A stretch of 64,000 bases of DNA from the IMG/VR virus record IMGVR_UViG_3300003323_000920. One strand, 5' to 3'. Made by a program: the position numbers and the translations under genes. The stretch is from a virus. Below are positions 1-64,000 of the stretch, piece by piece (within the stretch, counting starts at the first letter, position 1; every line of letters starts with the position of its first letter). The notes below the pieces were generated by a model. That model worked only from the letters and a program-made list of their open reading frames with translations. It was not told the origin of the DNA and ran no database searches.

Positions 1-235
1 CTGCCAATAAACAACCTGTAACAGACCCCATTGCCGCCCCTGAACAATATAGTAATCGGTCTTTCATAGTACCAAAACAAATTTTCTTAACATTCCAAGA
101 CCACACAAATGATATCAAGAATCCCACTATGAAAATACCTACCCATAACTTATGAGCAATTTGATAAGTGTTACAACTAACGAGAGCTACTTGAATAAAA
201 CCTGTCAGGAATAACTTAATTGATTCTTTATTCAT
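1..235 (-). CDS. small hydrophobic membrane protein, truncated by window edge
   Basis: Read by hand: MNKESIKLFLTGFIQVALVSCNTYQIAHKLWVGIFIVGFLISFVWSWNVKK...; ATG overlaps the stop of 228..581. Confidence 0.55.
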   Translation of the reverse strand, partial: MNKESIKLFLTGFIQVALVSCNTYQIAHKLWVGIFIVGFLISFVWSWNVKKICFGTMKDRLLYCSGAAMGSVTGCLLA

Positions 236-581
236 TGGTTAAGGGTTTCCAGTTTACAGTAACTACGGTGGGGGACTTCTTACTTTCAATATATCCTGCC
301 AATAGTGCGCTATAGTTTGCCAAATCCCTAAGAGTATCTATAACAGATTCATCTTTTACTTGTAATTCCCCATTTTGAACAAAAGAAGAAATCCGTTTCA
401 TTTTATCAAACATTCTAGTCAGAAATCCGTGTTCAGTTTTAATTCCTAATACTTCAACTGAAGTAAAATTGGAAAAGGGGTCTTGTGCTTGGCCAGTATA
501 GTCGGCATTCTTTTTCTTAGAAAGTTCCACACATTGTCCAAAAAAAGATGTCGCAAATTCAAAATATTGTTCTTTTGTCAT
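228..581 (-). CDS. DUF1599 / nucleotide-modification-associated domain 1-like protein
   Basis: KKNADY...FSNF...LTRMFDKMKRI...DESVIDTLRDLANYS pattern. Confidence 0.7.
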   Translation of the reverse strand: MTKEQYFEFATSFFGQCVELSKKKNADYTGQAQDPFSNFTSVEVLGIKTEHGFLTRMFDKMKRISSFVQNGELQVKDESVIDTLRDLANYSALLAGYIESKKSPTVVTVNWKPLTNE

Positions 582-928
582 TTTAATTGTTTTTCAAGTT
601 TTTCAAATGCTGCTGTAAAGGCTGCCTTTTCCGCCTCTCTACGTTCATCAAATCCATTGTCTAACATTCCATTTTTGGATTGTCCAATACCATACCCAAA
701 CGAATCACCATCTCTCGCTATAAAAACGTAAACTTCGTTCTCATCAAAGAACTCATACATACCCCGTTGCATTTTGATAGTAATGTCAACAAGCATATTG
801 GGATCCATTTGTTCTTTCATATTTGGAGGAATACCTGGCCCGTCAAATCCCTTTAAACAGAATTTCTTTAACTTTTCAACGGATTTGGGGAACTTTATTT
901 TAATTTCTTCAGTATTTAATGGTGTCAT
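578..928 (-). CDS. hypothetical phage protein
   Basis: Overlapping start/stop in operon; C-terminal RREAEKAAFTAAFEKLE helix. Confidence 0.6.
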   Translation of the reverse strand: MTPLNTEEIKIKFPKSVEKLKKFCLKGFDGPGIPPNMKEQMDPNMLVDITIKMQRGMYEFFDENEVYVFIARDGDSFGYGIGQSKNGMLDNGFDERREAEKAAFTAAFEKLEKQLK

Positions 929-1995
929 AATGCAAATTCTTTTATTGAAAGATTACCGCGATTTCTATAATTGTCATATGCTATTCTCCATTCATTTTTT
1001 TCAGTATGCCATTTAATCTCTTTTAAAGCCTCATATACACCTTTATAATGCCGTCCTCTGTAGTCAAATCCATTCATTCCTTGTTTAGCATGATTATCGC
1101 TTGTATGCCATACCAATGGCCTTAAAAAGGCATTACTGTCGCCCACAATGAAATCCACCGGCTCGATCCGGTAATCTGGAAATAACTCAGAAAGAGCGTA
1201 CACATACAAGCCATTTTGGATAAAGTACTTATCATCAAGGTAAGCCCATTCAAAAGTCTCTACTTGAAATGTAATTTTAATATCCCAGGGTTTTATATAG
1301 AGACGTGTCTTATTGATCATCATGCGATCAATCTTTCCCCTAATTATATAACCATCAATTTCAATTTCAAAAGGAAACTGATTTAAATATTCTACCTCAT
1401 CTTCAGTATCCTGTGGATTGAATATTTCAAATGTATTAGGATCTCTGAGTAACTGATCGGTGATCACTTTTGCTTTTTCCACCTCTTCTAGGGTTACAAC
1501 CATTTTGTTCATGGATTTACGAAACTCCATATAATAATCATAACCCACTTTTTTCTCCAGAAACTCAGTTAATACATAGGTGAGATCTTTCTTCTTAAAT
1601 TTAACCTCATTACCGGCAGCATCAAACTTGACTTCATTGAAAGCGATTTCAATTAACTCATCCAAATCTTTTTGGATCACATCGTTTTTATCTACAGCTT
1701 CTACAGTCCTCTTTTTCAAGACTTCAACGAAATCCAACATTTGTCCGTTTGGTTTTGGGGCAGATGTGAGAACAAACTGTTTATCAAAATCTTGTTCTTT
1801 GGTTAAAGGGTTGCAGGTGAGATTGAAATCAACTAAATTACCCAACCGGATACTATCGTTTTCCTCTTTTGTTTTCTCTTTTAATATATACTTCTTTCTA
1901 AATTTAGTCCTGTTGTCCAGGAACATTTTGATTGCGCTGTAACTAAGATATTTTATATCTACCGGAGCTTGTAATTGAGAGGTTCCTGAAACCAT
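925..1995 (-). CDS. PD-(D/E)XK exonuclease (RecE/exonuclease VIII-like)
   Basis: LSYSAIKMF N-terminus; IRGKIDRMMI...IKPWDIK catalytic motif; QNGLY. Confidence 0.8.
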   Translation of the reverse strand: MVSGTSQLQAPVDIKYLSYSAIKMFLDNRTKFRKKYILKEKTKEENDSIRLGNLVDFNLTCNPLTKEQDFDKQFVLTSAPKPNGQMLDFVEVLKKRTVEAVDKNDVIQKDLDELIEIAFNEVKFDAAGNEVKFKKKDLTYVLTEFLEKKVGYDYYMEFRKSMNKMVVTLEEVEKAKVITDQLLRDPNTFEIFNPQDTEDEVEYLNQFPFEIEIDGYIIRGKIDRMMINKTRLYIKPWDIKITFQVETFEWAYLDDKYFIQNGLYVYALSELFPDYRIEPVDFIVGDSNAFLRPLVWHTSDNHAKQGMNGFDYRGRHYKGVYEALKEIKWHTEKNEWRIAYDNYRNRGNLSIKEFAL

Positions 1996-2414
1996 TAGGA
2001 TAGAGAAAATTTGTTTTCTATTGGACTGTCTTTGACACGTATTACTTTTCCCGCATCATTTCTTAAAGTCTCTCTTCTATAGGTAACAAACTTAAACTTT
2101 CTGGAAAAAAAGTTTTCATTACACCAATTAAGAAATGACTTTTTAGGTTTATTATCAATAATTTCAATATATTTGATAACAGCTTTAGGTGTCTCTTCCA
2201 TGGGAACTAAAACCCCTCCCATAAGAGCATTATGGTTTGCATACAACTCCCATCCTCTAGCTTTAGAGAATTGATCTGCCTTGGAGCAAGGAAAATACAC
2301 TACTTTCAAAGAATTGGGTGCTTGATTATCATCTATAGCAAAAATATTTAACCGCCTTCCCTTTTCATCGTACTTTTGAAAATTTGCAAATATTTTATTC
2401 ATAAAAAATTTCAT
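1995..2414 (-). CDS. hypothetical phage protein
   Basis: 139-aa ORF coupled to neighbours. Confidence 0.55.
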   Translation of the reverse strand: MKFFMNKIFANFQKYDEKGRRLNIFAIDDNQAPNSLKVVYFPCSKADQFSKARGWELYANHNALMGGVLVPMEETPKAVIKYIEIIDNKPKKSFLNWCNENFFSRKFKFVTYRRETLRNDAGKVIRVKDSPIENKFSLS

Positions 2415-3442
2415 TTACTTGTTTTTGGGAACGAATAAAAACCAACACTTGATTTTGTTTCTTTATTATATTCTGATTCGTGTGGTAATTGCTTCATTTG
2501 TTTTAAACGTTCCACAGTCATATCAAAATCATTGCCTAATATTGCCACACATTTTATCAACTCTGCCAGGTGTGCCATGGTCATTTCTTCTGTGGCATTT
2601 ACCCACTTATCTATACCGATTGCCGACAAATCATCCGCCTTTAGTTTGTGTTCAAAATAAATCTTACGAGCTTCAGCAGATGGGTATTTAACTTCCACAC
2701 GTAAATCAAAACGAGATGGTCTATTTACAATTCTTTCATTCAAGTGTGAGATGAAGTTTGTTGTTGCCACATGAACTACATTTGCCATTTGGTTAACACC
2801 ATCTAAAATGTTTAAAAGAGTGGTCTCATTTTCCTTATAAGAACACAGTCCATCTATATCCTCAAAAACTGTAATCACCGGACGATCAGGCTCAATTATC
2901 CGTAATATCTCCCCGGTAAAAGTGTAGTATAACCCTAATTCACCAGTCTGTGAAATATAGAACACCACCCCATCCAGCTCATCCACCAAGTATTTACATA
3001 ATTGATTAATGATAGTTGTTTTTCCACCTCCGGCGACACCGTATAGTAATACTCCCCTTTTATATGTGAAACCGTATTCATCGAATTTCGCCTTCCTTTT
3101 CCAGAATGTCTGAATACCATCTAAAACCTCATCCGCCTCCTTACTGGGCAATTTAATAATCTCATCAAGATTCAGAGTCTTCTTATGTAGATAAATTCCA
3201 ATAGCATCAGAGGCACGAAGATTATACACTCCCGCATCTAACCGTTTTTGTGTTTTACTATTATCTGTTGGGATGAACGTATTTGATCCACGTTTCATCC
3301 ATTGACTATATTGTACTTTTTCTTCTGTTTGATTTTTTTCAGCCATTTCTAGTTCATTGTTATCAATTAAATCACTTGTGTCAAAAATAATAAGCGATCC
3401 ATCTTTCGGATCTGCATTCCATTCAAAATTGAATTGTTCCAT
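2411..3442 (-). CDS. AAA+ ATPase (FtsH/BCS1-like classical clade)
   Basis: Walker A GVAGGGKT, Walker B VFEDID, sensor ATTN, arginine finger RPSRFD. Confidence 0.9.
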   Translation of the reverse strand: MEQFNFEWNADPKDGSLIIFDTSDLIDNNELEMAEKNQTEEKVQYSQWMKRGSNTFIPTDNSKTQKRLDAGVYNLRASDAIGIYLHKKTLNLDEIIKLPSKEADEVLDGIQTFWKRKAKFDEYGFTYKRGVLLYGVAGGGKTTIINQLCKYLVDELDGVVFYISQTGELGLYYTFTGEILRIIEPDRPVITVFEDIDGLCSYKENETTLLNILDGVNQMANVVHVATTNFISHLNERIVNRPSRFDLRVEVKYPSAEARKIYFEHKLKADDLSAIGIDKWVNATEEMTMAHLAELIKCVAILGNDFDMTVERLKQMKQLPHESEYNKETKSSVGFYSFPKTSK

Positions 3443-4094
3443 TCGATAAATATTGATCTATTGTTTTGATTGGGTATTTTATCTTTCTTTCCTTTCCAGT
3501 TGCAGTTTTTAAATAAGCAGCGGGGCAGAACGTACACTCAAAAAGTTTATCAGGCTTAATCAAATTCACATACATTTTATATTTATCAAATAGGAACTTT
3601 TGGTTATTAATAAACAACCTCGTCATATTAGAAAAATCAAAAGAACTTTTACATTCAATGAGTGTAAAAATCCTTCCATTCTCGTCTTTATGACCAATAA
3701 ATGTTTTGTCAAATTTGGTATTGCTACCTATTATCCAAACTAAATTATCAGCTTTCTTATTCCATACAACATGGAATTCGGGCGTGTAGGAAGATGGCCG
3801 GAGTACTACCTGATCTTTGGTGCGAGAACTTGTACCTCTTTTTATTGGTTCAGTATAATAATTATAAAAGCCCTCCGTTAAAAGAAAGGATTTTGCTCTC
3901 TCTATCTCTTCTATATACCCTTTCTCTTTGAGTTCAAATAACCATTGTAGGGTATACAATTCAGTAAGGGATTCGTGGGGGATTCCTTTATATTGACCTA
4001 CTCCAGGTTTAATTTTTTTTTCTTTCTTCTTGGCCGATGCTCTTTTCTTTATGGAAGCATCGTTACGTACACTGGGTTTTCTATTTTTGGGCAT
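3423..4094 (-). CDS. PD-(D/E)XK-family endonuclease, crAss-like
   Basis: ESLTE...SYTPEF...LIECK motif (YTPDF/ExK variant). Confidence 0.6.
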   Translation of the reverse strand: MPKNRKPSVRNDASIKKRASAKKKEKKIKPGVGQYKGIPHESLTELYTLQWLFELKEKGYIEEIERAKSFLLTEGFYNYYTEPIKRGTSSRTKDQVVLRPSSYTPEFHVVWNKKADNLVWIIGSNTKFDKTFIGHKDENGRIFTLIECKSSFDFSNMTRLFINNQKFLFDKYKMYVNLIKPDKLFECTFCPAAYLKTATGKERKIKYPIKTIDQYLSNGTIQF

Positions 4095-4446
4095 TCTGTT
4101 TTTCTTCCGCTATCTGCTCCTCAATATCTATTTGTCTATACTTCGTTTTTTTCTTTGGAAACAATTCTATGTATTTACAGTGACTGGATTTCCATATGTT
4201 ATTGATACACTCCTCAACTTTTGATATCGAATCCCAATATTTAATCACAACAGTAAATATTGATGAATTAGGGTTTATGAGAATGGTTTCAAATATTTCT
4301 TGATCCGTACAGTTTATATAGTATTTAATTCCAGTTTTGTCCTTAATTTGTTTTTGATAAGAAGGTTTTCCTAATATTTTTTGCCAATCACTCGCCACAT
4401 ACATAAGCGAATAACCGGCAGTCAAAAGTTCATCAGTCGTAACCAT
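4081..4446 (-). CDS. hypothetical phage protein
   Basis: 121-aa ORF downstream of a TAnnTTTG promoter. Confidence 0.5.
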   Translation of the reverse strand: MVTTDELLTAGYSLMYVASDWQKILGKPSYQKQIKDKTGIKYYINCTDQEIFETILINPNSSIFTVVIKYWDSISKVEECINNIWKSSHCKYIELFPKKKTKYRQIDIEEQIAEEKQNAQK

Positions 4447-4470
4447 TTTTCCAATTTTTCTATTATTCTA

Positions 4471-4478
4471 CAAATTTA
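4471..4478 (-). promoter_or_regulatory. Bacteroidota-type -7 promoter element (TAAATTTG)
   Basis: caaattta on + strand, 25 nt upstream of the 4446 start. Confidence 0.5.
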
Positions 4479-4479
4479 C

Positions 4480-5223
4480 TCAATTTTCCTTATACTCAAA
4501 CTCTTCTGCCCATAATATTTCTAAATTTCTTTCTTTTTTAAGAAATTCATTTGTTTTTGAGAATATTCCGTTGGAACGCCACGTTCGTCTTTCTTTGAGA
4601 GCCTTTATTGGATGCTCACATTTTATTATCTGATGAGTTGTATTTGTAAAAATTTCTGAGAATTCCTTTGCTTGATCACCAATTAAAATGCAAGCCAGGG
4701 TCGCCGGATAATCATTGCGTATTTTTTCCAATACAGCATCCATGAATGGTTTCCATAATTGGAAATGTGAAACATTATCCCCCTCCATGGCTGTAATCCC
4801 GGAATTAAGCATCAATACTCCCTGTTCGGCAAGAAAATTCAAATTTTGATTCAGATATAAATTAAGGTTTAATCCCCCATGTAATTCTCTCTCAATTCCC
4901 TGGTACCAGTGATTTTCTATTAAATCCACTGATCCTTCAACAAGACTGGCAGAAAGAGCAAGTCCATCAGCCAATACAAATGTTCCCTGCTTATTAGTAT
5001 GCTTATAGTTATAGGGTCCATCGGCAATCAACACTACTTTTAAATTTTCATAAGGACACAAATTAAACGGTCTCCAAAAATGACGAGATGCTGGGTATAT
5101 TGTTGCCCCAGCTGCATGATCATTCCGCAATTGAGCATATATGTGATCAAAATATTCACAATCAATAAAGGGGGATAGGAATTGCTTCCACCCCACTTCA
5201 ATATCAAATTTATCTGGATTCAT
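4480..5223 (-). CDS. ung: uracil-DNA glycosylase family 1-like protein with altered catalytic motifs
   Basis: LKVVLIADGPY (cf. VKVVILGQDPY), ADGLALS, QGVLMLN, CEHP. Confidence 0.75.
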   Translation of the reverse strand: MNPDKFDIEVGWKQFLSPFIDCEYFDHIYAQLRNDHAAGATIYPASRHFWRPFNLCPYENLKVVLIADGPYNYKHTNKQGTFVLADGLALSASLVEGSVDLIENHWYQGIERELHGGLNLNLYLNQNLNFLAEQGVLMLNSGITAMEGDNVSHFQLWKPFMDAVLEKIRNDYPATLACILIGDQAKEFSEIFTNTTHQIIKCEHPIKALKERRTWRSNGIFSKTNEFLKKERNLEILWAEEFEYKEN

Positions 5224-5240
5224 CCCATGTGAATTTACAG

Positions 5241-6809
5241 TTAATCTTCCCCCTCTTCTATACCGAAGTATTCCATTGCGGCAGATTGACCTATTGCTTC
5301 CAGAAAATCATCTTTTCCAAAATGTCTAATGATATCAGTGATATCAAAATTATCCAATATTTCACCTTGCTCTGCGCCTACAATCGTGACATAATTTCTA
5401 CTAGAGCTATGTGATACAGTTATTTCTTTGGCTTTGATTTCTAAATCCATATTATTTTTGTTTTATTAATTCAAGTTCCTTTTTCTCTACAACAGTAAAA
5501 GATCCAGAAATTTCATGTATAACTTCACCATTTTTCAATGACCCATCTTTCAACCACAGCTCTAAATTATCCTTATCACCAATCCATGTAAATTCCCCCT
5601 GATAAGGGTAATCATGCTGTACTATATAATACTTTTCGATCTTATCCATTGTATTTAACATTAAAAAATTGAAAGGCTTCCGAATCCTTTTCTATACTGT
5701 GACCCCACTCCCCATGTGCAGTATTGTAAACCTTACTCAGCCTTCCATTATCGAAAATTAAATCGTAGGCTACATACATATATTCTTCTTTACCAAATTT
5801 ATTGTAGAACAAATATCCTCTTGTTTCTCTCTTTGTCGTTGTCATATAATACTAGAAGTTAAATTAGTGGCAGTGGCATTCGTCTTGTGGAAACATATCA
5901 TCCTCAAAATTCGTTGTATCCATAGTAATGTGAGAATTAGAAAAAATAATTCGTGCTATATAAGATGTAAAGTTATCAGACAATACATCTTTTACAAAAG
6001 GCAATTCCAATTCTGCGTTATCAACTATCAATTTCATTTTGTGTTGAGTCTTATCTCCATACTTCCAAGGAAGGCTTCCAATCCAATATTTTTTTATTGA
6101 TTCATTCCTTGTTTCGTAGCACTCATGAAAAGTAATCTCATACTCCTTACTCTTACATGATATTTTCACATTTAACCAATTAAATGGCGATCCATTCTCT
6201 TCAATGGATAAATAGTAGTCTTTCGGATCGTCCTCATCCATATCTTCGATAAACTGCTTTAAAATGTCAGAGAAATTAATCTCTTTATCTACTCGTGTCA
6301 GAATTTTACTAACTACCGGTATAAAAGATTTGGCAACAGCTGTATTTGCAATTAAATCGATTTCTTTACTCAATTTATCATTGATCAAACTAACTATATC
6401 CGGCAATTCCAAACCATGACCGACCTCCTGCTTTTCCAACTCTGCTTTTAATGCTTTGCGATATGGAGAACCGTATCCGCTGTAAAATTCCTTGATCTCC
6501 TCAATTGCTCCCTTCATAGCAAACTCATTAGCCTTCTGTTTGAGAGCTTCGGTATCAATCATTGGTAATATTTCCATTGTGTTCATTTTATTTTGTTCCT
6601 TTTTCATAAACTACTTTTGGATATTTAGATTTCTCAACCAACTGATCAACTTTTGCTTTTGCTTGCGCAAAGGCTGAATCACCTACACACTTATCAATGG
6701 TAACCCAATCATAATATGGTTCCCTATCTCTTGGATCAGAAAATGTAGGTTTGTATTCTTGCACTTCATATTTCGATTCTTCAGTTTGTACAACACGATA
6801 CTTACTCAT
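5241..6809 (-). other. five hypothetical ORFs (5241-5450, 5452-5661, 5642-5845, 5864-6607, 6588-6809)
   Basis: Co-oriented, abutting ORFs from the ORF track; no motif recognised. Confidence 0.55.
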
Positions 6810-7789
6810 ATTATTTTTTTTTCTTTTAGTAGTTTAATTAATTCCTTCAACCCATAGTTTTTTACCAAATCTGAAGGATCCTTTGATTTTGTTTCTTGAT
6901 AATATTTCTGTGGTACATTCCAGTATTTAAATCCATACTGGTTGTAAAATTTACAACTCCTTACCCCGGCAGCATCGTTATCAAATATGATATACACCTC
7001 CTTGCAAGATTGCAACATCTCTAAATTTTGCTGGTTTATGGCTACTTCACTCTCATTCTGTGTAGCACACACATAGGGGTAAATGGCCGATAATACCAGA
7101 TAATCTTTATGAGATTTCGTCACAATCACCTTCTGTTGTCCAATAACATTCTCCAAACCGTGCATTCGGTCATTGGGTGTGTTATTCCAAATCCATTTCC
7201 ATTTACGCTCAACTAAGGGGCGATAAATCTTCCAATAGGGATCGTAATGGTAGGCGAATTTTAAGCTGGAGTCTTCTATCAGTTTTCCATTTTTCCAAAG
7301 CTCCTTAATAGCATAGACGTGGTTAGCTACAAGTTCTGATTTGGTTATTTCATATTGCTTCCAGTATGCGAGTTCCTCTTGTGTAAAGTCTCTAGATATT
7401 ACCTCAATTACATCGGGTACTTTTTGTTTTAAATTTCCCGGTTTTTTAAAATCAGCAATAATTCTTTGGTATTCTTTATTATTTTTTCTAATACTGAAGT
7501 CATTTTCAATTTTTAATATAGCATCTTTATATGAAATATTATATAGTTGCTGTACAAAATTTATACAATTTCCAGCCTTGGTGGCATCTCCATAATCTTT
7601 ATGAAATAAAGAGCCATCAGAAGCAACCTTAATTCTAAATGATGGATGATCATCCTCCCTAAAAGGAGAACTTATGTTCCTGGATGTAGAAAATTTATTA
7701 CCTAAATAATAGGAATAAATATAATATGGGTCAACTTTATCAAGAATATTCTCAAATTTCTCTGACTTTTTGGGCGTACCCTTAACCAT
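6806..7789 (-). CDS. DNA primase (degenerate Zn-binding domain plus Toprim)
   Basis: SSPFREDDHPSF...DYG...GNCINFVQQL N-domain; IIFDNDAAG Toprim DxD; KDPSD. Confidence 0.85.
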   Translation of the reverse strand: MVKGTPKKSEKFENILDKVDPYYIYSYYLGNKFSTSRNISSPFREDDHPSFRIKVASDGSLFHKDYGDATKAGNCINFVQQLYNISYKDAILKIENDFSIRKNNKEYQRIIADFKKPGNLKQKVPDVIEVISRDFTQEELAYWKQYEITKSELVANHVYAIKELWKNGKLIEDSSLKFAYHYDPYWKIYRPLVERKWKWIWNNTPNDRMHGLENVIGQQKVIVTKSHKDYLVLSAIYPYVCATQNESEVAINQQNLEMLQSCKEVYIIFDNDAAGVRSCKFYNQYGFKYWNVPQKYYQETKSKDPSDLVKNYGLKELIKLLKEKKII

Positions 7790-7822
7790 TTCTCACAAAA
7801 ACTAAAATCCATTTATTTCTGT

Positions 7823-8785
7823 CTAAAAGATTCTGTCCACGATGGTGGCTAGATACCCATAATCTAATTTGAATTCTTGCCCTTCTTCTTTTTTCCTTTC
7901 CGCATGATTTTTTAGACCATCTATCAGCTCCATAAAATAAGCCACATCTACGCCGATTAATTGATCTTCTAAAGTATCCAAATTGGTTAAATCCAATTTC
8001 GATATCTGAAATGCCATTTTTAAATATTGCCCGGCATTAATAGTCCATCCACGCTTTAAGAATTTCCTGGTACGAATTACTGAAGCTAGAGGATATTTAG
8101 AGCCTATGTACTGAAGTTCTTTGGAAAGTAAGGATTCTAACGCTTCTTGTTTAAGTGTAACTTTCCTTTCCTTTGAAGACCAATAATTAGTACAATGTAC
8201 ATAATCATAGTTATCGTGAATTTCCTCCGGATTTCCATAAAATCTAATAATCAACTGTACATTGTCTGATAATGTAATAGCATTCGCTGAAAGGAAAACC
8301 GGTCTGTATCGTTCTTTCACAACTTCTACGGCCTCAGTAGCATTATTTATTACATCTTCTTTCTCAGTTAAAGATTCAACTAAATTATTTACATAATTCT
8401 CCCCCTCTTCAGCTGGTCGTGATTCAAAATATTGATAATTATTTTTATCGTTTTCTCCGGCAATTCCAGCAGATTTTATATGTATTTTAACCCTTTCCGT
8501 TTCAGCATCCACATATATTAATATTGGCTTACTATCTTTATGTTTTGGTTTTTTTATTTTCTTAAATTCCTCTACATAATAGTTAGCAACTGCTACCACA
8601 GTTTCCTTATTGGTAAAGTAAATATCATAATCATTTACATCTTCACGCAATAACATAGAGGCAATACATCCTCCCGTAATTAGGGAATTTTCTTCTACAA
8701 GATCCCTAACTTTATCATCTTTTATTGATTGTAAAAAATCATCAAATTTTTTACACATTACAGCATTTATTGTTTTCTTTTTCAT
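7823..8785 (-). CDS. DNA polymerase beta-superfamily nucleotidyltransferase-like protein
   Basis: LITGGCIASMLLREDVNDYDIYF (GG...DxD signature); RTRKFLKRGW C-terminal motif. Confidence 0.7.
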   Translation of the reverse strand: MKKKTINAVMCKKFDDFLQSIKDDKVRDLVEENSLITGGCIASMLLREDVNDYDIYFTNKETVVAVANYYVEEFKKIKKPKHKDSKPILIYVDAETERVKIHIKSAGIAGENDKNNYQYFESRPAEEGENYVNNLVESLTEKEDVINNATEAVEVVKERYRPVFLSANAITLSDNVQLIIRFYGNPEEIHDNYDYVHCTNYWSSKERKVTLKQEALESLLSKELQYIGSKYPLASVIRTRKFLKRGWTINAGQYLKMAFQISKLDLTNLDTLEDQLIGVDVAYFMELIDGLKNHAERKKEEGQEFKLDYGYLATIVDRIF

Positions 8786-8801
8786 ATTTATTTTTTAATT
8801 T

Positions 8802-8832
8802 AAAAAGAACCCTCCCTGAAAAAGGAGGGTAT
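8802..8832 (-). terminator. intrinsic terminator after the SSB gene
   Basis: accctcc/ggagggt 7-bp stem with A-tract on the left of the + strand; coordinates approximate. Confidence 0.65.
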
Positions 8833-8862
8833 ACAGTTAGGCCATTAAACTATTACTCATGT

Positions 8863-9732
8863 TTAGAAAGGTAAATCATCATCAGCTGGTGGGGGATCCG
8901 CTTTAGGAGCTGCTGATACTTCTTGTGTTTTAACCGAATTATTTGATGGAACATATTTTTGGAAAGGTTCCAGTTTATAAAAATCTTTGCAGCCAAATTT
9001 CTCTTTAGTTATATTTTTTGTAAACCATTCTATATCCTTTGGTGCTTTTACTCCAGGTTTAAAATAATTTACTGTAGGATTACCAAATATCTCAGCAGGT
9101 AAGAAATCCAAATTGCAAACATTTTGAACTTGATGAGGTTGTGAGTTTTTTTCATAACTATTAATCGTGGCAAGCACTACTACTTTTTGTTCAGAAAAAG
9201 TAGATACAACATCATGTAACTCGCGGAAATTACCACGGAGCAATTTGTTAAGGTTGAATTCCAATTCTGCATCATCGCCTTTTAAGCACAACCATTTCCG
9301 CATGAAGTTATAAAATGCACTCTCACCTTCTTTAGCAAGCCTATATGGTCTGCTGGCAAATGTGGATTTCAATTCATCCTCAGATTTTGCCCAAGCCTCC
9401 CACCCTAGATTGTTCAAATATTGATAGGTTTCGGATTTTGATTTTCCTCGTACTTTATCCCATATAGTAAATCTTAATGGAAGGTATGTTCCGGTGGTAG
9501 TTTCTTTTAGAATGATGGAGATTGTAACCGTGTCTGTACCATCTTTTGCTGTGTCGATGTACTCAGGATCCTTTTCTACCTTCCACCCCAAAGCCTGCAT
9601 TTGCTCTTTAGACATATTAATACCTACTACATTACATTCAGCAATGCCTGTATATAGCTTTTTCTCAAACTTTTTTCTTTCTTGATTTTCAGCAGGAGTA
9701 TTGGTACTCTCTTGCCCTTTTACTATTGCCAT
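8863..9732 (-). CDS. single-stranded DNA-binding protein, crAss-type
   Basis: Adjacent to ERF and primase; acidic tail PPPADDDLPF typical of Bacteroidota/crAss SSBs. Confidence 0.6.
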   Translation of the reverse strand: MAIVKGQESTNTPAENQERKKFEKKLYTGIAECNVVGINMSKEQMQALGWKVEKDPEYIDTAKDGTDTVTISIILKETTTGTYLPLRFTIWDKVRGKSKSETYQYLNNLGWEAWAKSEDELKSTFASRPYRLAKEGESAFYNFMRKWLCLKGDDAELEFNLNKLLRGNFRELHDVVSTFSEQKVVVLATINSYEKNSQPHQVQNVCNLDFLPAEIFGNPTVNYFKPGVKAPKDIEWFTKNITKEKFGCKDFYKLEPFQKYVPSNNSVKTQEVSAAPKADPPPADDDLPF

Positions 9733-9743
9733 TATTATAATTT

Positions 9744-10385
9744 TTAAATATCTGCATCAGTCATTAATGACTGTTGTACTGCTTTGGTAATTCGATACTG
9801 TGCTTTTAAACTGTCCAAGTTGCCCTCTTTCTTGACTATCTCAACAGCTGTAAGATATTCTGGTAACAATTCGGTAGAACCCAAAGCTGTTCTATTTAAG
9901 AAAGGCTTTTTTTCTTCTTCGGACCTATCTGGTTTTTCGCCAGGCTTATTGCCATCATTATCCTTATCAATATTTAAATTGAGAATGGAAACAATTGCGA
10001 ATCGTCGCCCATAGGTAACAGCAGCTCCCCATTTTTGAGAATCCTCATAAGAATCACTTCTCCAAACTATAGCACCTTCCCTATCCTTTTCTTTATTCTG
10101 AGAAGGTTCAATATTAAGTTTGAAAGTAGTCATCATATATTGCCCACTTTTTCCATGAACAACCATGGCAGTCATACAATTATTACCAGTTGGTAAACAA
10201 GTAATAACAAGACCAGTTTCAGCCAATTTAGGTTCCACTTCATTTAATATTGCAGAAAGATCTGCATATTTGGCTTTGAAGAAGGGGTTATCTTCTGTTT
10301 TATAGATTTTACCTACCTTATTCTTAAACTCCAGGATGGCACTAAACAATTCCTTAATTTCTTGAGAAAATTTAATTTCTTCCAT
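9744..10385 (-). CDS. erf: ERF-family ssDNA-annealing recombinase
   Basis: NPFFKAKYADLSAIL and QKWGAAVTYGRRFAIVSILNL...DNDG motifs. Confidence 0.9.
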   Translation of the reverse strand: MEEIKFSQEIKELFSAILEFKNKVGKIYKTEDNPFFKAKYADLSAILNEVEPKLAETGLVITCLPTGNNCMTAMVVHGKSGQYMMTTFKLNIEPSQNKEKDREGAIVWRSDSYEDSQKWGAAVTYGRRFAIVSILNLNIDKDNDGNKPGEKPDRSEEEKKPFLNRTALGSTELLPEYLTAVEIVKKEGNLDSLKAQYRITKAVQQSLMTDADI

Positions 10386-10399
10386 TTATATTATTTATG

Positions 10400-10439
10400 C
10401 AAATATAAGAAAAATAAGTTAATTGGAAAATAGAAAAAT
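10400..10439 (-). promoter_or_regulatory. TATATTTG promoter element plus 19-nt motif AATTGGAAAATAGAAAAAT
   Basis: caaatata at 10400-10407; the motif at 10421-10439 recurs exactly, inverted, at 42320 and 42383. Confidence 0.6.
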
Positions 10440-10588
10440 AGAAAATATAATTAGGCAAATTTTTTTATCCCATTGGATCATTATTCCAGCTGAAACACTG
10501 ATTATAAGATCCCTTTACTCTTTTAAATCCCAGAAAGAACCCCCGGACGGTCTCCAGTCTAATGCCAAATTTTGATTTAACTAATTTC

Positions 10589-10858
10589 TTATTTTTCTTC
10601 TTTGTGTGGGGTTTCTTCATATAAGAGATTTTTTATGGAATCACAAGGAACGCAAGTGAACGAATAGTCATTTGATGTGCCGCGTTCTGCAAAGCACAAG
10701 TTTGTACGCCCATCTTTGAAATATCTAATTTCTTGGTATTGCGAATCACCCCACCTCTTACTATCCCCTCTTATATAATTGGGTTGTTTTTGAAAATCAG
10801 TGCTACAACTTGCCAGTAGAATGGAACAAAATATTATTGCCTTATTCATTATTAACAT
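10589..10858 (-). CDS. small lipoprotein
   Basis: Signal peptide with lipobox IIFCSILLAS-C. Confidence 0.6.
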   Translation of the reverse strand: MLIMNKAIIFCSILLASCSTDFQKQPNYIRGDSKRWGDSQYQEIRYFKDGRTNLCFAERGTSNDYSFTCVPCDSIKNLLYEETPHKEEK

Positions 10859-11057
10859 TTTTTGTTTTAAAATTTTTTAATATTGAGACTTCATATTCTA
10901 GTTCATCTATTCTTTTTTGCAAAGCATTAAGATGTGCTTCAACTTCAGCATGACCATGAAGTGCCCAACTGTCCGTTTGAAAACTTGTTCGTAGTTTTAT
11001 TTCCTTTGAATTTCCGGATTTCTTTCTCATAAATCTATTTTCAAGTATCATAAAAGT

Positions 11058-11609
11058 TTAATGAAAATGTCCACAAGGTCCAAGAACTCTTACTACAAAA
11101 TGGGAGAAGTATTGATGGAGCATCCACTCCCTGATTATATCAAAATCACTCCTCTCTACCTCAGCACCAATCACTTTAGCATTAGCGTCTCCATTATGAT
11201 TAAACACAACGAACAAACGTTCATGAATCTGCCCCTCATCAAACTCATCTTCTTCCTTAACCCACTTGGCCTCGGCTGATACTTCTCCTACCACTTTAAA
11301 GAATCCATATTCCTCAGCATTCTTTAGGTCTGCTTCATTAGCAACTTTACAAAGTTGATTATCTCCATCCTGTACTATATCGTCCACTTGTATATCTCTG
11401 GAGCAGAGGAAGAGTTTAACTTTTTGACACTTTTCAGGTAGTGAGTACAAATTTCTCACATCAGTAATAACAGTAGTATTAAATCCTTTTATTTCTCCTA
11501 CTTTGGCACATATTCTAATAGATTTATCTGCCGCCCAGTTATCTACAAAATAATCTCCGTATTTTATCTCCCCCTTTACAGGAAGATACTTAGCAAAGTA
11601 TTTTTTCAT
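11058..11609 (-). CDS. hypothetical protein, 'YFAKYLPV...KVKLFLCSRDI' family
   Basis: Paralogue of 37067..37552 with identical DNA blocks. Confidence 0.7.
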   Translation of the reverse strand: MKKYFAKYLPVKGEIKYGDYFVDNWAADKSIRICAKVGEIKGFNTTVITDVRNLYSLPEKCQKVKLFLCSRDIQVDDIVQDGDNQLCKVANEADLKNAEEYGFFKVVGEVSAEAKWVKEEDEFDEGQIHERLFVVFNHNGDANAKVIGAEVERSDFDIIREWMLHQYFSHFVVRVLGPCGHFH

Positions 11610-12034
11610 ACCAACTGCCTTTTTTGAAGTGTTACTTCTTCTTCAATAATTTCACCTTTTGAAATATGTAGTTGTTTGAGCATTTCAAGAGTGGACACCA
11701 TTGCTAAGAATAACCCCTCTTCAGTTTGTTCCCAATCTTGAGTTCTATTATCATCTATAATATCTAAAAAGTTCTTTTCCAAAAGAAGAACATCTTGTAA
11801 AGAATACAAACCGCTTGATTCAATAAAAACTGAGTCAATAGCATGAGGAAGTCCGGGATGATTTTCCCAAATTTTACCCCTGTTATGTGACCCAGGTAAT
11901 CGACTCACCCACTTACCACTGCGGTTTAAAAGATTTCCCACAAAACAAGCGCAGGGTGCCCATGGATTAATTTCGCATTTCAAGTATGCTTGAATAATTT
12001 TTTCTGATTGTTCTTTAAATGTTGGTTTATTCAT
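11606..12034 (-). CDS. hypothetical protein, 'CxCxVGNL' family
   Basis: Paralogue of 24649..25095 (CACFVGNLL vs CGCAVGNLV). Confidence 0.6.
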   Translation of the reverse strand: MNKPTFKEQSEKIIQAYLKCEINPWAPCACFVGNLLNRSGKWVSRLPGSHNRGKIWENHPGLPHAIDSVFIESSGLYSLQDVLLLEKNFLDIIDDNRTQDWEQTEEGLFLAMVSTLEMLKQLHISKGEIIEEEVTLQKRQLV

Positions 12035-12216
12035 TTTATAGTTATTTAAAATTCAATTATGGTTCGGTAATTTCTGCTAGTAAAAATACATTCGGTATTG
12101 TAAACAATACGATAATCGCTAACTTATAAAAGTTATCTATTGGTCCCATTTCGTGAGCACAAAATGCCGCAAAAGCGATAATGTTACATATAAGTACTGG
12201 AAATATTATCCGAAAT

Positions 12217-12717
12217 TTATCTCTCTTGTTCATAATTTACAATTGTTACATCACAGGCGTTGAGCGTGTTCTTAATAATTTTTTTCACTCGTTCCCAATC
12301 ACCTCCTGCCAATCCACATCCTATTTTGGGGAGTCCAATGTGGTTAGCTTTAAAAAGATGATTCATCTTCAGAAGGCACAAATAAAGAGCATCATAATTT
12401 AAAGGTACTCCACTTAGGGGATCCGGATCATTCCAGTGATATTGGGTATACATATTCACTACCTGAATTTCTTTACATATTTGATCACGATTTTCTAATT
12501 GTATCTCAACATGATCAAAATCTATTTGACCTAGTTTATTTATATCACCTTTAAAGTCTGGATATTCAAGTGGATATTTATCACATCTAAACTCATTGGC
12601 CATTTGAGGCGCTATACCACGTTTCATTGTACAAAAACAATTACAACCATGACCGATAACATCAAAAACGCCTTCTTTTGCAAGGGTAATTAGATTACCA
12701 TTTATTTCCATTACCAT
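12217..12717 (-). CDS. macro-domain (ADP-ribose binding/hydrolase) protein
   Basis: GNL...IGHGCNCFCTMKRGIA; VVNMYTQY; IGLPKIGCGLAGGDW. Confidence 0.85.
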   Translation of the reverse strand: MVMEINGNLITLAKEGVFDVIGHGCNCFCTMKRGIAPQMANEFRCDKYPLEYPDFKGDINKLGQIDFDHVEIQLENRDQICKEIQVVNMYTQYHWNDPDPLSGVPLNYDALYLCLLKMNHLFKANHIGLPKIGCGLAGGDWERVKKIIKNTLNACDVTIVNYEQER

Positions 12718-13679
12718 GTGTTAAATATTAATTCTTTTTCTTCGTTTGTAATTATGGGATTATTATTACAGCTTCTTAACATTAATTCTAATCCCAATTT
12801 GAGATCATCAATATCCCCAGCTAATAATTTTACAGGATCTTTAGTAATACCTATAAAATCACCATTGTTATCAAAGAAAACCTCATGGAGTTCAATATAC
12901 TTATTATTTAGTACTTCTTTTTCAACCGGAACATGAGTCCATTTTCCATTTCTCTCTCCATCAGGATTAAGGAGTTTTTTCAATTCTTCAATTGTTCTCA
13001 TCATTTTCAATTTAAACAGTGAAACATTGTCCATCTACTTTCTGGGGTTATATCCCATCTTAGCGCCCTAACTACTTCGTAATGTAATTCCATCATTGTA
13101 CGACTAATGGGTTCATACATTGGACCAAGAAGACTATATTTAGGAAGTTTCATTACCCTTATTTTTTATACATGAAATAATTGCGACACAATAAGTAATA
13201 CATATGACACAAATTGCCGCGATACATATTATTTTACACATTTTGTGTCGCAATAAAGTTTGAGGTATTTATTTCTTATTTCTATTATTTTTCTTGCGGT
13301 TGCAAAATTCCTTTCCCCACCACCCATTAATGTATCCATTTCGTCTTCACTCATTCCAGCAGTCATGAAGTTTAATTCATTAATGGTAATATTAAGCCAA
13401 TGCATCATTTGATTATCAAATAAATCAAATAATCCTCCACTGCTTATAAGGCATTCTTCCACTTCAGGACGCAGTATTTTCATACGGTTTAACTTTAATA
13501 CAATCAAATAATTTTGTTTTAAACCCGAAGAAGGTCAATAGTCTTCTCCACCATGTTCGTTTGTAAATCTTTGTAACAACTACTTGCATTTGTCCCATGT
13601 TTAATATATCGCCTTTTACGTAGGGATTGTTATCTAACTGTATTTTAAATCCCTTTTTCTCAGTACTTGGGTAGTTCAC
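12711..13679 (-). other. hypothetical ORFs (12711-13034, 13229-13507, 13464-13679)
   Basis: Co-oriented ORFs; no motif recognised. Confidence 0.5.
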
Positions 13680-13680
13680 T

Positions 13681-14937
13681 TTACAATATTTTACTTAGTT
13701 TTTGTTTCTTTTCTTCATTTGTAATTTTGAATGTATACAGTGGTTTTCCAGTAATTACCCCAACCTCAGTTTCAACCGTATCTCTAAACCCATCGGCCTC
13801 CTTTCCCATACGAATTGTTTCCACACGGCCCATTCTGGCTAAGTTATTTGTACAATCTATAACCTTTGATCTTTTAAAAAGATTCGTCGGATCTAGCCGC
13901 ATCCCTCTCCCTACGATTTGGTACCACAATGCTAATGAGAACATGGGGCGGCCTACTGTAACACAATCTAATCCAGGAAAATCAAATCCTGTAGTAAGCA
14001 TACCCACAACAATCAACCGTTTATTCTTTCCCGATTTAAAATCTCCAATTTTTTTATCCCTTTCTTTGTCCTCCGAAAATAAAGTATCACAATCAAATCC
14101 AAGTGACACTAACCCGTTTGCAACTAATCTGGCCTGTCTTTTGGAAGAACAAAAGATTAAGTTATGCTTTATTTGAGAATCATATTTAATAACGGCTGCT
14201 ATGATTTTTTCAACATTTTCCGGAAGACTCATGAAATCATCCAGCGCTGTTTCATCATAATCTGAACCTGACTTATTTACTGGCAGATTATTTACATCTA
14301 TATAGGTATCGGAATGGGTGTAATAATCCAAAGGACAGAGAAAACCTTGATCATATAAACTCTGAATTGAAATATTATAACAAAATTTCTTAAAGAAAAA
14401 TGGATGAATACGGTTCAATACCTGGAGATAAGAACTGTAATACATATCCTCATCTTCTTTGAAGTATTTTTGAACCATTCTATAAGGAGATGCAGTTAGT
14501 CCCAGAACTCTGGGATTGCCAATGGCTGTAAAGAACGATGCGTACATTCCCTTCTTACTACGTTCAAAATTCTTAGGATCAATTGCGTGACATTCATCAA
14601 CAATTACATACTTAAAATGTTTGAATAACTCTGGTTTTTTATAAATAGATCCAATAGTAGCATAGGTATATTTTGATATTTCCTTGGACTTCATTGAATC
14701 AGAAAACATGGAAATATCATCGATCCCATATTCCAGTAGCTTATTATAGTTCTGTACGAGAATTTCCTTTGAGGGCTGAAGGATGAGTGTATGATCATTT
14801 AATTCTTCTGCAATACCGGCAGTTATAACACTTTTACCGGAGGCAGTGGGAGCCACGATTACATCATTGCTTTTCCCCTTTAATGCCTTTATTCCGGCTG
14901 TAATAGCCTTTTCTTGATAGGGGCGTAGCTGTATCAT
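13681..14937 (-). CDS. superfamily 2 (DExH) helicase
   Basis: LRPYQ, APTASGKS, IVDECH, LGLTASP, LTTGFDFP, QIVGRGMR. Confidence 0.92.
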   Translation of the reverse strand: MIQLRPYQEKAITAGIKALKGKSNDVIVAPTASGKSVITAGIAEELNDHTLILQPSKEILVQNYNKLLEYGIDDISMFSDSMKSKEISKYTYATIGSIYKKPELFKHFKYVIVDECHAIDPKNFERSKKGMYASFFTAIGNPRVLGLTASPYRMVQKYFKEDEDMYYSSYLQVLNRIHPFFFKKFCYNISIQSLYDQGFLCPLDYYTHSDTYIDVNNLPVNKSGSDYDETALDDFMSLPENVEKIIAAVIKYDSQIKHNLIFCSSKRQARLVANGLVSLGFDCDTLFSEDKERDKKIGDFKSGKNKRLIVVGMLTTGFDFPGLDCVTVGRPMFSLALWYQIVGRGMRLDPTNLFKRSKVIDCTNNLARMGRVETIRMGKEADGFRDTVETEVGVITGKPLYTFKITNEEKKQKLSKIL

Positions 14938-15122
14938 TACCTTTTGATTTAATAAATAAAATTCGTGTGAGATGTAAACAAATCGGGTGAATTAGATCAG
15001 GGAATTTAAATGTGAAAACGTTACCTGATTTATATTGGTACACTGCCTGGTTCTCAAACATTTTATAATTACCTCCGCTGGACAAATACGCTAATGACAC
15101 ATTATCTCCCTTTCTTGGAACC

Positions 15123-15389
15123 CTAATTTTCATCTTCTGTCAGTTTATTTTCATTGTATATGCAGTCATCTGCCATTATATAAACCCAATGGGGAAAGGC
15201 ATTTTCGTTTAATATTGAAATACATTCTCCATCAGAATCAATATCATCTATTTCATAATCATATAATTTCCCATCATCGCCATATCTGGATACAATATCT
15301 CCTTCTTCCATACCCTGACAATAGGCGCACCACCCGCACTTATTTTTACATTTATTGTGAATAGATTCTAGGTATTTTATATCTTTCAT
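15123..15389 (-). CDS. hypothetical protein with N-terminal Cys cluster
   Basis: CKNKCGWCAYC. Confidence 0.5.
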   Translation of the reverse strand: MKDIKYLESIHNKCKNKCGWCAYCQGMEEGDIVSRYGDDGKLYDYEIDDIDSDGECISILNENAFPHWVYIMADDCIYNENKLTEDEN

Positions 15390-15510
15390 TTTCCAATTGA
15401 ATTATTATGAATTCTATTTTGCTTTTTATGATACTCAACCACGCCCATTAAAATGAACCCGATGAGTGCAATAAATAATATAACCTTAAATATTTCTTCC
15501 AAGATCTTCA

Positions 15511-15972
15511 TTATAATACTTTTAAAATTGGATTAGTTAGAGAGTGACACATTACCAAAATTCCTTTGTCATTGTCGATAAATAAATAAGTGTAAATTTT
15601 CTTATTGGAATTATATACAACCATTTCCGTAGATCGCAACAATAATGTGGTTACATCTTTATTCATTTCGATATTCCTTTGTACCTGATCGGCAAATTCT
15701 GGACTGTTTATAAATGTCGTACTCACATATTTTAATTCTCTACCCTTATAAGTTAGGGTCACTCCCAATAAATTCCCCTCTCTACGAAATTGATATTTAA
15801 TATGAGTTAACTGTTTTTTAACGTTTATCACTTTTCTTACATCTATTATTACATACTGCCGCTTAATAGTTGAATCAATATGAGAAAAGGTGTGAGAAAA
15901 TATTTTGTAATCTTGTGCTGAGATATTTATACTTGGAATAAGTGATATCAATAGAAATATTAAAACTTTCAT
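15511..15972 (-). CDS. exported protein (signal peptide), moron-like
   Basis: MKVLIFLLISLIPSINISAQ Sec signal; lies downstream of the 16002 terminator. Confidence 0.6.
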   Translation of the reverse strand: MKVLIFLLISLIPSINISAQDYKIFSHTFSHIDSTIKRQYVIIDVRKVINVKKQLTHIKYQFRREGNLLGVTLTYKGRELKYVSTTFINSPEFADQVQRNIEMNKDVTTLLLRSTEMVVYNSNKKIYTYLFIDNDKGILVMCHSLTNPILKVL

Positions 15973-16001
15973 ATTAGATCATTGTTCATGTATATTGAAA
16001 T

Positions 16002-16028
16002 AAAAAATCCCCGCATATAGCGAGGATT
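16002..16028 (-). terminator. intrinsic terminator
   Basis: aatcc-c-cgc/gcg-a-ggatt stem preceded by A6 on + strand. Confidence 0.6.
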
Positions 16029-16057
16029 AAATCTTTAAGGAATGACTTAACGATATG

Positions 16058-16348
16058 TTAGAGAGTCCTCCAAACCCTTATAATTGCTTCTACCTCCGGA
16101 TTTTCTGCTGTTTTTGGATCTTTACCTACCGAAAATCTCATTTTCCTAACTTCCTTTTGTGGATGATTTGCCAATATCAAAAGGATACGGCCACGAATTT
16201 TGGCAACATTCTTTCTATCATATACTTCTCCAGGAATTGCGAAAGAATCTCCCACAAGCATTTTGTCTAATGGGTATCCCCAGTCCTCTTTTTTCGTCTG
16301 TGTTTTTCCACCCTTTACTTTTTGTATTCCCTTTTGAATTTTAAACAT
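16058..16348 (-). CDS. small basic putative DNA-binding protein
   Basis: GYPLDKMLVGDSFAIP motif common to small phage DNA-binding proteins; own promoter at 16410. Confidence 0.45.
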   Translation of the reverse strand: MFKIQKGIQKVKGGKTQTKKEDWGYPLDKMLVGDSFAIPGEVYDRKNVAKIRGRILLILANHPQKEVRKMRFSVGKDPKTAENPEVEAIIRVWRTL

Positions 16349-16409
16349 TTTCTTAAAGATTTTTTTAATTGTTAAATGAATTTCCGTTTTACGAGTCGTT
16401 ATTTAGTTG

Positions 16410-16417
16410 CAAATTTA
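16410..16417 (-). promoter_or_regulatory. Bacteroidota-type -7 element (TAAATTTG)
   Basis: caaattta in an AT-rich intergenic gap. Confidence 0.55.
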
Positions 16418-16508
16418 CTCTATTTTTATAATTTTCCGCAATTTTCTTGTTAATTTTTGTTAATTTTTTCACGGACTTATCATATTATTATTTTATTACT
16501 GACTATTT

Positions 16509-17819
16509 TCATAGAAAGAAGGCAAATCTTTCCTCCTTTTCTGTCAAAAATAATTGTATCCAATGGTTCTGAAATTCCCGGCTACAGTCCTTTAAATTGG
16601 TCTTTAAATGCTCATTTTCCTCGATAATGGTCATTACCAACTCTTTCAGTCCCCTATCAAATACTTTAGAAGCAATATGAATTTCATTAACTCCTATTCC
16701 ACCCAATTGGTGATCCCTGTCAAATTCCCCTATAAGAATTGGATAATTGACCTGGTATCCTGTTTCATTAAAGAATTCTTGAGCTTTAGTTAACATGTAC
16801 TGCGCTTTGGGTGAACCTGAAGTCTTCCTAAAAACCCCCACATTAGCATTGTCTCGCAAGCCATAAACAGTCACATCTGGGAAATTTCTCTTTATAAGTT
16901 TAGCTAAAGTTTCTGTTACAATAAAATGAGCACATTTACTCTGCTCTTCCATGAACCAGCCAGCTACTGAGCTTACTATGATTATTCTATTTCCTATAGC
17001 TGTACGCCAGTTAGGATTAAGATTTTCCGCCCATCCTAGCCACCAAAAACTCTCCTCCCAATACTCGGAGTTGCTTGAATTATTCAAAATGTTGAATGCG
17101 ATATCTTCAGTAGCTTCCGCAGAAAGAAATTTTATTATTTTACAGCTCGCATCAGAAATATTTTCAATTACCCTACTTTCATTAATTTCAAAATCTACCA
17201 GGTCATATTGGTATAATGATTTCTTCCAACCACTATAACACCTTATACCTTTCCTATACAAAAGCAATTTCTCATCCTCTTTAGTTACCGGATAAATATT
17301 ATTTCCTTTGGAAGATAGTATATCATCTATTCTATCAAAAGCGAAATATTTATCCCAATTACTTACAACTTCTTCAATTTCTGGCGTATAAGGTATATAT
17401 ATTCTCGTATAACCATTCCGTGACTCCGAATGGCTAATTTTTGTCACAATATTATATCCTCCCTCATCTAATGCATTACTGACAAATTCCCTAACTGCTT
17501 GCCATATTTCCCATTGCGGTCCCATATCAGTTGTCAAACTTGTTTCTTGATCATTTATAAGGATCTTTTCAAATGTCTTATCTCTAAACGTTACAGGAGT
17601 AGTGGTTATAATAATTTCCTCTTCTCCGGCAAATATTTTAAATGGCACTTTATTTTTGACCAAGAGGGCAATAGCATATTTATTTCCACTACCAAAGAAA
17701 CCAATTTTCGATTCATCACCTCTTTTGGTAGTTCCGCCCATTAAAATAAGAGCATTTATGTCCAGGATACCTTTGTTTTCTATTAGTAAATAATTCATTT
17801 CGCTTTCTCCATTTTGCAA
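16509..17819 (-). CDS. GHKL (HATPase-like) ATPase domain protein
   Basis: IENKG...MGGTTKR...IGFFGSGNKYAI (G2 box); REFVSNALDE; C-terminal IIEENEH. Confidence 0.7.
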   Translation of the reverse strand: MQNGESEMNYLLIENKGILDINALILMGGTTKRGDESKIGFFGSGNKYAIALLVKNKVPFKIFAGEEEIIITTTPVTFRDKTFEKILINDQETSLTTDMGPQWEIWQAVREFVSNALDEGGYNIVTKISHSESRNGYTRIYIPYTPEIEEVVSNWDKYFAFDRIDDILSSKGNNIYPVTKEDEKLLLYRKGIRCYSGWKKSLYQYDLVDFEINESRVIENISDASCKIIKFLSAEATEDIAFNILNNSSNSEYWEESFWWLGWAENLNPNWRTAIGNRIIIVSSVAGWFMEEQSKCAHFIVTETLAKLIKRNFPDVTVYGLRDNANVGVFRKTSGSPKAQYMLTKAQEFFNETGYQVNYPILIGEFDRDHQLGGIGVNEIHIASKVFDRGLKELVMTIIEENEHLKTNLKDCSREFQNHWIQLFLTEKEERFAFFL

Positions 17820-18067
17820 AAATTATCTAAAAATGTATCTATACAATTCCATATAGATATATAAACCTCGTTTTTTGAAATATTGAATTCTGACAGTTTG
17901 AAATACATCCAATCTCTATAACCTTTCTCATTCATTTCGCCTCTAAATACAACATGGAATTTATCTGGCCCGTGTTGCCTTTCTTCATAATAACTACTTT
18001 CAATATTTGGATCACGCTCATCACCAAACAGTAGTTCCACTGTTTGTTTGTAATTCTTTTCCGTCAT
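17795..18067 (-). CDS. hypothetical phage protein
   Basis: ORF coupled to the GHKL gene. Confidence 0.5.
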   Translation of the reverse strand: MTEKNYKQTVELLFGDERDPNIESSYYEERQHGPDKFHVVFRGEMNEKGYRDWMYFKLSEFNISKNEVYISIWNCIDTFLDNFCKMEKAK

Positions 18068-18179
18068 TGTGTAAAAAAGTATTTATGACTCTCTTCATTA
18101 ATTGTGGTGCAACATAGTAGGGTATCGATTAATAGGGGTGATGGATTTCTTAGGACGATAAGTATTTATTCATAAGTTA

Positions 18180-19115
18180 TTATTTAAAGTGCTTACTAAA
18201 ATCATATAAATCTTTACCGCTTATGAAGTCAACAAACCGATTTGTTTTTCGGTCGAATTTCATTCGGACTTGCTGTGGAATACCAACTAATTTTTGCTTT
18301 TTTATTTTCTCTGAGGCAAAGATTACTTCTGTGTTTGTTTTATCCATAGCAAAATGTGGTCTCCAAACAATAAGTACATTATCTACACCATCCGGCCAAG
18401 TACCACCACCCTTCACTCCATATGCTGTTGGTTTTGGATAGTTAGTGTTAGCTTGTCTTGGTGGAGTTATCTGATGGGCCACTAAATGCAGAGAAATATG
18501 TTTCTTTCGGGCAAAGTGTGTACCCAATGTAGTTATATATGCAGCATAAGCATCGTCCTTCTCTCCAAAACCTATAGGTTTAGGAAATTTTATCAGTGGA
18601 TCCATAAATGCAGCATCTATGTTATAACTATCCACCAATTGGTCCCATTCTAATAACATTTCCGGAATAGTGATGGCGGAAACAATTTTCTTACTTTTAT
18701 CATCCGCATTGTTTTCTTCCATGGGATAATAAAAAGCATAATTGTTTTTTATGCGATCAAATATTCTTAGGTATAATTTTTCACTAATTTGATTGGGGGA
18801 GTCCTTATCAGTACTTTGTCCGGATATAGTATGAATAAGGTCGTCATAGAATTCCTTAGCTGGGAAATCTTCAGGACAGGCGCATAGGAAATTCCAATTG
18901 TCTTCTAATACTTTTATAGTGGAGAGGTATCTTAGAAAGAGGGATTTGCCTTCATTATTGTATCCAGTCCATAAATTAAATTCTGTCTTTCTCCATTTCC
19001 AACAACAATCAATTGTAGGTATATGTGTTGTGGATCCTTTTTCCTTTCCATGGTGGAGATCATATATCATTTCTTCAATACAATCATCCATCGTTATTAT
19101 TCTCGAATTAATCAC
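18180..19115 (-). CDS. replicative helicase, DnaB/SF4-like
   Basis: Walker A TGYNNEGKS, Walker B AFMDP, HLVAHQ, KIKKQKLVG. Confidence 0.85.
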   Translation of the reverse strand: MINSRIITMDDCIEEMIYDLHHGKEKGSTTHIPTIDCCWKWRKTEFNLWTGYNNEGKSLFLRYLSTIKVLEDNWNFLCACPEDFPAKEFYDDLIHTISGQSTDKDSPNQISEKLYLRIFDRIKNNYAFYYPMEENNADDKSKKIVSAITIPEMLLEWDQLVDSYNIDAAFMDPLIKFPKPIGFGEKDDAYAAYITTLGTHFARKKHISLHLVAHQITPPRQANTNYPKPTAYGVKGGGTWPDGVDNVLIVWRPHFAMDKTNTEVIFASEKIKKQKLVGIPQQVRMKFDRKTNRFVDFISGKDLYDFSKHFK

Positions 19116-19747
19116 TAAAACTCTTCATCAGGATTCAGTAGTTTTTCTGTCTTTTTTTCTTCGGCTTTCCATTTTTTTCCTAAGAATGGTTCAAATTTAC
19201 GTTGATTTAGATAGGGTTCGGGACCAGACATGAACGTTAACGAATTTTTACCAACTTTTTTTGAATTATTTTTTCTCCATTCAACTTCATAGTGCAGCGC
19301 GTCCCAAAGTTGCTCTTCCGAAAATTCTTTCAAGAATTCCACGAATTTACGTTCACATTTATCCTTATTATAGGTAAAATGACGTGTTACTTCAAATCCC
19401 TCTACCCAATCATCTTTCGGCCAAAAAGAACACCAAACTAAAAATCCTGGATGGTAAGCTCTAGTGGATTTAGGTTTCTTTTCCTTCTTCTGACCTTTTA
19501 ATTGCCTTTTTATTTCTTTTTTTATATCTCCAATCGTCAGTATTCCTTGGCTGGTATTATCTAAAGGATAAACCGGAACACTGTCCTTCAGTGCAAATTC
19601 AACTTTATCAAAAGGAGAGATGAAGTTAATTCCATAACTATTCCTGGAAGCCACTTTCACATAATCATTATCTTCAAATTCAGAAATTATATTACCATTT
19701 TCATCTACCTCCACATATCGATTAAATACTGCAAATTCTGTTGACAT
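19115..19747 (-). CDS. putative replication initiator/helicase-loader-like protein
   Basis: C-half FWPK...KDKCERKF...PEPYLNQRKFE resembles phage replication-protein C-termini; coupled to the helicase. Confidence 0.45.
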   Translation of the reverse strand: MSTEFAVFNRYVEVDENGNIISEFEDNDYVKVASRNSYGINFISPFDKVEFALKDSVPVYPLDNTSQGILTIGDIKKEIKRQLKGQKKEKKPKSTRAYHPGFLVWCSFWPKDDWVEGFEVTRHFTYNKDKCERKFVEFLKEFSEEQLWDALHYEVEWRKNNSKKVGKNSLTFMSGPEPYLNQRKFEPFLGKKWKAEEKKTEKLLNPDEEF

Positions 19748-19793
19748 TATTTATTTGGTTTTGTATTGTTCGGTGAGATTTTATACACAGGAT

Positions 19794-20494
19794 TCATTTT
19801 ATTTCGCCTTCGCGTTCGCCTTTTTCGGCCCCCTGATTCGGTTTGTGTAGCTGCTTTTCAATTATAAAAGAAAATTCTGAACTGTGGAAGGGGTTAATAT
19901 ATCCCGGTAGCATCCAGTATCCACCATCTGAATTAGGAAAAAATTCTCCTACAATCCAGACATCATAATATTTCACCCAATAGTATCCTGCTTTCATAAT
20001 TACTCGTCCTCCTGTACATTTATTGCCGCCATATATCCGGCAGAAAAAATGTCAAACATATTACCAACAAATTCCGGCCCGTCCTCTGGGTATGACTGGT
20101 CGAATGCCGTCTCTATTTCTGCTTTATATTTCATCCAGTCAGGTGCTGGGTTATCCGGATTGTGAATGCCTGCGCCTGGTTCACCTGGTTGCAATGTAGG
20201 CAGATCGGGCAGCGCGGTATCGGGTATTAGGCCCTGATATTTCAGTTCCTTTTCTGTGAGTTTATCCGCTTCATATCCTGAATACCCCTCACGAATGAAC
20301 CTTGAATAATATAGATGACGTGCCATGTCCGCCAATTCCGCAACTGCTATGCGGGCAAACTCTGAAAAATCATTTACCTCACTATCTTTCACATCAGTAG
20401 GAATATGCCCATGTTTACGCCTAAAGGCTATCTTTGCATATTCTTTAGCCAGCGCCTGCACGCGCTGTTCGTATGGTTGTTTTTCTGTACTCAT
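19794..20494 (-). other. hypothetical ORFs (19794-19997, 20000-20494)
   Basis: Co-oriented ORFs. Confidence 0.5.
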
Positions 20495-20506
20495 TGAGTT
20501 GAAATT

Positions 20507-20944
20507 TTACATTTTGTTGGATATAAATTCACCTTTCCCCAATACAATGCGAGTGCAGCCGGGCTGCTGTTCCAAATCAGCCAGCCAAGTATCCCAATTT
20601 TTATTTAACAAGTCTATAAATTCTGGGCTACTCCCTCTATCGTAGTAACGTTTTATATATTCGTGCCTCAATCCGCGCATTGGATATACCAAGGTGAATG
20701 GTAGCCCCTCGCGAACCATTGCTTCACGTATTAATTTGTGAGTGCTAATGAAGATGATCTTGTGTTCTCTGATTTCAAATTTCTCTTTTATGTGATCAAT
20801 GTAATTAAATGGAAATAATTCGTTCTTACTAAAAGAGCTGCTGTCACTGTCCAGCGCAAAGCCCTGCGGTACATAATCCCCATGTGTGTAATAAGTTTTC
20901 CCCGTCCCAGGAAATGCGGATACTATTTTTGTTTCATTATACAT
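20507..20944 (-). CDS. P-loop nucleotide kinase-like protein
   Basis: IVSAFPGTGKT Walker A; LDSDSS; YIKRYYDRG. Confidence 0.7.
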   Translation of the reverse strand: MYNETKIVSAFPGTGKTYYTHGDYVPQGFALDSDSSSFSKNELFPFNYIDHIKEKFEIREHKIIFISTHKLIREAMVREGLPFTLVYPMRGLRHEYIKRYYDRGSSPEFIDLLNKNWDTWLADLEQQPGCTRIVLGKGEFISNKM

Positions 20945-21075
20945 GTCATTTTGTTTTTAATTAGTTTTAGATTTTAATTTTTTAATGGCCTCCAGGATCA
21001 TTGATTCTGGGTAGTCTTTTATAAGAAATGCTATTACATCTTCAGGCTCAATTAATGCATAGCACTGATATGGTC

Positions 21076-21900
21076 TCATTGCTGTTCAAATTTTGCTTTT
21101 AATTTCAAATATAGCAGCCGCTCTTCATCCTCTTTTTCTTTATTATTTTTTGCCTCCTCACGCATTCTCTCCAGGTACTGTTCATCTGTTTCCTCAACTT
21201 CCCGTTCAACAACTAAATATGGGACATAATATTGACTATTATTAGGTTCAGAGTACCCAAAATTCGGGAATTCTTGCAGTTTCCATTCTATCATCTTTAC
21301 GCTATCATCGGGTAATATTCCTTCTATCTTAATTAAATCCTTCCATTTTATATCTACTTTCCATGATTCTAAAAGAGGTACAGGAATTGGAAGTAAAATG
21401 AACTTATTGATTGTTCTTTTCATTTTTTGAATTCTTTATCTATTTCATCTAATTCATCTTCTGGAATCATTCCTTCCAGTATTATAGAAGCCGCTCTAAT
21501 TTTCTTCAGAAGTATTCTATATTTTTCCTCATACTCAGAATACGCTTTCCTATAAGTTACAGCGCATGTAATAGCATTGTGGGCTCCTCCAAAACCATAT
21601 TCTTTAGCAAGAGTGTCAAGTTCTTCTAATGTCTTTTTCATGTATATTAAATTTACCTTGTTTATAAAGATCATATTCTTGTAAGGTGGGTTCTCGCGTC
21701 TCCCTCACCAACTTAGATTGCCTGCATTCTGAGAAGCCCTTTTTATTAAACTCATAACCGACCATTAAATCAATTTTACTATTTTCTCGGCTGACATAGA
21801 TTACTTTAAGAAAATCTCCAGGTTTTCTTTTATTAGTCTCTTTTAAATTGACCAATAATTCACCCTCCTTTAATTTCCTCACCTTGAAATATTTTGACAT
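21076..21900 (-). other. hypothetical ORFs (21076-21423, 21420-21674, 21616-21900)
   Basis: Co-oriented, overlapping ORFs. Confidence 0.5.
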
Positions 21901-23918
21901 TACATATGAATTTTAGAGTCAAGTTTATTTAGTATTGTATAAATTTTTTCCAGGTAAAAAGTATAGTTAATATCATACTCTTTCTTTTCCTGGTATATAT
22001 TAAAGACATTCGCCAACCACGGACCGGCTTGTAACTCTTGTTGTCTACCATCCGGATGGCACTTGATCAACTTGTTTCCTTGATTGGAGATATAATATCG
22101 AATTGTTTTTTGTAGCCGATTGCCCTTTTCTTCATATTCTAAGTTTGAAGGATTTACACTCTCAAAAAGGGCAGTTTGTAGTGATATCATTTTTCGTTCT
22201 TCAAAATACCATTGCGCCTTTCCTCTAACTGCACCACAAAAATCAAATATATTCTTTGGTGTTTTTGAAATATGTTCCAGGAGAAAATCTTCAGGTTTAA
22301 TAGAATTAACAAAATATTCTTTTAACGCCAATGGGATTACTCTAAACGATTTATTCTTATGCAATTCAAAATCAACAAGAAAATCTCCCTTCTCTTTAGT
22401 TTTACCATCAGATTTAATTGCCAAATAATCATTTACTGTCAATTGAATTAATTTAGAATAATCGGTATATTCCAATTGACCTAGTGTGTCATTACCAACC
22501 AAGATTTCCCACTCCTTACATACCCTTTCATAATCTTTCTCCTGATTCTTGTTGAAGAGACAAACGATTCCATCAGTATTAGCTGAAACAACAGAAATAT
22601 CCTCAAATTCCATTGCTTCAATTAACATCAACAAATCTATCTGACATCCTATCGTCACCTGCATGGTCACAAATGGATCATATTGCCAGGAAGTGAGTTC
22701 CTGTGTTTTACCGAATAATCCCCCATTAAGTGCGAGTTTTAGCCCTTCTTGAATAGATTGATATTTTTTTTCTTTAGTTTCCTTATATAATCTTTTTGCC
22801 TCTAATCTTTTCTCAATATTATCAATTGCTACACTATTCCAAGCTGGACCCAAATGAATAGGATAAAGTTTACGCTTTCTGATACTATTTGGATACATAG
22901 AACCTACATCCGCATCGCGCAACATCTGGTTCCCGTCTGGCATTAAAATTCTTACCGGATCATTACTATGTAATCCTCCCTTCGCAATAGTATAAGTTGT
23001 ATTAATATAGGTAAACTCATATTGCTGACTTTTATCTTCTAATCTAACTACTTCGTTTCTTATACTTTCAATAAAATCTTTAAACTTTTTAGTTTTGAAT
23101 TTGATATATGAGGGGAAACAATCTCCGAATGTAAAATCTCCACTCCGCTTATACTGCTTTTTTAATTGAAATAACTCGTCTTTTTTACTTAAACCAGATA
23201 ATTTGAAGTAGTTTTTCATATTCATCTGATCTCCGATCTTTACGTCATTCCAATTAAAACAACTATCATAAAAATCATATTCCTTTTTTATGTCCGCCCT
23301 CAGCTCTAACTTATTCACCCCCTTATAAAGCTCAAGTTCAGTTTCACCTTTAGCAATATCAAAAACTGCTTTGGTGCTTTTAGTGTCATTGCAGCAATAA
23401 AATAAAATACTGGGAATCTGCTCTTTAGTTATTACAGTATTGTGTTCAATTGGCATTTCACGCAGATCCGGCCAATCAATCATAAATTGTAACCACTTTA
23501 AACTGGTGGCCTTGGCTCTATTATCAAAATGAAAAATTGTAAATACATCAATATGTTTACAAAATAGTCTCCATTCCGGATATGGGGGAAACTCATTATT
23601 ATTGGTGAGATCTATTACCTTCTGTGCAAATTCATAAATCTCCTTTATTATTTGGGATCTTTCTGTGAAATCCTCATATTTCCAACGCCTATAATTTTCT
23701 AGGATAAATTGGGTAATTTGACTATCAAATTTCAAAACATTATACCCAATTAATAGAGGTTTTTTAGCCAGGAATTCAATTAGGTCATCTAATTGCCAAT
23801 ATTGATCATCATCAAAAAGGGAAAACTCACAAATTTGAGCGGTTTCAACATGGAGGAAAACAAAGCAAATATAATTTGTTAGGGTTTCAATATCGTATAC
23901 GTACTCTTTTTTATTCAC
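21900..23918 (-). CDS. family B DNA polymerase with 3'-5' exonuclease, crAss-type
   Basis: YDIET, GYNVLKFD, YCCND (exo I-III); DADVGSMYPN, KLALNGGLFGK, SANTDG (pol motifs). Confidence 0.93.
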   Translation of the reverse strand: MNKKEYVYDIETLTNYICFVFLHVETAQICEFSLFDDDQYWQLDDLIEFLAKKPLLIGYNVLKFDSQITQFILENYRRWKYEDFTERSQIIKEIYEFAQKVIDLTNNNEFPPYPEWRLFCKHIDVFTIFHFDNRAKATSLKWLQFMIDWPDLREMPIEHNTVITKEQIPSILFYCCNDTKSTKAVFDIAKGETELELYKGVNKLELRADIKKEYDFYDSCFNWNDVKIGDQMNMKNYFKLSGLSKKDELFQLKKQYKRSGDFTFGDCFPSYIKFKTKKFKDFIESIRNEVVRLEDKSQQYEFTYINTTYTIAKGGLHSNDPVRILMPDGNQMLRDADVGSMYPNSIRKRKLYPIHLGPAWNSVAIDNIEKRLEAKRLYKETKEKKYQSIQEGLKLALNGGLFGKTQELTSWQYDPFVTMQVTIGCQIDLLMLIEAMEFEDISVVSANTDGIVCLFNKNQEKDYERVCKEWEILVGNDTLGQLEYTDYSKLIQLTVNDYLAIKSDGKTKEKGDFLVDFELHKNKSFRVIPLALKEYFVNSIKPEDFLLEHISKTPKNIFDFCGAVRGKAQWYFEERKMISLQTALFESVNPSNLEYEEKGNRLQKTIRYYISNQGNKLIKCHPDGRQQELQAGPWLANVFNIYQEKKEYDINYTFYLEKIYTILNKLDSKIHM

Positions 23919-26670
23919 TTAATCACAACATTCAATTTTACCATTCTTTGTCTTTTATTAAACTCTCATCTAAATAAATCCCGGCATTAAAAAATAACTT
24001 TACCAGATCTCCTTCTTCAAATGTTCCTCTAAGAGCATCACCACTATATTCAATATAAGAAACCGTTATATCATCAATATCCAACCTCCCATAGCCCCAT
24101 CTACAACGAACATAAAATTCCTCACCGCTATCGAGTTTTCCTTCGTATTGTTCCGGGCAGGCAAAACAGGTCCGCTGAATTTCTGTAACTTTTTTCATAA
24201 ATTAAACCTTAAAGCTGTCAATAGATATCACTTCATTTTCTAGTAATAATTTTACTTCTATGTAAACACTTTTACCATAGTAATCACGATCTTCCTTTAC
24301 TTCTATTGAAAGATTTTCTTTTAAATATTCAATTATTTGATCTTTATTCATGCTTTTAAATTTTTATAACAGGCACATAGTTTCCCCTATTCCTATCTTC
24401 AATGTAATCAACCCCGGAAGCAATTCTCTTCTCAAACTCTGTATAGAAATAATCATCAACATGCTTCAAAAACAATTCAAACTTCATTCTGTGATCAAGA
24501 TTACTTGGTTCCCATACCTCAGTTTCAGTAAGGTAAGGTTTAACTTTCTTCTTTTGTTCTTTTGATAATCGCTTCCATCGTTTTTCAAGTTCGTAGACCA
24601 TATCATCTGTGTCTATTTCGCTTATATCAATAGTGACAGTAACATAACTCATACCTTAACAAATTTCTGTTTTGAAGTATTGGAGATTGCAGTGTCGGTA
24701 TTTTCATGAATTTCGTCTAGGGTGTCGATTACGGCACATAGAGCATTAAACATAGGATCTTTTCCCAGGTAACCAGATTCAAAAGCCTGCTCTATCTTCA
24801 TTGTTTCAGAAGGCTTATACCCAGTACTATCTATTTGCTCCTTTGCTAATCCCGTATAGTTTTCCATATTCACAATTCTTATGCAATGGACTGTTGCCCA
24901 ACCCATTTCATTCGGATAACTTTGATCCTTCCAGCTTATTGATCCATATGCATCTTTGATTATTTCATAATTCATGTGATGGGCCACTAAATTACCGACT
25001 GCGCATCCGCAAACATTTAGATTTTCTAAAGTATCATTAAAATATGCCTCCACTAAAATATCTACTGTTTTATGATATAATTGTTCGTTCTTCATTTCAA
25101 TATTCTTTTAATTCAACAAAATATATTGTATCGTGATTGGGATCTTTGTACTGCTCTTTTACAAACTCGTAATCTTCTTCGGTAAACATATTAATAATTA
25201 TAAATTCTCTTTCATGAATTCCACGATAGGGACCATTACTACATATGTCTGCTACAGTTACTCCACTGGTACAAAATTCTTTGGAGAAATATCTTCTCAT
25301 TGCTCTGGATAAAGCACAATCTTCATTACTGATGAAAGCACAATCAACAAAATCCTCCGGTAATAAATCAACTTTATATGTTTTCTTTTTCATTATAATA
25401 TTTTAAAGGTATCTTTCAATATATGCAGCAATCCATTTAAATGATTTACCACAATCATTAAATTTTGTGAGCTTTTTTACCAGATCATTTTCCTCTATGG
25501 GACCCATTACCAATTTAGGAATTCTTTTGTGGAATTCATTTAGGGTGCCTTGATGTAATAAATCTATATCTTCATTTCCACACACCTTTCCTAATACCCC
25601 CAAACAACAATAAAATTTCTCCTCTGGTTGGCTATGGATTTCTAATAAGTAACCAGTTCCTTGATTATATTCTCCACTCCTTAAAGCCTTTAACCACTTC
25701 GCTTTTATTCTTTCAGGTAATTTTTGTTTTTTCTGTTTCATGATTATAAGTTTTGTTCAATCCAATCAGCAATTTCAGTAAATGATTTCCCTTGAATATC
25801 ATTCATCCGCGTCAATTTTTCTACAATAATATTAGACCCACAATCGCCCATTAATAGTTTTGGTACATTCATAGAAGAATGAAGAACTCCTAAACCTAAT
25901 AGTACTTCTAAACTAACTCCGCAAACATGTCCCAATACACCTAAACAACAGAAACCGTTTTTGTTATTCCCATTATAAAGAACTCCGATGGTTTGATTAT
26001 ATTTACCACTGCGAAGGGCTTCAACCCATTTTTGTTTTATGTCTAATGACAGTTTTTTTTCAACGAATTCCATTTTTATCAATTTTTGATTGTATTACAA
26101 TAGCATCGTTTACAGCTTTATCGTAAAGGCGGGATGCATCCGGTACAGTAGTTACTGTACATTCACCAGCTAATAGCCTGGTGAGGAGTGTTTTTTCATA
26201 ATCATCTTCGGGTACCAAGAATACCTTAGTATCACCATTGGTAAGAGTAAGTACTTGCACTATAATATTATTTTAAAAATGAGTAAAAAGAATGTGAGTA
26301 TTAAATAAATGCCTCCAGCAATAGCACCTAAAATCAATAAAAAACAAAACCCCTCCTTACATTTAGTCTTCAGTAGATCCGTGTTCAACTTCCATTGATA
26401 TTTCTTCACCGTTTAGCAGTTTTGTATGAGAGGATAAAGCAAGACGTATGGCACGACATGCATCTTCAAATGATACGATGTTGTAATTATAACCATTGTC
26501 CTTACTTTTATATACATGATTTTGGAGCCATGAACAGGCCCTTTCATATGCGTCTTGTTCCATAATTAAAATTTTCTTTTCTTAAAGAATGCAGCGATTA
26601 TACAGGTAGCAACAATCATCCACCACCCAATAGCAATTGGAGTATCCATGAGGTATAGGTATTTTAAATG

Positions 26671-27321
26671 TTATTCTATAAGTCTCTGTTCGTCATATAA
26701 TTTCTGAAGGCCCAGTGCAGTTACTTTATGGAGTATTGCCGACTCTACTTCATTTTTTGCTTCCAACACAACCTTATCCATATTCTCCTGGAAACACTCT
26801 AAAAAGAAAGGAATGTTAGAGCTTATTTCTTGTATGGCGTGGGAGATAATATTATTAAGTTGTAATTGATCATCCTTACTTAATGTTTTCTTCTTAATTA
26901 GCTCTTCTGATTTCTTTTGATACTGATTCAGAGTTTGAGCAAACTCCTTCATTCTATCTTTAAATTTTCTATGGGTAAATTCCTTAGATGTTTCGGGCTT
27001 GTTCTCCATTTCAGGAATATGAACTCCATCTTTATATTCAATGGTGCATGGTACCCCACTTCCCATATTCAGGGATGTAATGAGTTCGGCAAACTGATTG
27101 GAAGTCATTCTTACACTAATAATAGGTTTCGGTTTGGCATAATACCAATCCTTGGATAGAGTTTTCTCAACTTCACCCGGACAAAGTTCCATGGCAATGT
27201 AATGCTCTTGAGGAAGTTCTGACCCAAAGAAATATGGAGTTCGACCATTAACCCTGGAAAATCTTAACATACCAAATGAAGGATGGGAAATACGCTCCAT
27301 CTCATTTTTATCTAATGACAT
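26671..27321 (-). CDS. conserved phage protein of unknown function
   Basis: HPSFGMLRFSRV...LFGS-like...VRMTSNQFAELITSLNMGSGVPCT pattern recognisable from diverse phages. Confidence 0.6.
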   Translation of the reverse strand: MSLDKNEMERISHPSFGMLRFSRVNGRTPYFFGSELPQEHYIAMELCPGEVEKTLSKDWYYAKPKPIISVRMTSNQFAELITSLNMGSGVPCTIEYKDGVHIPEMENKPETSKEFTHRKFKDRMKEFAQTLNQYQKKSEELIKKKTLSKDDQLQLNNIISHAIQEISSNIPFFLECFQENMDKVVLEAKNEVESAILHKVTALGLQKLYDEQRLIE

Positions 27322-27537
27322 AATAAATTTATTTAGCGGTAACCTTTACTCCTACTCATTTGAGTTGGAGAGATTTTGTGGATTTTTAATATTAATGTGC
27401 GGTCTTTTGGAGATTCTCTATGATATGATTTGTTTTGATAATATTTTTTGAAGTCATCTATATCAAATAGTTCTTCACCGTCTTTGTTTTTCTTCATCTA
27501 CTTTATAATTCTTCTCTTTCACTTTAACTGTCTATAA

Positions 27538-27565
27538 ATAAAAAAGTCCTCACCCTGGAGGACTT
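27538..27565 (-). terminator. intrinsic terminator
   Basis: aagtcctc/gaggactt 8-bp stem with A-tract on the left. Confidence 0.7.
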
Positions 27566-29091
27566 ATTGGTTTTGAATAAGTTCTTTTAAATTCTCTATG
27601 ATAAATGATAATTTTTCCAATAAATAGCTAATGTATCCGAAGCCTTAATTATACCATTTTTCTCCAATGAAATCACAGTTCGTAAGTTTACTGGATCCAT
27701 GTCCCCACCTTTACCATTCCACACTAAATATGCCTTTTTATTATATGGGCTAATAAAAGTTTTCAAGCTATATTCTCCGGATTGCAATTTCTCAACAATG
27801 TCTTGTTGGGGTTTACTTAATTTTTTCATTTTTAATCCGGTTTTTAAGTTCGTTTACTTTATACTTTTTAGCACAAGTTTCACATACTGGATTATTTGTT
27901 TGTTCATGCCACATATCAGTTGTTTGTAAGCAAAATACACATTTTTCGTATACGTGTGTATTTTCGTACATTTCTGCTGGCTCCTTCTTAATAGGTATCA
28001 TATGTCAAATGGTTTATTTTAATTTGGCAACCGCTTTCGCCCAAGCTTGGAATGCTTTACATTCATTACATGTAATTTTTTTATCTGTTTCCATGTAATT
28101 ATATTCATCCATTGCTATACCACATGCGGTATAATTATCATCAGCACCTATAAGGTGGATTTTATTATCTACATTTTTATCATAATGGTTACCATCGGTA
28201 TTAATTCCACTGTGACCTTTGAATTCAATTTTTCCTATTTCCATATTCATTTTATACCTCCCTTACTTACCGACTAATATTACTTATTTCATCTGTCTTA
28301 ACTTTTTTACATTCTTCAACAATTCTCTGGCATTTTTCACATGTTACTCTTTTTTTGGTCTCTTTGGCTGATTCATATTCCAAACTGGAATCACCAGTAG
28401 TATCCATGCCGCATAATGTATAATCAAAAGAAGGATCTTCAAAATGAACAATTGAAGTCTTAGTATCGTTATGTTTAATCAATAAGTGTTTCATTTGACA
28501 TAATTTAATTGTAAAAGTTTATTACGAATAGTTAAATCTTCTTCCTCCGGAAACACATCAGCCAAATTTAAATAATTTTCATCAGAATAATACACTTCTG
28601 ATACGGGATCCTTTTTATCCTGGTTAACAATGACAAATTGAATATCCTTATTAGAATATACTCCCTGAACTTCACCGTCCTTTATCTCAATTAAAACCTT
28701 AGTCATTCATAAAAATTATATTTACCTTTCTTTTGTCTTTTAACAAGGAATGGAAGTCAGGGAGGTCATCATTTCACTTTTTGTTTGATGAACATTTTCC
28801 AAAATTAAGTTTTTAAATTCACTTAGGGTTAAACCTATACTTAACTCCATGAAACCATTTACAATAAAAAAAGTATGTGAATTTCTTTCGCGTAAAAACC
28901 TGATTGAAATCTTCAAAACATCGTGAATATAATGTTCAACTCCATATAATGAATCGACTTTGAAATGTGAATATTGTACATCTAGTGGAGTTGCACTTTC
29001 TTTCCAATAATGTCCCATTCTAAATCCAAGGGTTATTAACCAATCAGTGAAATGAGAATACACAGTTAAAAACTCTTGTCTTTTAGCAATT

Positions 29092-29379
29092 TTAGACTTT
29101 TTCATTATTTGAATTATTTATTCTTTCTAGTTCATTTATGTATTCATCAAATGACATTCCTGTTTCCTCATCATACCAATCTTCCCACTCTTCCTCGTCT
29201 GGATTCCATATTTCTAGTCCCCCAGCATTTGCATAATCTCTTCTGTGTCGGTGTTCTAATAGGAAAAGATCATAATTTGCCAGTGCATTATTAACAGCCA
29301 CTGCTTCCTCCAATGTATTAACTGGGAAATGGAATGCTTTGCATGGTATATTTGGAAACCAATATATTCTTAATTTCAT
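29092..29379 (-). CDS. P22 gp17-like (superinfection-exclusion-countering) protein
   Basis: MKLRIYWFPNIPCKAF...V...EEA...ALANYDLF...DYANAGGLE...W.DWYDE matches the gp17 family pattern. Confidence 0.75.
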   Translation of the reverse strand: MKLRIYWFPNIPCKAFHFPVNTLEEAVAVNNALANYDLFLLEHRHRRDYANAGGLEIWNPDEEEWEDWYDEETGMSFDEYINELERINNSNNEKV

Positions 29380-30799
29380 ACTAATTCTTTTATCAATGAT
29401 TGAAGTTCATTTAATTCATGATCTTCTAAATTGTTTAACAGTTTTTTTAAATCAGGGCATTTTCGTGGCTTTTGAATTTCGAGAGTTTCCAAGAAAGTAA
29501 TTCTATAATCTTGGACTTCAATAGTATCTCTTCCTTCTGCATCTTTATAATTGTCACATTTAATTAAGTACCCCATGCTTTCAAAAGCAGACATGAATTT
29601 CTTATAATGGTTATTATAATGCCATCGAAATGTTCTCTTTTCCAGCCCACCAACAATAGTTCCTAAAGTATATGCTGGTTTACCTCCCGTCCAAATTCTC
29701 ACTTGAGCACCGATTTCTTTATTTTTTCTTCTTACTATGAGTGGTTTCATATCAACTTACTTTTTTATCTCTTGAAGGTTTATAGTTTCCTACAAATTTG
29801 ATCTTAATAGGTTCTGCAAATATCTTTTTGGAAGTTAGATATTCCCCAATCTCTTCCACCTCTTTTTCTAAATAATAATTAGCCTCATCAATATCTTCAG
29901 TCCTAACAATCAATTTTGAATCCATACAATTAATTACACCATAGTAATAATTATCAGCAGGATTTTTAAATACATAACGATTCATTTCTTCTTTCCATGG
30001 GTACAAAGGTGTTTGTCTTATAAATATTATTCTCTGATATTTCATGGCTTATTGTTTTTCCACCACTCATTGAATTCTTTTTTTAGCACTAATGAAAAGG
30101 GAAGATGAGTAATATTAGAATCACGATATGCTTCCCACGCTTTATCCCGAACTTCTTCTATAGTGTACATTTTTGATTCACCTATTATCTGAATATCCTT
30201 TATCTTTATATACCACCACTCATCTTCATTTGCGATACTGGTAGCAATTAATTCACAATCTTCCTCGTCTTCGCATTCTTCGTTCTCTTTTAAAAGAACT
30301 TTGGTATTAAGAGAAAATTCATGACTACATGAATTACTAACAATTCTTGCTATTTTTCCAACAAATGGAGCAACACTTGGTTTCATTTTTAAACTGATTT
30401 AGTAAAGAAATTCTCCGGATCTGCTTCAACAGCATCTGCAATTTCAGGCCAAGTAGCACCATTATCATTTGCTGATGCCAAATTTGAATAATTTTTACCT
30501 TTTACTACTACTAATTTATCTCCACATCCCCTGTCAGACTTTAGCCCTAATTTTTTCCATGAATTACCCAGAAATCCAAGACATCCCTTTTCATCGTCAG
30601 GTGTTTTATCACGCAACTCTCCAACTACATTAAAAGGAAAAGCTTTCTTTTTTATACGACAAGATGTTAGTAACAGTTCTCCCAAACAACAGGCTTTATA
30701 TGAGTTACCATGTTTCATACCAAGTTGACTTTTTCCTTGGCGTTCTGGATGCTCCCTGAGCGATTTTATCCAGGCTTTTTGTATTTTTCCTAATTCCAT
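29376..30799 (-). other. hypothetical ORFs (29376-29750, 29752-30045, 30042-30386, 30389-30799)
   Basis: Co-oriented; the last one is a CCLG-family member. Confidence 0.55.
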
Positions 30800-31307
30800 A
30801 ATAATAATTTTAAAAATTTCTCTCTCTAAATGTGTTACCTAGTATTATTGGTAGAAATATTCCAGAAAAAACCGATAACACCACTCTAAACATAATTTCA
30901 TCGAATTTTGATCTAACCTCATCCGTATGGAGAGCAAAATTCAAGAATAGAATACTGAACACCCAATAAAAAGAAATAAATAATATCATAATAAATTTGA
31001 TTTTAAAAAATAAAAAATTCCAAAAAATTGGGGCGCATCATTAGGTATGAAATCCTCTGCCTAATATATTGTCAGCCATTTATGCTCTGGACTATTATCT
31101 CCCCAATATTTAAAAAATACCTGTCCAAATTTCCAGTTGGAATACTTAGGTTATTGCATGACCTTTATTAATTTCACCTAATTAATTTCACCTAAGATTA
31201 ATATCATGCATTATCTCTCCAATAAACATACAGCTACTGGAATAGCTTGTAATTCATTTAGTATTGTTACATCCTAATGGAAAACTCCTATGAATTACTG
31301 TTTATCT

Positions 31308-31673
31308 TCAAGCAGGTATTATAGATTTTAATATTAAATGTACTTTTGCCCTGACTGAAGAAAGCTCGTTAATTACCCAGTGATTACGATGCTCTTTATA
31401 ATCTTCCGCCCAATATTCATAGATGTAATAACCATGTTCTTGCAGGCGTTTAATATCTTCCTGGGGAAACCACAAATACAGATTTTCAATAGTATCTGTG
31501 GTTGATAGCCAACCAACAATTTCGGGATCAAAGGGCATTTGCAATTTACTGTTAGCACAGAAGTCAAACTTGGAATGAATTATTCCAGTGAAATTACCTT
31601 GTGTATCATACCACAAACCCTTTTGGTTTAATGAATGACACACACGATAAAAGCGTTTTATTTCCTTCATCAC
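31308..31673 (-). CDS. hypothetical phage protein
   Basis: FYRV...GLWYD...GNFTG...LQMPFD...GWLS. Confidence 0.55.
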   Translation of the reverse strand: MMKEIKRFYRVCHSLNQKGLWYDTQGNFTGIIHSKFDFCANSKLQMPFDPEIVGWLSTTDTIENLYLWFPQEDIKRLQEHGYYIYEYWAEDYKEHRNHWVINELSSVRAKVHLILKSIIPA

Positions 31674-32545
31674 CCTTCAATTTTTAGCGTTACAGTATTC
31701 TTTTTGAATTCCTCAATCAATTTCATTCCTTCTTCCTCTGATACAGTACGATCCAAAGCAGCCGCCTCCAGCATAGGCTTGGCCTTTCTCTCAAAGTTGT
31801 CTATGTTGGCTGTATATTTTGTAACCGATTCTTCAATCTGCTTCAAAGACTCCTGATATAATTTATATTCTTCAGAATTACCTTTTAAGAATTCTGAGGC
31901 ATTACCAGTAGCTTCTGAAAGTTCTTTTAACGTTTTATATTCTTCCGCTTTGGCATCTAATGTATACTTCAAATCTTCAGCATCCTGTGACATTTGAGAA
32001 TGAAGTTGAATCAAATACTGTTCTTGTTTTTGTACGCTGGTGGCCTGTGGTAACAGAGATTCTATTGTTTTGGTATCCACTGCAATTTTATTTGCTAAAG
32101 CTTTTAAAACAATCGAACTACTGTTTTTATCCTGGTAGGAACCGGCCTTCTTTTTATTGTTATCAACATTTTGCTTTAACTCACCAATTTTTCTCTGTAC
32201 CTTATTTCTTATTTGAGAAATATTTTTAATATTTCCATCTAAAGCATCAATCTTGGTGAGTAAATATTCATGATACCTATACATATATCCAAGTTTATCC
32301 TGACCAATTAGTTTCTTGGTTAAATTCCAGGATAATTGTTTATATACATTCCACATCAACATTGGATTGCATATCACGAATATAGCGGGTATGGCTAAAA
32401 CAGCCGCTAACCAGAGATTTGTCATAAGCACAATAAATGGTGGTAATAAATACCATAACAAACCTAATGTTAATACTACCAAAATACCGGCAAATATCTT
32501 TTGATTCTGATTAGTTAAATCGACTTTCTGAATATCGAATTTCAT
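31670..32545 (-). CDS. two-TM membrane protein with long coiled coil (PspA/ESCRT-III-like)
   Basis: Hydrophobic residues ~17-65 followed by ~200 aa of heptad-rich helix. Confidence 0.55.
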   Translation of the reverse strand: MKFDIQKVDLTNQNQKIFAGILVVLTLGLLWYLLPPFIVLMTNLWLAAVLAIPAIFVICNPMLMWNVYKQLSWNLTKKLIGQDKLGYMYRYHEYLLTKIDALDGNIKNISQIRNKVQRKIGELKQNVDNNKKKAGSYQDKNSSSIVLKALANKIAVDTKTIESLLPQATSVQKQEQYLIQLHSQMSQDAEDLKYTLDAKAEEYKTLKELSEATGNASEFLKGNSEEYKLYQESLKQIEESVTKYTANIDNFERKAKPMLEAAALDRTVSEEEGMKLIEEFKKNTVTLKIEG

Positions 32546-32549
32546 TGCT

Positions 32550-33539
32550 TTAATTTATGGTCATTAAGAAGCCAATAGTGAAATTAGCATCCCAATCGAA
32601 AATGAATGAATCACAATTACTATTTTCATAAATGGCCCGGTAAATATTCAACCCGGATTTCTTTTTCACATCATCACCACCGCTGTATTCATCAGGATTC
32701 TTCAATTGGGTGAAACGTTCTTCTCCGGATCTAGTTTCTTGCGCCAGCTTAAAAGGTACACCACCAATCATAAAACAAAATTGTCTGTTAGCTGCTGGAA
32801 CTTTAGCGATAGCCTCTTTAATTTCGTTGTATACTTCTTGATCAGTTTTGTTTATTTCATAGTATTTAGCACCCGAACATTCAACAGTATTCATTTTATC
32901 ACCGGTATACCAATTAATTTTGGTATTTCCGGAACCAATATCTACAGTAAAGGATTTGTCTTTATATTGTTTGGGCAATAGTGCTTTCAATGCATATTTT
33001 CCTTCTTGATCAGCAGTTACACGATTCACCACAAATCCTTTCTTTTGAATAGCATCTGCAACTAAATCAATTTTGGGATTCTTTAAAGCCCCGGAAGAGA
33101 TTACAAAATGAATATTATTACCTTTAACTCCCTTATCAGCTATATTGGCAATATATTTTTTCAGTTGTGAATAAACATCATCGGTAGTAGCAAAACCTTC
33201 ATAGGCCAATGATGCTCCGAATTCTTTTGATACAAGCTGCCAATTCTTGTCTTTATCAATATTGACAACAAAGGCGTTGAACCCCGATGCCCCTACTTCA
33301 ATAACACCCTTATATTGCCCATTTATAGGGGTTTCTGTAGTAACTTTAACTGCCGGTTTAATAGAGGATGTTGTAGTTTCTGATACAGTAGTACTTTGAA
33401 CTTCTCCTACTGTACCTGGTACTGGGGTTACTGTTGCTGTTTGAACAGCTTTAGGATGATAGACCGAATAAACTTTGAAGCCTACCAAAGCTGCAACCAC
33501 TATTAAAATTACAGCTGATAAAATGTGTTGTTTTTTCAT
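32550..33539 (-). CDS. membrane-anchored ASKHA-fold phosphatase (Ppx/GppA- or NTPDase-like)
   Basis: N-terminal TM/signal, Thr/Pro linker, VIEVGASG (phosphate-1), VISSGA, ADQEG, TVDIGSGNT (phosphate-2). Confidence 0.7.
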   Translation of the reverse strand: MKKQHILSAVILIVVAALVGFKVYSVYHPKAVQTATVTPVPGTVGEVQSTTVSETTTSSIKPAVKVTTETPINGQYKGVIEVGASGFNAFVVNIDKDKNWQLVSKEFGASLAYEGFATTDDVYSQLKKYIANIADKGVKGNNIHFVISSGALKNPKIDLVADAIQKKGFVVNRVTADQEGKYALKALLPKQYKDKSFTVDIGSGNTKINWYTGDKMNTVECSGAKYYEINKTDQEVYNEIKEAIAKVPAANRQFCFMIGGVPFKLAQETRSGEERFTQLKNPDEYSGGDDVKKKSGLNIYRAIYENSNCDSFIFDWDANFTIGFLMTIN

Positions 33540-34974
33540 TTTTTGTCTTGATTTTTAATTATTGTTTGATGGTTTTGAATTGTCTTCAATTTTAGTACAT
33601 AAATCATGTCCAAATAGGCGCATTGCATCACTTTTATTCCAAAAGTTTATTTCCATTGCACATGATTTGCAATAATATTTTTCTGTAGAATGATTATAAT
33701 ATACTGCCGCAGAATTATTACAAGCGGTTCTATTACATTCTTGGTTATATTCTCCTTTCATTGTTAAAGGTTTTCTTCAATCCATTTATTTAAACTTTCT
33801 TTAGACCAATTAATCCTACCTAATTCCCAATTTTTATACTTTGTAAATAGTTGAATTACTTCCTCTTTGCTCCAACTATCTTTTACCTTCTTAATTGTAA
33901 TGGTATTATCTGGTGATATTTTTAATCTATAGTTTGTAAAGCTGCCTTTTAATGCTAATTCTTCTGTTAAATAATCTTCATATTCAACCATCACTTCATC
34001 AATTCCACCTAATTCACAATACTTTTTAATAAATGAATCAGATGGTCTTGGAAATATTTTTCCATTACCAGTACCTTTACAATTACTACAATATCCTTTT
34101 TGGTCATTCCCCCATCCTCTACATTCTGTACATTCATTGTGTGACAACATGGGATCGGTTGCAGCTATTATCTTAATACATTCATCCCTTTGCCTTTCAA
34201 ATGTATAATCAATAACATCTATTTTTAATACCTGAAATTCATTTCCCATATTCCATAATACCCAATCCCCTTCTTTTATTTCTTCATCAGATAAAAAATA
34301 AAGATGTTGATATGTTCCTTTGAGGTGTTCACCACCAATAATATTATTAAAAGTACATTGTAGTATATTTGTAATGTCTCTTTTAATAATCATGGCTTTA
34401 TCACTTGCTTTTTCTGTAGGAAGCATAACTACTATTGATTTTTCAAACTGTGTCATACACTTTGTTTTTAAGAATTATTATCTGATTTAATGCGCCAAAA
34501 TTTGAAATTAAATCTAAGGTCAGATTGGATAAATCCAAAAGTAATTATCACTATTAAACTATCCACTAATGATATAATTCCATCTAATATATTCAAGAGT
34601 TTATTTTTTCTCTTGTCGAGCTTTATCTTAAACATAAGGCAATACTTTCTTTTTAAAGTAACGATTGTATTTATATAACCAATAGAGGGAATATAGATCA
34701 AAATATGTGTAGATTTCATTGTGGATGTAATGGCAATCAGCCAGTTTTATACTACCTGTATCTACGAAGTATATCACATCATTCCCCCTCCCAATTCTCT
34801 CCCTTTCCCATATTAATTCTCTATCTCTTACAAATTGCTTTTTGGGTAATTCCTTATAAACTATTGAATAATATGAATAGTTATCGCTTAACACAAGAAT
34901 ACTTGCAAACATGAAAATTAAGAGTACAAGCAAAAAAATAAACAAAATTGACATTGTTAAATATTTTTGGTAAT

Positions 34975-35005
34975 AAAAAATGCCCACCATAAAAATGATG
35001 GGCTT
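34975..35005 (-). terminator. intrinsic terminator
   Basis: gccca-ccat/atga-tgggc stem with A6 on the left. Confidence 0.55.
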
Positions 35006-36122
35006 GTGGTTATACTTATTATTATGTAAACAGTAATATTTTTATGGTAAATTTCCTATAGTTGCATCGGATGCAATGCGTTTATAACAATTCATTCGAT
35101 CTGCCAATACCTCAGCTACTTTCCAACCAAAAGCGACTTGATCCAGGGGCATTATTTGATCGAGTGGCTTATTAGTTTCTTCAGCAATTAACAACCTGGT
35201 ATTCTCTGGTATGTATGTTAACGTATTTATTTCAGTTATGAGGTTAATTAATTCCTCATCAGACATTTCAATTAGCTTCATAAGGTATAAAATTTATAAA
35301 TGGTATCTTTTAAGTTGCGGTCTAAATGTGTGACCTGTATATATTCCTTAACAGTACCGGGCCAGCTGATTTCCCCTCGCTTCAAAGCGTGTGTAATTCG
35401 TCCTTTGAGGGCCTTAAATTCTGTTTTATATTGCCGGTTGGCTATTTTATGTAGATGTTGTTGTATTGTGTTCATGATTTATGGTTATTTAATTGTTTAA
35501 TTTTCTGAACTATACTTAATACTTTTTGAACTACGTTTTGACCCTCCTTACCTACAAGCTTAACATTGTCTTTAATTGCATATGCTTCATCTTTTTCCTC
35601 CGAATAATAAAAGGCCCAACCTTCAGCTTCTAGTTCATCAATAGTTTTTTCATTCGCATACAGCCTCATAAAAACTTATTTGTTTTAGATCCCCACACTC
35701 TTTTTCTAATTCAGATAATGCTCCATTTATCCGATACCAATCATAACCAGATAATTGATTATTCTTTGGATTAATGTCAGCACAAGTGGAAAGAATTTCA
35801 ATTGTTTCTATGTGAGGTTTTATTTTTCCTGTTATTAATTTCATTTCTTCCCATTCTTTCCGTTCTTCTTCATTCAGTTTATCCCAAAAAAAGAGAGTTT
35901 TAAATCTATTAAATTTGGATTCATTTTCTCCAAAGTCATAATTGTGATGATATATAATTAAAGCGGCCCTATTATCTAAATCGACAAACTTTTTCATAAC
36001 AATTATTTTAAATAGTGAGCTAATTGTAATAGTTTAATAACAACTATTACACATACGAAAATCCCAATTGATTTTGCAACGAAGGGGAAATACGATTTAA
36101 CATTCGTATACTTCGTACAAAT

Positions 36123-36146
36123 AAAAAATGCTCCCATAAGGAAGCA
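36123..36146 (-). terminator. intrinsic terminator
   Basis: Minus strand tgcttcc-ttat-gggagca-tttttt. Confidence 0.6.
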
Positions 36147-37066
36147 GCAGATGTAAAATATTATATCGATCATTTTAATGGTTTTTTAATATTTACTCCC
36201 TCCTTTATTAATATATTCTTTTATTTCTTCATCATTCATTACCTTGTCTGGTGCTACACAATTAAATATATTTTCTTCATTATCATGATCAAGAATTTGA
36301 ATATTAATATCGTGTGTATTAGTGTAGATATTCCATATCATGCCTTTTCTAACTTCTATTGTAATTGTTGGAGTAGTCATAACATTAAACATTAAGAGTG
36401 ATAGAATTGAATATAAAGAACATGATGGGTGTTATATAATGGTACATTTCCATATACCCCCTCATACCATTTAGCACATTCCCAGGCATCTTCACGGTCA
36501 TTTGCTTTTATAAGGGTACTTTTACCATTTGAAAAATATAGTTTGTATGTGCGCATAATTATATCATTTTGTCATAAGCTGCCCAATAATCCTTATTGGT
36601 CAATTTATTTTTACAATTACCAATGGGGAAAGAAGCTACAAATTCATAACCTATTCCGGTTTTAGATTGCCGATATTGATCCAAATACAATTGTACATCC
36701 TTGCCCGAATATTGACTATATACATTCATGAAATCCTCCCTTTCATGTTCTATATTTGTTCCATTGGGCCAATGTGCCCTTATTATTTTCATCAACATAG
36801 GTAATCAATTTAAACCAATGATAAAACAACTTGAAAACTGTGTTCCAGATATTTCACCTGGAAGAATATTTGATTTCTGATCAGCCACACTATAAATAGT
36901 ACTTTTTTCGTGCATTTCTATAGTATGAGTAATGCAAGACCACAACCCGTTATCCAGGTCATTGTAAAAAGTATCGGAATACATAAAATTGGAATTAAAT
37001 GTGGGAGGGGTTATTTATTTTGTTTATTGTACCATTTATCATAAATGAAGTTTCAACAACTATTAT

Positions 37067-37552
37067 TTATGATTCAATAGTCAAATATTCTATTTCTTTT
37101 TCAGTAAATTCTTGTCCTTCTTTAATATTCGGTGTTAAAATTTCTCCTACTGTTTTGAAACATCCTGTAGTCATTTCAATACATTTATACTTGTGTGTAT
37201 TACACTGAAACTTACTTAGTATTTCAGTAACTACCCCAAAACTACCTTTGATAGGAGAAATTATTTCATCCCCCACCTCTATATCTCTGGAGCAGAGGAA
37301 GAGTTTAACTTTTTTACAGTATGACTTATTTAATCTAAAATCGCCATCTGATTCAGTGACTAGTAGACCAATATTATTTATGTTTTTAACAAAAAAATAA
37401 GAGTTAGCATATAATACCCAATCCCCTTCCTTTATCTCTCCCTCTACAGGAAGATATTTAGCAAAGTAATTTTTCATAATAATAAGTTTTAAAACGAAAA
37501 AACCGGACAATATGCCCGGCCTGAAATTATATACAGAGTTAGTAATTACCAA
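37067..37552 (-). CDS. hypothetical protein, 'YFAKYLPV...KVKLFLCSRDI' family (likely start at 37477)
   Basis: Paralogue of 11058..11609. Confidence 0.7.
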   Translation of the reverse strand: MVITNSVYNFRPGILSGFFVLKLIIMKNYFAKYLPVEGEIKEGDWVLYANSYFFVKNINNIGLLVTESDGDFRLNKSYCKKVKLFLCSRDIEVGDEIISPIKGSFGVVTEILSKFQCNTHKYKCIEMTTGCFKTVGEILTPNIKEGQEFTEKEIEYLTIES

Positions 37553-37893
37553 TCAGTAATTTTGGGACCGAATGCAGTAAAACGCATTGATTCGCCCGTA
37601 ATTTTTAGTTCATTATCCCACTTACAAATAAAACTAAATAATGGTTCTAAAGCAGGATATTCCTTTATATCTGCATTATCAATATGATGACCATGCTTAT
37701 CAACAAAAAACCAGGTTCCCATGGCCATGATAAACTCTTTTAATTCTGGATTATGAGCTAATATTTCGCGGGCCATTTTTTCAACATTATCAACAGCTAA
37801 TTTTGTAGCTTTATCTAAATGAGATTGTATTTCATCATTTAATACCTTGCGGTCTAATTCTTCTAAAGCTCTCATATAATGTAAGTTGAAAAG

Positions 37894-38307
37894 TTATTGA
37901 ATTTCCTGTAATTCTTCCAGTTCTTCAGCTGTAAACATTGATTCAACGGCCTTCCATTGTTTTACTACAGCCTCATATGTTTTTTTAATTTTTGGATATT
38001 CAGAGAGCGGTAAATCATTATATCCGTAATTATCACAAAAATCCTCAAAGGATCCCGGATCATATTTTTCAATACTCGTTAAAAAGTCATAAGCACTGGG
38101 TTCTACTCCTTGGTCGGCTATACTTTGCCCAAATTCGCAGCTATATGATTTTTTACCTCTCCGCAAAGTAATTTTATAAATATCCCTTTCTTCCCCGTTT
38201 TTATCCCATGGCATTGAACCATAACGTAGGTATTTAACATTTACTTTTGCGCCCGTTTTGGTTAAAAAATTTATTGCTTGCTGTTGATAGTCTGTAGTTG
38301 TAGACAT
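37894..38307 (-). CDS. conserved phage protein of unknown function
   Basis: FGQS...PSAYDFLTS...DPGSFEDFCDNYGY pattern. Confidence 0.6.
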   Translation of the reverse strand: MSTTTDYQQQAINFLTKTGAKVNVKYLRYGSMPWDKNGEERDIYKITLRRGKKSYSCEFGQSIADQGVEPSAYDFLTSIEKYDPGSFEDFCDNYGYNDLPLSEYPKIKKTYEAVVKQWKAVESMFTAEELEELQEIQ

Positions 38308-39417
38308 AATACTAAGTTTTTTAATATTTTTATAAAATTATTTCTTATTCATATCCGTAGCCGGTGCGGTTTTGTGTTTGTCGATGTACTCTGCACACTT
38401 TTTATACGCATCCATATAGCTTTCTGAGCTGCCAACATTATAACGAAATCTGGGAACTTTGGGGGAAGTGATCAGAGTGGTTAACGATCTCGTTTTTGCG
38501 CGCGGGTGAGTATTGGCACTTCTGTATATGTTTGCTCCGTTGTGTGTTCCTATAATTATTAATGGTACTGCCATTCTTTTATCATTTGTGCGCCTTACGG
38601 GGCACTGGTGAATTTATTTTGAGAATTTTTTACGTAGATTCAATAAGGCGCGCCAGCGTTTATTTACTATTGGAATTTCATCCGGTGCCTTTTTATGCAT
38701 TGCAATACACCAATCTTGTAGCGCTTTTAATGTTATTTCTACATCTGACAAATCAGAACAGTCTTTTGCACGATATATGGAAGATGGGATTTTCATTTCT
38801 TTTTGTTTAAGGGCAGGCCCGCAGGCCTGGCAGGTGAATTAATCATTAAAATAATAATTATCCCCTCTAAACAATTCCTTCCCTTGTTCGTCTAATACTT
38901 CAGCAACCCATCCCGCACAATCAACAATCGGACGGTTATTATGAACTAATGGCGTAATTCTACTTTCTATAGCTCCTGCCCTCTCCCACTGATCAACAAT
39001 AGTTACATCTTTAGGATCGGTGTATTCCTTATGGTCAATTTCAAAACTTTGTGAAAAATAAGGTACTTCGGTCATAAACTGACTGGCTTCATTAAGCTGC
39101 CAAATGTTTAAAATGAATTTTGCGTTCATAAAAAGCAATTTAATAATTATAATACATACAATGGGTAATTACAACTTGGTTTTGTCTATAGGTAAAAATC
39201 ATATTTTCACCCAAAAAACAACCACAACAATCATGTGAGCAGCCACAATCTTCCACATTATGGGAATGTAAGTTGCAATAATTTTCTATTATTTTTTTTC
39301 TTCTTTCTGTCATTCTACCAGAAAAAGAGCGCTCAAAAATAGAGTAATCAAGTTCCCAACTAACTAAAGTTAGCCTATAATTAGGTTTAATAGTTATTGT
39401 TGACATAAGAGTAAGTT

Positions 39418-39708
39418 TTAAAGTTTTAATTTAATCTCTTTACAACCCAATGCCCTTGCGTATCTATACGTAAAGGTAAGGGAGCCATTAAATTTGTTTT
39501 TACTGCTGGGGGTTTCATAATGATTAACGTTTGATGGATCACACCCCATGCGTTCCCCCATTACATTAAAAGATAAACCTAAAAATAGTCTATATTCCCG
39601 CAATTGTTGCCCCAGATGTTTGTTAACATCTAAAGTTATAGATTTAAACCGTATTCCTGTCCGAGGTTTTTTAATGGGTCCATATGATACCCCTTTATGT
39701 CTACCCAT
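39418..39708 (-). CDS. XRE/Cro-like helix-turn-helix regulator
   Basis: LGQQLREYRLFLGLSFNVMGERMGCDPSNVNHYE. Confidence 0.75.
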   Translation of the reverse strand: MGRHKGVSYGPIKKPRTGIRFKSITLDVNKHLGQQLREYRLFLGLSFNVMGERMGCDPSNVNHYETPSSKNKFNGSLTFTYRYARALGCKEIKLKL

Positions 39709-39712
39709 TTTA

Positions 39713-39985
39713 TTAAAATTCTCTCATCATTTCATTGAGACGCTTATAATCTAACCGGGTTCCGGTCCATGCTATCCCATCAGGGGTATTAGTACCTGTT
39801 AAACCCGCCCATTTACAAAAATTCTTATAAACGGCGGCATTCCTATTTTTACAAATACCTCTCATATAATCAACGGCCTGATTATATAAACCTTGATCGT
39901 TATTAATCCATAACGCAACGTTCCAGGTTTGGTAATTTTTCCAACCATTATAGGTAGTATCTTTCTTAACTGTTTGAGTATTCAT
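39713..39985 (-). CDS. conserved phage protein (GWxNYxTWxVxLW family)
   Basis: YNGWKNYQTWNVALWINND. Confidence 0.6.
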   Translation of the reverse strand: MNTQTVKKDTTYNGWKNYQTWNVALWINNDQGLYNQAVDYMRGICKNRNAAVYKNFCKWAGLTGTNTPDGIAWTGTRLDYKRLNEMMREF

Positions 39986-41014
39986 AATAATAAGATTTTA
40001 CATTAATTCTTTAATACCTAAAAGGGAGACAATAGTAATATAATCCTGTTGAGTTAAAGCCGCATTGATAGTAGTAAATTGCCTGTCTGCTTTACCGTCT
40101 AAATAATTCGTTTCTATTAGATAGAATTCTCCATACATCCCAATACAACATTCTAATGTTGTGGGGCTTTTAGTATGACGATAAACCTCAAACAATGGTT
40201 TATCCATTATTAACTCCCATCCTTTGGAAATTAGAAATTCCCTATTTATTGCATTGGGCCGGTTCATCATTGCAATAGATAATGGGGTTGTTGGTGTTTT
40301 CATGATAATATTATTTTTCTTGGCTGTTATACCATTCTATAAACTTAATTACCGCATTATAAACAGCACTTAGTTTATTATTTTTAACTCGAATTTCAAA
40401 ATCCGGAACATTCACAATTTGGGGATGTGAATGTAATAATATAAATCCTGGTCCTATTTCAAACCAATAGGCATTGGTAATTTTACTGTCTGTTAAAGAT
40501 TCAATTTTTTCTACTACTCCCATTATCCAGTCCCATGAATTATGGTATTTCATGCTTTCTACATTCATCTGTTCACAATTATAATTATATTCGCCTGTTT
40601 CATCATTTGGAAGATATAGTAAATTTATACCGTTTGGTCCTTCGGTTACTGAAGGCTTCCAACCCATGAATTTTGCAATAACTATATTATTACTAATAAT
40701 TTGGGCTGTGGCTTCAGATGTTAAATTTTCCATAATAATAGGTTTTTATGCGAAAAGTAAAATAATTTATTTTTCGTTAATGGTTGGTATACGCCACCTT
40801 CCGCTATTATCTTTAATAGCAAGAATTTTCACCACATAACCGTTATTATACCTTATTGATACTTTACTATAACCATGTCGAGTAGCGTACATTTTAGCGC
40901 CCCTTTCCGTCATACTCACATCAATATGTTCACCGTTTTTATTTATCACTCCATAAGTGTGTGCCATAATAATAAGTTTTAAAATGTAAGGACTAAATAT
41001 TACCCCTCCGCATT

Positions 41015-41097
41015 CAATAGTAATATGCTAAACCTATCCTCTTTACAGGGGAACGGCGGGATTTGAACCCCCATATTAGCCCATCATATTACTATTG
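41015..41097 (-). ncRNA. structured element: 13-bp stem enclosing a tRNA T-arm-like hairpin
   Basis: caatagtaatatg (41015-27) / catattactattg (41085-97); minus strand GGGGG-TTCAAAT-CCCGC inside. Confidence 0.35.
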
Positions 41098-41539
41098 CCC
41101 ACCCTTGGGAAGTGAGTGTGATGCGTTAATTTATTTATTCAGGTAATTCTACTATACCCAACTCTTTTAATTTTTCTTTATCCAAAGGATAAAATAAAAT
41201 ATCCTCAATGCGTGCTAATGTTTTAAATTTCCCATCGATAGTAATACCCATTACAGAAGGAATAAAACCGGCTGCTAAATATTCCTTAACCACTTTAAAT
41301 TTCATATTTCTACCAATAAGGCGAAAATATTTATCAGTTTTCATAATCCATTGATTTAAAATATGTTAAATAAATAACAAGGAAATTAACAAAAAATAGA
41401 TGTATTTTTGCACCGTTCAAAGTTACATAATACATTCATTTAATGTTAACCCCTTGTTATTTAATATGATAAATGATTTGTAAAAGTAAATAACCTCATT
41501 ATGCCGTGATCAGCTTTACCCGTTATAGTGATATTCAAG

Positions 41540-41880
41540 TTAAGGGCCTACTATTCCGGTAGGTAACCGGTGAAATGAATACAGCGGCTCCGTGAATGTT
41601 ACCCAAATTATTTACCTTCACAAATCAATGAGATAATCAATTTTTATTTAATACGGATCGTTTAATGTGATCCTTTTCGCGGATGCCAACATTAGGGACA
41701 AGTCAACCTAACGGCGTGTATCTCGCTACCTTTCCTGCTGTTTTATGATGTGGTTCTACCACTTCAGGGCGTACATGTTACATAGGCTCATACGCTTGCC
41801 TTTATTGGTTACTGCCAATTATCAGGAGGAAATAACATTTCCCCATGACGGTTACTATAATTTTCACCGGTTACAACAAT
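41540..41880. ncRNA. candidate large structured ncRNA
   Basis: 13-bp closing stem 41563-75/41862-74 plus five internal hairpins; no credible ORF. Confidence 0.45.
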
Positions 41881-42168
41881 CCACGATCATAGAAATAATA
41901 AGGGGTTTGCTTTTAAATCAGCCTTATCCTTATTTGTGGTAGTTGATTATTCTACCTTTCAACGATTATATCTATAACCTCCAAATTGTTTGACGTTTGT
42001 TAGCTGTACGTGTTGTAAATAATCCTTATTGCTTACCATCTTGTGGGCAGCATTCGTTCGGGAATGTATATCTTCACTACAACTAACAATAAAAGAACTG
42101 CTGCATTAAACACATTTCCTACTACCATATCTATAAAAATGCCCTTAAATTAGAAAGGTAGTTTATCA

Positions 42169-42176
42169 CAAATATA
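42169..42176 (-). promoter_or_regulatory. TATATTTG -7 element
   Basis: caaatata directly adjoining the first 39-nt repeat. Confidence 0.5.
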
Positions 42177-42181
42177 TTGCC

Positions 42182-42291
42182 GGTATCTGTTCCCGTGCTT
42201 AGTAAGGCACGTTATCTGTTGCAGGCATAAAAAGAACTTTGTTTGTCAACTTGGTATCTGTTCCCACACTTAACTAGGTGTGTTATCTGTT
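42182..42291. repeat. two 39-nt hairpin-containing repeats separated by 32 nt
   Basis: ggtatctgttcc-cgtgc-ttagtaag-gcacg-ttatctgtt and ggtatctgttcc-cacac-ttaactag-gtgtg-ttatctgtt. Confidence 0.9.
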
Positions 42292-42306
42292 TCATCGTTG
42301 CCAATA

Positions 42307-42314
42307 CAAATATA
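42307..42314 (-). promoter_or_regulatory. TATATTTG -7 element
   Basis: caaatata, with 24-nt direct repeats upstream. Confidence 0.55.
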
Positions 42315-42316
42315 CA

Positions 42317-42403
42317 CCCATTTTTCTATTTTCCAATTTTTTTATCATATTTTTTTGTCATTGTTTTGTCAGTTATTTTCCCATTTTTCTATTTTCCAAT
42401 TTT
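42317..42403. repeat. 24-nt direct repeat cccatttttctattttccaatttt (two copies)
   Basis: 42317-42340 and 42380-42403. Confidence 0.85.
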
Positions 42404-42624
42404 CCCCAAACAGTACGCAATCCCCTTAAATACCTACATCACTAAGAAAGTATAAACCATAATAAAGAGAAAGAAAGGAGTAAATAGAATATACTTCGGG
42501 AGAATACATTTATTACATTCCCATTTATTCAATTATTCTATGGCCCATTTAATTTGCTACTGTTTATTATTTGTAGTCATTTAATCAGCTTTGACCTGGT
42601 TGTTGTGCTACGAGATGTTCGTAG

Positions 42625-42642
42625 ATACGAATCGATTCGTAT
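42625..42642. repeat. perfect 18-bp palindrome atacgaatcgattcgtat
   Basis: Read directly; abuts the hairpin ctacga-gatgt-tcgtag (42608-24). Confidence 0.9.
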
Positions 42643-43466
42643 GTTATCGCTATATTATTGCGTATTCGCAGTGTATTATTGCACATTTATTGCGTATTTA
42701 TTGATGTTGTATTGTGTTTACGCCCTTTCTCTAACATACATATCACCACACCATAATGGATTATTCTACTGTAATAAATTGATAAAACCCCGTGTTTATT
42801 TGCCATTCATGCATTATTCTATTGTATTGCATTGTCATTGCTTATTATTTATTATTATTTTTTCCTTTTTCCTAATGAATTAATGAATGATTGGACCAGG
42901 AAGTGACCGGGGGGATACCGGCAGGTTGAAATTTATGATGGGGGCTGAAGAATGATGTACACTACAATCCAATACACATAGCGAAATTCCAATTTCAATG
43001 AAAATCAATAATTTAACAAATCAAATTCTGGCCAATTATTTCAATTTTTGGCAAATGTTTGTAAGGATTTTTACAATTTTCCTGACAAAAACAAGATTTT
43101 AAACATAAAAATCAATAATTGCAATAAAAACCTTCTCTGCATGGAGGTCGAAGAGTGGAAAAGCTAACAGATCCTGTAAAATGATGAATATTTTCAGCAA
43201 AATCCCAATAAATGATGAAAATATCCTACATTTAATATGATAGAATACTTTGTTACTTCTGGTAGAAGTATTACTGTCTTTAGATACAAATAATAAGGCC
43301 CCACGTTTCTACGGAGGGGCTTCTTTATTGAATGCTATTTATATAAAGACAAAATACCAGGCGAGAACACCCGGTATCCATTTCTTTCAAAGTAGAAGTT
43401 ATCTCCCCAATATCGAGGATTGAAACAAAGATATTATGTAGTCATATAAATATTGTTAATTAAACG

Positions 43467-43796
43467 TTAACGCTTTTCATCTGGAATTGTATCATACCAT
43501 TTCCAAGCATCATCTAAAACCCACTCCAGCTCCTCGATAGTGGAAAGATTAAATTCTGAAATTCCATCATTAAAAGGCATTGCTACCAATTGGAATATTT
43601 CAGCATTTTTTCCCTCTTCTACCCTGGAGTAATCTTTACTTACATGTTTTACTACGGGGCCGGTTTTATCCATATTTAATACACCAATAAGAGTAACTGG
43701 CGGATCCATTCTCAATATGTACTCAAAATCTGGCTCATAAGGATTTTTAGCCAATAAATAATTACTCATATAATAAAAAAATTTTAATAAAATCAA
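43467..43796 (-). CDS. hypothetical protein (moron-like; likely start MSNYLLAKN)
   Basis: Isolated ORF flanked by terminator-like hairpins. Confidence 0.55.
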   Translation of the reverse strand: MILLKFFYYMSNYLLAKNPYEPDFEYILRMDPPVTLIGVLNMDKTGPVVKHVSKDYSRVEEGKNAEIFQLVAMPFNDGISEFNLSTIEELEWVLDDAWKWYDTIPDEKR

Positions 43797-43846
43797 AGAT
43801 GTTTCAATCTCTCATTTTATTAGGTTAATTATAAGTTAACATAAAT

Positions 43847-43876
43847 AAAAAAACCAGGCAATAATGCCCGGTTCGC
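43847..43876 (-). terminator. intrinsic terminator
   Basis: Minus strand aaccgggc-attatt-gcctggtt-ttttt. Confidence 0.65.
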
Positions 43877-44023
43877 TTATATTTTATTTATCCAATAATT
43901 ATGTGAATGACCCCCTTTAAACAAAGCGGGAATTATTTCGCTCTATCTTAATTGATAATTTGCACAACGTTCTTAGTATAATATTAATGGATATATACGA
44001 TGAAAAGAGTATTGTCGGTTTTT

Positions 44024-44056
44024 AAAAACCACCATAACTTGAAAGAAATGGTGGTA
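44024..44056 (-). terminator. intrinsic terminator (ACCACCAT/ATGGTGGT)
   Basis: 8-bp stem with A5 on the left of the + strand. Confidence 0.65.
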
Positions 44057-44132
44057 TTAGGTGAAAAATTAAATCTTCGGGGAGGGAAAATTGTAGCCTT
44101 CCACTCCTATTGCAATATAACATTTTCCAAAT

Positions 44133-44166
44133 AAAAAACCACCAGTCCTGTCTGGGAACCTGGTGG
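44133..44166 (-). terminator. intrinsic terminator (CCACCAG/CTGGTGG)
   Basis: 7-bp stem with A6 on the left of the + strand. Confidence 0.65.
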
Positions 44167-44247
44167 CCTGTCCTTAATACTTAGAGGGACCATACTTTTC
44201 TAAATATCAAGACCGCAATAATATAGCAATTCTACGATTTGACAAAT

Positions 44248-44715
44248 TTAATATTCCTCATTAGGACTTATTTCCCTAAAAATCAGCATTTTTTTCTCTT
44301 TATGAATAATCTGTTCAATCTTCATTACCTTATTCCCTTTCCTTATTACCCAATAATTTGCCGCTTTTTTTATATTCTCCTCATCAAAGCTCTCAACCAA
44401 TGCCTTTAATACAATACTATCTCCAGGAATAAGACAAGTAGTTACAGAAAGGCCGGTAAACTTGTTAAATGCAACCATAACCTTACATTCAATCTCACTA
44501 TCGTACCATTCCAGTGAATAAGCCTTATCCTGGTACCATCTCTTATTAAAGGTAATACTGGAGTCTCCCCCAAGAATCCGGGCGCTTTCCCTAACCCCTT
44601 CCTCATTTAACCCCAGTAGATATTGACTCCTCACCTGGTTACTTCCCACCAGGAACAAAACAACCATCAATAGCACTTTCATAAAAAGGAATTTACCAAA
44701 TATATCAATTTTCAA
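44248..44715 (-). CDS. exported protein (signal peptide), moron-like
   Basis: MKVLLMVVLFLVGSNQVRSQ Sec signal. Confidence 0.6.
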   Translation of the reverse strand: MKIDIFGKFLFMKVLLMVVLFLVGSNQVRSQYLLGLNEEGVRESARILGGDSSITFNKRWYQDKAYSLEWYDSEIECKVMVAFNKFTGLSVTTCLIPGDSIVLKALVESFDEENIKKAANYWVIRKGNKVMKIEQIIHKEKKMLIFREISPNEEY

Positions 44716-44792
44716 TAATACTGAACCAAAAATTTTTTGAAAAAATTAACTGGTAAATAGAATAATAGAAAATATCATTGGAAATTATTACG

Positions 44793-44800
44793 TAAATTTG
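44793..44800 (+). promoter_or_regulatory. TAAATTTG -7 element driving the plus-strand accessory array
   Basis: Consensus match just upstream of the first plus-strand ORF. Confidence 0.55.
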
Positions 44801-44816
44801 TAGGAAATAATAGGAA

Positions 44817-47800
44817 ATGCAATTAGAAGAATTACCCGAACCGGTGGGATCTTTTATAATTAAAAATTGTGGCGATTCTTTAATGTTAGCTGATGGTGCA
44901 TATTATCACTATTCGCAAGTATGTGTTCTACTTAAAAAGTATGTGGAAGAGAAACTGAAAGATATGATAAAACAACGGGATACTGCATTAGACGAAAGAG
45001 ATAATGCAAGAATCTGGGTCAAGTCCCTTCAAAAAGAACGGAATAAGGCAATTGACCATCTAAAATCGTTAAAAAATTTGATTAGTAAAGATGATGAATG
45101 GTCTGCGTTGAACCTATGCCACTATTTGAACAACGAACTTCAGGAATTTTTTAATTCAATTAAATAAAATGAAAATACCAAGATTTATAAAGAACTATAT
45201 AATGGGGAACTACGCAACGTGTCCCCAATGCGGTGAACCAACTCTTTGTCAAGTACCAAGAGGTGATAGTTGTGACAACTGTGGGTACTGGGTATATTAC
45301 CCTTAATGATTAAATAAAAAATAATATAAAATGGATAACATTAATAATGTGTATAGAACCAATGGATGGTTGATAATAGGTATCATATCACTTAGTATAT
45401 CTTCAATGATCAATGGAACTGACAACATTCAGCACAATAGAAAAATCAGAAAACAGCAACAAACAATAGAACAATTATCCAGGAAAGTTGATTCTTTAAT
45501 AATTCTTCAAAATAAAAAGTAACTGGATATGGATTCTGGAATGTTCAATGGCTTTTTTGAAGGACTGCTTACAATATTCATAGTTGGAGTTTTAACCTTT
45601 GGTACAGTTGGGTTCTTTATAGGTAAAAAGGTTGGTTATAATAAAGCCGTTAAAGAATTTGCCATGGGTAAGATTCAACTTAAAAAAGAAGTAAAAATTG
45701 ATAGCACATATAAACTAATACGAAAATGAATGGAGTTTGGACAAAAGAATGGCAACCGTTTACTGGGTATTATGAAAAACATATGGTTGATATTAAACTA
45801 AAAAATGGGGAAACAGTACTGTGTTGTTGGCCGAACGCAGGATTTATGAATCCTTGTTCTAATGAAGGAAATCCTCAAAACTATGAACACATACCTTATA
45901 AAGAGGTTACTGAGGTAAGATTAACTCATGATAAAATGTGGAATTAAATGAAACAAATGTGGTTTGCCGTTTGTGGAAACTGGGAACGAAATACCTCAAC
46001 TGGAAAGGAAACTAAGCTCCAACAAAAAATATACTCTGATTGCAGCACCCAAGAAGAAGCACTGGGTAAATATGTTCTTGAACATTCAAACGCTATTGAA
46101 GGATACAAATTATATACTTATCAGGTAACGACTTTTACTCCTTCTGAAGTTGAAGATAACATACATTATATCAGATCAATCGACCTGTTAAGGCAAATAG
46201 ATAGTATTCTAAACAGTACTCGAGTAGATATTATGGCAACTAGTCCAATTGCTGAAAATGTCAGAATATTCCTTAATTCTATTGATGCACAAAAATGAAA
46301 ACAATAATAATAAATACAGAAAACACGGAAATAACAATAGACGGTAAGAAATACATTCTTATTCCAGATGATGTCCCCGCTCCCAAAGAATCCGAACTCA
46401 AGACATTTGAAGACTGTTGGAATAAGATCAAACCTAAATGGTTTCTAAATAGTAGCAATAGAATTTGTGAAGCATCTGACCCCACATTTAATAATTTAAC
46501 TAATAATTCAGCTAACCAACTCCCAACAGAAAAATCGGCAAAGCAAATACAAGCAACAATAAAACTTCATGTAGTCAGCCACGCATTACAGGGAGAATAT
46601 GTCCATTACGGGAATCAAAAGAATTATAATTATGTGGTATTGTTGAACAATAAACGTGAACTAGATGTGATGCAAGCGTTCAATGTATACTCTCCGTTTT
46701 CATTTAAAGATGAAGAGACTGCCCGAAAATCAATCGAGATAGCAAAGGATATTTGGTTGGAATATTTTGGAGTAAAATAGATTAGAATGAAAACAAAGCT
46801 CTTAAAAAGGATCCGATCTAAATATCATTATGTGTATCGTGAAGGAATGTGGATAATATATCGACTACCCTCCTTCCCTATTGGATATTGCGAAACAACT
46901 CATAAAGCTCTCGATATTATGGCAGCTCCGATGTTGGCATTTAGTGAACTGACAAGGTGGTATCGGAAAGTATTTCATCTACATGGCACTTGGGGAAAAT
47001 TTCATATTTATTATCAAAGAAAAAGAAAATGACAGGATTAGAAAGAAAGGCATTTGATGAAATTAAATCTATTATAAATAGAATGCAAGTAAGTGTTACA
47101 ATAATGAGAAATTATGTTTCATTTCCTCAAGATAGACAGAAAGAAAAAATACTTTATTATGAAGTAATAGACACCTACGATTCCGAAAAATATAAACTTA
47201 ATAAACTATTAAAAGATTTTGAAGAATGAAACTAATACTAATCGAAAACAAAATCTATAAAGTACCTAAAAAAGTATTTGAAGCACTTCAAAAACTAAGG
47301 GAAGAAGAACAAATAGACTACAAGGCCGGATTGGTCTTGGATGAATACTGTGATTATATTAAAAATGGTGATACATACGGAGTACGGTACTTAGGAGAAG
47401 TAGAATTCCAAAAATCTGAGAAAATTCCATTTTAAATGTGGACCTACGAGAACTTACTAAAAATAGTAAACAAAAGAGAAAAAATGGAAAAGACAAATAA
47501 AAAATGTCCAAAATGTAAAAGTAATAATCTCTTTCTTACTGAAATATGGAATGGACATACGATCTCTTGGGAATGCGTAAATGGTCAACTTAACTTACCT
47601 GAAGGAAATTGTGAAGTGGGATCCCCTGTAAAAGTAGAAAGTAGATGTAAAGAATGTGGGCATTCTTGGACAATTAGAAATGTTACGCAAATCCATCAAA
47701 CACTTATTTAACATGCCAAAAGAAATAACAATAAAACTAACGTTCGACGAAACATGGGATAGTTACGAGGAGGAAAACATTGCTGATGACTTCTATGTGA

Positions 47801-50800
47801 TAGATGCTATAAGGGATCTTGCACCTGGTGTAGTGTGGCAGATTCAAAAAGAGGAGGATTGTGATGAGAAATGAATTAATAAAATTTGGAAAATGGTTAA
47901 AACATCTCGATAACGGAACTGAACACTATGATCCAGAAACAAAGCAGTTCACCGAATCTATTGGCTTTAGTCCGTGGGATTGTTTTACAGACGATATAAT
48001 GACGGTTGAAGAAATAGTGAATGCATATTTAAAACAAATTTATGAAATAAAATAAACAAAAATGAAGGAATTTAATTTAGACCGGGCATTAGCCGGAGAT
48101 CCGGTGATCACAAGAATGGGTATTGCTGTTTCACAATTCGTACTATTTAATTTGACTAAAAGCTCATTTCCACTACATGGCGTATTTGAGGATGGTGTGA
48201 ATTGCTGGACTATCCATGGTCGATATGGAATCGATGGAGATCACGACTTTGATCTTTTCATGGCCCCAGTTAAAAAGCAGGAATGGATTAATATATACAA
48301 TCATGGATTTGGTAATTATCAAACCGGGGCTTGTGTTTACACCTCTCAAGAATTGGCAATACGATCCAAGGATTTATACAATAATTATGTAACATCCGTA
48401 CTTGTAAAAGAATGGGAAGAATAAAATAAACAACAATGAATAGCTACATAGAATTAATGCTCTATCTGACAGAGCTTGGAAAGAAACAAGAAGAAAAAAA
48501 CAAGGAAAAGGAATTGGAAGAACTAGAAAAACAGAATGAAATCAGAAGGAGGTTGCACAGTGAAGTTCGTCCAGATTTCTTTATTGAAGGTTATAACGAA
48601 AACAATACTAGATAATAAATGAGCGAAATAATAACAAATAAAAGAATATCAGAATTGGCGGTTCACCTTTTTCCTTCTCAAGAGGGTAATATGGAAGATG
48701 ACATAAACGCTTCAAAGAGATTTATTTTTGAACTTGGTGCTCTTCAGGGTGCGCAAGATGTTGTTGATAGAATCCATTCGGCGCTTAAAGGATTAGGTTT
48801 AGAGAAACACAGTATAGCTCTAAACGTGTTAAAGATAGCAGCTATCGAACTTCCTAAAAGTTAGAAATGAAAAAAGAGAATAAATACAATTCTGATACTT
48901 ACGAACCCAATGGAGAATTAATTCCAACTGTTATTGTAGCATTCCAGGTATGGCCGGATATGTGGATGACACTTGAGGAATATAATAGTAGGGGTAAATT
49001 CAAAGGATTGCTCAAAGATTTTAGATTTTCAATTAGAAATGTTCATCGGATTTATAAACTTTTAAAACACCCCTCCAGCTATCCAACGGCTGATTGGGAA
49101 CCATAAATAAAATGAAAACGACAAAACCAAAACCAGTTAAACAAATATATTCCCAAACTTATCACAAGGGTAAAAATATATTAGATATAGAACTCCTAAA
49201 GAGTTTTATTGAAAGAAATCTAGTAGAAGGATACATAATAAAAGATGGGAAGCTTAGTGATGGTAATTCCTTCGCGGAAATCCACTTGACAATAAATGAA
49301 GAGAAGAAAAAAAAATTTAAATGATGAAAGTAGGTAGTTTGGTAGAATGTCGTGTTGGCGGAGAATGGTATTGTAAGTACACAGATGAAGTTGTACCTGG
49401 TCCAGATAAAGACGAAATAACTGAAATTGCGGGATTTGATAAAGATGGGGATCTAATTTTTTATGAATATCCTCTTGTAACTATAAAAGGAACATTAAGA
49501 TCTTATCCTAAAAATTGCTTTAGGGAGTTACTTCCGCCAACTGAAATTAAATCGTTACTTCAACAAAAAGAAAATGTATGAACATAACAATAACAGAAGA
49601 ACAGGCTCGTAACATCAGGCACTGGAGGAAAAATGAAGAATGTACATTTGGCCGGGTTGCCGAATTAGTGTGGGAATATTTCCCAGAATTACATAATGAA
49701 ATGAAACAGAAAGGAAGTATAGTTGGGCGGGAATTATGTGAATTAGCTATGAATTTTTATGATGAAGAAATAGAGGACGGTTGGAATTAAAATAAATCGA
49801 TATGAACAGATTACCAAAACCAGAAAACAGATCAATATTTCACAAGGCAATGTTTAATAGACATAGTCATGCCGAAGAAGTATATGAATTCAATCCAAAT
49901 GAAATAATATATCGAGAAAAGGATGTACTAGAATTAATGAGATTGGTTAAATGTGAGGTATTGGATTGGGCGGCAGAAAATGCAGTTATTGAAATGGTTC
50001 AAATACCATACACCGGTGAACGATCCGGTGATCCTAAAACTGCCTGGTATCCATCATATCAAGTAAGTAAAAAATCAATATTGAAAGGTAAAACAAATAA
50101 AGATCTAAAAATATGAAAATAGAAATCCAATTAAAAGAGACATCTAAAATTATAACTCATTACAATGTAATCAATGCATATACAAAAGGGTCATTTTATT
50201 GTGTATATGAAGAAGGGGAAATAGTATATAAATACCCATTAAATAATATTTGGAGAGTAAGAGAAGATTATTAAAAATTAAATGATATGAAAACAAAAAA
50301 TAAGCCTGAAGAATATAATTTCCCAAGATGGCATAAGGAAGGAGGTTATTATCATTATCAACTCAATCGTCCATATAAAATGTATGGTGGGGCTATAACA
50401 AGATGCTGGGAGGATGAAGAAGGTCAATTCTGGGTTGATAATGGAGAGTATTGTAGTCAAGTGAATTACTGTCCCTATACAGGAACTAAAGCACCTAAAC
50501 AAATTGAAATATGAGAAGACCAAATTTAGATATAAAATTGTTTTCAGAAGTGATGCAAGCCGTAGATCACTATAATTCTCTACCCAATCATTTCACTCAA
50601 TTAGATCAATCTCAAACAGAAACACTAAGGGCTTTCTGGGATAAGTTATATGGAGGTAGCTGGGAAAGAATGAATGCGGATTATGAAAGATGGAAATCTC
50701 CCAATATACATATTGTACATCAAACGTGGGGAAGTACTACATGTGGTTGGGGAGGAATGGGTGGAGCTGCTATGACTAGTGCATATACTGTAATTATTGA

Positions 50801-50978
50801 AAATAAATGGGCAGGATTTATAGCTGTTTATTGGGATGGTAAGCTGGCATACATAGCAGAATTAGATGAAAAATTAGATAAATACCGTGCGGCCGGTTTT
50901 GAATATTTACCAGGTCTTAGTGAGGCCAGAACAGAATTAACAATAGTTTATTATCACATTACATGGAAGAAAAAATGA
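44817..50978 (+). other. plus-strand array of about 24 small hypothetical ORFs
   Basis: Abutting co-oriented ORFs, several with Zn ribbons (47436-47711 CPKC...CKEC) or TM segments. Confidence 0.6.
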
Positions 50979-51385
50979 TTTTAGCAGTAATAGGATCTAG
51001 GACATTTAAAAATAAAAAAGTCATTTATCAGGCAATAGATGAAATACGTGAGAAGTATAATATTACAGCTATAGTATCCGGTGTTTCCAAAGATGATACC
51101 AATGACACTGGGCCTGATACATATGGGCGAGACTATGCCTTAGATAATAATTTAGAATACATTGGATTCCCTGCGGATTGGGATAATATGGATCCACCCT
51201 GCGTAATTAAGTATACAAAGTTTAACAAACCATATAATGCACTTGCAGGATTTAACCGCAATACAAATATTGCAGAAACCGGATTTTTAGGATATGCTAA
51301 ATGGGATGGTAAAAGTAAAGGAACTAAAGATACAATAGATAAAATGACAGCATTGGGTAAAGAAGTAATAATTGATCTTTATTAA
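50963..51385 (+). CDS. SLOG-superfamily (YspA/DUF2493-like) protein
   Basis: LAVIGSRTF, IVSG, GPDTYG..YA, FPADWD, AGFNRN, WDGKSKGT. Confidence 0.8.
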   Translation: MEEKMILAVIGSRTFKNKKVIYQAIDEIREKYNITAIVSGVSKDDTNDTGPDTYGRDYALDNNLEYIGFPADWDNMDPPCVIKYTKFNKPYNALAGFNRNTNIAETGFLGYAKWDGKSKGTKDTIDKMTALGKEVIIDLY

Positions 51386-51618
51386 TGGAAGAAAAGAAAT
51401 ATTATATCCGCGATATAGAAACTGGATGGCCTACTGAAGTCAGTAAAGAACAATGGGAACTTTATCAGCAACTATTGGAATGCTACCGACCCAAATTATC
51501 TGATAATTTCAAAGGTAAAGTAATAATATTCGGAACAGGTGGTGATTTAGAAGGAGGAGATAACTTTAAACAATTATTTTATAATAATGACTTTAGAACA
51601 GGTAACGATTCAATTTAA
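51385..51618 (+). CDS. small ORF containing a TerL ATPase-domain fragment
   Basis: KVIIFGTGGDLEGGDNFKQLFYN aligns with TerL IPVLVGTGGSFEKGNDAKRFFEN. Confidence 0.6.
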   Translation: MEEKKYYIRDIETGWPTEVSKEQWELYQQLLECYRPKLSDNFKGKVIIFGTGGDLEGGDNFKQLFYNNDFRTGNDSI

Positions 51619-51832
51619 GATAGCAGAGGCTGAGGAGAAGAAAGCTAAGATAAAAATTGATCAAGACAAAATATTAATTGAAAAAATAGAAGCCTTACGT
51701 TACCTTCTGGCAGAAACAGTAGCAGATCCTCAAACAACAGTGGGTTCAGAAACAAGATATAAGCCAGTATTAGATGAAGGGGAAATGGAAATGGTAAAAG
51801 ACAAAATATTCGATTTAATAAAATTGTTATAA
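51587..51832 (+). CDS. hypothetical protein
   Basis: Coupled ORF. Confidence 0.5.
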   Translation: MTLEQVTIQFKIAEAEEKKAKIKIDQDKILIEKIEALRYLLAETVADPQTTVGSETRYKPVLDEGEMEMVKDKIFDLIKLL

Positions 51833-51834
51833 AA

Positions 51835-52107
51835 ATGAAGTTTAGAAAAAAACCAATAATTATTGAGGCTGTTCGGTGGGATGGAACACCGCACGCATGG
51901 AATAATATTATTGATTTGGGATGTTCCCCGACACAAGATGAAACTTGCAAAGAATATGAAATTATTATCCCTACCCTGGAAGATGGTTCATCAAACCAAG
52001 TAAAGCATATCGCTTCCAAAGGGGATTATATTATCAAAGGTATAAAAGGAGAATTTTACCCCTGTAAGCCTGAAATTTTTGAAGAAACTTATGAACTTGT
52101 AATTTAA
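51835..52107 (+). CDS. conserved phage protein (RKKP.xIEA...GDYIIKG..GEFYPCKP family)
   Basis: Recognisable motif set. Confidence 0.75.
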   Translation: MKFRKKPIIIEAVRWDGTPHAWNNIIDLGCSPTQDETCKEYEIIIPTLEDGSSNQVKHIASKGDYIIKGIKGEFYPCKPEIFEETYELVI

Positions 52108-52112
52108 GTAAA

Positions 52113-52379
52113 ATGACAAAGAGAGAATTAATAAACCAATTAGAAAATATTCCTGTATCAGACAATACTCTTATTGTTCTACAAAAAGATGCTGAAGGTA
52201 ATGGGTATAGTCCATTATCAGGATGTGAGAGGGCTATTTACATAGCCGAAGAAACTTGGTGGGGAGAGGTTTATAATCCTGATTGGTCATCAGAAGATGC
52301 TGGCCTAGAGGAAGATGAGTGGGAACAACTTAAAACTGAAAAAGACAAACAATGTATAGTATTATGGCCGGTTCATTAA
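52113..52379 (+). CDS. conserved hypothetical phage protein
   Basis: VLQKDAEGNGYSPL...VLWP. Confidence 0.6.
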   Translation: MTKRELINQLENIPVSDNTLIVLQKDAEGNGYSPLSGCERAIYIAEETWWGEVYNPDWSSEDAGLEEDEWEQLKTEKDKQCIVLWPVH

Positions 52380-52380
52380 T

Positions 52381-52548
52381 ATGTGCAACAAAGTAAAACA
52401 CAAGACTACTTACGGAGCAGCAAAACATGCAGATGCATTACGTAATAAGAAGAAATTCAAAAATAGACAGATAGGTATTTACTGGTGTTCTTCATGTGAA
52501 GATTATCATATCACCACTCATCCAGGTAAAGGATGTATAATAATATGA
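52381..52548 (+). CDS. small Zn-finger-like protein (55 aa, not in ORF track)
   Basis: MCNKVKH...IYWCSSCEDYHITT; stop overlaps the next ATG (ATGA). Confidence 0.55.
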   Translation: MCNKVKHKTTYGAAKHADALRNKKKFKNRQIGIYWCSSCEDYHITTHPGKGCIII

Positions 52549-52883
52549 ACAGAAAGAATGATTGCATTGCCTGCCGATTTAAAAGGGATGGGGTTAAAAC
52601 CAGAAGGGCTTTAGTACATACATGTGGTAAATATATAAAGGAATTGCCGCCGGTAAACCCAAATAAGGAATACTACGTAAGTTGTGATCTGTATGATAAT
52701 ACTTACGGGCCTGGGGCAATACTGGTTATGAGTAAAAGTGAAGATGGTAAAACCTTAAAGGTTGAATACTCTACAAACACCACCGTTAAGGATTTTAAAA
52801 GAGAGGTGTTAAGAATAGCTCAATATTATAATGCAGTACCAATATATGATGAAGTTACAGAGAGATCGATGAATAATAGTTAA
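52533..52883 (+). CDS. Zn-module fused to a TerL nuclease-domain fragment (likely start 52545)
   Basis: ELPPVNPNKEYYVSCDLY...GAILV...EVLRIAQYYNA aligns with TerL residues ~433-517. Confidence 0.65.
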   Translation: MYNNMNRKNDCIACRFKRDGVKTRRALVHTCGKYIKELPPVNPNKEYYVSCDLYDNTYGPGAILVMSKSEDGKTLKVEYSTNTTVKDFKREVLRIAQYYNAVPIYDEVTERSMNNS

Positions 52884-52916
52884 AAGAAAACCCCGCAATT
52901 AGCGGGGTTATTTTAT
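52883..52916. terminator. bidirectional terminator between convergent arrays
   Basis: aaaaccccgc-aatta-gcggggttatttt with A- and T-tracts on both sides. Confidence 0.85.
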
Positions 52917-55129
52917 TCTTAACATTTTACATATCCATCGAAAGTCGTTAATATCTTGACATTGACCCCGATAAACCCGATCTGCAAAATTACTATCCCA
53001 TATCTCCAAAATACTATTCGGTCTATATTCAGCCACTGTATAAGTAGCTTTATAAATCGTTCCATCATTAGCATTAAATATTCCAGAGAAGGTCCAATTT
53101 TCTCCTAGCCCTTTAATGGATTCCCTTACTTGATACCATCCCGGCTCCTTTATCAAATCGTCAATTGAAAACAGGGAAACTCTGAATTGAGCATACCCAT
53201 CATCTAATGCAATAATAGCCTCTTCTAAATCATGAAGATATGTACCATCCTCATCTTTCAATTGGATAACTTCCTTATCAAAAATTTCCACATAACCTCT
53301 AGCCCAATTAACTTCTCCTTCCCAACCTATCCTCAAATCTTCTATATCAGGGTAATAATATTTATCAACTTCCCACGTTTTCATATACTCTTTATAGTAC
53401 TCTTTGTTTACCTCAGTTTTCTTACCTGTCCGCTGATTGCAGATGTAGTATTTATTCTCCATTTTTCCATTTTAAATATGACCGAATAAAAACATACATG
53501 TTAACTCCTCTTTCATTTGTCTTTTCTACAAATGTATCAAGTAACTCCGGAGCATTATCTGATATGTCCTCATATAAGTCATGTAAGAAATAAATGTTAC
53601 GACGTACTTTAGCATTAAATGGAGAACTCCAATACTGGCTTTGATACATATAAGGCTCACCTCCATATCCTGCATCGGGTCCATAATCCAATTCATCGTA
53701 TTCTACAATCCTATACCAATTTTTATAATTGCTATTTTCATTACTAGGGTCTTCCCTTACTCCGAATGTTCTTTCTCCGAATTCTCCACACCCGGCCCAA
53801 TATTCTGTAAATCCTAGTTTATCCAGAACACCGGATGTGATAAGTAATTCTGTAAAAGGGAAAGGATATATAAGTGTTTTATTTTCCATTTAATCTCATT
53901 ATTAATTTTGAAAGATCTGCAAATTCATAATAGTCCATCCAAATACTCACTTCCACACTATCTTCCTCATTATACTTTACAAGATTTATAATGGAAGAAG
54001 TACTATGATGGAAGAAATCCCAAGTTCCCTTCTCCGATTCCGCATTTACCAAATTATGCCAGATTTCATTGTCCATTGTCGATTTCTTTAACTGTTAAAA
54101 CACTGAGAGGTAATTTTCCCATCTCAGTATGGCAAAAAATAATTGATCCTATTATTTCATCAGATAATCCTTCTTTCCTACAAGTATCTACAAATAATTT
54201 TGCCCCATCTTCTCCTGTTTGAGCAATAATATTTCTCTGACCAGGCATTGCGATTTTTTCTTCACTATCACCTATCTCATAGCAATAACCTGGAAGTATT
54301 TTATCTTTTAATTCGTCTTCGCTCATTTCTATTTATTTACAATGGGATCATCACCCTCAATACCCCATTTAGTTACTATTAAGAAACCATCTTTTACATA
54401 GTGAAGAACTATTGGATCGGGTATTTCTTTATATGCAAATACTCCGTTCAATTTATATCCTTCCATATGCATTTCAGATTTCGGAGCACAAATGAAAAAT
54501 GGTATTTTTACTCTATGTCTATTATTATAGATACTAAATTCTCGATTTACACGTTTTTCTTGTTCAACCTCTATATAACTCTCTACATGTGCGTTTTCGC
54601 TTAATGCAGCATTTGGATCTACATACCAACTACTGCTAGAAGAATATATATAATATCTATCATCATCACTCACTTTAAATGTTTCCATTTCCTTTAAGTT
54701 CTTTAAAGGTATGTCACCTTTATACATACCAGCCATACCACATATTAGTCCATACTTTTCGCATATTTGTTTTATTTGATCTAAAAATATGAATTTATAT
54801 TGGGGATATTTCTCTTTGTATTTATTAACAATATTAGCCTTCTTTTTAGCTGCATTATCTATTTCAATCCGTTTCTCCAATTCTCTTACTTGAGCAGTGT
54901 GAGTAAATCCTAATTTTTGCATCAATTGGGCCTTCTCCTTTTTGGTTTCTTCTATCCCTTTCTGACTTAAAATAAATAAAGCCTCATTGAGAGCACGATC
55001 CGCTGCACTATCAAACTCATTGTGAATCTTCTCAATCACATTAGATGTTTTTGCTTCCTGTGGAACAGTTCCGTCTGTTACGTTTTCTACAATTTTATTT
55101 TTTAGTTTTTTTAAGAAGTTAAATTTCAT
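52908..55129 (-). other. hypothetical ORFs (52908-53462, 53452-53889, 53879-54076, 54066-54326, 54329-55129)
   Basis: Co-oriented coupled ORFs; 54329-55129 has a recognisable phage family pattern (ICEKYGL...DPIVL...LIVTKWG). Confidence 0.6.
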
Positions 55130-55829
55130 ATACTTTTTCTATTAAATCAATTTGATTGTTATCATTTAATGTTATTAACCAGGGATTATTTATAGGACTA
55201 TAATCCTCATCGCAAATAGCACCGTTTAAATACGCTGTGCTGCTCCAATCGTGTATACCATATCCGAAATGAATATGACCTGATAAATGCAGCATTGGAG
55301 AAACCTCATTTATTCTTTTTCTTAAATCCTCACACCCCACTCTTTGCCCATTCATTAAATCATCTAATACTCCATGTACTGGCCCATGAGTAACCACAAT
55401 ATCTACTTTATCGGGGATATTTTTCCATACTTCATTAATCTCCTCTCCCCTATCCTTATTAAAGGCCCAAAACTCTTTTCCGAATGATGGGGTAACTGGA
55501 GAACCCCAAATAGTTAATCCTTCAATTTCACAACTACTATTTTCTAAATAATAATTCGTTCCACAATTCTTAAATTCCTCTAACGCCTCAACTAACCATT
55601 CAGGTTTCTCTCCAGTTGGGTTTTTCTCAGGATCAAATGATCTGTCATGATTTCCTGCAATAAAAACTCTATAGGTTGCCAGTTGTCTTTTAAACCATTT
55701 CAAAAATCGCTCAACCTCTCTCCTTTCGCCTACTCCCGAAATATCTCCTCCACATATTAAAAGGTCACAGGGGGGAATTTTTACTTGGTCATGGAAATTA
55801 TGAGTATCTGAAAAATATATTATTCTCAT
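55119..55829 (-). CDS. calcineurin-like metallophosphoesterase
   Basis: SDTH, ICGGD, IAGNHD, VTHGP, GHIH. Confidence 0.92.
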   Translation of the reverse strand: MRIIYFSDTHNFHDQVKIPPCDLLICGGDISGVGERREVERFLKWFKRQLATYRVFIAGNHDRSFDPEKNPTGEKPEWLVEALEEFKNCGTNYYLENSSCEIEGLTIWGSPVTPSFGKEFWAFNKDRGEEINEVWKNIPDKVDIVVTHGPVHGVLDDLMNGQRVGCEDLRKRINEVSPMLHLSGHIHFGYGIHDWSSTAYLNGAICDEDYSPINNPWLITLNDNNQIDLIEKVYEI

Positions 55830-56260
55830 TCGTTCACTTTTTCTTTCAATATTCCTAATTCGACGAATTCATATCTCACAGCTACCCAGTCCACATATGC
55901 TCTTGGATGTATCGGAAATTCCTCATCATAGAATACACCATCTATATTGTAGATTAACGGGCATCCTATTGCCGCATCATCCACATAACGATGAGCATAA
56001 ATTTTTGGAGATTTCGTCCAAATTTTCTGGGAAGGATTTTCATTCACGCCATATAACTCAATACCTCTTTTTTTAAACCAGTTAGCAGCCTCCTCCAATT
56101 TCTCATCTGATCTCATCGTGTTAAGAATGATTTTATGACCATTTGCCTGGATATCAAGTAACACATCCACTGCATCTGGTACATCCTTACCAACTAATGG
56201 GTAATCGTGGGTTACAACGGTCCCATCAAAATCTACAGCTATATAAACCTCCTTATTCAT
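55826..56260 (-). CDS. HAD-superfamily hydrolase-like protein
   Basis: IAVDFDGTVV motif I; ILNTMR; YVDD. Confidence 0.85.
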   Translation of the reverse strand: MNKEVYIAVDFDGTVVTHDYPLVGKDVPDAVDVLLDIQANGHKIILNTMRSDEKLEEAANWFKKRGIELYGVNENPSQKIWTKSPKIYAHRYVDDAAIGCPLIYNIDGVFYDEEFPIHPRAYVDWVAVRYEFVELGILKEKVNE

Positions 56261-56400
56261 TTCAATCTTTCAAAAATTCTAGTGCTGAAAAAATATCTAC
56301 GACTAATACAATCCCCAATAATACACACAACTTATATTCAGTTATTTCCATTGATATTCCTACAACACAGAATAGTGTGTAGGCTATTATTCTTATTATT

Positions 56401-57669
56401 TTATAAAGGGTTTTGTTCATTCATTTCGGTTTTATCTTCTACTGCTTTCATCATTAATTCACCCTCTTTAGCTAGGGGATCATGTGTTACATACAAATGT
56501 CCAAATGGGGATCTAATAGATGTGTAAACATGGGTATCAACACTTGGATCTACATTGTCACCAAAGAATATCCACCTGCCCAATTCTTTTAGATGATTTT
56601 TAATATCCAACTGCAATCTATCCATTTCACTTTCTGTTAATAAAATTTCAATACTACAGTCAGGTCCTAAACCATTTTTGGTTTTGAACTCGTAAATCTT
56701 TTCTTTGACTATTTCCAATAAGGTATTATTCATGACTACTTTTTAATATTTCAAATCGTTTAATTAACTCACAAAACAACATATCTGGGTCTTTATTAAA
56801 ATTCACTGGGATCTCTAAACACCAATCCTTTCCACCAGACATTGCCAACCTCGTAATCCAATCCTTACATTGATCTATTAATTCTTCATCAGTCAAGGTA
56901 CATCCTATGTCTTCACTCATAATAGTAGGTTTGTTTAACCTGGTGAATAATGGGTTCCTTTTCCCCTCTTGCATTTATCCTGGTACCAAAATTGAAATAG
57001 GTTTGGCCTTTCAAATAGGCTTTAAGATGGGCATTTTCAAATTTTAACGCTTCTTTAGGAATGGGATCACCATGTTTGTCTGTAGTTCGTGTATATACTA
57101 TACCTAAAAATCTACGTCTGAGTTTTTGTTCACTTTTACTTTGGGTCATTTACAATATAATATATTTATCACCTGTCTGTCCATTTACTAAATGATGTGC
57201 ATCCCACTCATTTGCTTCTCTTATTCCAATAAAATTTGGAATAATTTTTTCATTAAGATAACCCAATACTTTGGTGTCTAATGGAAATTTTTGAAGAAAT
57301 TCTATTAACTGCCCTACATTTTCTATGTAATTATAGATAGGTGGTGGAGGTGTTGGATTATCCTTCCAATACTGGATCATATCGGGATGATAAGTAGTAC
57401 CAGTTGTAGTTGTACTACTGGAGGTAGGGATCTCACTATTCATTCACATTAACATTTTCTTTTGATTTCTCTTTCTTTTGTCTTTTTTGGTGAGACACTG
57501 GAGTTTTGAGTCCTGAATTATGTAATAAGTTATTTATTAAAGTATTTACACTTTCTGGATCACCAAATGTTCCTAATGAGTCATATACTAAATTCTTTAA
57601 GTCATTAACACTCATTAACACGAATTCCTTGTCATTTGAATTAGGTACCAATTTTCTTTTTATTTTCAT
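56401..57669 (-). other. hypothetical ORFs (56401-56733, 56726-56974, 56913-57149, 57150-57443, 57436-57669)
   Basis: Co-oriented coupled ORFs. Confidence 0.55.
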
Positions 57670-57685
57670 ACTTTGATATTTTATA

Positions 57686-57757
57686 CAAATTTACTTATTA
57701 TTTTCCAAATTTTTTTATTTTTCTATTTTTCTATTTGAAATGTTTTCCCTATATTTG
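57686..57757. promoter_or_regulatory. divergent Bacteroidota-type promoters
   Basis: caaattta (57686-93, minus) and tatatttg (57750-57, plus) with an A/T motif between them. Confidence 0.65.
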
Positions 57758-57764
57758 CATTGTT

Positions 57765-58100
57765 GAAGTAAAATACTCCCCCTACTTATGCCCTGATTTC
57801 AGCTGGAGCAATCCAGTAGGTTGTAAGGATTCCATGAGAGGGCGAGATTACCTGGTGAGAAAGGATAAATATCTGGTTCAGCATGTCCAGTTTTTTGTAT
57901 AAAATACTGGACAATTTTTGCAGGATTTTTATCTGGTCATTCTCATAATTCCAGGTTTAACAGGACAATCCAGAAGTTCCCTACCATAAAACGTGGTAAG
58001 CGAAGTGGAACCATTGTAATAAAACCAGGTAACCCAGCGGTGTTGGGCTAGAATTCAGGAAAGAAACTGCATTCGATTGGTAAAAGGCGCTGGAAAGAAA
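57765..58100 (+). ncRNA. candidate ~330-nt structured ncRNA or leader
   Basis: Starts just after a promoter; 9-bp long-range stem, GCAA tetraloop, possible pseudoknot, at least four more hairpins; no ORF of 60 aa or more. Confidence 0.5.
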
Positions 58101-58254
58101 TGTTAAATCTTCTTCTTTATTTTCAAATTTTTGCTCCCTTTTAACCCTACGTGTATCTACTAAGATTCACTAGTCTCAAATTAAAGGTCTAACAAACCAC
58201 CATCCCAGATGAAGGGATTGTATTTTAAAGGGGTGCGATTTTTAATTCAAGCAT

Positions 58255-58638
58255 ATGGAAGCGAAATATAACCCTGAAACTACAGACAGTAGCGATAAAA
58301 AATTGCAGATCAAACTTTTGGAGTACCAGAAGCAAGATGAAGAGATAATTGAACATTATCGAAGAAAAATGGGTGTGTATTTACCCAAACTTTCTACCAT
58401 TGAAACTTATAATGGCCTCATAGAATACGTACAGGAAATGTATTTGAATGGGATGATAGTTGGGGATGAATTTGTGATGAAGCCTTCTGAGGAACAAAGG
58501 AACAAATTAATAGATTCCACCTATTTATCCTTATATGGAGATTTAAAAATAGGAGAACCAACTGGATTTTATAACCATTATCAAGAGGGTGGATTTGTAA
58601 TTGAAACATTTTTTGGTGTTAAAATAATTATAAAATGA
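58255..58638 (+). CDS. hypothetical protein
   Basis: First plus-strand ORF after the structured region. Confidence 0.55.
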   Translation: MEAKYNPETTDSSDKKLQIKLLEYQKQDEEIIEHYRRKMGVYLPKLSTIETYNGLIEYVQEMYLNGMIVGDEFVMKPSEEQRNKLIDSTYLSLYGDLKIGEPTGFYNHYQEGGFVIETFFGVKIIIK

Positions 58639-58717
58639 AAGGATTCATAAAATGGTTCCTTGATGGTTGGAATGAAATAGATCCTTTTCAAGAAGCTGTA
58701 TTAGCAGATCTCAATGA

Positions 58718-59005
58718 ATGGATGAAATCAAAACAAAAAAAAATAAAAAAATGAGTGACATTAAAATTCCCACAGTAGGAAGACAAATACATTATTTCCC
58801 ATGTGAACATGACTTTCATTGTTCATACAATGGAGCTGAAGTATTACCAGCAACAGTCGTACAGGTATTTAGTACAAGGCTTAATCTTGCAGTTACTTGC
58901 ATGAATGTAGATGGACCAGTAGTACTCAGATTTTCTGTACCTCATAAAAGTGAAGCGGATGCTGGAGGGATAATGTCATATTGGGATTGGCCGGAAATGA
59001 AATAA
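58718..59005 (+). CDS. conserved phage protein (likely start 58751)
   Basis: PTVGRQIHY...LPATVVQV...NLAV...W.WP pattern. Confidence 0.65.
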   Translation: MDEIKTKKNKKMSDIKIPTVGRQIHYFPCEHDFHCSYNGAEVLPATVVQVFSTRLNLAVTCMNVDGPVVLRFSVPHKSEADAGGIMSYWDWPEMK

Positions 59006-59050
59006 GCGAATTAAAATATTTTTTATATATTTTCATCATATTTCTATAAC

Positions 59051-59653
59051 ATGTTGAAAATAGGTATAACAGGTGGTATTGGTTCCGGCAAAAGCACGGT
59101 GGCAAAAATATTTGAGCTGCTGGGTATTCCCGTATATTATGCGGATGCGGCTGCCAAAGACATTATGAACCGTGACCCGGAACTGAAGGCCCAGGTGCAG
59201 CAGAATTTTGGCGCGGATATGTATGACAGTAACGGGCAGCTGGACCGTAAACGCCTTAGCAACATTATTTTCAACCACCAGGAAAAACTACTACTGCTGA
59301 ATTCCCTGGTGCACCCGGCTACCATCCGCGATTCTGAGCAATGGGCTCTGAGGCAAAAATCACCCTATCTACTGAAAGAAGCCGCCCTGCTGTTTGAATC
59401 AGAATCTTTTCGTTACTTGGATAAGATCATCGGCGTATCTGCCCCGCAGCCTTTGCGCATCTTACGTACCATGCAGCGGGATAAGGTTAGCCACAATGAA
59501 GTTTTTGCCCGTATGCATAAACAAATGGATGAAACCATTAAAATGCGTTTATGCGATTACGTGATCTATAACGATGAACAGCAGATGGTAATACCGCAGG
59601 TGCTGAGATTACATCAAGAATTAAACTTAATGAGCCGGAACGCCTCTACATAA
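59051..59653 (+). CDS. coaE: dephospho-CoA kinase
   Basis: KIGITGGIGSGKST, ADAAAK, LDRKRL, LNSLVHP, EAALLFE, R..QM, DYVIYND; GC about 47-53% vs about 30% in flanks. Confidence 0.95.
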   Translation: MLKIGITGGIGSGKSTVAKIFELLGIPVYYADAAAKDIMNRDPELKAQVQQNFGADMYDSNGQLDRKRLSNIIFNHQEKLLLLNSLVHPATIRDSEQWALRQKSPYLLKEAALLFESESFRYLDKIIGVSAPQPLRILRTMQRDKVSHNEVFARMHKQMDETIKMRLCDYVIYNDEQQMVIPQVLRLHQELNLMSRNAST

Positions 59654-59719
59654 AGCGCACCAATTGATCTGATCAACAGATATCACCTAAAAGACGTTTT
59701 AGGAGTCGGACATATTAGT

Positions 59720-59752
59720 AACCAGGTATTTTTATACTCTGGTTTTTTCTTT
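59720..59752 (+). terminator. intrinsic terminator after coaE
   Basis: accag-gtat-tttt-atac-t-ctggt followed by T-tract. Confidence 0.65.
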
Positions 59753-59871
59753 TTTAGCATTATATAGCATTCCGTAGTTGTATATATCTTCTGTACGCTT
59801 GGTAACTATTTTGATTATATTTAACTTTACAGTGTGATTGAGTATAATTGATTTAGTTAGAAAAACCAACA

Positions 59872-60267
59872 GTGAAAGAGAAAATTTACGCACAAAAAAT
59901 AAAAAAGGAATGTAATTCCCCAGTTGAGTTAGCCCAAAAATACTACTCCACGCTTTTAGTACTAAATAACATATCTCTTTCTCAGCGTGAAATTGAATTA
60001 ATTTCATTCACAGCAGTACGTGGTACAATTTCTTCATCATCTGCAAAAGATGAATTTATCCGGCAATTTGGATCATCAGTGGACACTATAAACAACATGA
60101 TTTCTAAATTGCGTAAAAAAAGTCTTTTGATTAAACAAAATGGAAAGACAAAAATACATCCCTCAATAGCTCTGGATTTTAATCATAAGACATTTGTAAT
60201 TCAATTAAAGCTAAATATAAAACCGAAAGATGGACTTAGTGAAGGAATGGTCAAAGAAGATAATTAA
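59872..60267 (+). CDS. winged-helix DNA-binding-like protein
   Basis: LSQREIELI...SVDTINNMISKLRKKSLL. Confidence 0.5.
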   Translation: MKEKIYAQKIKKECNSPVELAQKYYSTLLVLNNISLSQREIELISFTAVRGTISSSSAKDEFIRQFGSSVDTINNMISKLRKKSLLIKQNGKTKIHPSIALDFNHKTFVIQLKLNIKPKDGLSEGMVKEDN

Positions 60268-60589
60268 GCAAACTTGTGAAATATTAAATCAACCAGAAGA
60301 TATTGTTACCGCTGTTCACCAGGATCAATGGAAAAGGGCCAAAAGTTCTGCAAAGGAATGTAATCAAATTGAATTTTCTGGATTAGGTAGGTTTACAACG
60401 AAAGCCAAGAAAATAGATAAGCAACTTATTAAATATACCAATCTTTTCAATGCTTGGATACAATGTAAGAAAACTGAAACCGATTTGGGCAAATTACATG
60501 CCCTAGATACAAAGTTGACTCAGATGGAGGCTCAGATAGAAAATTTGGAAAAAAGAATCAAAAGGAGGGAAAATGAAAATAAATGTTAA
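60230..60589 (+). CDS. HU/IHF-like DNA-binding protein
   Basis: IEFSGLGRFTTK beta-arm motif; position upstream of TerL as in crAss-like phages. Confidence 0.55.
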   Translation: MDLVKEWSKKIIKQTCEILNQPEDIVTAVHQDQWKRAKSSAKECNQIEFSGLGRFTTKAKKIDKQLIKYTNLFNAWIQCKKTETDLGKLHALDTKLTQMEAQIENLEKRIKRRENENKC

Positions 60590-60887
60590 AAATATATTAA
60601 CAGGAGCAATTAATTCTGTTATTATAAAAGAAGAAATAGAAATAGTAGCTAAGGAAAGGGAAAAAATATGTAGTGATTGTGAATGGCAATCTGAGAACGC
60701 AAAATTGAGAGGGTATAAAACCTATCGACCTGACACCTTTTGTACTGATTGTTTGTGTAACCTCCATATGAAAACCCGCGTACTTTCTGAAAAATGCCCA
60801 ATGAATAAATGGTCTGCTGAAGTTAGCGATGAAGAAGATGAAAAAATACAAGAAATATTAAAGAAGGAAAATGAAGCCAAAGCATGA
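60573..60887 (+). CDS. Zn-finger protein
   Basis: REKICSDC...FCTDCLC..HMKTR...CPMNKW. Confidence 0.65.
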   Translation: MKINVKNILTGAINSVIIKEEIEIVAKEREKICSDCEWQSENAKLRGYKTYRPDTFCTDCLCNLHMKTRVLSEKCPMNKWSAEVSDEEDEKIQEILKKENEAKA

Positions 60888-61155
60888 TTACTATAGTAAA
60901 ATAATAGAATTACTAAAGAACCTCAAAAAGAATTATCCAAATTACGAATTCTCTACTCATATTACTACGGCCACCGCAGATTATGAAGATGTGGGTGGAT
61001 TAACAGACAGGCAACTTTATGATCTTCTGGTAAAATATGAATTTGATTTAGGTGTGGATGCAAATCTGATCGCCCCAGAATCCGATGTAGACCGCATCCT
61101 AAGAGAAGGTTTAAGTTTAGATACTCTTCTTGATGAAGAAGATGATGAATATTAG
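60871..61155 (+). CDS. hypothetical protein
   Basis: Coupled ORF with acidic C-terminus. Confidence 0.55.
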   Translation: MKPKHDYYSKIIELLKNLKKNYPNYEFSTHITTATADYEDVGGLTDRQLYDLLVKYEFDLGVDANLIAPESDVDRILREGLSLDTLLDEEDDEY

Positions 61156-61377
61156 ATAAATAATCGGAAATCCTCCGATAATTTCCATATCCCTTTACTA
61201 TGCAAATTACATTTGTTAATGTATGGAAGGCATATAATGAATATGCATATCAGGAAAGTGATCTTGATCTAAGTTTCCGTTTCCTATATAACAGATGTGT
61301 TAATAGAAAGAGAATATACCTTGGAATACTAGGATTTGGTATTTCGTTAACCTGGAACCCCAAAAAGAAACTACATA

Positions 61378-61695
61378 ATGCCAAGAAAGAAAATCTATGT
61401 TGAGATGGAATTGGAGTGGGCTGAAGTACAGCTCCACAATTGGAGAGAATATATAGATGCCAATCCTATAGACCTTTTAACTGATAGAATTGAATGGGTG
61501 GATGGAAAATATGGATTAACCCCCAAAGTTATTCAATCAAAAGAAAATCAAATAAAGTCTGTTCAAGAAACCCTCGTTAAATATCTAACCCTTTTAAAAG
61601 AAGTGAATGAAATGCGTGAAGGTAGAGAAATGAGGGTAGCAGCCAAAGGAGATATAGAAATACCCCATAGAATGAAAAAGTCTGATGGAAATTAA
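61378..61695 (+). CDS. conserved protein directly upstream of TerL (possible small terminase)
   Basis: Position and helical character only. Confidence 0.35.
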   Translation: MPRKKIYVEMELEWAEVQLHNWREYIDANPIDLLTDRIEWVDGKYGLTPKVIQSKENQIKSVQETLVKYLTLLKEVNEMREGREMRVAAKGDIEIPHRMKKSDGN

Positions 61696-63736
61696 GACTA
61701 CAGAATTTTTTAAAAATTATCATCTACTGCCTAAAAGAAATACCCCAGAATTCGAGCAATTAGTTGACGAAGAAATTGAGAAATGTAAAGGTGGTGTTAC
61801 AGTCAATGGAATATACTTTTCCGGTTGGCTCTATTTTTATTTGAACCATTGGTGGATTCGTGTAGATAAAAAAGATAATTACGGAAATATTGTAAAAGAA
61901 CCCCTCCAACCATATTTAAGGGATAACGAATGGATCCGGTCAGAAGCTTTAGAACAATGTCGCCAACAGATGAAAGGCTACATGGAAATTGGTCTAAGGC
62001 AAGGTGGTAAATCTGAATTTGAGGCATCTATTACTGCTTACAATGCATTAATGTTCAAAGATACTCAAAATGTAATTGTTGGTGGTAATGATCCTGACTT
62101 AGGATTGTTAAAAGATAAAATAGATTTTGGTTTAAAAAGAGTTTGGGAAGGACTGGCAATTCCCCGGTTGGATAAAGACTGGAGGAAATCGATGGTCAAA
62201 TTGGGCTATAAACAAAAAGATAATGAAGATGAAATATGGTCCTATTTAATTATCAGAAACGCAGATGGGGGCGATAATACCGAAGCACCAGCAGGTACAA
62301 CCGCTAAATCCTTTGTAATGGATGAAGTGGGTAAATACGAATTTAGTCCTGTATTTACCGCCGCAAAACCTGCATTTATATCAGAATTTGGTTGGCGAAC
62401 TATTCCAGTATTAGTAGGAACTGGTGGTTCTTTTGAAAAGGGGAATGATGCCAAAAGGTTCTTTGAAAATCCAGAAGCTAACAACTTCTTAGCATTTGTT
62501 GATCCTGAGACTGGAGCTAAAACCTGTCTTTTTATGCCGGGGTGGTATCGGCAAGATTGTAAATATGATACAACATTAGATAGGTTTCTTATAGATGTTA
62601 GGGGAATGGAACTCAGTGATGTTTCTGAATTATCCAAGATTCCTATTAAAGTTGCCGATAAAGAAAGGGCCATTGCCAGAATAAAAGCTGATAGAGAACA
62701 AAAAGCAAAGGATCCAGATCAAACAGATTATTTAAAGGAAATAATGTATCATCCGCTTACTACTGCGGAGTGCTTTTTATCTTCGGCTACAAATTTTTAT
62801 AATGGTGAATTAGCAGCAAAGCAAAAGACCAAATTAATTGAAAATAATGTTACTGGATCCTGTGTATTTCTAAAACACGATGGTGAAAAAATAATACATG
62901 AATTTGTTCCTCATAAACGACCTATTTCTTCTCACCCAGTTAAAAAAACTGAAGATTTAGATGCCCCTATTGTGATCTGGGAAATGCCCATCTCAAATCC
63001 ACCATATGGTCTTTATGTAGCTGGAGTTGACCCATATAGACAAGATCAAGCTACTTATAGTGATTCGTTAGGGGCTGTATATATATATAAAAGAATGCAT
63101 GATATTGCTGGGGAAAAATTGCAAGATGCATTTGTTGCGGCGTATGTTGCCAGGCCAAAAGACAAAGGTAAATGGGAAGAGCAAGCCCGATTACTTATAA
63201 AATATTATAATGCGAGAGCTTTGTGTGAAAATGATGAAATAAGTTTTATTGATTACATGATCGACAAAGGAGATGAGCATTATTTAGAACCGCAGCCCGA
63301 TTGGCTTAAAACTATTGTACCTAATTCCAAAGTGGATAGAAAAAAGGGTATTCATAGGTCAAGTGAAAGTATAAGAACACACCTCAGAGGTTTATTCAAA
63401 ACCTATATGGAGGAAAAAATTCACACAGAAAAAGATGAACATGGTTCAATCATAAAGGAAACCTATGGTATTTCCCGCGTACTTGATCCAATGTTGTGTG
63501 AAGAAGTTGCTACTTGGAATATAGATGGAAACTTTGACCGTGAAGTTGCTGCATCCCTGGCAATCGCACAGGCCAGGCATATGGATCCAAGAATTGGAAA
63601 AGTTAATTCAGCCGAACAAGATCCTCGTTACAAATCCTACTTTGAAAGAAATAAAAGTAACCCCACTTCCCTTTTTAAAGAAAAGAAAAACAGTACAATA
63701 CGAAAAGGAAGTAGAATAAAAAGATTATTTAAATAG
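61685..63736 (+). CDS. terL: terminase large subunit
   Basis: Walker A GLRQGGKS, Walker B FVMDE, VGTGG, nuclease VAGVDPY, YYNA...EN, GNFDR. Confidence 0.93.
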   Translation: MEIKTTEFFKNYHLLPKRNTPEFEQLVDEEIEKCKGGVTVNGIYFSGWLYFYLNHWWIRVDKKDNYGNIVKEPLQPYLRDNEWIRSEALEQCRQQMKGYMEIGLRQGGKSEFEASITAYNALMFKDTQNVIVGGNDPDLGLLKDKIDFGLKRVWEGLAIPRLDKDWRKSMVKLGYKQKDNEDEIWSYLIIRNADGGDNTEAPAGTTAKSFVMDEVGKYEFSPVFTAAKPAFISEFGWRTIPVLVGTGGSFEKGNDAKRFFENPEANNFLAFVDPETGAKTCLFMPGWYRQDCKYDTTLDRFLIDVRGMELSDVSELSKIPIKVADKERAIARIKADREQKAKDPDQTDYLKEIMYHPLTTAECFLSSATNFYNGELAAKQKTKLIENNVTGSCVFLKHDGEKIIHEFVPHKRPISSHPVKKTEDLDAPIVIWEMPISNPPYGLYVAGVDPYRQDQATYSDSLGAVYIYKRMHDIAGEKLQDAFVAAYVARPKDKGKWEEQARLLIKYYNARALCENDEISFIDYMIDKGDEHYLEPQPDWLKTIVPNSKVDRKKGIHRSSESIRTHLRGLFKTYMEEKIHTEKDEHGSIIKETYGISRVLDPMLCEEVATWNIDGNFDREVAASLAIAQARHMDPRIGKVNSAEQDPRYKSYFERNKSNPTSLFKEKKNSTIRKGSRIKRLFK

Positions 63737-63738
63737 TA

Positions 63739-64000
63739 ATGGCTATTATAAAACATGTTGAGCATAATATTTTTGAAAGCTCATATCAATTCGGTTACCC
63801 TAAACAGATGGTCTCTGATAAGGAGAAAAAATCTGATGAATGGATAAAAAATAATCTTGACTGGTTTGAGTGGGAAGCCCTCAAACAATATAACAGAAAT
63901 AAAGAAACTTTTGCTAAAAATTACAATTTAGTCAAAGGGATCCTTACACCAGAAGATTTTTACGAAGAACCTGAAGTATCAGAGTTAATAGATACCCTTT
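63739..64000 (+). CDS. portal protein N-terminus (truncated by window edge)
   Basis: Read by hand: MAIIKHVEHNIFESSYQFGYPKQMVSDKEKKSDEWIKNNLDWFE...NYNLVKG; directly follows TerL. Confidence 0.75.
   Translation, partial: MAIIKHVEHNIFESSYQFGYPKQMVSDKEKKSDEWIKNNLDWFEWEALKQYNRNKETFAKNYNLVKGILTPEDFYEEPEVSELIDTL

Follow-up and report, generated by a model that had tools for sequence, protein, structure and literature searches.

The crAss-like Cellulophaga phage phi14:2 produces abundant early non-coding RNAs, whose function is unstated, from two long intergenic regions (g004-g006) of its early block (Drobysheva et al., bioRxiv 10.1101/2020.03.07.982082). One of these RNAs is a tmRNA by both ARAGORN and Rfam: its gene (NC_021806, 4031-4500, plus strand), which is absent from the RefSeq annotation, sits in the g004-g006 gene-free gap where the paper places the abundant early lncRNAs (bioRxiv 10.1101/2020.03.07.982082), carries the tag peptide GSSVQKLAMVA* (ARAGORN) and matches RF00023 at 46.0 bits (E = 2.6e-16), just under the 47-bit gathering score. 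The other stretch has no unusual fold (z -0.28). Two further groups of described RNAs are relevant: GOLLD and ROOL, large multibranch RNAs carried by phages, often near tRNA genes; and phage early leaders (lambda nut, the RNase III site of the N leader, rrn-type boxA), in which a promoter is followed by small hairpins, a long untranslated leader and a long hairpin before the first ORF.

How does the locus described here compare? The window (the whole stretch of DNA analysed, 64,000 nt) belongs to an environmental crAss-like phage and codes for a crAss-type large terminase (TerL; phrog_6681), a DNA polymerase, a primase and helicases; the best GenBank relative of its TerL is that of Leptolyngbya phage Lbo-JY46 (38%), with those of Cellulophaga and gut crAss-like phages next. 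The genes form two divergent sets, one extending leftward from 44.7 kb to position 1, the other rightward from 44.8 kb. No ORF of note is found at 41345-43466, and within this gap an initial annotation had singled out 41540-41880 (hereafter the element) as a multibranch RNA candidate of about 310 nt, closed by a 13-bp stem. As in phi14:2, a kilobase-scale ORF-free stretch lies in a crAss-like early block, co-oriented with the early genes. Unlike phi14:2, the window holds no tmRNA, and the element has no sequence or covariance-model similarity to the phi14:2 lncRNAs; moreover, expression was shown in phi14:2, whereas transcription of the leader considered below is a prediction.

The description of the stretch as ORF-free holds: no credible ORF appears under table 11, nor does one open when TAG is read as Q or TGA as W, and stop-codon recoding was rejected on that ground. 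The minus strand of the element contains no ORF of at least 30 aa. That unrecognised small proteins might account for the element, an alternative raised in the initial annotation, comes down to the sole plus-strand ORF (65 aa, 41745-41942), but this frame is not called as a gene, has no homologue that we could find and opposes the local gene direction, and recoding adds nothing to it; we regard a coding role as scarcely credible. Downstream, the first minus-strand ORF (69 aa, 41135-41344, with its ATG at 41344) has a single match among 5.8 billion proteins, namely itself. Because this adjoining ORF has no other homologue, the neighbourhood of the element is considered variable.

The setting fits a non-coding RNA: the element is ORF-free, forms a G+C island (40%, where most other ORF-free stretches have 21-35%) and has credible minus-strand promoters upstream of it. 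Boxes had been reported upstream at 42169 and 42307, and both are there, as minus-strand copies of TATATTTG at 42314-42307 (P1) and 42176-42169 (P2); we take this octamer to be a Bacteroidota -7 type box, TAnnTTTG. It occurs 13 times in the window, and five copies lie in gene-free DNA or at the 5' edge of a gene and face the gene beyond (10400, 42169, 42307 and 44697 on the minus strand, 57750 on the plus strand). A T-rich 18-mer, TTTTTCTATTTTYCWATT, is present four times where none is expected: at 10421-10438 (minus), and at 42321-42338, 42384-42401 and 57718-57735 (plus). Because five of the 13 boxes face genes and the 18-mer accompanies boxes, P1 and P2 have the appearance of genuine leftward promoters. 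At 10.4 and 57.7 kb, the 18-mer stands 13-20 nt upstream of a same-strand TATATTTGCA box; the two copies at 42.3 kb face away from P1 and P2. Such a placement may point to a control site that is divergent or works in either orientation.

In the reading that we tentatively favor, at somewhat less than an even chance, a long structured untranslated leader of the early operon is probably transcribed leftward across the region, which is itself non-coding. Host RNA polymerase would transcribe the minus strand from P1 and P2, and the stretch would form a non-coding part of an untranslated leader of ~0.8-0.95 kb that precedes the main leftward operon (early and replication genes). The element is found 290-600 nt downstream of P2, in a ~820-nt leader that ends at the ATG at 41344. 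The transcript would present, in this order, two 39-nt hairpin repeats, the G+C-richer segment and, immediately ahead of the first ORF, a long AT-rich hairpin; within this leader, the 13-bp helix could close a domain of ~310 nt. Such an arrangement resembles lambda- and rrn-type leaders in architecture only: unlike those, the leader contains no boxA-like antitermination signal, and no N-like or Nus-dependent signal was identified in it. The leader reading is supported by sequence features, by the lack of coding capacity, by the promoter-like boxes and by a strong fold of the whole leader; from these, we infer its transcription, its strand and any function, be it in processing, in the control of read-through or in RNA stability. 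The G+C island and the phi14:2 precedent also count in its favor.

For the whole leader (41345-42180), the minus strand folds at z -5.2 and the plus strand at -3.85 (20 shuffles per strand). Locally, the most significant fold lies outside the flagged element, in a long, imperfect, AT-rich hairpin on the minus strand (41363-41470), directly upstream of the first ORF start, which scores z -3.46 with none of 200 shuffles as good. This hairpin may be a processing, attenuation or promoter-proximal site. It also holds a minus-strand TAnnTTTG box (41425-41418).

What, then, of the element itself? Its parts are all in place. A sequence check confirms the perfect 13-bp inverted repeat, with GTAACCGGTGAAA at 41563-41575 (which would form the 3' side of the stem in a minus-strand RNA) and TTTCACCGGTTAC at 41862-41874. 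The 286-nt interior (41576-41861, minus strand, G+C ~40%) carries hairpins of 5-8 bp, among them every one that had been listed: ggatc/gatcc (41655/41669), ttagg/cctaa (41692/41707), gtggt/accac (41750/41758), gcgta/tacgc (41769/41791) and ggaaat/atttcc (41828/41837). The small cctac/gtagg hairpin that abuts the closing stem (41547-41563, arms at 41547/41559) is likewise present, but the claim that it is shared with an element at 57.8 kb reduces to a trivial 5-mer; the two elements have no sequence similarity.

The stems do not add up to a supported multibranch fold. By RNAfold, the 341 nt of the element reach -92.4 kcal/mol (z -3.2) on the plus strand and -94.1 kcal/mol (z -3.1) on the minus strand, with GC-corrected MFE residuals of -2.3 and -1.9 sd, respectively, against 375 windows of the same phage. 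When the 13-bp stem is left out, the interior scores z -1.49 on both strands and 12-18 of 200 shuffles fold equally well; the z of about -3.1 derives almost wholly from the closing stem. How unusual is this stem? Perfect 13-bp inverted repeats with a gap of at most 400 nt are seen three times in the window, against 1.7-2.2 expected from dinucleotide shuffles, whereas repeats with at least six G/C, as here, are expected just 0.027 times per window. Given the interior score and these repeat statistics, we rate the closing stem as moderately unusual and cannot tell the "multibranch" interior from chance. The multibranch candidate of the initial annotation is therefore upheld as to its component stems and unsupported as a fold beyond the closing one; since it rests on one inverted repeat, it is not to be counted as an RNA gene as things stand. 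At present, the result is useful mainly as a negative one.

Nor is the strand named by the fold, because both strands fold equally well. On the minus strand, the mean pair probability of the closing stem is 0.71-0.94 in four contexts and 0.09 in 41345-42180; in that one context among those tested, the ensemble is dominated (0.89) by a rival pairing between 41608-41627, inside the element, and an outside minus-strand partner at 41474-41493 (20 nt, 90% complementary). A word confined to the leader and absent from the rest of the window, CTACCTTTC, occurs three times (41726 and 41951, plus orientation; 42155, inverted), and its copy at 42155 pairs with the copy inside the element in the global fold of the minus strand.

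The plus strand offers a reading of its own: an RNA that would start at the TATTTTTG box at 41403, a plus-strand TAnnTTTG match, run through the element and stop at terminator-like hairpins (42194-42211 and 42265-42282). The two 39-nt repeat hairpins are both scored as terminator-like on the plus strand, and the closing stem is stable on this strand in every context (pair probability 0.84-0.92). However, TAnnTTTG occurs about once per 690 nt, so a single box is weak evidence; all genes on the left flank read from the minus strand; and the terminator tails contain few T. We judge a plus-strand RNA very improbable.

Chance is a more serious competitor. The stretch may be a fast-evolving spacer in a variable early region, perhaps debris of lost genes or tRNA genes, without selected structure, in which the 13-bp repeat and the hairpins arose fortuitously; we hold this to be a substantial possibility, if a doubtful one. 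It accords with the ~2 perfect 13-bp inverted repeats expected per window, with the interior z of -1.5, with an adjacent 69-aa ORF that has no homologue but itself, and with a decayed T-arm remnant 450 nt away. Against it, a repeat this rich in G+C is rarely expected, the G+C island and the z of -5.2 for the whole leader point to constraint, and a search of the region with the ORFs of all fetched loci detected no pseudogene remnants. The T-arm in question is a lone one of tRNA/tmRNA type, with a 3' acceptor-like strand (41047-41075), enclosed by a second perfect 13-bp inverted repeat on the minus strand (41015-27/41085-97). The fold of 41015-41097 on this strand reaches z -1.5 only, no tRNA or tmRNA is called there, and the segment looks like a decayed tRNA remnant. 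A split tRNA or tmRNA that would use this T-arm was rejected, with noise-level ARAGORN scores and 9 bits in Rfam.

Comparison with relatives bears on the same question. The closest reachable relatives by TerL are three IMG/VR contigs (G001-G003, 48-54% identity), and only one of them covers the region: G003 (108 kb, 93% complete, TerL 48%), which is syntenic at large scale. Searches by BLAST and with a single-sequence covariance model find no counterpart of the element in it, as the chance reading would have it, and its ORF-poor gap holds intact tRNA-Gln and tRNA-Arg, which sits well with an origin from tRNA-gene debris. Wider searches, which used BLAST, nhmmer and the covariance model, gave the same picture. 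The model (R1) finds nothing in G001-G003, phi14:2 or 72 other loci; blastn finds no match to the element DNA in GenBank phages; in IMG/VR, the element was not found by exact DNA patterns, neighboring proteins or TerL; no relative with its DNA turned up among GTDB genome contigs; and none of the 80 JGI metagenome loci of the 140-aa neighbor family, all below 40% identity, matches it. Among 401 genomes of the family around a Ferruginibacter (Chitinophagaceae) MAG, the sole match is a chance one of 32 nt in a SusC-like gene, without extension. One closer relative is known, from a 14-kb Logan contig that encodes P0002, a homologue with 64% identity to the neighboring 140-aa protein.

The arms could also act as DNA. 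They might be regulator or initiator sites, engaged in operator looping or marking a replication origin, or the ends of an invertible segment. The repeat is perfect, with an ACCGGT palindrome in each arm; GGTTAC occurs four times in 312 bp; an AT-rich stretch (41345-41500, 20-24% G+C) adjoins the element; and the strand switch and the cumulative GC-skew minimum are near. Yet the GGTTAC excess is lost after correction for post-hoc motif choice, true iterons are absent, the GC skew merely tracks gene orientation, the segment contains no TAnnTTTG promoter, and neither a recombinase nor an initiator is among the ten ORFs scanned. A DNA-level role is, in our estimate, distinctly improbable. Three specific forms were tried and rejected: GGTTAC iterons, which fail the same motif correction; an inverton, for which the repeats are present but there is no TAnnTTTG box inside on either strand and no recombinase among those ten ORFs; and a MITE-type element, given that the flanks, ctattccggtag and aacaatccacga, show no duplication and that the element is single-copy in the window, with none in the 401 genomes of the Ferruginibacter-MAG family.

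Does the element belong to a known RNA family? The Rfam scan of the whole window gives no match at gathering score; Rfam 15 likewise has no gathering-score match for GOLLD, ROOL, tmRNA, group I/II introns or YrlA/Y RNA, as far as these families are in the release. With E up to 10 over 40800-44900, the sole match inside the element is to Acido-Lenti-1 (18 bits, 29 nt). Compared with GOLLD and ROOL, which do not match at E up to 10, the element is smaller and its structure is only a candidate. ARAGORN calls no tRNA or tmRNA gene in the window, with noise-level split candidates appearing at relaxed thresholds only. A retron msr-msd was rejected: the inverted repeat is present, but no ORF of reverse-transcriptase length adjoins it, the nearest being 69, 109 and 155 aa (the latter two have no Pfam match). 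A Y RNA was also set aside, no TROVE/Ro protein being among the ORFs scanned.

A stronger version of the RNA reading, which we consider unlikely, would make the element a discrete, selected domain of ~310 nt that belongs to an undescribed family and mirrors, in the early operon, the structured RNA with which the late operon of the same phage begins. If true, each of the two main transcription units in this crAss-like lineage would open with a large folded RNA that directly follows a TATATTTG promoter; and, should the fold be real, it would strengthen the growing signs of an investment by crAss-like phages in long non-coding leaders. The element at 57.8 kb in the same phage is the nearest parallel: both are G+C-richer islands of ~330 nt just downstream of a TATATTTG box, with MFE residuals of -2.9 sd at 57.8 kb and -2.3 sd at 41540-41880. 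The two differ in lacking any sequence similarity, and paralogy was rejected for this reason. Relatives of the 57.8-kb element were not found in G001-G003.

Further upstream in the leftward direction, 42420-43330 comprises ~900 nt without a credible ORF, the sole frame being one of 109 aa (42554-42883), which has a TTG start. This segment is bounded on the left by T-rich promoter-like repeats, and terminator-like hairpins at 43299-43379 are readable on either strand; inside it, the words TATTATTGCG, TATTATTGCA and TTTATTGCG are repeated at 42650-42700. The segment might yield a second non-coding transcript or serve as a control region at the DNA level.

Follow-up and report, generated by a model that had tools for sequence, protein, structure and literature searches.

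What kind of signal is formed by two short, hairpin-bearing repeats at the head of a phage early region, and would it act as DNA or as RNA? The repeats lie in the window, that is, the whole 64-kb stretch of DNA analysed here, which is part of an 82,287-nt contig from an uncultured phage (33% G+C). The family A DNA polymerase and the large terminase of the window had their closest counterparts in crAss-like phages and Maribacter phage Panino. Genes run leftward from ~ 41.3 kb, in a ~ 40-kb array of small early genes that the repeats head, and rightward from 44.8 kb. From 41436 to ~ 43460 no convincing ORFs were found under the standard code or two alternative codes. Recoding was considered as the cause of this ORF-free stretch and rejected, TAG=Q and code 4 having opened no convincing frames.

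The repeated units and their covariation

The earlier note on this DNA had described two 39-nt repeats, 32 nt apart, with identical 21-nt flanks and fully compensated stems. All of this was confirmed, and the units and the linker were located as follows.

42182..42220, minus strand: unit 1, an additional tandem copy found in the window only, with the same flanks as unit 2 and a stem that differs from it at three compensated pairs
42221..42252, minus strand: linker of 32 nt, homologous to the leader after the single unit in the related phages L116 and L095 (ACAAACAAAGTTCTTT-type)
42253..42291, minus strand: unit 2, the probable ancestral copy, ortholog of the single unit in the related phages L116, L095 and G001

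The unit is composed of a 12-nt 5′ flank, a 5-bp stem around an 8-nt loop TTAnnnAG, and a 9-nt 3′ flank. On the minus strand, unit 2 reads AACAGAUAA, one arm of the 5-bp stem, the loop CUnnnUAA, the other arm, and GGAACAGAUACC. The two units differ at nine of their 39 positions, and all nine fall within the 18 central positions of stem and loop, with none in the 21 flank positions (hypergeometric P = 2.3e-4 for this split). The stems, CGTGC/GCACG in unit 1 and CACAC/GTGTG in unit 2, differ at three pairs, and 3/3 of these changes are compensated. Allowing up to three mismatches, the full unit pattern was present at these two sites only in the 64 kb and gave no matches in 100 shuffles; covariance model R1, run on the window, returned no copies beyond units 1 and 2. 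The octamer TATCTGTT had been reported to occur four times, which holds for the units themselves, but the whole window contains seven copies.

The unit was found once in each of three related uncultured phages, namely L116 (part of a 125.8-kb JGI contig), L095 (a 14-kb Logan contig) and G001, also handled as L106 (an 82.5-kb IMG/VR contig). The route to them was through homologues of the neighbouring proteins and one relaxed pattern. Relaxed pattern scans of the viral collection yielded G001 only, and homologues of the genes adjoining the unit were too few to yield more relatives. With model R1, L095 and G001 yielded nothing beyond their single units, and L108-L111, which are more distantly related, and the early region of phage phi14:2 yielded no copy. 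The first exact-pattern viral scan produced 81 chance matches, including a coding-sequence look-alike, the exact-pattern metagenome scan produced 10 unrelated matches, and the exact 21-base degenerate pattern had none in a collection with one genome per prokaryote species. Near and distant BLAST searches of the region against deposited phages gave no match. Rfam covariance models (E ≤ 1) were compared with 40500-45500 of the window and 4400-7700 of L116, and none covered a unit; apart from a tRNA in L116, the search returned just two weak matches, both at other places in the window. As judged from these searches, the motif is new and so far limited to a narrow clade of four uncultured phages.

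The stems of the relatives covary with those of the window. Three stem versions occur among the five units (the two given above and TGTAC/GTACA), pairing holds in 100% of cells, and both sides have changed at four of the five pairs, although these counts are small and the sequences not independent, because the set consists of only five units from four related phages. Across the same five units, the loop ends are fixed, as are 19 of the 21 flank positions. With every stem version paired and the flanks fixed, the earlier claim that the structure is under selection was upheld. Each flank octamer has one free position, and the two positions vary independently. A concerted A-to-T change in both octamers was considered, and it occurs in L095 only; the position was taken as simply free because the change was not upheld by G001 (T/G) or L116 (T/A).

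Unit 1 and the units of G001 and L116 are also closed by a candidate outer helix of 4-5 bp. Its geometry is identical in the three cases (5′ arm, 3 nt, unit, 3′ arm), and its sequences are unrelated (UGCC/GGCA, GAUCC/GGAUC and CGGU/ACUG). The helix pairs in 64% of cells, compared with 20-44% in slid-column controls; it is shifted in unit 2 and absent in L095. It appears to covary, less consistently than the inner stem. The candidate arms in the window are:

42224..42227, minus strand: UGCC, candidate 5′ arm of the outer helix of unit 1, with its partner at 42178-42181
42297..42300, minus strand: CAAC, candidate 5′ arm of the outer helix of unit 2, with its partner at 42247-42250, in a register shifted relative to the other units

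The predicted minus-strand fold consists of the outer helix, an internal loop of ~ 12 × 12 nt, the 5-bp helix and the 8-nt loop, an element of ~ 60 nt with the outer helix included. In the minus-strand reading, AACAGAnA is present on both strands of the internal loop. The G.U pair in the outer helix of L116 exists on the minus strand only. The inner hairpin is weak on this strand (− 5.7 and − 7.2 kcal/mol; z-scores − 0.5 and − 2.1). On the plus strand, a T-A pair and an invariant T.G pair extend the stem to 7 bp and leave a 4-nt loop (− 8.9 and − 7.2 kcal/mol), and the hairpins formed by the units as DNA are weak (− 3.1 to − 4.9 kcal/mol). A partner complementary to the flank octamer was sought within the same transcript, and none was found there. 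A loop-to-leader pseudoknot was inspected by eye and dropped, the loop variants giving it no support.

Promoter, leader and downstream element

Upstream of unit 2, in the minus-strand sense, we observed a promoter of the Bacteroidota type, for which the consensus was taken from PMC7366714. Its parts, and a further box beyond unit 1, are:

42307..42314, minus strand: − 7 box TATATTTG of the Bacteroidota sigma-A type promoter, preceding unit 2 by 15 nt
42334..42337, minus strand: − 33-like element ATTG (consensus TTTG), 19 nt upstream of the − 7 box
42341..42371, minus strand: three TGACAAA/TGATAAA repeats that precede the promoter and are shared by all four phages
42169..42176, minus strand: second TATATTTG box, 5 nt past unit 1, without a − 33 element; the L116 leader reads TATATGTG

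On the equivalent strand, L116 carries a full-consensus TTTG-N21-TATATTTG with the unit 18 nt past the − 7 box. The window has the near-consensus ATTG-N19-TATATTTG followed by 15 nt to unit 2, and both L095 and G001 have a weaker promoter, TTAG-N20-TACCTTAG, before the unit. The unit is always 15-20 nt downstream of the − 7 box in the window minus-strand sense. The start of the transcript was estimated at ~ 42298-42301 on the minus strand; given the promoter spacing, the unit would therefore be at ~ + 8 to + 60 of the leftward transcript. Bare − 7 boxes number 93 in the T-rich window and have no coding-strand bias.

The units had been described as lying between two TATATTTG promoter elements. 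The boxes do lie on either side of the units, but both are on the minus strand and are not two promoters facing the units; read in that sense, one box precedes the units and the other follows them. The upstream box is conserved as a promoter element, with the full-consensus promoter of L116 at the same place. The second is not conserved and lacks a − 33 element; it is unlikely to be a promoter and seems to have arisen as a side effect when unit 1 was inserted. In the alignment of the four leaders, unit 1 in turn looks like an extra copy inserted into the leader of the window only. The genes adjoining the unit in the relatives all run in the leftward (window minus) sense, and a small gene starts 26 nt after the unit in L116 and 43 nt after it in L095.

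Two further observations concern promoter regions. Upstream of the leftward promoter there is a perfect 24-nt direct repeat (42317-42340 and 42380-42403, 63 nt apart), the first copy of which overlaps the − 33 region. L095 has at 453-560 a second TGACAAA-repeat promoter module, with a − 7 box TATCTTTG at 501-508, followed by a degenerate unit-like leader with ACAGAAACC and a 3-bp hairpin.

Downstream of the units, the same transcript would include a second conserved structure, located as follows.

41690..41990 of the window, minus strand modestly favoured: structured non-coding element, present in all four phages, with many compensated pairs
6838-7050 of L116: the same structured element
3136-3425 of L095: the same structured element
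1150-1555 of L106: the same structured element

The element is 70-80% identical between phages and has no Rfam match; in G001 it begins 43 nt past the unit. The fold predicted from the four sequences has − 26.6 kcal/mol on the minus strand versus − 22.5 kcal/mol on the plus strand, and one pair of positions gives G-C or G.U on the minus strand but A.C on the plus strand. A candidate 13-bp closing stem (41563-75 / 41862-74) was not conserved in the relatives. We also considered a 46-aa ORF within the element, which is common to L095 and G001; because it is absent from the window, the element was taken as non-coding.

The reverse strand of the L095 (3499-3506) and L106 (1431-1438) loci, which is opposed to the early genes, carries a full-consensus Bacteroidota promoter, TTTG-N20-TATCTTTG. 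Transcription from it would run across the structured element towards the unit and may give an antisense RNA; the window and L116 lack this promoter at the corresponding position. The long non-coding leader of L116 includes a tRNA gene (7519-7592, plus strand) that is co-directional with the early genes; there is none in the window. The more distant relative L108 has a G+C-rich non-coding stretch of ~ 950 nt (547-1492) heading its early genes, not alignable with the element described here. Leaders of this long, non-coding kind may be a general feature of the phage group, phi14:2 (2904-4602) being another case. For phi14:2, a crAss-like phage, abundant long non-coding RNAs from the intergenic early region have been described (bioRxiv 10.1101/2020.03.07.982082).

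Elsewhere in the neighbourhood, two small leftward genes (43467-43770 and 44248-44682, both on the minus strand) were located inside the region that had been supposed to be empty. The product of 44248-44682 has a signal-peptide-like N-terminus, and a full-consensus promoter (box 44697-44704) is found 15 nt before the start codon. Clear terminators are present at ~ 43851-43874 and 44134-44170. Approximately eight short repeats of the TTATTGC type at 42640-42850 are iteron-like and could belong to an origin; this stretch is ~ 70% identical to L116 4747-5009. The early mini-genes share a sequence of the TAAAACTTATTATTATG type running into the start codon, for example at 40965-40981, 39983-39999 and 37475-37491 and at several sites in L106 and L116; six matches with up to three mismatches were counted versus 1.4 expected.

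Possible roles of the unit

A conserved motif with covarying stems thus occupies a fixed position after a promoter, and on sequence grounds it probably functions as a regulatory RNA structure. Our preferred reading is that the units form a motif at the 5′ end of the leader RNA and that either a protein or the polymerase binds it, as with nut, put or TAR. We give this reading a probability of about 0.4, which makes it tentative. It fits best because the flank sequence is fixed on both sides of a covarying hairpin, an outer helix covaries as well, and the position is promoter-proximal. The strand of the tRNA gene in L116, the direction of the neighbouring genes and the better minus-strand fold of the downstream element were counted in favour of a minus-strand leader, as were the early non-coding RNAs of phi14:2. 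Counted against it were the small set of units, the weak minus-strand hairpin, the outer helix that is missing in L095 and shifted in unit 2, the opposite-strand promoter in L095 and G001, and the frequency of bare − 7 boxes in the window.

We infer that the unit acts as RNA, that it does so on the minus strand, and that it works by binding a factor. A leftward transcript would start at the host-type Bacteroidota promoter 15-20 nt upstream of the unit and would continue through the conserved, structured and non-coding stretch to the array of small early genes and the genes for replication. The outer helix and the inner hairpin would enclose the internal loop to form a two-fold pseudo-symmetric platform, selected for sequence as well as shape. 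Soon after initiation, a protein or the transcribing polymerase could recognise this platform, and the recognition would set the fate of the transcript, by read-through of downstream stops, by stability or by processing. In the window, with its two tandem copies, the differing stems would prevent mispairing between the copies.

Lambda nut, HK022 put and HIV TAR act on transcript fate from promoter-proximal RNA. Lambda nut (boxA and boxB) and HK022 put, and by analogy TAR, are likewise promoter-proximal leader elements. The likeness of the unit to nut and put extends to the leader of a long phage operon, to a conserved single-stranded sequence or box next to a small covarying hairpin, and to one or two copies per genome. 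It does not extend to sequence or model similarity (no Rfam match). Moreover, the conserved sequence here flanks the hairpin on both sides, the internal loop is symmetric, the hairpin loop has 8 nt and the host belongs to the Bacteroidota. We know of no N-like factor.

The same hairpins could instead be plus-strand intrinsic terminators, tandem in the window, that end a rightward non-coding or antisense transcript before it reaches the leftward promoter. The 7-bp plus-strand hairpin with its 4-nt loop and the T-rich tail after it loosely recall Rho-independent terminators, a simple terminator scan lists both units, and the opposite-strand promoter of L095 and G001 aims at the unit. Nevertheless, we regard termination as unlikely. 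That promoter is missing from the window and L116, and three opposite-direction genes intervene in L116. The “U-tract” contains an invariant C and an invariant G, and the whole 5′ flank, which is not T-rich, is invariant too; a terminator needs neither, and an outer helix enclosing the tail does not fit termination. The stems are weak and directly follow a promoter of the other strand, whereas the clear terminators elsewhere in the region have G+C-rich stems and runs of 6-7 T. As double-stranded DNA, the unit could be an operator or an origin iteron, with two TnTCTGTT octamers as direct-repeat half-sites over the transcript start. Nearly invariant octamers 29 bp apart, at ~ + 10 to + 50, would suit a roadblock repressor, and the surrounding 2 kb are rich in other repeats. 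A duplex, however, gives no reason for the inner helix to be compensated or for the outer helix to covary, and the two copies within one genome have different palindromes, which makes a DNA site distinctly unlikely in our view. Initiator iterons with cruciforms, as suggested earlier, were not supported, because a double-strand binding site has no need of a covarying helix.

Two other explanations depend on the RNA polymerase that the phage packages. The relevant protein is encoded in the structural arm of G001:

51354-60449 of G001 (2354-11449 of L114), reverse strand: 3031-aa protein, matched by tblastn to crAss001

Residues 98-794 of this protein, in its N-terminal part, match the crAss001 “putative RNA polymerase subunit”, and we therefore take the group to be crAss-like, with a virion polymerase of the two-barrel type. 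The protein had no PHROG, Pfam or PDB sequence match, and a simple pattern search of it for a DxDxD motif found none. The T7-type polymerase family PF00940 was not found in the 82.5 kb of G001, in a search of uncertain power that also matched 0/14 control genomes, and no single-subunit RNA polymerase family was matched among the scanned larger ORFs of the window.

If the units were hairpin promoters for this virion polymerase, as suggested earlier, extruded from supercoiled or single-stranded DNA, they would be counterparts of the early promoters of N4. They share with those a small hairpin within the 5-7 bp range, fixed neighbouring bases, tandem copies, a place at the head of the early genes and a packaged polymerase, and here the stem also covaries. 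Furthermore, in the phi14:2 study the enzyme was given denatured (single-stranded) DNA in the assay, and no motif for its early promoters emerged (bioRxiv 10.1101/2020.03.07.982082). We nevertheless consider this role improbable. N4 promoters have 3-nt loops and serve an N4/T7-like single-subunit enzyme, in contrast to the 8-nt (or 4-nt) loop on a 5-bp stem (7 bp with T.G) and the crAss-type polymerase found here. A host-type promoter is directly upstream of the unit, which itself is present in only one or two copies per genome and in none before the rightward small genes. Genes upstream of the unit are co-directional in L095 and G001, the motif is absent from the phi14:2 early region and L108-L111, and the DNA hairpins are weak. 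A pause or termination signal of the T7 class II type, with TATCTGTT combined with a hairpin, was suggested by the octamer, which is letter for letter the published class II pause site of T7 RNA polymerase (PMC9157156). The octamer stands on both sides of the hairpin and in tandem, as in the engineered hybrid terminators that join a hairpin and the pause site (PMC9157156). However, the ATCTGTT core is present in the window with no T7-like polymerase found in the phage group, the virion enzyme being crAss-type; the first A of the signal is unconserved (T or G in the relatives), and the signal would act on rightward transcription only, opposite to the local genes. A pause site of this kind is very improbable, and the match is probably a coincidence. 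Equally remote is an anti-defence decoy, in which the units would mimic CRISPR repeats, form a mini-array or serve as a pseudo-antitoxin RNA. The resemblance to CRISPR repeats, RNA anti-CRISPRs and ToxI-type RNAs is limited to the 39/32/39-nt geometry and the presence of a hairpin in the repeat. The relatives have a single unit, the repeats are not near-identical (9/39 positions differ, including those in the stems), and the 32-nt linker is not a CRISPR-type spacer because it is homologous to the leader of L116 and L095, where a spacer would be expected to vary between relatives. No host counterpart was found either, as the degenerate pattern had no match in the prokaryote collection, and the viral and metagenome scans gave chance or unrelated matches plus G001. 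The earlier ideas of a CRISPR-like geometry and of a mimic of a host CRISPR or toxin–antitoxin locus did not hold, and on these comparisons a CRISPR or ToxI mimic is essentially excluded.

Meaning for crAss-like phages

What the unit would teach depends on its role. As a plain stabiliser or terminator, it would be ordinary. Should it prove to be a signal for the virion polymerase, it would be the first defined start signal for that enzyme, with the natural stem variants as ready controls. As a leader RNA motif, the reading that we prefer, the unit is probably a new example of a cis-acting structured leader element, and, if it binds a factor, the internal loop, symmetric and with its sequence repeated on each strand, would represent an uncommon design for RNA recognition. 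The control of transcription in crAss-like phages is largely unknown, and the unit may offer a practical handle on their long operons and on the unusual transcription machinery of the Bacteroidota.

Follow-up and report, generated by a model that had tools for sequence, protein, structure and literature searches.

Small phage proteins with a conserved segment of the terminase ATPase domain: a possible binding element for terminase sensors

Among the phage proteins that bacterial immune receptors (Avs1-3 and Upx) detect, the terminase is a principal one. Avs1-4 recognise folded surfaces (PMC13581612, PMC13601566). Upx senses the ATPase domains of the large terminase, TerL, and is predicted by AlphaFold 3 to thread unfolded core strands by beta-augmentation; one tested Upx came from Hydrobacter penzbergensis (PMC13601566). 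This species is a member of the Chitinophagaceae. Stand-alone terminase-like proteins of phages have recently been found as unexplained receptor ligands. T4 vs.8 is a stand-alone homologue of the TerL ATPase domain that activates EcAvs2 on co-expression (PMC13601566), and two small proteins encoded by phages, Ksap1 (74 aa) and Ksap2, bind KpAvs2 and switch it on (PMC11564622, PMC13601566). As accessory proteins that resemble the TerL ATPase and bind Avs2, all three have been suggested to act in anti-defence (PMC13601566, PMC11564622). Here we consider a small gene in a 64,000-nucleotide stretch of viral DNA (the window) whose product belongs to a large and previously undescribed family; sequence comparison shows it to be cut from TerL, of which it keeps one conserved strand and the helix on either side. 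The family raises anew the question why phages keep extra terminase-like proteins, and whether a fragment can block sensors of unfolded terminase.

The TerL gene of the window lies at 61685-63736 and is crAss-type (phrog_6681, E 6e-76). Its landmarks are G-G-K-S at residues 107-110 (Walker A), F-V-M-D-E at 210-214 (Walker B) and an invariant G245-T246-G247-G248. TerL homologues at 58-59% identity are found in Chitinophaga genomes, and the host family is likely Chitinophagaceae. The small gene, ORF 51385 (51385..51618, plus strand; alignment A4), encodes 77 aa in two parts. Residues 1-26 (51385..51462, plus strand) constitute an N-terminal module, a beta-hairpin and the start of a helix with the consensus K-Y-Y-I-x-D-I-E-S-G ... 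E-V-x-K-E, in which E12 and G14 are conserved in at least 90% of the family. Residues 27-74 (51463..51606, plus strand) comprise a helix, a G-T-G-G strand and a second helix, with G50 and T51 likewise conserved in at least 90% of members. From the order of motifs and general knowledge of TerL ATPases, we take this strand to be motif III, since sequence alignment with a TerL of solved structure did not succeed. In an AlphaFold2 (AF2) monomer model built with a deep alignment (overall pLDDT 81), the N-terminal module is confidently folded (pLDDT 90-97) and the C-terminal segment is coil (pLDDT 52-69).

A search for recurring fragments, an approach put forward in an earlier sequence-only reading of this DNA, returned at least 252 clusters at 50% identity for ORF 51385 (3-sequence profile against 1.84 billion representatives, E<1e-3), 88 of them at E<1e-10. 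The relatives are consistent in size, 60-120 residues and typically about 70, and combine the hairpin module with the G-T-G-G segment, as does ORF 51385 itself, which scores 107.6 bits (E 7e-32) against the family HMM. Homologues are present in the related loci L003, L007 and L002, the L002 copy carrying an in-frame TAG. Neither Pfam nor PHROG has an entry dedicated to this family, and no structural match was found for ORF 51385 to guide function.

Several lines of comparison tie the C-terminal segment to TerL. Aligned profile to profile (hhalign), residues 27-74 match TerL residues 220-269 (62342..62491, plus strand), between Walker B and the lid region, with a Prob of 96% and P 1.7e-9 for the 143-sequence family profile; the C-terminal half of the family alone gives P 4.6e-11. 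The match covers 45-48 columns, includes both flanking helices and strengthens with profile depth (P 2.9e-5, then 2.2e-6, then 1.7e-9), the lowest P for 46 neighbouring small genes compared with TerL in the same way being 0.021. The shared order of elements is a helix, the G-T-G-G strand and a helix ending in F-Y-N-P. The PHROG terminase family phrog_6681 is matched by 41 of the 143 family members (best E 4e-10), and reciprocally the family HMM picks up all nine TerLs, that of the window and those of eight loci, at residues ~225-279 (E 9e-7 to 4e-4). A TerL-family HMM places ORF 51385 first among the ORFs (E 0.01; next ORF, E 1.9). By blastp the resemblance to the window's own TerL is marginal (24.6 bits, E 0.17), yet it is the top non-self match among 351 ORFs. 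The sequence-only reading had seen in ORF 51385 a segment of the TerL ATPase domain too diverged for recent duplication; both points are borne out, the similarity being old. We regard it as very probable, on these profile comparisons, that the ~48 C-terminal residues descend from the part of the TerL ATPase domain that follows Walker B.

What has been lost is equally clear. Neither ORF 51385 nor any of the 149 family representatives contains Walker A (G-x-x-x-x-G-K-S/T), and no match to the TerL HMM falls before its position 213. Walker B is also missing: the match begins after TerL residue 214, and a global alignment must skip the Walker B strand. Because no member has Walker A or Walker B, the family cannot be ATPases. 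ORF 51385 has nothing of the TerL nuclease domain, and the small proteins have no lid and no complete nuclease; these proteins of about one tenth the length of TerL are not terminases. Only in the best-conserved part of TerL can similarity still be picked up, and the apparent retention of an ‘active-site’ motif may reflect detectability rather than selection.

In four family members (P0186, P0194, P0218 and P0272), the motif III segment leads on to G-V-D-P-Y, which in TerL is the first strand motif of the nuclease. The pattern [GS][VI]DPY occurs four times in 3,768 residues of family tails and nine times in 238,609 residues of six-frame background, where all nine are in TerLs, and the tails match TerL 443-470 with P about 2e-4. 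A full RNase H-like nuclease with its acidic catalytic set was not found in the family; the four relatives hold the first strand motif only. Since these few members pass straight from motif III into the nuclease strand motif, the family most likely began with a copy of TerL that had undergone an internal deletion, a ‘mini-TerL’, which would have gained the N-terminal hairpin-helix module later. That module appears to be family-specific, without significant likeness to TerL (best match P 0.07, at TerL 271-278). A second copy forms the N-terminal ~34 residues (53361..53462, minus strand) of a 184-aa gene at 52908-53462, where it is fused to an unrelated C-terminal domain; residues 3-34 are matched by the family HMM (E 3e-6), and tblastn ties this module to the family member in L007 and to that member's downstream gene.

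ORF 51385 sits in arrays of small overlapping genes, apart from the structural module. The five ORFs singled out by the sequence-only reading (51385, 52533, 54066, 56401 and 58255) are all present at the coordinates given there, and the coupling of translation in operons that it proposed is supported by start/stop overlaps, TAATG at 51383-51387 and, with the fifth codon of ORF 52533 taken as its start, ATGA at 52545-52548. From that codon ORF 52533 (52545..52883, plus strand) encodes 112 aa, with an N-terminal CxxC...HxC module and a beta-beta-beta-alpha-beta C-terminal domain. Its proposed counterpart is the N-terminal half of the TerL nuclease, residues 431-515 (62975..63229, plus strand), which holds G-V-D-P-Y. 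The alignment first made by eye was reproduced by hhalign as the best one (residues 34-104 against TerL 430-513) and is not significant (P 0.3 for the single sequence, 0.027 for a two-sequence profile); no terminase match was found in Pfam or PHROG. The one full-length relative, P0123, has 63% identity and a syntenic position in L009. The two structure models disagree: a search with the ESM Atlas model gives terminase families in eight of the ten rows listed (TM 0.49-0.57), whereas the AF2 model, of low confidence (pLDDT 53), has its best fold matches among GNAT folds, even though its beta-beta-beta-alpha-beta order of elements matches the TerL nuclease. The language-model feature matches include two named sets, Terminase_6C and T7_RNaseH-like (0.80-0.83), and no others. 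It is somewhat more likely than not, though unproven, that ORF 52533 carries the N-terminal half of the nuclease, which is the most it may span, behind a module of zinc-binding type.

What might a single terminase strand do for a phage? The peak of conservation in the ORF 51385 family falls exactly in the TerL-like motif, and because this most conserved part is predicted not to fold alone, we read it as a binding element. It would engage, by beta-strand pairing, a partner whose usual contact is the same strand in TerL. We tentatively favour as that partner a sensor of terminase in the host, one binding the strands of unfolded or nascent TerL ATPase as predicted for Upx, and suppose that the segment blocks it, without holding this to be an established or even a probable role. 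The small protein, encoded in an accessory small-gene array and taken to be expressed early, would occupy the sensor and yet offer it fewer strands than activation requires. As a buried core strand of the ATPase fold, the segment cannot mimic the folded surfaces read by Avs1-4; it could mimic only unfolded TerL, the state in which Upx is predicted to bind it. The likely hosts of phages with this family are Chitinophagaceae, which carry Upx. Extended to the whole mini-TerL family, the proposal would make it a counter-defence that shows one unfolded ATPase core strand to Upx-like sensors and blocks them before the real terminase is made, some members presenting the first nuclease strand as well; in this general form we consider it doubtful. 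If true, this would be the first case in which a phage makes an anti-defence protein out of a piece of what the sensor detects. Two points run against sensor blocking. The Upx binding mode is a prediction and involves four strands (beta1, 4, 5 and 6), of which the small protein has one. The effect of Ksap1/2 and vs.8 on Avs2 is activation and not blocking, so that carrying a TerL-like piece might harm the phage.

A different possibility, unlikely in our judgement and still deserving weight, is that descent from TerL is no longer relevant and that the N-terminal module and the GTGG segment serve an unrelated role, for instance in binding a host protein or a nucleotide. The module is the confidently folded part of the protein and is reused on the 184-aa gene; array proteins are mosaics of modules, as seen in the zinc module that ORF 52533 carries and that occurs on two different C-terminal parts; and neither a Pfam family nor a structural match points to a function. 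Such a shift of role does not sit easily with the location of the most conserved residues exactly in the TerL-derived motif, or with the second TerL motif, which stands in TerL order in some members and suggests that likeness to TerL was kept for some time.

The fragment might instead bind a terminase: that of its own phage, in timing or restraint of packaging, or that of a co-infecting relative, as a dominant-negative weapon. It would pair with or replace the homologous strand during TerL folding or assembly, with an effect comparable to that of the satellite protein Gpi. The TerL-derived strand is predicted to be unfolded alone, small TerL-binding inhibitors exist, such as Gpi of the Vibrio satellite PLE (PMC11417361), and the gene appears dispensable because of the stop codon in the L002 copy. 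Against this, the segment is no less like the TerLs of relatives than its own, and nothing therefore points to co-evolution or to discrimination of self from non-self; a self-carried poison of the motor would need an immunity mechanism, of which none is evident. We think such a role rather improbable.

Very improbable is the view that these ORFs are functionless, decaying leftovers of a duplicated or partly copied TerL gene. The TAG in the L002 homologue would fit decay, as would the lack of homologues of ORFs 54066 and 56401 in syntenic relatives and the single full-length relative of ORF 52533. For ORF 51385 decay is already contradicted by at least 252 clusters of consistent length with near-invariant residues, and the contention of the sequence-only reading that this ORF is not debris holds, the TerL-like motif being its most conserved part. 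The ORFs between 51385 and 52533, moreover, are unrelated genes, one of them PGDYG-like, and not TerL pieces; no such pieces were found there in other reading frames either.

The sequence-only reading had gone further and proposed an array-wide decoy system, in which fragments of TerL and of the major capsid protein (MCP) are set against Avs, CapRel and Lit-type sensors. Only its terminase part finds support. ORFs 54066, 56401 and 58255 had been taken for pieces of crAss-type MCPs; against a lineage profile made from the MCPs of five relatives, this genome's own MCP lying outside the window, hhalign gives P 0.25, 0.055 and 0.7, respectively, and 0.39 for a four-sequence family profile of ORF 58255. 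Pfam Crass_capsid (PF23898) scores ORF 54066 at 12 bits (E 0.064), below the cut-off of 27 bits and the level of noise, and does not match the other two. When the small genes between 46 and 61.7 kb were compared with eight structural-protein profiles (MCP, portal and six more), the 376 tests were null-like (minimum P 0.007) and no gene showed a resemblance. The part of the scheme that concerns capsid fragments amounts to noise, unless the genome's own MCP differs greatly from those of the five relatives, and a buried core strand cannot reproduce the surfaces seen by Avs1-4 (PMC13581612, PMC13601566); we give the array-wide scheme hardly any credence. Just as little credible is the idea that a glycine-rich turn in a small protein came to look like TerL motif III by chance or convergence, for which the short identical core (G-T-G-G), the marginal blastp score and a BRCA2 repeat protein among the profile matches might speak, given a match that spans 45-48 columns with both flanking helices, rises with profile depth, is seen in both search directions and in an independent library, and is followed in four members by a second TerL motif in TerL order.

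Whatever its function, the ORF 51385 family is a clear case of a new small gene arising from an internal piece of an essential enzyme, and it can be set beside the systems described above. Gpi is a possible functional analogue should the fragment act on packaging, in that it too is small, comes from a mobile element and has the packaging motor as its target; it is, however, satellite-encoded and not reported to derive from TerL, and its binding to TerL is experimental (PMC11417361), whereas for ORF 51385 such binding is conjectural. The nearest precedents are Ksap1/2 and T4 vs.8. Ksap1/2 resemble the family in size and in being non-essential, lineage-restricted and placed among accessory genes; they have a reported terminase-ATPase-like secondary structure, and a role in anti-defence has been proposed for them as a possibility. 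Their sequences show no homology to TerL that can be detected, and their models contain a 4-6-stranded sheet, whereas the ORF 51385 family is clearly homologous to TerL and the ORF 51385 model has only a hairpin, helices and an unfolded strand. T4 vs.8 is likewise an accessory protein whose gene is separate from that of the terminase and whose sequence is homologous to the TerL ATPase domain of its own phage. It keeps Walker A, Walker B and the whole ATPase fold (PMC13601566), in contrast to the ~48 residues round motif III, with neither Walker motif, of the ORF 51385 family. This family also differs from vs.8 in its separate N-terminal module and in its occurrence in phages with crAss-type terminases from environmental samples; the crAss-type TerL (phrog_6681) is the source of its segment, to which rare members add the first nuclease strand motif.

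The window has a GC content of 33% and encodes a large terminase subunit (TerL, 683 aa, 61685-63736) that matches the crAss-type large terminase family phrog_6681 (PHROG search, E 6e-76) and has no Pfam match. The isolate closest by TerL is Leptolyngbya phage Lbo-JY46 (38% identity); Cellulophaga phages phi17:2 and phi4:1 are also among the nearest, at 29%. Metagenomic relatives of this TerL number more than 2,000, some relatives are situated within Chitinophaga genomes, and the only place where an identical TerL was found is a root-metagenome contig of 5.2 kb (L004). A search for sequencing runs containing the region listed none, RNA data included. In relatives, the portal and crAss-type major capsid protein (MCP, PF23898) genes lie directly downstream of TerL. 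On L004 the portal gene (L004:3722-5220, beyond the window's end) is split over two frames, aa 1-196 and then aa 195-498 as counted on the relatives' portal of 855-874 aa, with the switch near an A-rich stretch at ~4303-4309; either an assembly error or a frameshift accounts for it.

Small, often overlapping genes form array 1 on the plus strand, ending at 52883, array 2 on the minus strand, from 52908 to 57669, and a third, plus-strand unit running from 58255 into TerL. Recognisable among them are genes for a YAcAr/SLOG protein, a metallophosphoesterase and a dephospho-CoA kinase, the last of which (CoaE, full-length, 59051-59653, plus strand, E 1.8e-45) lies shortly before the packaging genes, in DNA of higher GC content. 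In or beside a 90-aa gene (51835-52107), about 80-110 nt (window 52012-52122) are 76-85% identical to sequences of Streptococcus, Acinetobacter, Enterococcus, Staphylococcus and Clostridium phages, in genes labelled 'PGDYG protein' or hypothetical; this nucleotide conservation is unusually high for such distant phage groups. Our comparison set consisted of eight related loci (L001-L003 and L005-L009). Many accessory genes are common to L009 and the window at 60-96% identity, and the first 150 TerL residues (L009:17658-18114 against window 61685-62140) are just 40% identical: terminase and accessory arrays have separate histories.

The sequence-only reading held that ORF 51385 (51385..51618, plus strand, 77 aa) carries a segment of the TerL ATPase domain, and profile comparisons in both directions bear this out. 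In pairwise alignment with its own TerL, 9 of 21 residues around G-T-G-G are identical (24.6 bits, E 0.17); this is the top non-self match among 351 ORFs and, taken alone, would be marginal. The same site is matched by tblastn in the TerLs of L001, L003, L007 and L008 (E 1e-4 to 4e-3), the PHROG TerL family is the sole PHROG match, and a TerL-family HMM ranks ORF 51385 first (E 0.01; next ORF, E 1.9). Homologues at 44-52% identity are present in L003, L007 and L002. When an alignment of 143 family sequences was compared with a 118-sequence TerL alignment by hhalign, aa 27-74 aligned to TerL 220-269 (Prob 96%, P 1.7e-9), and the C-terminal half of the family alone gave P 4.6e-11. Scanned individually, 41 of the 143 members match phrog_6681 (best E 4e-10), every other PHROG family being matched by at most five. 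Run in the opposite direction, against six-frame translations of the window and nine loci, the family HMM gave matches of only three kinds: to members of the family, to each of the nine TerL ORFs (at aa ~225-279), and to the N-terminus of the 184-aa protein encoded at 52908-53462. As a null control, the remaining small genes of the 46-61.7 kb interval, 46 in all, gave P values of at least 0.021 against TerL. A tblastn search with ORFs 51385 and 52533 in 50,697 phage records yielded nothing significant and no terminase match, and a word-based homologue search with ORF 51385 returned the query alone.

Two other origins for the fragment were rejected. A decayed second TerL spread over several frames is discounted because what lies between is a set of unrelated genes, and the TerL HMM matches no ORF besides 51385. 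An intein or homing origin fails on position, since inteins of related TerLs lie at Walker A (~aa 110), not at motif III. Outside the window, TerLs P0049, P0061 and P0109 reach 913-1,035 aa because Walker A is interrupted by an insertion (following aa ~110-120 in the numbering of the window's TerL); LAGLIDADG/Hom_end domains identify two of the insertions as P-loop inteins.

In TerL, Walker A (G-G-K-S, aa 107-110) and Walker B (F-V-M-D-E, aa 210-214) precede the matched block, which contains the invariant G245-T246-G247-G248. In no family member does the match to TerL reach further upstream than position 213; the whole family therefore lacks Walker A and Walker B. From the usual order of TerL ATPase motifs, we take the block to be the motif III (coupling) strand together with the helix on either side, an assignment that leans on motif order, no solved TerL being alignable by sequence. 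An AlphaFold2 model of ORF 51385 built on the deep alignment (overall pLDDT 81) consists of a hairpin (residues 6-19) and a helix (21-34) at pLDDT 90-97, a coil at pLDDT 52-69 over residues 35-59, including the GTGG strand, and short helices at 60-71; a PDB fold search with this model found no match. Only four positions are at least 90% conserved in the family, and G50 and T51 are among them. High conservation in the modelled absence of an autonomous fold is the pattern expected if the segment folds on a partner.

How widespread is this protein? Searched against 1.84 billion representatives, a three-sequence profile matched 252 clusters at E<1e-3, 88 of them at E<1e-10; one match, a 2,412-aa BRCA2 protein (P0257), was dropped as a spurious repeat match. 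Nearly all members have 60-120 residues and align end to end, the longer ones carry no informative fused Pfam domain, Pfam has no model for the family, and PDB sequence searches with TerL and family profiles gave no usable match to a solved relative. The family is a large, unannotated set of TerL-derived mini-proteins, and its size and conservation exclude mere debris for ORF 51385, as had been argued from the sequence. In L002, the closest relative (TerL 87% identical), the homologue (L002:2126-2344) has an in-frame TAG at codon 24, where other members have W or Y. Because TAG also terminates 2 of the 19 called genes in L002, recoding is not evident there; the codon probably arose by nonsense mutation or through an error in sequencing, and it fits a dispensable accessory gene. 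The array of another member, P0218, encodes a DUF4031 protein and a 270-aa protein with RyR and faint Acb2/Tad1-hairpin Pfam matches, and may be an anti-defence neighbourhood.

The tails of a few relatives hint at the origin of the family. Four of 149 representatives (P0186, P0194, P0218 and P0272) have, after the motif III part, [GS][VI]DPY, the first strand motif of the TerL nuclease domain. This motif occurs four times in 3,768 residues of family tails, and nine times in a six-frame background of 238,609 residues, all within the nine TerL ORFs; the tails align best from TerL 443-444 on (P 2.3e-4, 2.1e-4 and 0.035). Because these tails follow in TerL order, the founder was most likely a TerL copy lacking the N-terminus, with both Walker motifs, and the lid/linker (~aa 270-440), and the nuclease part was most likely lost later in most lineages. 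The resemblance of the N-terminal module to TerL falls short of significance: at best (P 0.07) the module matches TerL 271-278, right after the homologous block, the hairpin I-x-D-I-E-S-G (window 51385-51462) pairing with F-V-D-P-E-T-G (62495-62518). This hints at a circular permutation of the TerL piece, on which we do not rely. The 184-aa protein (52908-53462, minus strand) begins with a copy of the same module, after which a similar hairpin motif recurs. L007 encodes the counterpart of its C-terminal domain as a gene of its own, next downstream of the family member, and the gene in the window has the look of a fusion produced by deletion.

Translation of ORF 52533 (52545..52883, plus strand, 112 aa) probably begins at codon 5, whose ATG shares the sequence ATGA with the stop codon of the preceding gene. 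A full-length homologue with 63% identity (P0123) is its positional counterpart in L009; searches of viral and metagenome contigs brought up no additional relatives. The first 30 residues of ORF 52533, with the pattern CxxC...HxC, are shared with 77-aa proteins (P0124 and one in L002) that differ altogether in their C-terminal part. Across 52545-52634, L002:2328-2417 and P0124 this module is 80-90% conserved and is joined to two unrelated C-terminal parts; the small accessory proteins of these arrays are modular mosaics. The by-eye alignment of the remainder to the TerL nuclease domain was regained as the best one (aa 34-104 against TerL 430-513) but is not significant: hhalign gave P 0.3 for the single sequence and P 0.027 for the homologue pair, over 21 columns at the Y-Y-N-A helix, and neither Pfam nor PHROGs returned a terminase match. 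In an ESM Atlas model (pLDDT 0.62), terminase large-subunit clusters make up 8 of the 10 nearest structures listed (TM 0.49-0.57, aa ~39-116), and in language-model feature matches of both homologues, which are leads only, the sole named Pfam families are terminase nuclease families (0.80-0.83). A two-sequence AlphaFold2 model (pLDDT 53) is beta-beta-beta-alpha-beta-alpha, in register with the TerL alignment; fold searches with this low-confidence model found GNAT acetyltransferases and no terminase, and these GNAT-like matches are not informative. Two observations favour the TerL reading indirectly: the mini-TerL relatives show that both TerL pieces were once in one protein, and in L002 a 51385-like gene is immediately followed by a gene with the ORF 52533 N-terminal module. 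On balance, we lean towards a TerL-nuclease ancestry for ORF 52533.

The proposal that ORFs 54066, 56401 and 58255 are pieces of MCP was not borne out (P 0.25, 0.055 and 0.7 against the MCP profile of five relatives). Eight structural profiles from these relatives (portal, MCP, which was not this genome's own, and six others) were compared with 47 small genes, and the smallest P among 376 tests was 0.007, as chance predicts. ORF 58255 belongs to a conserved family of its own in L002, L003 and L009 (P 0.39 against the MCP profile), the Pfam Crass_capsid match of ORF 54066 scores 12 bits against a cut-off of 27, and the syntenic arrays of relatives contain no homologue of ORF 54066 or ORF 56401.

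What are the implications for function? The TerL-derived segment is a buried core strand and cannot imitate the folded TerL surfaces bound by Avs1-4 (PMC13581612, PMC13601566). The family might have been exapted for an unrelated function, which we find doubtful. The protein might also be a TerL-binding modulator or a competitor poison, like PLE Gpi (PMC11417361), which we judge unlikely. The explanation we prefer, tentatively, includes a possible role of the ORF 51385 protein as a competitive blocker of a terminase sensor: a conserved TerL strand, predicted to be unfolded alone and borne on a small folded handle, would be a candidate competitive blocker of an Upx-like sensor, encoded among the accessory genes. 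In its strict form, with the family as an Upx decoy, the proposal seems improbable. The decoy idea gains this specific, testable form from known systems. The defence protein Upx recognises the ATPase domain of TerL, and a structure prediction has it threading unfolded core strands through beta-augmentation (PMC13601566). Among the Upx proteins assayed is that of Hydrobacter penzbergensis (PMC13601566), which belongs to the Chitinophagaceae; relatives of the window's TerL are found in genomes of this family. Ksap1 and Ksap2 are small proteins in the Avs2 terminase pocket, for which the authors raise an anti-defence role (PMC13601566, PMC11564622), and phage T4 encodes a TerL ATPase-domain homologue, vs.8, as a separate protein (PMC13601566). 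The ORF 51385 family is a further variant within this emerging class of stand-alone terminase-like accessory proteins.

What the first reader, a model, noticed from the sequence alone, without database searches (positions are those of the whole stretch)
51385..51618. Mini-protein carrying the TerL ATPase GTGG coupling-motif segment
LLECYRPKLSDNFKGKVIIFGTGGDLEGGDNFKQLFYN aligns with TerL ~223-262 (VFTAAKPAFISEFGWRTIPVLVGTGGSFEKGNDAKRFFEN). Walker A and B are absent, so it cannot be an ATPase. The divergence suggests capture from another crAss lineage's terminase (inference).
Basis: partly seen in the sequence, partly recalled or inferred. Interest (0 to 1): 0.7.

Follow-up and report, generated by a model that had tools for sequence, protein, structure and literature searches.

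The report
Terminase-derived mini-protein family in phages
This 77-residue phage gene belongs to a widespread, unannotated family of small proteins whose back two-thirds is an old, enzymatically dead copy of one inner piece of the DNA-packaging motor (TerL), which may serve as a mimic of the part of TerL that bacterial immune sensors read, though this is untested.

Summary
The ORF at 51385..51618 (+) is real, and its likeness to the window's TerL (61685..63736) is homology, not chance. The single pair is only borderline: 6 of 2000 shuffles reach its Smith-Waterman score, and in-window BLASTP gives E 0.03. The family evidence is decisive. The ORF has at least 122 full-length relatives (clusters at 50% identity, median 88 aa). 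Their profile aligns residues 27-73 to TerL 220-268 with hhalign probability 96-97% and E 1e-9 to 1e-10; reversed and shuffled controls score 15 or less against 59. TerL 220-268 is the helix after Walker B, the next core strand, the GTGG motif and the following helix. No Walker A or B is detectable, so the protein cannot be an ATPase.

It is not a recent capture. There is no DNA similarity to terL. All members share a non-TerL N-terminal hairpin-helix module. No donor clade can be resolved. The gene is sporadic (absent from 10 of 10 related complete or near-complete genomes) and its identity does not track TerL identity.

Function is untested. My best guess (about 0.3) is a decoy for host sensors of the TerL ATPase core (Upx, Avs). 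A diverged 184-aa paralog lies at 52908..53462 (-). The scan has noted other terminase mini-copies on other DNA, but not this family.

The parts
51385..51618 (+). Mini-protein gene, 77 aa. Member of an unannotated small-protein family.
   Evidence: ORF listing and sequence. It has 125 hits at E<1e-3 among 1.84 billion representatives; 122 of these are full-length small proteins. Alignments A1 and A3.
51385..51462 (+). N-terminal module, residues 1-26: a beta-hairpin plus the start of a helix. D10, E12 and G14 are nearly invariant. No significant TerL likeness.
   Evidence: AF2 model pLDDT 87-97 here, strands 6-9 and 16-19. Conservation counts: E12 in 121 of 123, D10 in 112, G14 in 113. hhalign against TerL gives only E 0.047 at TerL 266-281 and E 0.28 at 187-205. 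The N-module HMM scores 0.2 bits or less on all TerLs.
51463..51603 (+). TerL-homologous segment, residues 27-73: helix, orphan strand, GTGG, helix.
   Evidence: hhalign probability 96-97%, E 1e-9 to 8e-11, to TerL 220-268. In the AF2 monomer model residues 35-59 have no regular structure (block means 82 for residues 41-50 and 65 for 51-60) and there is a helix at 60-66.
51532..51543 (+). GTGG, residues 50-53, equivalent to TerL G245-G248 (C / coupling motif position).
   Evidence: Codons read. Family conservation: G50 in 117 of 123, T51 in 117, G53 in 106. TerL G245, T246, G247 and G248 are invariant in 38 TerLs.
61685..63736 (+). The phage's own large terminase (TerL), 683 aa, intact.
   Evidence: phrog_6681 E 6e-76. 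AF2 pLDDT 83. Foldseek to T4 gp17 E 6e-13, and also to T7, HK97 and P74-26 TerLs.
62342..62488 (+). TerL residues 220-268, the stretch the mini-protein is homologous to: helix 220-230, strand 241-245, GTGG 245-248, helix 253-261. It lies just after the Walker B strand 207-213.
   Evidence: hhalign alignments. Secondary structure of the TerL model.
53271..53462 (-). N-terminal ~64 residues of the 184-aa ORF 52908..53462. This is a diverged paralog of the whole mini-protein domain with GTGG lost.
   Evidence: BLASTP E 3e-5 over the first 41 residues. hhalign to the family: probability 94.7%, E 6e-8, residues 1-63 to mini 3-68. Family HMM E 3.8e-6.
50963..51385 (+). Upstream gene encoding a YspA/SLOG-family protein. 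Its stop codon overlaps the mini-protein's start. Context only.
   Evidence: PF10686 E 1.5e-9 and phrog_289 E 6e-18. Overlap seen.
52889..52909 (.). GC-rich hairpin with T-runs on both strands. It lies between the + strand small-gene array that holds the mini gene and the convergent - strand array.
   Evidence: Terminator-like scan. This is a consensus match only.

Best explanation
What it is (shown, about 0.9). The gene encodes one member of a conserved, horizontally mobile family of phage mini-proteins of roughly 65-110 aa. Residues 27-73 descend from the large-terminase ATPase core: the helix after Walker B, the next core beta-strand, the GTGG C-motif and the following helix. This piece is fused to an unrelated N-terminal hairpin-helix module. 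It has no detectable Walker A or Walker B, so it cannot hydrolyse ATP and must act by binding something.

How it most likely works (inferred, about 0.3). It sits in a tightly packed accessory small-gene array (inference: probably early). It may display an unpaired copy of a TerL core strand, with the conserved residues around it. That copy could occupy host immune sensors that recognise the TerL ATPase core: Upx, which is predicted to bind unfolded core strands by beta-augmentation, or Avs1-3. Occupation without the full set of contacts needed for activation would blunt TerL-triggered abortive infection.
For: Homology to TerL:
- hhalign probability 96-97%, E down to 8e-11, with failed reversed and shuffled controls.
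- The family HMM hits more than 40 TerLs at the same position, and also Lbo-JY46 and Crassvirales cr50_1 TerLs, E 4e-7 to 5.5e-6 per genome.
- 15 of 40 members hit phrog_6681 and no other family recurs.
- The residues conserved in both are TerL's invariant ones: P229, G245, T246, G248, F260.

A real, selected protein:
- 122 full-length relatives at 28-50% identity, with nearly invariant positions.
- Longer members continue the TerL likeness past the helix.

An accessory, mobile gene:
- Absent from 10 of 10 related complete or near-complete genomes, where only TerL itself matches.
- No copy within 10 kb of TerL in 80 IMG/VR loci.
- Mini identity of 47-55% occurs between phages whose TerLs or other genes share only 22-28%.

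Context:
- Acb2/Tad1-hairpin or Tad2-like genes lie within a few kb of family members in 4 of the 8 distinct contexts seen.

Structure:
- The strand-equivalent stretch is unstructured in the monomer model, while the matching TerL stretch is a core strand.

Literature:
- Avs2 and Upx sense the TerL ATPase domain alone. Upx is modelled as binding disengaged core strands. One tested Upx comes from Hydrobacter penzbergensis, family Chitinophagaceae (PMC13601566).
- TerLs of this clade lie in Chitinophaga assemblies.
Against: - No binding, expression or phenotype data exist.
- Which TerL strands Upx or Avs contact could not be mapped onto residues 220-268 here.
- A 50-residue piece covers a small fraction of the large Avs2-TerL interface described in PMC13601566.
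- TerL-like small proteins known so far (T4 vs.8, Ksap1/2) activate Avs2 rather than block it.
- The N-terminal module, the best-conserved and best-modelled part, is not explained by mimicry.
- The link to anti-defence neighbours is anecdotal and was not tested against a background rate.
- The host of this phage is inferred only from relatives' TerLs in Chitinophaga assemblies.
Confidence: 0.35

Rival explanations
1. A terminase modulator or inhibitor. The fragment binds TerL itself, either the phage's own or a competitor's. It would mimic a surface or strand of the ATPase core and so delay or poison assembly of the packaging motor, as the satellite protein Gpi does to ICP1 TerL.
For: TerL-derived sequence with TerL's invariant residues kept. 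It cannot be an enzyme. Small TerL-binding inhibitors exist (Gpi, PMC11417361). Sporadic, mobile distribution fits a weapon in phage-phage competition.
Against: The copied strand lies in the middle of TerL's folded sheet, so it is not an obvious docking surface on a folded TerL. The phage would need its own TerL to be immune, yet the motif is conserved in its own TerL. There is no conserved linkage to terL.
Confidence: 0.2
2. A small independent alpha/beta domain whose present job has nothing to do with terminase. The TerL piece would only be old building material. The conserved N-terminal module (D10, E12, G14) and GTGG would form a new binding site, for a nucleotide, metal, nucleic acid or another protein.
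For: The most conserved residues include the non-TerL N-module. The module recurs in a 184-aa paralog that has lost GTGG. Members are fused to unrelated C-terminal domains such as WDGH. Gene neighbours are varied: ThyX, RecA-like, rIIA/B and nucleotide-metabolism genes.
Against: The TerL-invariant positions are also the ones kept in the mini family, which suggests the TerL-like features still matter. The TerL-like half does not fold confidently on its own. There are no Pfam, PDB or Foldseek matches that point to another function.
Confidence: 0.25
3. A functionless relic: a left-over piece of a decayed second terL gene, or a by-product of recombination or homing.
For: TerL genes of relatives carry inteins. 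Homing endonuclease genes lie near some family members. A second small ORF (52533..52883) has a weak collinear likeness to the TerL nuclease domain.
Against: There are 122 diverse full-length relatives with a conserved start, length and motifs. There is no DNA similarity to terL. The TerL HMM finds no other TerL pieces among short ORFs. The inteins sit at Walker A, not at GTGG. The likeness of ORF 52533 is not significant (E 0.12 and 0.036).
Confidence: 0.07
4. Chance or convergent likeness of a glycine-rich strand-loop motif.
For: The single pair is weak. Similar strand-plus-GTxG motifs occur in SIS domains and in tail-fibre repeat proteins, which also appear as weak hits.
Against: Profile-profile E is 1e-9 to 8e-11 over 42-51 collinear columns that include P229, GTGG and F260, and the controls fail. 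The hits are specific to TerL across libraries.
Confidence: 0.03

Closest known systems
Large terminase ATPase domain of crAss-like phages (phrog_6681); nearest solved structure is T4 gp17 (2o0h, 3cpe)
   Same: Residues 27-73 are homologous to the helix, strand, C-motif and helix that follow Walker B, and TerL's invariant residues are kept.
   Different: Only about 50 of about 400 ATPase-domain residues are present. There is no detectable Walker A or Walker B, no arginine finger and no nuclease domain. An unrelated N-terminal module is added. It is a stand-alone gene 10 kb from terL and is absent from most relatives.
T4 vs.8 and Ksap1/Ksap2: small phage proteins resembling the TerL ATPase domain (Evans et al. 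2026, PMC13601566)
   Same: Phage-encoded, non-terminase small proteins related to or resembling the TerL ATPase. They are lineage-restricted and their own function is unknown.
   Different: According to the paper, vs.8 keeps Walker A and B and the whole ATPase fold and activates EcAvs2. The mini-protein is a sub-domain fragment without those motifs. No sequence comparison with vs.8 or Ksap was possible here.
PLE Gpi, a satellite-encoded small inhibitor that binds ICP1 TerL (Boyd and Seed 2024, PMC11417361)
   Same: A small accessory protein whose proposed target is the packaging motor.
   Different: In the paper's abstract Gpi is not described as derived from TerL. It is encoded by a satellite, not by the phage. 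No homology was tested.
Phage anti-defence decoys and sponges that sit in accessory gene arrays (e.g. Acb2/Tad1, Tad2)
   Same: Small, sporadic, mobile genes in the same kind of gene arrays. Acb2/Tad1-hairpin and Tad2-like genes lie near family members.
   Different: Those proteins bind signalling nucleotides. A protein-fragment decoy for a TerL sensor has not, to my knowledge, been described. There is no sequence or fold relation.

Membership tests
Large terminase subunit (TerL), ATPase domain | Walker A P-loop (GxxxxGK[ST]) | tested here: not met
   No such motif in the 77 residues. TerL has it at about residues 102-110.
Large terminase subunit (TerL), ATPase domain | Walker B strand ending in the catalytic D-E | tested here: not met
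   The supported alignment begins at TerL 220, after D213 and E214. Relaxed alignments skip the Walker B strand as an 11-residue gap.
Large terminase subunit (TerL), ATPase domain | C (coupling) motif at the end of the strand after Walker B | tested here: met
   GTGG 50-53 aligns to TerL G245-G248. It lies at the end of strand 241-245 in the TerL model. It is laid over gp17's TTT stretch in a non-significant PDB match.
Large terminase subunit (TerL), ATPase domain | Full-length match to the family profile and presence of the nuclease domain | tested here: not met
   Only positions 321-351 of the 758-position phrog_6681 profile are matched. The protein ends at residue 77.
Unnamed mini-protein family (alignments A1 and A3) | End-to-end similarity to other members, including the N-terminal module (Y6, D10, E12, G14, V19) | tested here: met
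   Hits cover query residues 1-69 at E down to 1.5e-15.
Unnamed mini-protein family (alignments A1 and A3) | Conserved G-T-x-G after a hydrophobic stretch, followed by an aromatic residue about 11-12 residues later | tested here: met
   G50 in 117 of 123, T51 in 117, G53 in 106, F65 in 97.
vs.8-type TerL-ATPase-like proteins (PMC13601566) | Complete ATPase fold with conserved Walker A and B | tested here: not met
   See the Walker rows above. The protein has 77 aa against 219 aa for vs.8; that length comes from earlier scan note e1-5632682 and I did not check it.
vs.8-type TerL-ATPase-like proteins (PMC13601566) | Activates Avs2 on co-expression | not testable with these tools
   Needs a co-expression toxicity assay.
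Anti-defence decoy of a TerL sensor (proposed) | Binds the sensor (Upx or Avs1-3) and lowers TerL-triggered activation | not testable with these tools
This needs co-folding and bench assays.
TerL-binding inhibitors (Gpi-like, by function) | Direct binding to TerL | not testable with these tools
   Needs pull-down or two-hybrid. The modelling attempt gave no verdict (see Tried and rejected).

The most novel reading that the evidence does not exclude
A widespread family of phage mini-proteins has been carved out of the terminase ATPase core. Each presents an orphan TerL core strand with the GTGG motif as a protein-fragment decoy. The decoy would jam host sensors that detect the (partly unfolded) terminase ATPase domain, such as Upx or Avs1-3. 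This would be the first counter-defence aimed at terminase sensing that works by mimicry of the trigger itself.
Probability: 0.27. Interest if true: 0.85.

Novelty: new variant of a known kind. Interest (0 to 1): 0.6.

Why it matters
TerL is among the most widely sensed phage proteins: Avs1-3 and Upx all recognise it. How phages escape that sensing without changing an essential motor is largely open.

Here a sub-domain piece of TerL has been kept for a long time as a separate, mobile small gene, together with TerL's invariant residues. That gives a concrete and easily tested candidate for such an escape, or alternatively for a packaging regulator.

It also defines a new, unannotated protein family of at least 122 clusters with no Pfam model and no PHROG of its own. 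It is a clear case of a fragment of a core ATPase fold being re-used as a stand-alone protein.

Tried and rejected
- Complex modelling. Co-folding of TerL (A2) with the mini-protein (A3) gave no verdict, so it says nothing for or against binding.
- Fold search. Foldseek of the mini model against PDB gave nothing at E <= 0.001; the top rows (SPP1-like small terminase, E about 1, TM 0.14-0.2) are noise.
- Library searches. The PDB profile search gave only non-significant hits: a designed protein at E 0.014 and gp17 at 0.44. The TerL profile found no PDB sequence at E <= 0.01. Pfam and PADLOC showed no recurrent family.
- Collection searches. tblastn of the mini-protein against 50,697 phage records found nothing real; the best hit was a SIS-domain isomerase at E 0.2. 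A pattern scan of IMG/VR with the family found nothing.
- Origin of the N-terminal module. Three weak placements on TerL appeared, none significant, and the module HMM scores 0.2 bits or less on all TerLs:
  - the hairpin after the copied segment, 266-281, E 0.047;
  - the hairpin before Walker B, 187-205, E 0.28 when restricted to that region;
  - the same pre-Walker-B hairpin in Lbo-JY46 TerL, -2 bits.
- Shuffle control for the restricted N-module test. It failed to parse and is not used.
- Donor clade. It is not resolvable.
- Recent duplication. There is no DNA similarity to terL.
- Intein link. The inteins of related TerLs are at Walker A.
- Two-gene module with the downstream 81-aa ORF. 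The 81-aa neighbours in the window and in L096 are unrelated.
- Decayed second terL. The TerL HMM finds no other short TerL-like ORFs. ORF 52533 against the TerL nuclease gives only E 0.12 and 0.036.
- Repeat proteins. P0076, P0106 and P0125 match residues 35-61 several times. P0125, the only one whose sequence was read, has tail-fibre-like repeats, so the match was judged convergent.
- Searches not possible. No whole genome is held for the window, and Logan contigs cannot be searched whole.

Full report
**The observation**

The ORF at 51385..51618 (+) encodes 77 residues. Its ATG overlaps the stop codon of the upstream gene (TAATG). It lies in a tightly packed + strand array of small genes running from about 48.9 to 52.9 kb, which ends at a GC-rich hairpin at 52889-52909.

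The window's TerL is the 683-aa ORF 61685..63736. It matches phrog_6681 at E 6e-76. Its AF2 model has pLDDT 83, and its best solved match is T4 gp17 at Foldseek E 6e-13.

As a single pair the likeness is only borderline:
- The Smith-Waterman score of 52 over mini 47-67 / TerL 242-262 is reached by 6 of 2000 shuffles.
- BLASTP against all 758 ORFs of the window gives E 0.03, the second-best hit.
- Composition-adjusted BLASTP misses it.
- The TerL PHROG matches mini 40-69 at E 0.015.

**The family**

A full HMMER scan of 1.84 billion representative proteins found 125 hits at E < 1e-3. Three are tail-fibre-like repeat proteins and I set them aside. The other 122 are small proteins (median 88 aa; 105 of them are 110 aa or shorter) that align with the query from residue 1 to about 69, at 28-50% identity.

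The nearly invariant positions are D10, E12 and G14 in the N-terminal part, and G50, T51 and G53 in the C-terminal part.

No Pfam family recurs among members and there is no PHROG of its own. The only recurrent library hit is the crAss-type TerL PHROG, matched by 15 of 40 members with best E 2.4e-5.

**Homology to TerL**

- hhalign of the family (40 or 123 sequences) against 38 TerLs of this clade aligns mini 27-73(77) with TerL 220-268(272). Probability is 95.7-97.0% and E is 1e-8 to 8e-11.
- Controls fail. Reversed columns score 9.4 and twenty column shuffles score at most 14.6, against 59.0 for the real alignment.
- The family HMM finds the TerL ORFs of more than 40 IMG/VR loci at the same position, E 3e-6 to 1e-3.
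- In whole-genome searches it also finds the TerLs of Leptolyngbya phage Lbo-JY46 and of Crassvirales phage cr50_1, at E 5.5e-6 and 4e-7.
- The positions conserved in the mini family are the ones invariant in TerL: P229, G245, T246, G248 and F260.
- Longer family members (P0006, P0026, P0035, P0052, P0099) continue to resemble TerL beyond the helix, into the next hairpin.

In the TerL model the copied stretch is helix 220-230, core strand 241-245, the GTGG loop and helix 253-261. It lies directly after the Walker B strand 207-213. The spacing from the Walker B glutamate (about 32 residues) fits the usual C / coupling-motif assignment, and so does a non-significant profile match that lays GTGG over gp17's TTT stretch.

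The mini-protein has no P-loop. The supported alignment starts after Walker B. It therefore cannot be an ATPase.

**The N-terminal module**

Residues 1-26 are the best-modelled part: a hairpin at 6-9 / 16-19 and then a helix from 21, with pLDDT 87-97. They show no significant likeness to TerL. Three weak candidate placements scored E 0.047, E 0.28 and -2 bits.

The same module heads a second gene in the window, the 184-aa ORF 52908..53462 (-). The first 63 residues of that protein align to the whole mini domain at hhalign 94.7%, E 6e-8, with GTGG lost. The window therefore holds two paralogs.

**Not a recent capture, and not a relic**

- There is no DNA similarity between the mini gene and terL.
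- The TerL HMM finds no other TerL pieces among short ORFs.
- The inteins found in related TerLs sit at Walker A, not at GTGG.
- The TerL-like half scores 21.7 bits on the phage's own TerL, a mean of 27-28 on TerLs of its clade, 26.3 on Lbo-JY46 and 22.8 on a Crassvirales TerL. No donor lineage can be named.

**Distribution**

The gene is sporadic. In ten related complete or near-complete genomes only TerL itself matches the family model. None of 80 TerL-centred IMG/VR loci has a copy within 10 kb.

Carriers are mostly on 90-125 kb contigs. The gene's position varies among them:
- after ThyX (L001, L002);
- 4-5 kb upstream of terL (L003, L096);
- among nucleotide-metabolism genes (L089);
- next to a RecA-like gene (L094);
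- before rIIA/rIIB-like genes (L098).

Mini identity does not follow genome relatedness:
- L003: mini 47%, TerL 24%.
- L098: mini 55%, other genes 22-28%.
- L096: mini 43%, TerL 43%.

Acb2/Tad1-hairpin or Tad2-like genes lie within a few kb of the mini gene in four of the eight distinct contexts. I did not test this against a background rate.

**Mechanism**

Shown:
- It is a TerL-derived, enzymatically dead, conserved, mobile accessory protein.
- The strand-equivalent part is unstructured in the monomer model. Residues 35-59 have no regular structure, and the block means are 82 for residues 41-50 and 65 for 51-60.

Inferred: it works by binding.

Evans et al. 2026 (PMC13601566) report the following:
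- Avs2 and Upx are activated by the TerL ATPase domain alone.
- Upx is modelled as threading disengaged core strands of that domain through its sensor by beta-augmentation.
- TerL-like small proteins (T4 vs.8, Ksap1/2) exist and their own function is unknown.
- One tested Upx comes from Hydrobacter penzbergensis, which belongs to the Chitinophagaceae.

TerLs 58-59% identical to this one lie in Chitinophaga assemblies. The copy I fetched sits beside SusC/SusD genes on a 103-kb contig assembled from a public sequencing run.

A mini-protein that offers an unpaired TerL core strand is therefore a plausible decoy for such sensors. I put this at about 0.3.

The rivals are:
- a TerL-binding modulator of the Gpi kind (PMC11417361), 0.2;
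- a re-used scaffold with an unrelated binding function, 0.25;
- a relic, 0.07;
- chance, 0.03.

The one complex-modelling job (TerL plus mini) returned no verdict and is not used as evidence.

**Comparison and novelty**

The protein is not a TerL. It fails the Walker A, Walker B, nuclease-domain and coverage tests. It is not a vs.8-type protein either, because it lacks the complete ATPase fold.

It is a new, unannotated family. It is a new variant of a kind already glimpsed: phage small proteins related to the terminase ATPase. Earlier notes of this scan describe other terminase mini-copies on other DNA. The sequence look-up found look-alikes of this ORF only in its own window.

Noticed in passing
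window 52908-53462 (-): The 184-aa ORF has an N-terminal ~63 residues that form a diverged copy of the whole mini-protein domain, with GTGG replaced. About 120 further residues have no family match. This is a second paralog, on the opposite strand.
   Followed up: partly
window 52533-52883 (+): A 116-aa ORF with a cysteine/histidine-rich N-terminus. It shows a collinear but non-significant likeness to TerL nuclease residues 431-513 (hhalign E 0.12 alone, 0.036 with its 2 relatives). Only 3 homologs were found.
   Followed up: partly
window 50963-51385 (+): A YspA/SLOG-family protein (PF10686, phrog_289) lies immediately upstream and overlaps the mini gene's start. [quoted passage not shown] Homology to ORF83 was not tested.
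   Followed up: no
window ~52012-52100, inside ORF 51835-52107 (+): An ~80-nt stretch of a PGDYG-type small gene (phrog_419) is 76-85% identical at DNA level to genes of very distant phages (Streptococcus, Acinetobacter 133, Enterococcus, Staphylococcus, Clostridium). That is unusually high nucleotide conservation across hosts.
   Followed up: no
P0187, P0235, P0175; L040 8591-11710: Several TerLs of this clade are 913-1040 aa because an intein (LAGLIDADG / Hom_end) is inserted at about residues 110-117, the Walker A region.
   Followed up: partly
L103 (103-kb contig assembled from a public sequencing run; TerL protein P0191 is named from Chitinophaga sp. YR573): A crAss-like block (TerL, portal, Crass_capsid) lies next to SusC/SusD, ECF-sigma and FecR genes, with an M4 peptidase carrying a Por secretion tail inside the block. 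It looks like an integrated crAss-like prophage or remnant, and it suggests Chitinophaga as a host for this clade.
   Followed up: no
L003 6910-7161; L094 13129-13389; L098 4742-4981; contig of P0099: Acb2/Tad1-hairpin or Tad2-like anti-defence genes lie within a few kb of mini-family genes in four separate contexts. In one member (P0099) the mini domain is fused to a WDGH domain.
   Followed up: no
P0076, P0106, P0125: Long repeat proteins match the mini-protein's residues 35-61 four to five times each. P0125, the only one read, has tail-fibre-like repeats with a strand-G-T-S-G-E motif. I judged the likeness convergent.
   Followed up: partly

Follow-up and report, generated by a model that had tools for sequence, protein, structure and literature searches.

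To our knowledge, every terminase nuclease domain described so far is a complete RNase H-like domain joined to a packaging ATPase. The RNase H-like fold is a five-stranded mixed sheet, in the order 3-2-1-4-5, with flanking helices; TerL nuclease domains with solved structures are those of T4 and RB49 gp17, P74-26, G20c and E217. In the packaging ATPase gp16 of phi29, the nuclease domain has kept the whole fold and lost the catalytic residues. This domain has been described as vestigial (PMC7672431), and on that description it is a descendant of the terminase nuclease fold that is retained for a role other than cutting. TerL is a binding target of several host sensors, namely Avs1-3 and Upx; SeAvs3 binds the nuclease domain in its folded form and reads residues of the active site (PMC13601566). 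Two proteins of phage DruSM1, ORF55 (a ligase) and ORF83 (DprA/Smf-like), are inhibitors of TerL-sensing Avs systems (bioRxiv 10.1101/2025.06.06.658234); neither resembles TerL and neither is described as a decoy. We found no description in the literature of a TerL fragment acting as a decoy, nor of such a class of decoys.

Here we describe a mini-protein that joins a predicted zinc module to the first half of a TerL nuclease domain, encoded in a 64,000-nucleotide stretch of DNA (the window; IMG/VR record IMGVR_UViG_3300003323_000920) whose source is a crAss-like phage. The phage keeps a complete TerL as a separate gene (ORF 61685-63736; phrog_6681, E 6e-76), and the mini-protein is encoded 9 kb away from it, in an accessory array that holds many small ORFs. 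Whereas the nuclease domain of phi29 gp16 stays joined to its ATPase, the mini-protein is likewise a probable descendant of this fold, yet a free-standing half of it with the first acid kept. A family of stand-alone TerL half-nuclease fragments has not been described before.

The ORF as listed, 52533-52883 on the plus strand, encodes 116 residues and proved real, as the original prediction had it. Its true start is probably the ATG at 52545, because this second Met begins all homologues and the ATG overlaps the upstream TGA as ATGA; a database entry (P0019) also holds the resulting 112-residue form. The ORF whose stop overlaps this start (Table 1) is 96% identical to its counterpart in a related contig, L007, and matches phrog_14788 (E 7e-5); its match to DUF2197, E 0.0011, lies below the cutoff. 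The hairpin that follows the mini-protein gene closes both the plus-strand array and a minus-strand array that converges upon it.

Table 1. Features of the mini-protein locus and of the corresponding terL segment (positions in the window)
Feature	Position	Strand	Basis or remark
SLOG protein gene (PF10686)	50963-51385		Pfam family; same array, 1.2 kb upstream of the mini-protein
Mini-ORF, 77 aa, resembling TerL ATPase segment (residues 189-264, including GTGG motif)	51385..51618	+	hhalign
Cys-rich, zinc-ribbon-like ORF, 55 aa	52381..52548	+	stop overlaps mini-protein start
Mini-protein gene, 112 aa (probable start)	52545..52883	+	homologue starts and database entry
Predicted zinc-knuckle module, C-x2-C-x14-H-x-C-G, basic-rich	52563..52628	+	ligands invariant in copies
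Module homologous to the N-terminal half of the TerL nuclease (RNase H-like) domain	52647..52871	+	hhalign, PHROG, AF2
Bidirectional intrinsic-terminator-like hairpin, 8 pairs, 6 of them G-C	52889..52909	.	directly after mini-protein stop
terL segment homologous to the module, residues 435-522, start of nuclease domain	62987..63250	+	profile alignment

The original prediction aligned the mini-protein with TerL residues ~433-517, and the motifs that it quoted sit where it placed them, in the mini-protein and in TerL. As a single sequence, the mini-protein is not significantly similar to TerL. BLASTP against the window TerL gave E 0.78 over 16 residues, and Smith-Waterman alignment of the whole protein with the whole TerL, judged against shuffles, gave p 0.36 at gap costs 11/1, with p 0.014 and 0.002 at 8/1 and 6/1. 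The single sequence scored E 0.11 against the TerL profile and matched nothing in Pfam and PHROG below E 0.05, while an HMM of the module run against the window in six frames recovered its own gene only, TerL scoring E 0.36. The link between mini-protein and TerL is transitive, through homologues. A profile of 10 module copies compared by hhalign with a profile of 22 TerLs gave a probability of 90.9% (E 1.2e-6), module columns 4-78 being aligned with TerL 435-522. In the controls, E was 0.2-0.3 for reversed alignments and 0.04 for the best of 40 shuffles of the columns; with the window's own protein and TerL left out, or with three distant TerLs only, E was 4e-6 to 1.3e-5. When 25 family members were scanned singly against 38,880 PHROGs, seven matched the TerL family phrog_6681 (best E 4e-7), always at profile positions 518-609, and no other PHROG family was matched by more than one member. 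The invariant positions of the two families (Y, D, Y, G, an aromatic and YNA) coincide. No TerL was among the matches when the module family was searched as a profile against PDB; the best match, TrwC relaxase (E 0.04), was judged to be due to chance. The proposed homology is thus upheld, in the same register, by profile-profile comparison and by the PHROG scans of homologues; as to alignment against shuffled controls, the pairwise comparison fell short at standard gap costs and the family profiles stood up to their controls. We consider it very probable that the opening part of a crAss-type TerL nuclease domain gave rise to the C-terminal ~75 residues and that the N-terminal part is an unrelated CCHC knuckle.

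The homology covers the first ~88 TerL residues of the nuclease domain of the crAss-like/Cellulophaga clade (PHROG 6681), and the order of elements, the strand-1 acid, the G-A of strand 2, the aromatic that starts helix 1 and the YYNA motif are the same in both. Residues D52, G61-A62 and Y98-Y99-N100-A101 (116-residue numbering) are aligned with TerL D449, G463-A464 and Y507-Y508-N509-A510, and D449, G463, Y508, N509 and A510 of TerL are invariant in the 22-TerL alignment. Of 18 module copies, 15 have D and 3 have E as the strand-1 acid, and a second acid, a conserved D, stands three positions after it. In the window protein, D105 is aligned with TerL E515, the second carboxylate, which follows strand 4; the tail is poorly alignable, however, and several members end earlier. 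The protein itself ends 11 residues past D105. It lacks strand 5, the later helices and the third catalytic Asp, as does every family member: all members either end ~0-12 residues past helix 1 or strand 4 or continue into unrelated tails, and truncation is a trait of the family. Relative to TerL, the mini-protein also lacks the beta-hairpin and the N-terminal ASCE ATPase domain with its Walker A and B motifs, in place of which it carries a Cys/His module of 30 residues.

The fold predicted for the mini-protein agrees with this alignment. An AlphaFold (AF2) model built from a 25-row alignment had a pLDDT of 77.7, with 84-91 over the TerL-like module; the model made from the single sequence (pLDDT 52) was too poor for use. 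In the model of the module, an entry strand with E-x-P precedes strand 1, which bears the acid; strands 2 and 3 come next, then helix 1, closed by YYNA, and a short strand 4. The first half of an RNase H fold has this same order (strand-strand-strand-helix-short strand). Two proposals, that the first catalytic Asp strand, the GA and the YYNA are kept and that the rest of the fold is missing, are both confirmed, the former by the aligned residues and an acid (D or E) in every one of the 18 copies, the latter by an end ~10 residues after the strand aligned to TerL strand 4 and by the elements that the model contains.

The best structural neighbours of the model were mostly RNase H-like (poxvirus resolvase, RuvX, RNase HI, the RNase H of reverse transcriptase and TerL nucleases), with weak scores. 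Of 48,161 chains compared, the 12 best included five TerL nuclease domains, which gave the longest alignments, at Z 4.9-5.1; the residues aligned to the model numbered 78 for G20c, 80 each for T4 gp17 and RB49 gp17, 77 for P74-26 and 68 for E217. RNase H-like folds also dominated the Foldseek list (E >= 0.02 against PDB), and TerLs were frequent among matches in a viral structure library. These fold scores (Z <= 5.7) overlap those of unrelated small alpha/beta proteins, for example an ACT domain of aspartate kinase (Z 5.3) and AcrIF5 (7eqg_J). The latter, a free-standing phage protein of ~77 residues, was the top VIA-align match, with 66 residues placed on model residues 40-111 at Z 5.7; at 9% identity it has no sequence relation to the mini-protein, and its score, tied with those of many unrelated rows, is not functional evidence. 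By analogy, AcrIF5 suggests that a comparably small alpha/beta unit may be able to stand alone. Prediction of a homodimer from two copies (alignment A4) gave a score of 0.01, mark 0.42, which speaks neither for nor against a dimer.

The N-terminal ~30 residues form a predicted CCHC zinc knuckle unrelated to TerL. Residues C7, C10, H25 and C27 (112-residue numbering), together with an A, a T and a G, are invariant in 17 copies (alignment A5), in which the ligands are spaced C-x2-C-x13/14-H-x-C; within the window, the C-x2-C/H-x-C motif of the mini-protein occurs once. No relative of the zinc module was found among Pfam families or PDB chains: in a PDB profile search with it, cytochrome c-552 was a chance CxxC match and the nuclear-receptor rows were weak. 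Elsewhere, the zinc module occurs alone, in proteins of 47-84 residues, twice in one protein (P0016) and, in one relative (L006), as a separate gene adjacent to the module gene on its upstream side. Two family members (P0015 and P0144) carry a different Cys-rich N-terminus in place of the CCHC knuckle, and in a further relative (L009) a different small Cys protein is encoded upstream of the module gene. The predicted zinc partner is thus constant but interchangeable. The CxxC...HTC module of the original prediction is thus borne out by its four invariant ligands, and the claim that it is an unrelated unit fused in front is supported by its occurrence solo, in tandem or as an upstream gene.

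The distribution of the mini-protein in relatives had been proposed as a check. There are ~20 metagenomic homologues, at identities of 30-63%, and in the related contig L007 the gene is in the same position, ~9.5 kb upstream of terL. Comparison with the L007 orthologue gave pN 0.18 and pS 0.82 (pN/pS ~0.22), and the mini-protein is thus under purifying selection. One homologue (P0003) has two TerL-like module copies in tandem. Neighbourhoods vary: the L009 module gene has a NinG-like gene as neighbour, and that of L006 lies at the edge of phage DNA, beside bacterial-type genes. A tblastn search for cultured phages, in 50,697 phage records, gave nothing below E 2, and a wider scan of genome contigs returned one Bacteroidota MAG contig only, which was already among the known relatives. 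Two long proteins were rejected as spurious relatives, as their scores in an exhaustive phmmer search were summed over repeats: P0006 (1531 residues), with weak likeness to a tandem repeat unit, and P0011 (1960 residues, NACHT-LRR), in which the unit resembles leucine-rich repeats.

A remote member of the family is encoded by an isolated phage, Cellulophaga phage phi18:3, as gp038 (YP_008241231.1, 116 residues, hypothetical). It was matched by the module HMM at E 8e-6 in a search of that genome and by hhalign at E 2.5e-6, and Foldseek superposed it with an rmsd of 1.8 A over 64 columns; phage phi19:3 has a similar protein, present in BFVD. Like the mini-protein gene, that of gp038 is the last of its array before a converging array, and it overlaps the 3' end of a tyrosine integrase gene. 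Unlike the mini-protein, gp038 lacks a zinc module, and Ser replaces its strand-1 acid.

The array that holds the mini-protein contains a second candidate TerL fragment, 1 kb upstream and on the same strand, the two fragments standing in TerL order. In a scan of all 261 window ORFs against the TerL profile by hhalign, this 77-residue ORF scored best (E 9.9e-6), and its sole PHROG match was TerL phrog_6681 (E 0.015). The next ORF, 27596-27829, scored E 0.002, no better than noise across 261 tests. BLASTP of the 77-residue ORF against the window TerL was not significant, and no homologue of it was found in viral contigs or related loci; resting on one sequence, the proposed link to the ATPase segment is weaker than that of the mini-protein. 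Three other small ORFs of the window, at 54066, 56401 and 58255, were considered as candidate capsid fragments and had no PHROG match. The SLOG and DprA/Smf families form one superfamily. The array contains a SLOG gene, and the DruSM1 inhibitors are likewise small accessory phage genes, directed against terminase-sensing immunity. This context fits an accessory or counter-defence array; an anti-Avs role for the mini-protein is conjecture.

The reading that we favour, tentatively and at somewhat less than even odds, is that the mini-protein mimics the nuclease face of TerL and acts by binding only, without catalysis; we infer the lack of catalysis, the mode of binding and the target. On this reading, the mini-protein alone would cut no DNA. 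By presenting the face of the TerL nuclease domain that holds the conserved active site, it would occupy whatever normally recognizes that face, be it a host TerL sensor or a packaging partner or regulator. The basic zinc knuckle, whether fused to the module or encoded beside it, could cover the exposed side of the half-sheet, hold nucleic acid, or both. The absence of half of the fold and of one of the three carboxylates, together with the loss of the strand-1 acid in a remote branch (Ser in gp038), argues for a non-catalytic reading and for action by binding. Against it, the retention of the strand-1 acid in all 18 copies, together with the second acid, could mean metal binding and catalysis with a partner that completes the site; and the DNA-transaction neighbours, NinG-like in L009 and the tyrosine integrase in phi18:3, count against a role in packaging or defence. 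The more specific proposal that the half-domain and the 77-residue ORF are decoys or antagonists of host TerL sensors of the Avs1-3 or Upx type is doubtful; in that case, the fragments would present the active-site features that sensors read without permitting the sensors to oligomerize.

The same acids and neighbours can be read in another way, as those of an autonomous DNA-binding or processing factor for recombination, integration/excision or replication, in which the knuckle would bind DNA and the half RNase H module would oligomerize, or pair with another protein, and so bind or cut DNA that is branched or nicked. We regard this as possible, with roughly one chance in four. The module is invariably accompanied by small, basic, Cys-rich modules of a kind typical for nucleic-acid binders, the tandem modules of P0003 are as expected for a dimer function, and the position of the L006 gene at the edge of phage DNA would suit such a factor as well. 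Nevertheless, every member lacks the third carboxylate, strand 5 and the later helices, gp038 has lost the strand-1 acid, and the neighbourhood varies between relatives, with neither an integrase nor a NinG gene near the mini-protein in the window.

Alternatively, the mini-protein could be a terminase modulator that docks on TerL, TerS or portal and either times or restrains the phage's own cutting or poisons the motor of a competing phage or satellite. Its descent from the same TerL clade and its co-occurrence with it (direct in L007, only deduced for P0005/P0022 and P0014/P0024) argue for this, as does the second TerL-like fragment in the array. We know of no TerL oligomerization or portal surface on nuclease strands 1-4 (T4, P22, P74-26), which counts against such docking, and the gene lies in an accessory array, away from terS, terL and portal; we consider this role unlikely.

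That the likeness to TerL is convergent or due to chance, the module being an unrelated small strand-strand-strand-helix-strand domain, would be in keeping with the pairwise statistics, the module HMM score of the window TerL, the PDB profile search and fold-search Z scores of ~5; but two independent profile methods, whose controls were clean, gave E values from about 1e-6 to 4e-7, TerL was the sole family matched repeatedly, the register did not change from test to test and the invariant positions match, and we hold this explanation to be very improbable. Still less credible is a decaying, functionless remnant of a duplicated terL: the mini-protein is a fragment of a larger gene with a second such fragment upstream, but its ORF is intact, its motifs are conserved in ~20 divergent relatives, pN/pS is low, start-stop coupling and a terminator of its own are conserved, and the module is reused with different partners.

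These observations describe a half-domain that carries the first metal-binding residue of the TerL nuclease, copied out, joined to interchangeable zinc modules and selected in a clade of Bacteroidota phages that keep an intact TerL, and they raise the structural question of how half an RNase H fold stands alone. Should the protein prove to be a minimal nuclease or DNA-binding unit, it would be a new minimal derivative of that fold. If, as the favoured binding-only reading would have it, the fragment titrates a recognizer of TerL, this would be the first phage found to mimic its own conserved 'pattern' protein with a piece of it, and would bear directly on phage escape from immunity directed at immutable proteins.

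The window comes from a phage genome whose minus strand carries DNA polymerase, helicase and primase genes; the nearest cultured relatives of its large terminase (TerL) are those of Leptolyngbya phage Lbo-JY46 (38% identity), Cellulophaga phages phi17:2 and phi4:1, and crAss-like phages. The ORF predicted to encode a mini-protein, with a Cys/His zinc knuckle preceding a TerL-like module, is present and comes last in an array of small plus-strand ORFs spanning about 44.8–52.9 kb. Because all homologues start at its second Met, the database form has 112 aa, and ATG 52545 shares ATGA with the TGA stop of the upstream 55-aa Cys-rich ORF, the true gene is most likely 52545–52883. That upstream ORF is 96% identical in related contig L007 and 82% in IMG/VR locus L006, while its neighbours are far lower, at 62–66%.

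Coordinates of the mini-protein gene, its surroundings and two related loci
Feature	Position	Strand	Description
SLOG-family protein	50963–51385	+	140 aa; in array of mini-gene; Pfam YAcAr PF10686, E 1.5e-9; phrog_289
ORF resembling TerL ATPase segment	51385–51618	+	77 aa; in array of mini-gene
Cys-rich ORF coupled to mini-gene	52381–52548	+	55 aa; zinc-ribbon-like family, phrog_14788
Mini-protein ORF	52533–52883	+	116 aa from first Met
Bidirectional terminator-like hairpin	52889–52909		directly after mini-gene
Calcineurin-like metallophosphoesterase (PF00149, E 2e-11) and phosphoheptose-isomerase-like protein (phrog_1238, E 3e-31)	55119–56260	-	in array converging on mini-gene
Large terminase TerL	61685–63736		683 aa; phrog_6681, E 6e-76
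Split mini-gene (knuckle gene and module gene) with bacterial-type genes just downstream	5998–6443 and 6900–7950 of L006		IMG/VR contig 3300012924_000013
phi18:3 gp038	1279–1629 of L014; 18215–18565 of NC_021794.1		hypothetical, 116 aa; remote module homologue

When the mini-protein was compared directly with the window TerL, BLASTP reported a 16-residue piece only (E 0.78), and the single sequence matched a TerL profile with E 0.11. The Smith–Waterman optimum was the alignment originally predicted, but its score at gap costs of 11/1 was ordinary (p about 0.35; 500–1000 shuffles), and lower gap costs gave values that are suggestive only (p 0.014 at 8/1, 0.002 at 6/1). Since it is not significant against shuffles, the pairwise alignment fails by itself; judged from the two window sequences alone, the resemblance is not beyond chance.

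Evidence for homology comes from the family. Exhaustive phmmer against 1.84 billion representatives gave 16 matches and a profile search of a 5.8-billion-protein collection gave 17; of the phmmer matches, two long proteins with repeats were rejected as artefacts of summed repeats. About 20 proteins make up the true family; they share 30–63% identity with the window protein, and every one derives from a metagenome or a Bacteroidota MAG. Aligned by hhalign, 10 module copies matched 22 crAss-type TerLs with a probability of 90.9% and E 1.2e-6, module columns 4–78 lying on TerL 435–522, which reproduces the predicted register (~433–517). Reversing either alignment gave E 0.2–0.3, and the best of 40 column shuffles gave E 0.04. 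The match persisted when the family was enlarged to 18 copies (E 1.1e-5), when the window protein was removed (E 4.1e-6), when the window TerL and its three closest relatives were removed as well (E 4.2e-6), and against Leptolyngbya, Cellulophaga and crAss cr50_1 TerLs only (E 1.3e-5). As an independent test, the 25 rows of the family alignment were each scanned alone against all 38,880 PHROG families. Seven matched phrog_6681, the family of the window TerL, always at profile positions 518–609, among them homologues P0010 (4e-7), P0145 (4.4e-6), P0146 (6.8e-6), P0144 (1.1e-5), P0007 (3.8e-4) and P0015 (1.1e-3); one further row matched TerL phrog_979, and no other family was matched by more than one row. 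As phmmer ties the window protein to these members with E 1e-7 to 1e-30, its homology to TerL is transitive but firm.

In the hhalign register, family-invariant module positions coincide with TerL positions that never or hardly vary: Y47 with Y444, D52 with D449, Y54 with Y451, G61 with G463, F88 with W497, and Y99-N100-A101 with Y508-N509-A510 (116-aa numbering). The first catalytic Asp strand, GA and YYNA are retained, as predicted. On the strand corresponding to TerL strand 1, D449 is the only acid that never varies, and we take it to be a catalytic metal ligand by analogy with T4 gp17 D401; among 18 module copies this position is Asp in 15 and Glu in three. The second invariant acid of TerL, E515, is aligned to D105 in the mini-protein, in a region where family tails diverge and several members end earlier. 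For the third, D618, the mini-protein has no equivalent, since its chain stops 11 residues past D105.

The Cys/His module in front is indeed separate. Its four ligands (C-x2-C-x13/14-H-x-C-G) are invariant in 17/17 copies, with G, K and R conserved between them; it also stands alone in proteins of 47–84 aa and occurs as two tandem copies in homologue P0016. It has no relative in Pfam or PDB. The TerL-like module is fused to this knuckle in the window protein and in homologues P0020, P0005, P0141–143, P0004, P0007 and P0003 (the last with two tandem modules after one knuckle), is fused to a different Cys-rich N-terminus in P0015 and P0144, and is free-standing in P0010, P0014 and P0145–147.

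An AlphaFold model from the 25-row alignment (pLDDT 77.7 overall, 84–91 over the module) has strands at 43–49, 57–64 and 71–79, a helix at 81–94 and a two-residue strand. The module as modelled corresponds to the N-terminal half of an RNase H fold, and the remainder is absent, in agreement with the original prediction. Foldseek of the model against PDB found nothing significant (best E 0.02), with a list that was mostly RNase H-like: poxvirus Holliday-junction resolvase, RuvX, RNase HI, retroelement RNase H, RB49 gp17 and D6E TerL. All-against-all VIA-align placed five TerL nuclease domains within the top 12 of 48,161 chains: G20c (78 residues aligned), T4 gp17 (80), RB49 gp17 (80), P74-26 (77) and E217 (68). 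Four of the five gave the longest alignments in the list; their Z of 4.9–5.1 is no proof alone, as AcrIF5 and an ACT domain score equally high. TerLs recur among matches in a viral predicted-structure library, where the best rmsd (1.7–1.8 Å over 64 columns, E 3e-3 to 8e-3) belonged to small uncharacterised proteins of Cellulophaga phages phi18:3 and phi19:3. A homodimer prediction returned no answer and was counted neither for nor against.

Relatives occur in related phages. L007 carries a 63%-identical orthologue at the same array position, with a 682-aa terL lying about 9.5 kb downstream; pN between the two genes is 0.18 against a saturated pS of 0.82, which indicates that the gene is under purifying selection. 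In L006 the knuckle and module are adjacent genes with one base in common, and the knuckle protein ends in the same short tail as the fused P0007. Neighbouring genes there are inverted relative to the window, and bacterial-type genes resembling, by eye, UbiX and type II 3-dehydroquinase lie just downstream; L006 may represent the end of a prophage or be an assembly chimera. In locus L009 a free module overlaps by four bases a preceding gene for a different small Cys-rich protein and is followed by a NinG-like gene. A remote homologue without a zinc module, gp038 of cultured phage phi18:3, is picked up by the module HMM (E 8e-6 within its genome) and by hhalign (E 2.5e-6). Its strand-1 acid is replaced by Ser; its gene and the 3' end of gp037, which encodes a tyrosine integrase, overlap, and a repressor gene faces it. 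From the matching lengths of their contigs, P0005/P0022 and P0014/P0024 may likewise be mini-protein and TerL pairs, each from one phage. TerL homologues P0024 (1078 aa versus ~680 in relatives) and P0083 contain a LAGLIDADG domain (PF14528), suggesting inteins or homing endonucleases inserted in terL of this clade. Under table 11, terL has 11 in-frame stops in crAss phage cr52_1 (L003), where a tRNA-Gln gene lies just upstream of the annotated terL, and eight in cr130_1 (L005); these fit the stop-codon recoding known from some crAss-like phages.

A second ORF in the array, 51385–51618, matches the TerL profile with hhalign E 9.9e-6 over TerL 189–264, the GTGG motif included, and is a clear outlier among the 261 ORFs of 50 aa or more in the window (next, 0.002). 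Its sole PHROG match is phrog_6681 (E 0.015); BLASTP against the window TerL was not significant, and related loci and viral contigs gave no homologue. It is a probable but unproven TerL ATPase-like fragment. A reading of other small window ORFs as capsid fragments found no PHROG support.

We consider the TerL homology and two-module architecture of the mini-protein very probable. Its function is less certain. The main rival to the reading that we rank first is a DNA-binding or DNA-processing factor; zinc modules, conserved acids, a module duplicated in tandem and the NinG and integrase neighbours speak for it, and the lack of half the fold and of the third carboxylate against it. Action on the phage's own terminase ranks third. 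That the protein is a decoy against host sensors of TerL seems unlikely. Avs1–3 and Upx are such TerL-binding sensors; for SeAvs3, recognition of residues of the active site and binding to the nuclease domain in its folded state have been reported (PMC13601566). The known anti-Avs3 proteins, a ligase and one that is DprA/Smf-like, both listed in the EVADES preprint (bioRxiv 10.1101/2025.06.06.658234), are not TerL mimics. The DprA/Smf-like protein and the SLOG gene product presumably belong to the same superfamily, and a link between them is a lead only. In the literature searched, we found neither a TerL nuclease half-domain that stands alone nor a TerL fragment acting as a decoy; the nearest concept is the phi29 ‘vestigial nuclease’, which remains attached to the packaging ATPase (PMC7672431).

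The reading placed first is a TerL mimic, because of descent from the TerL active-site face, the setting in a small accessory-gene array that includes the SLOG-family gene (PF10686), and the companion ATPase-like fragment. Given the truncated fold, the absent third carboxylate, Ser in place of the first acid in phi18:3 gp038, and the shuffling of zinc partners across the family, such a mimic would act by binding rather than cutting, a mechanism that we propose tentatively and at somewhat less than even chances.
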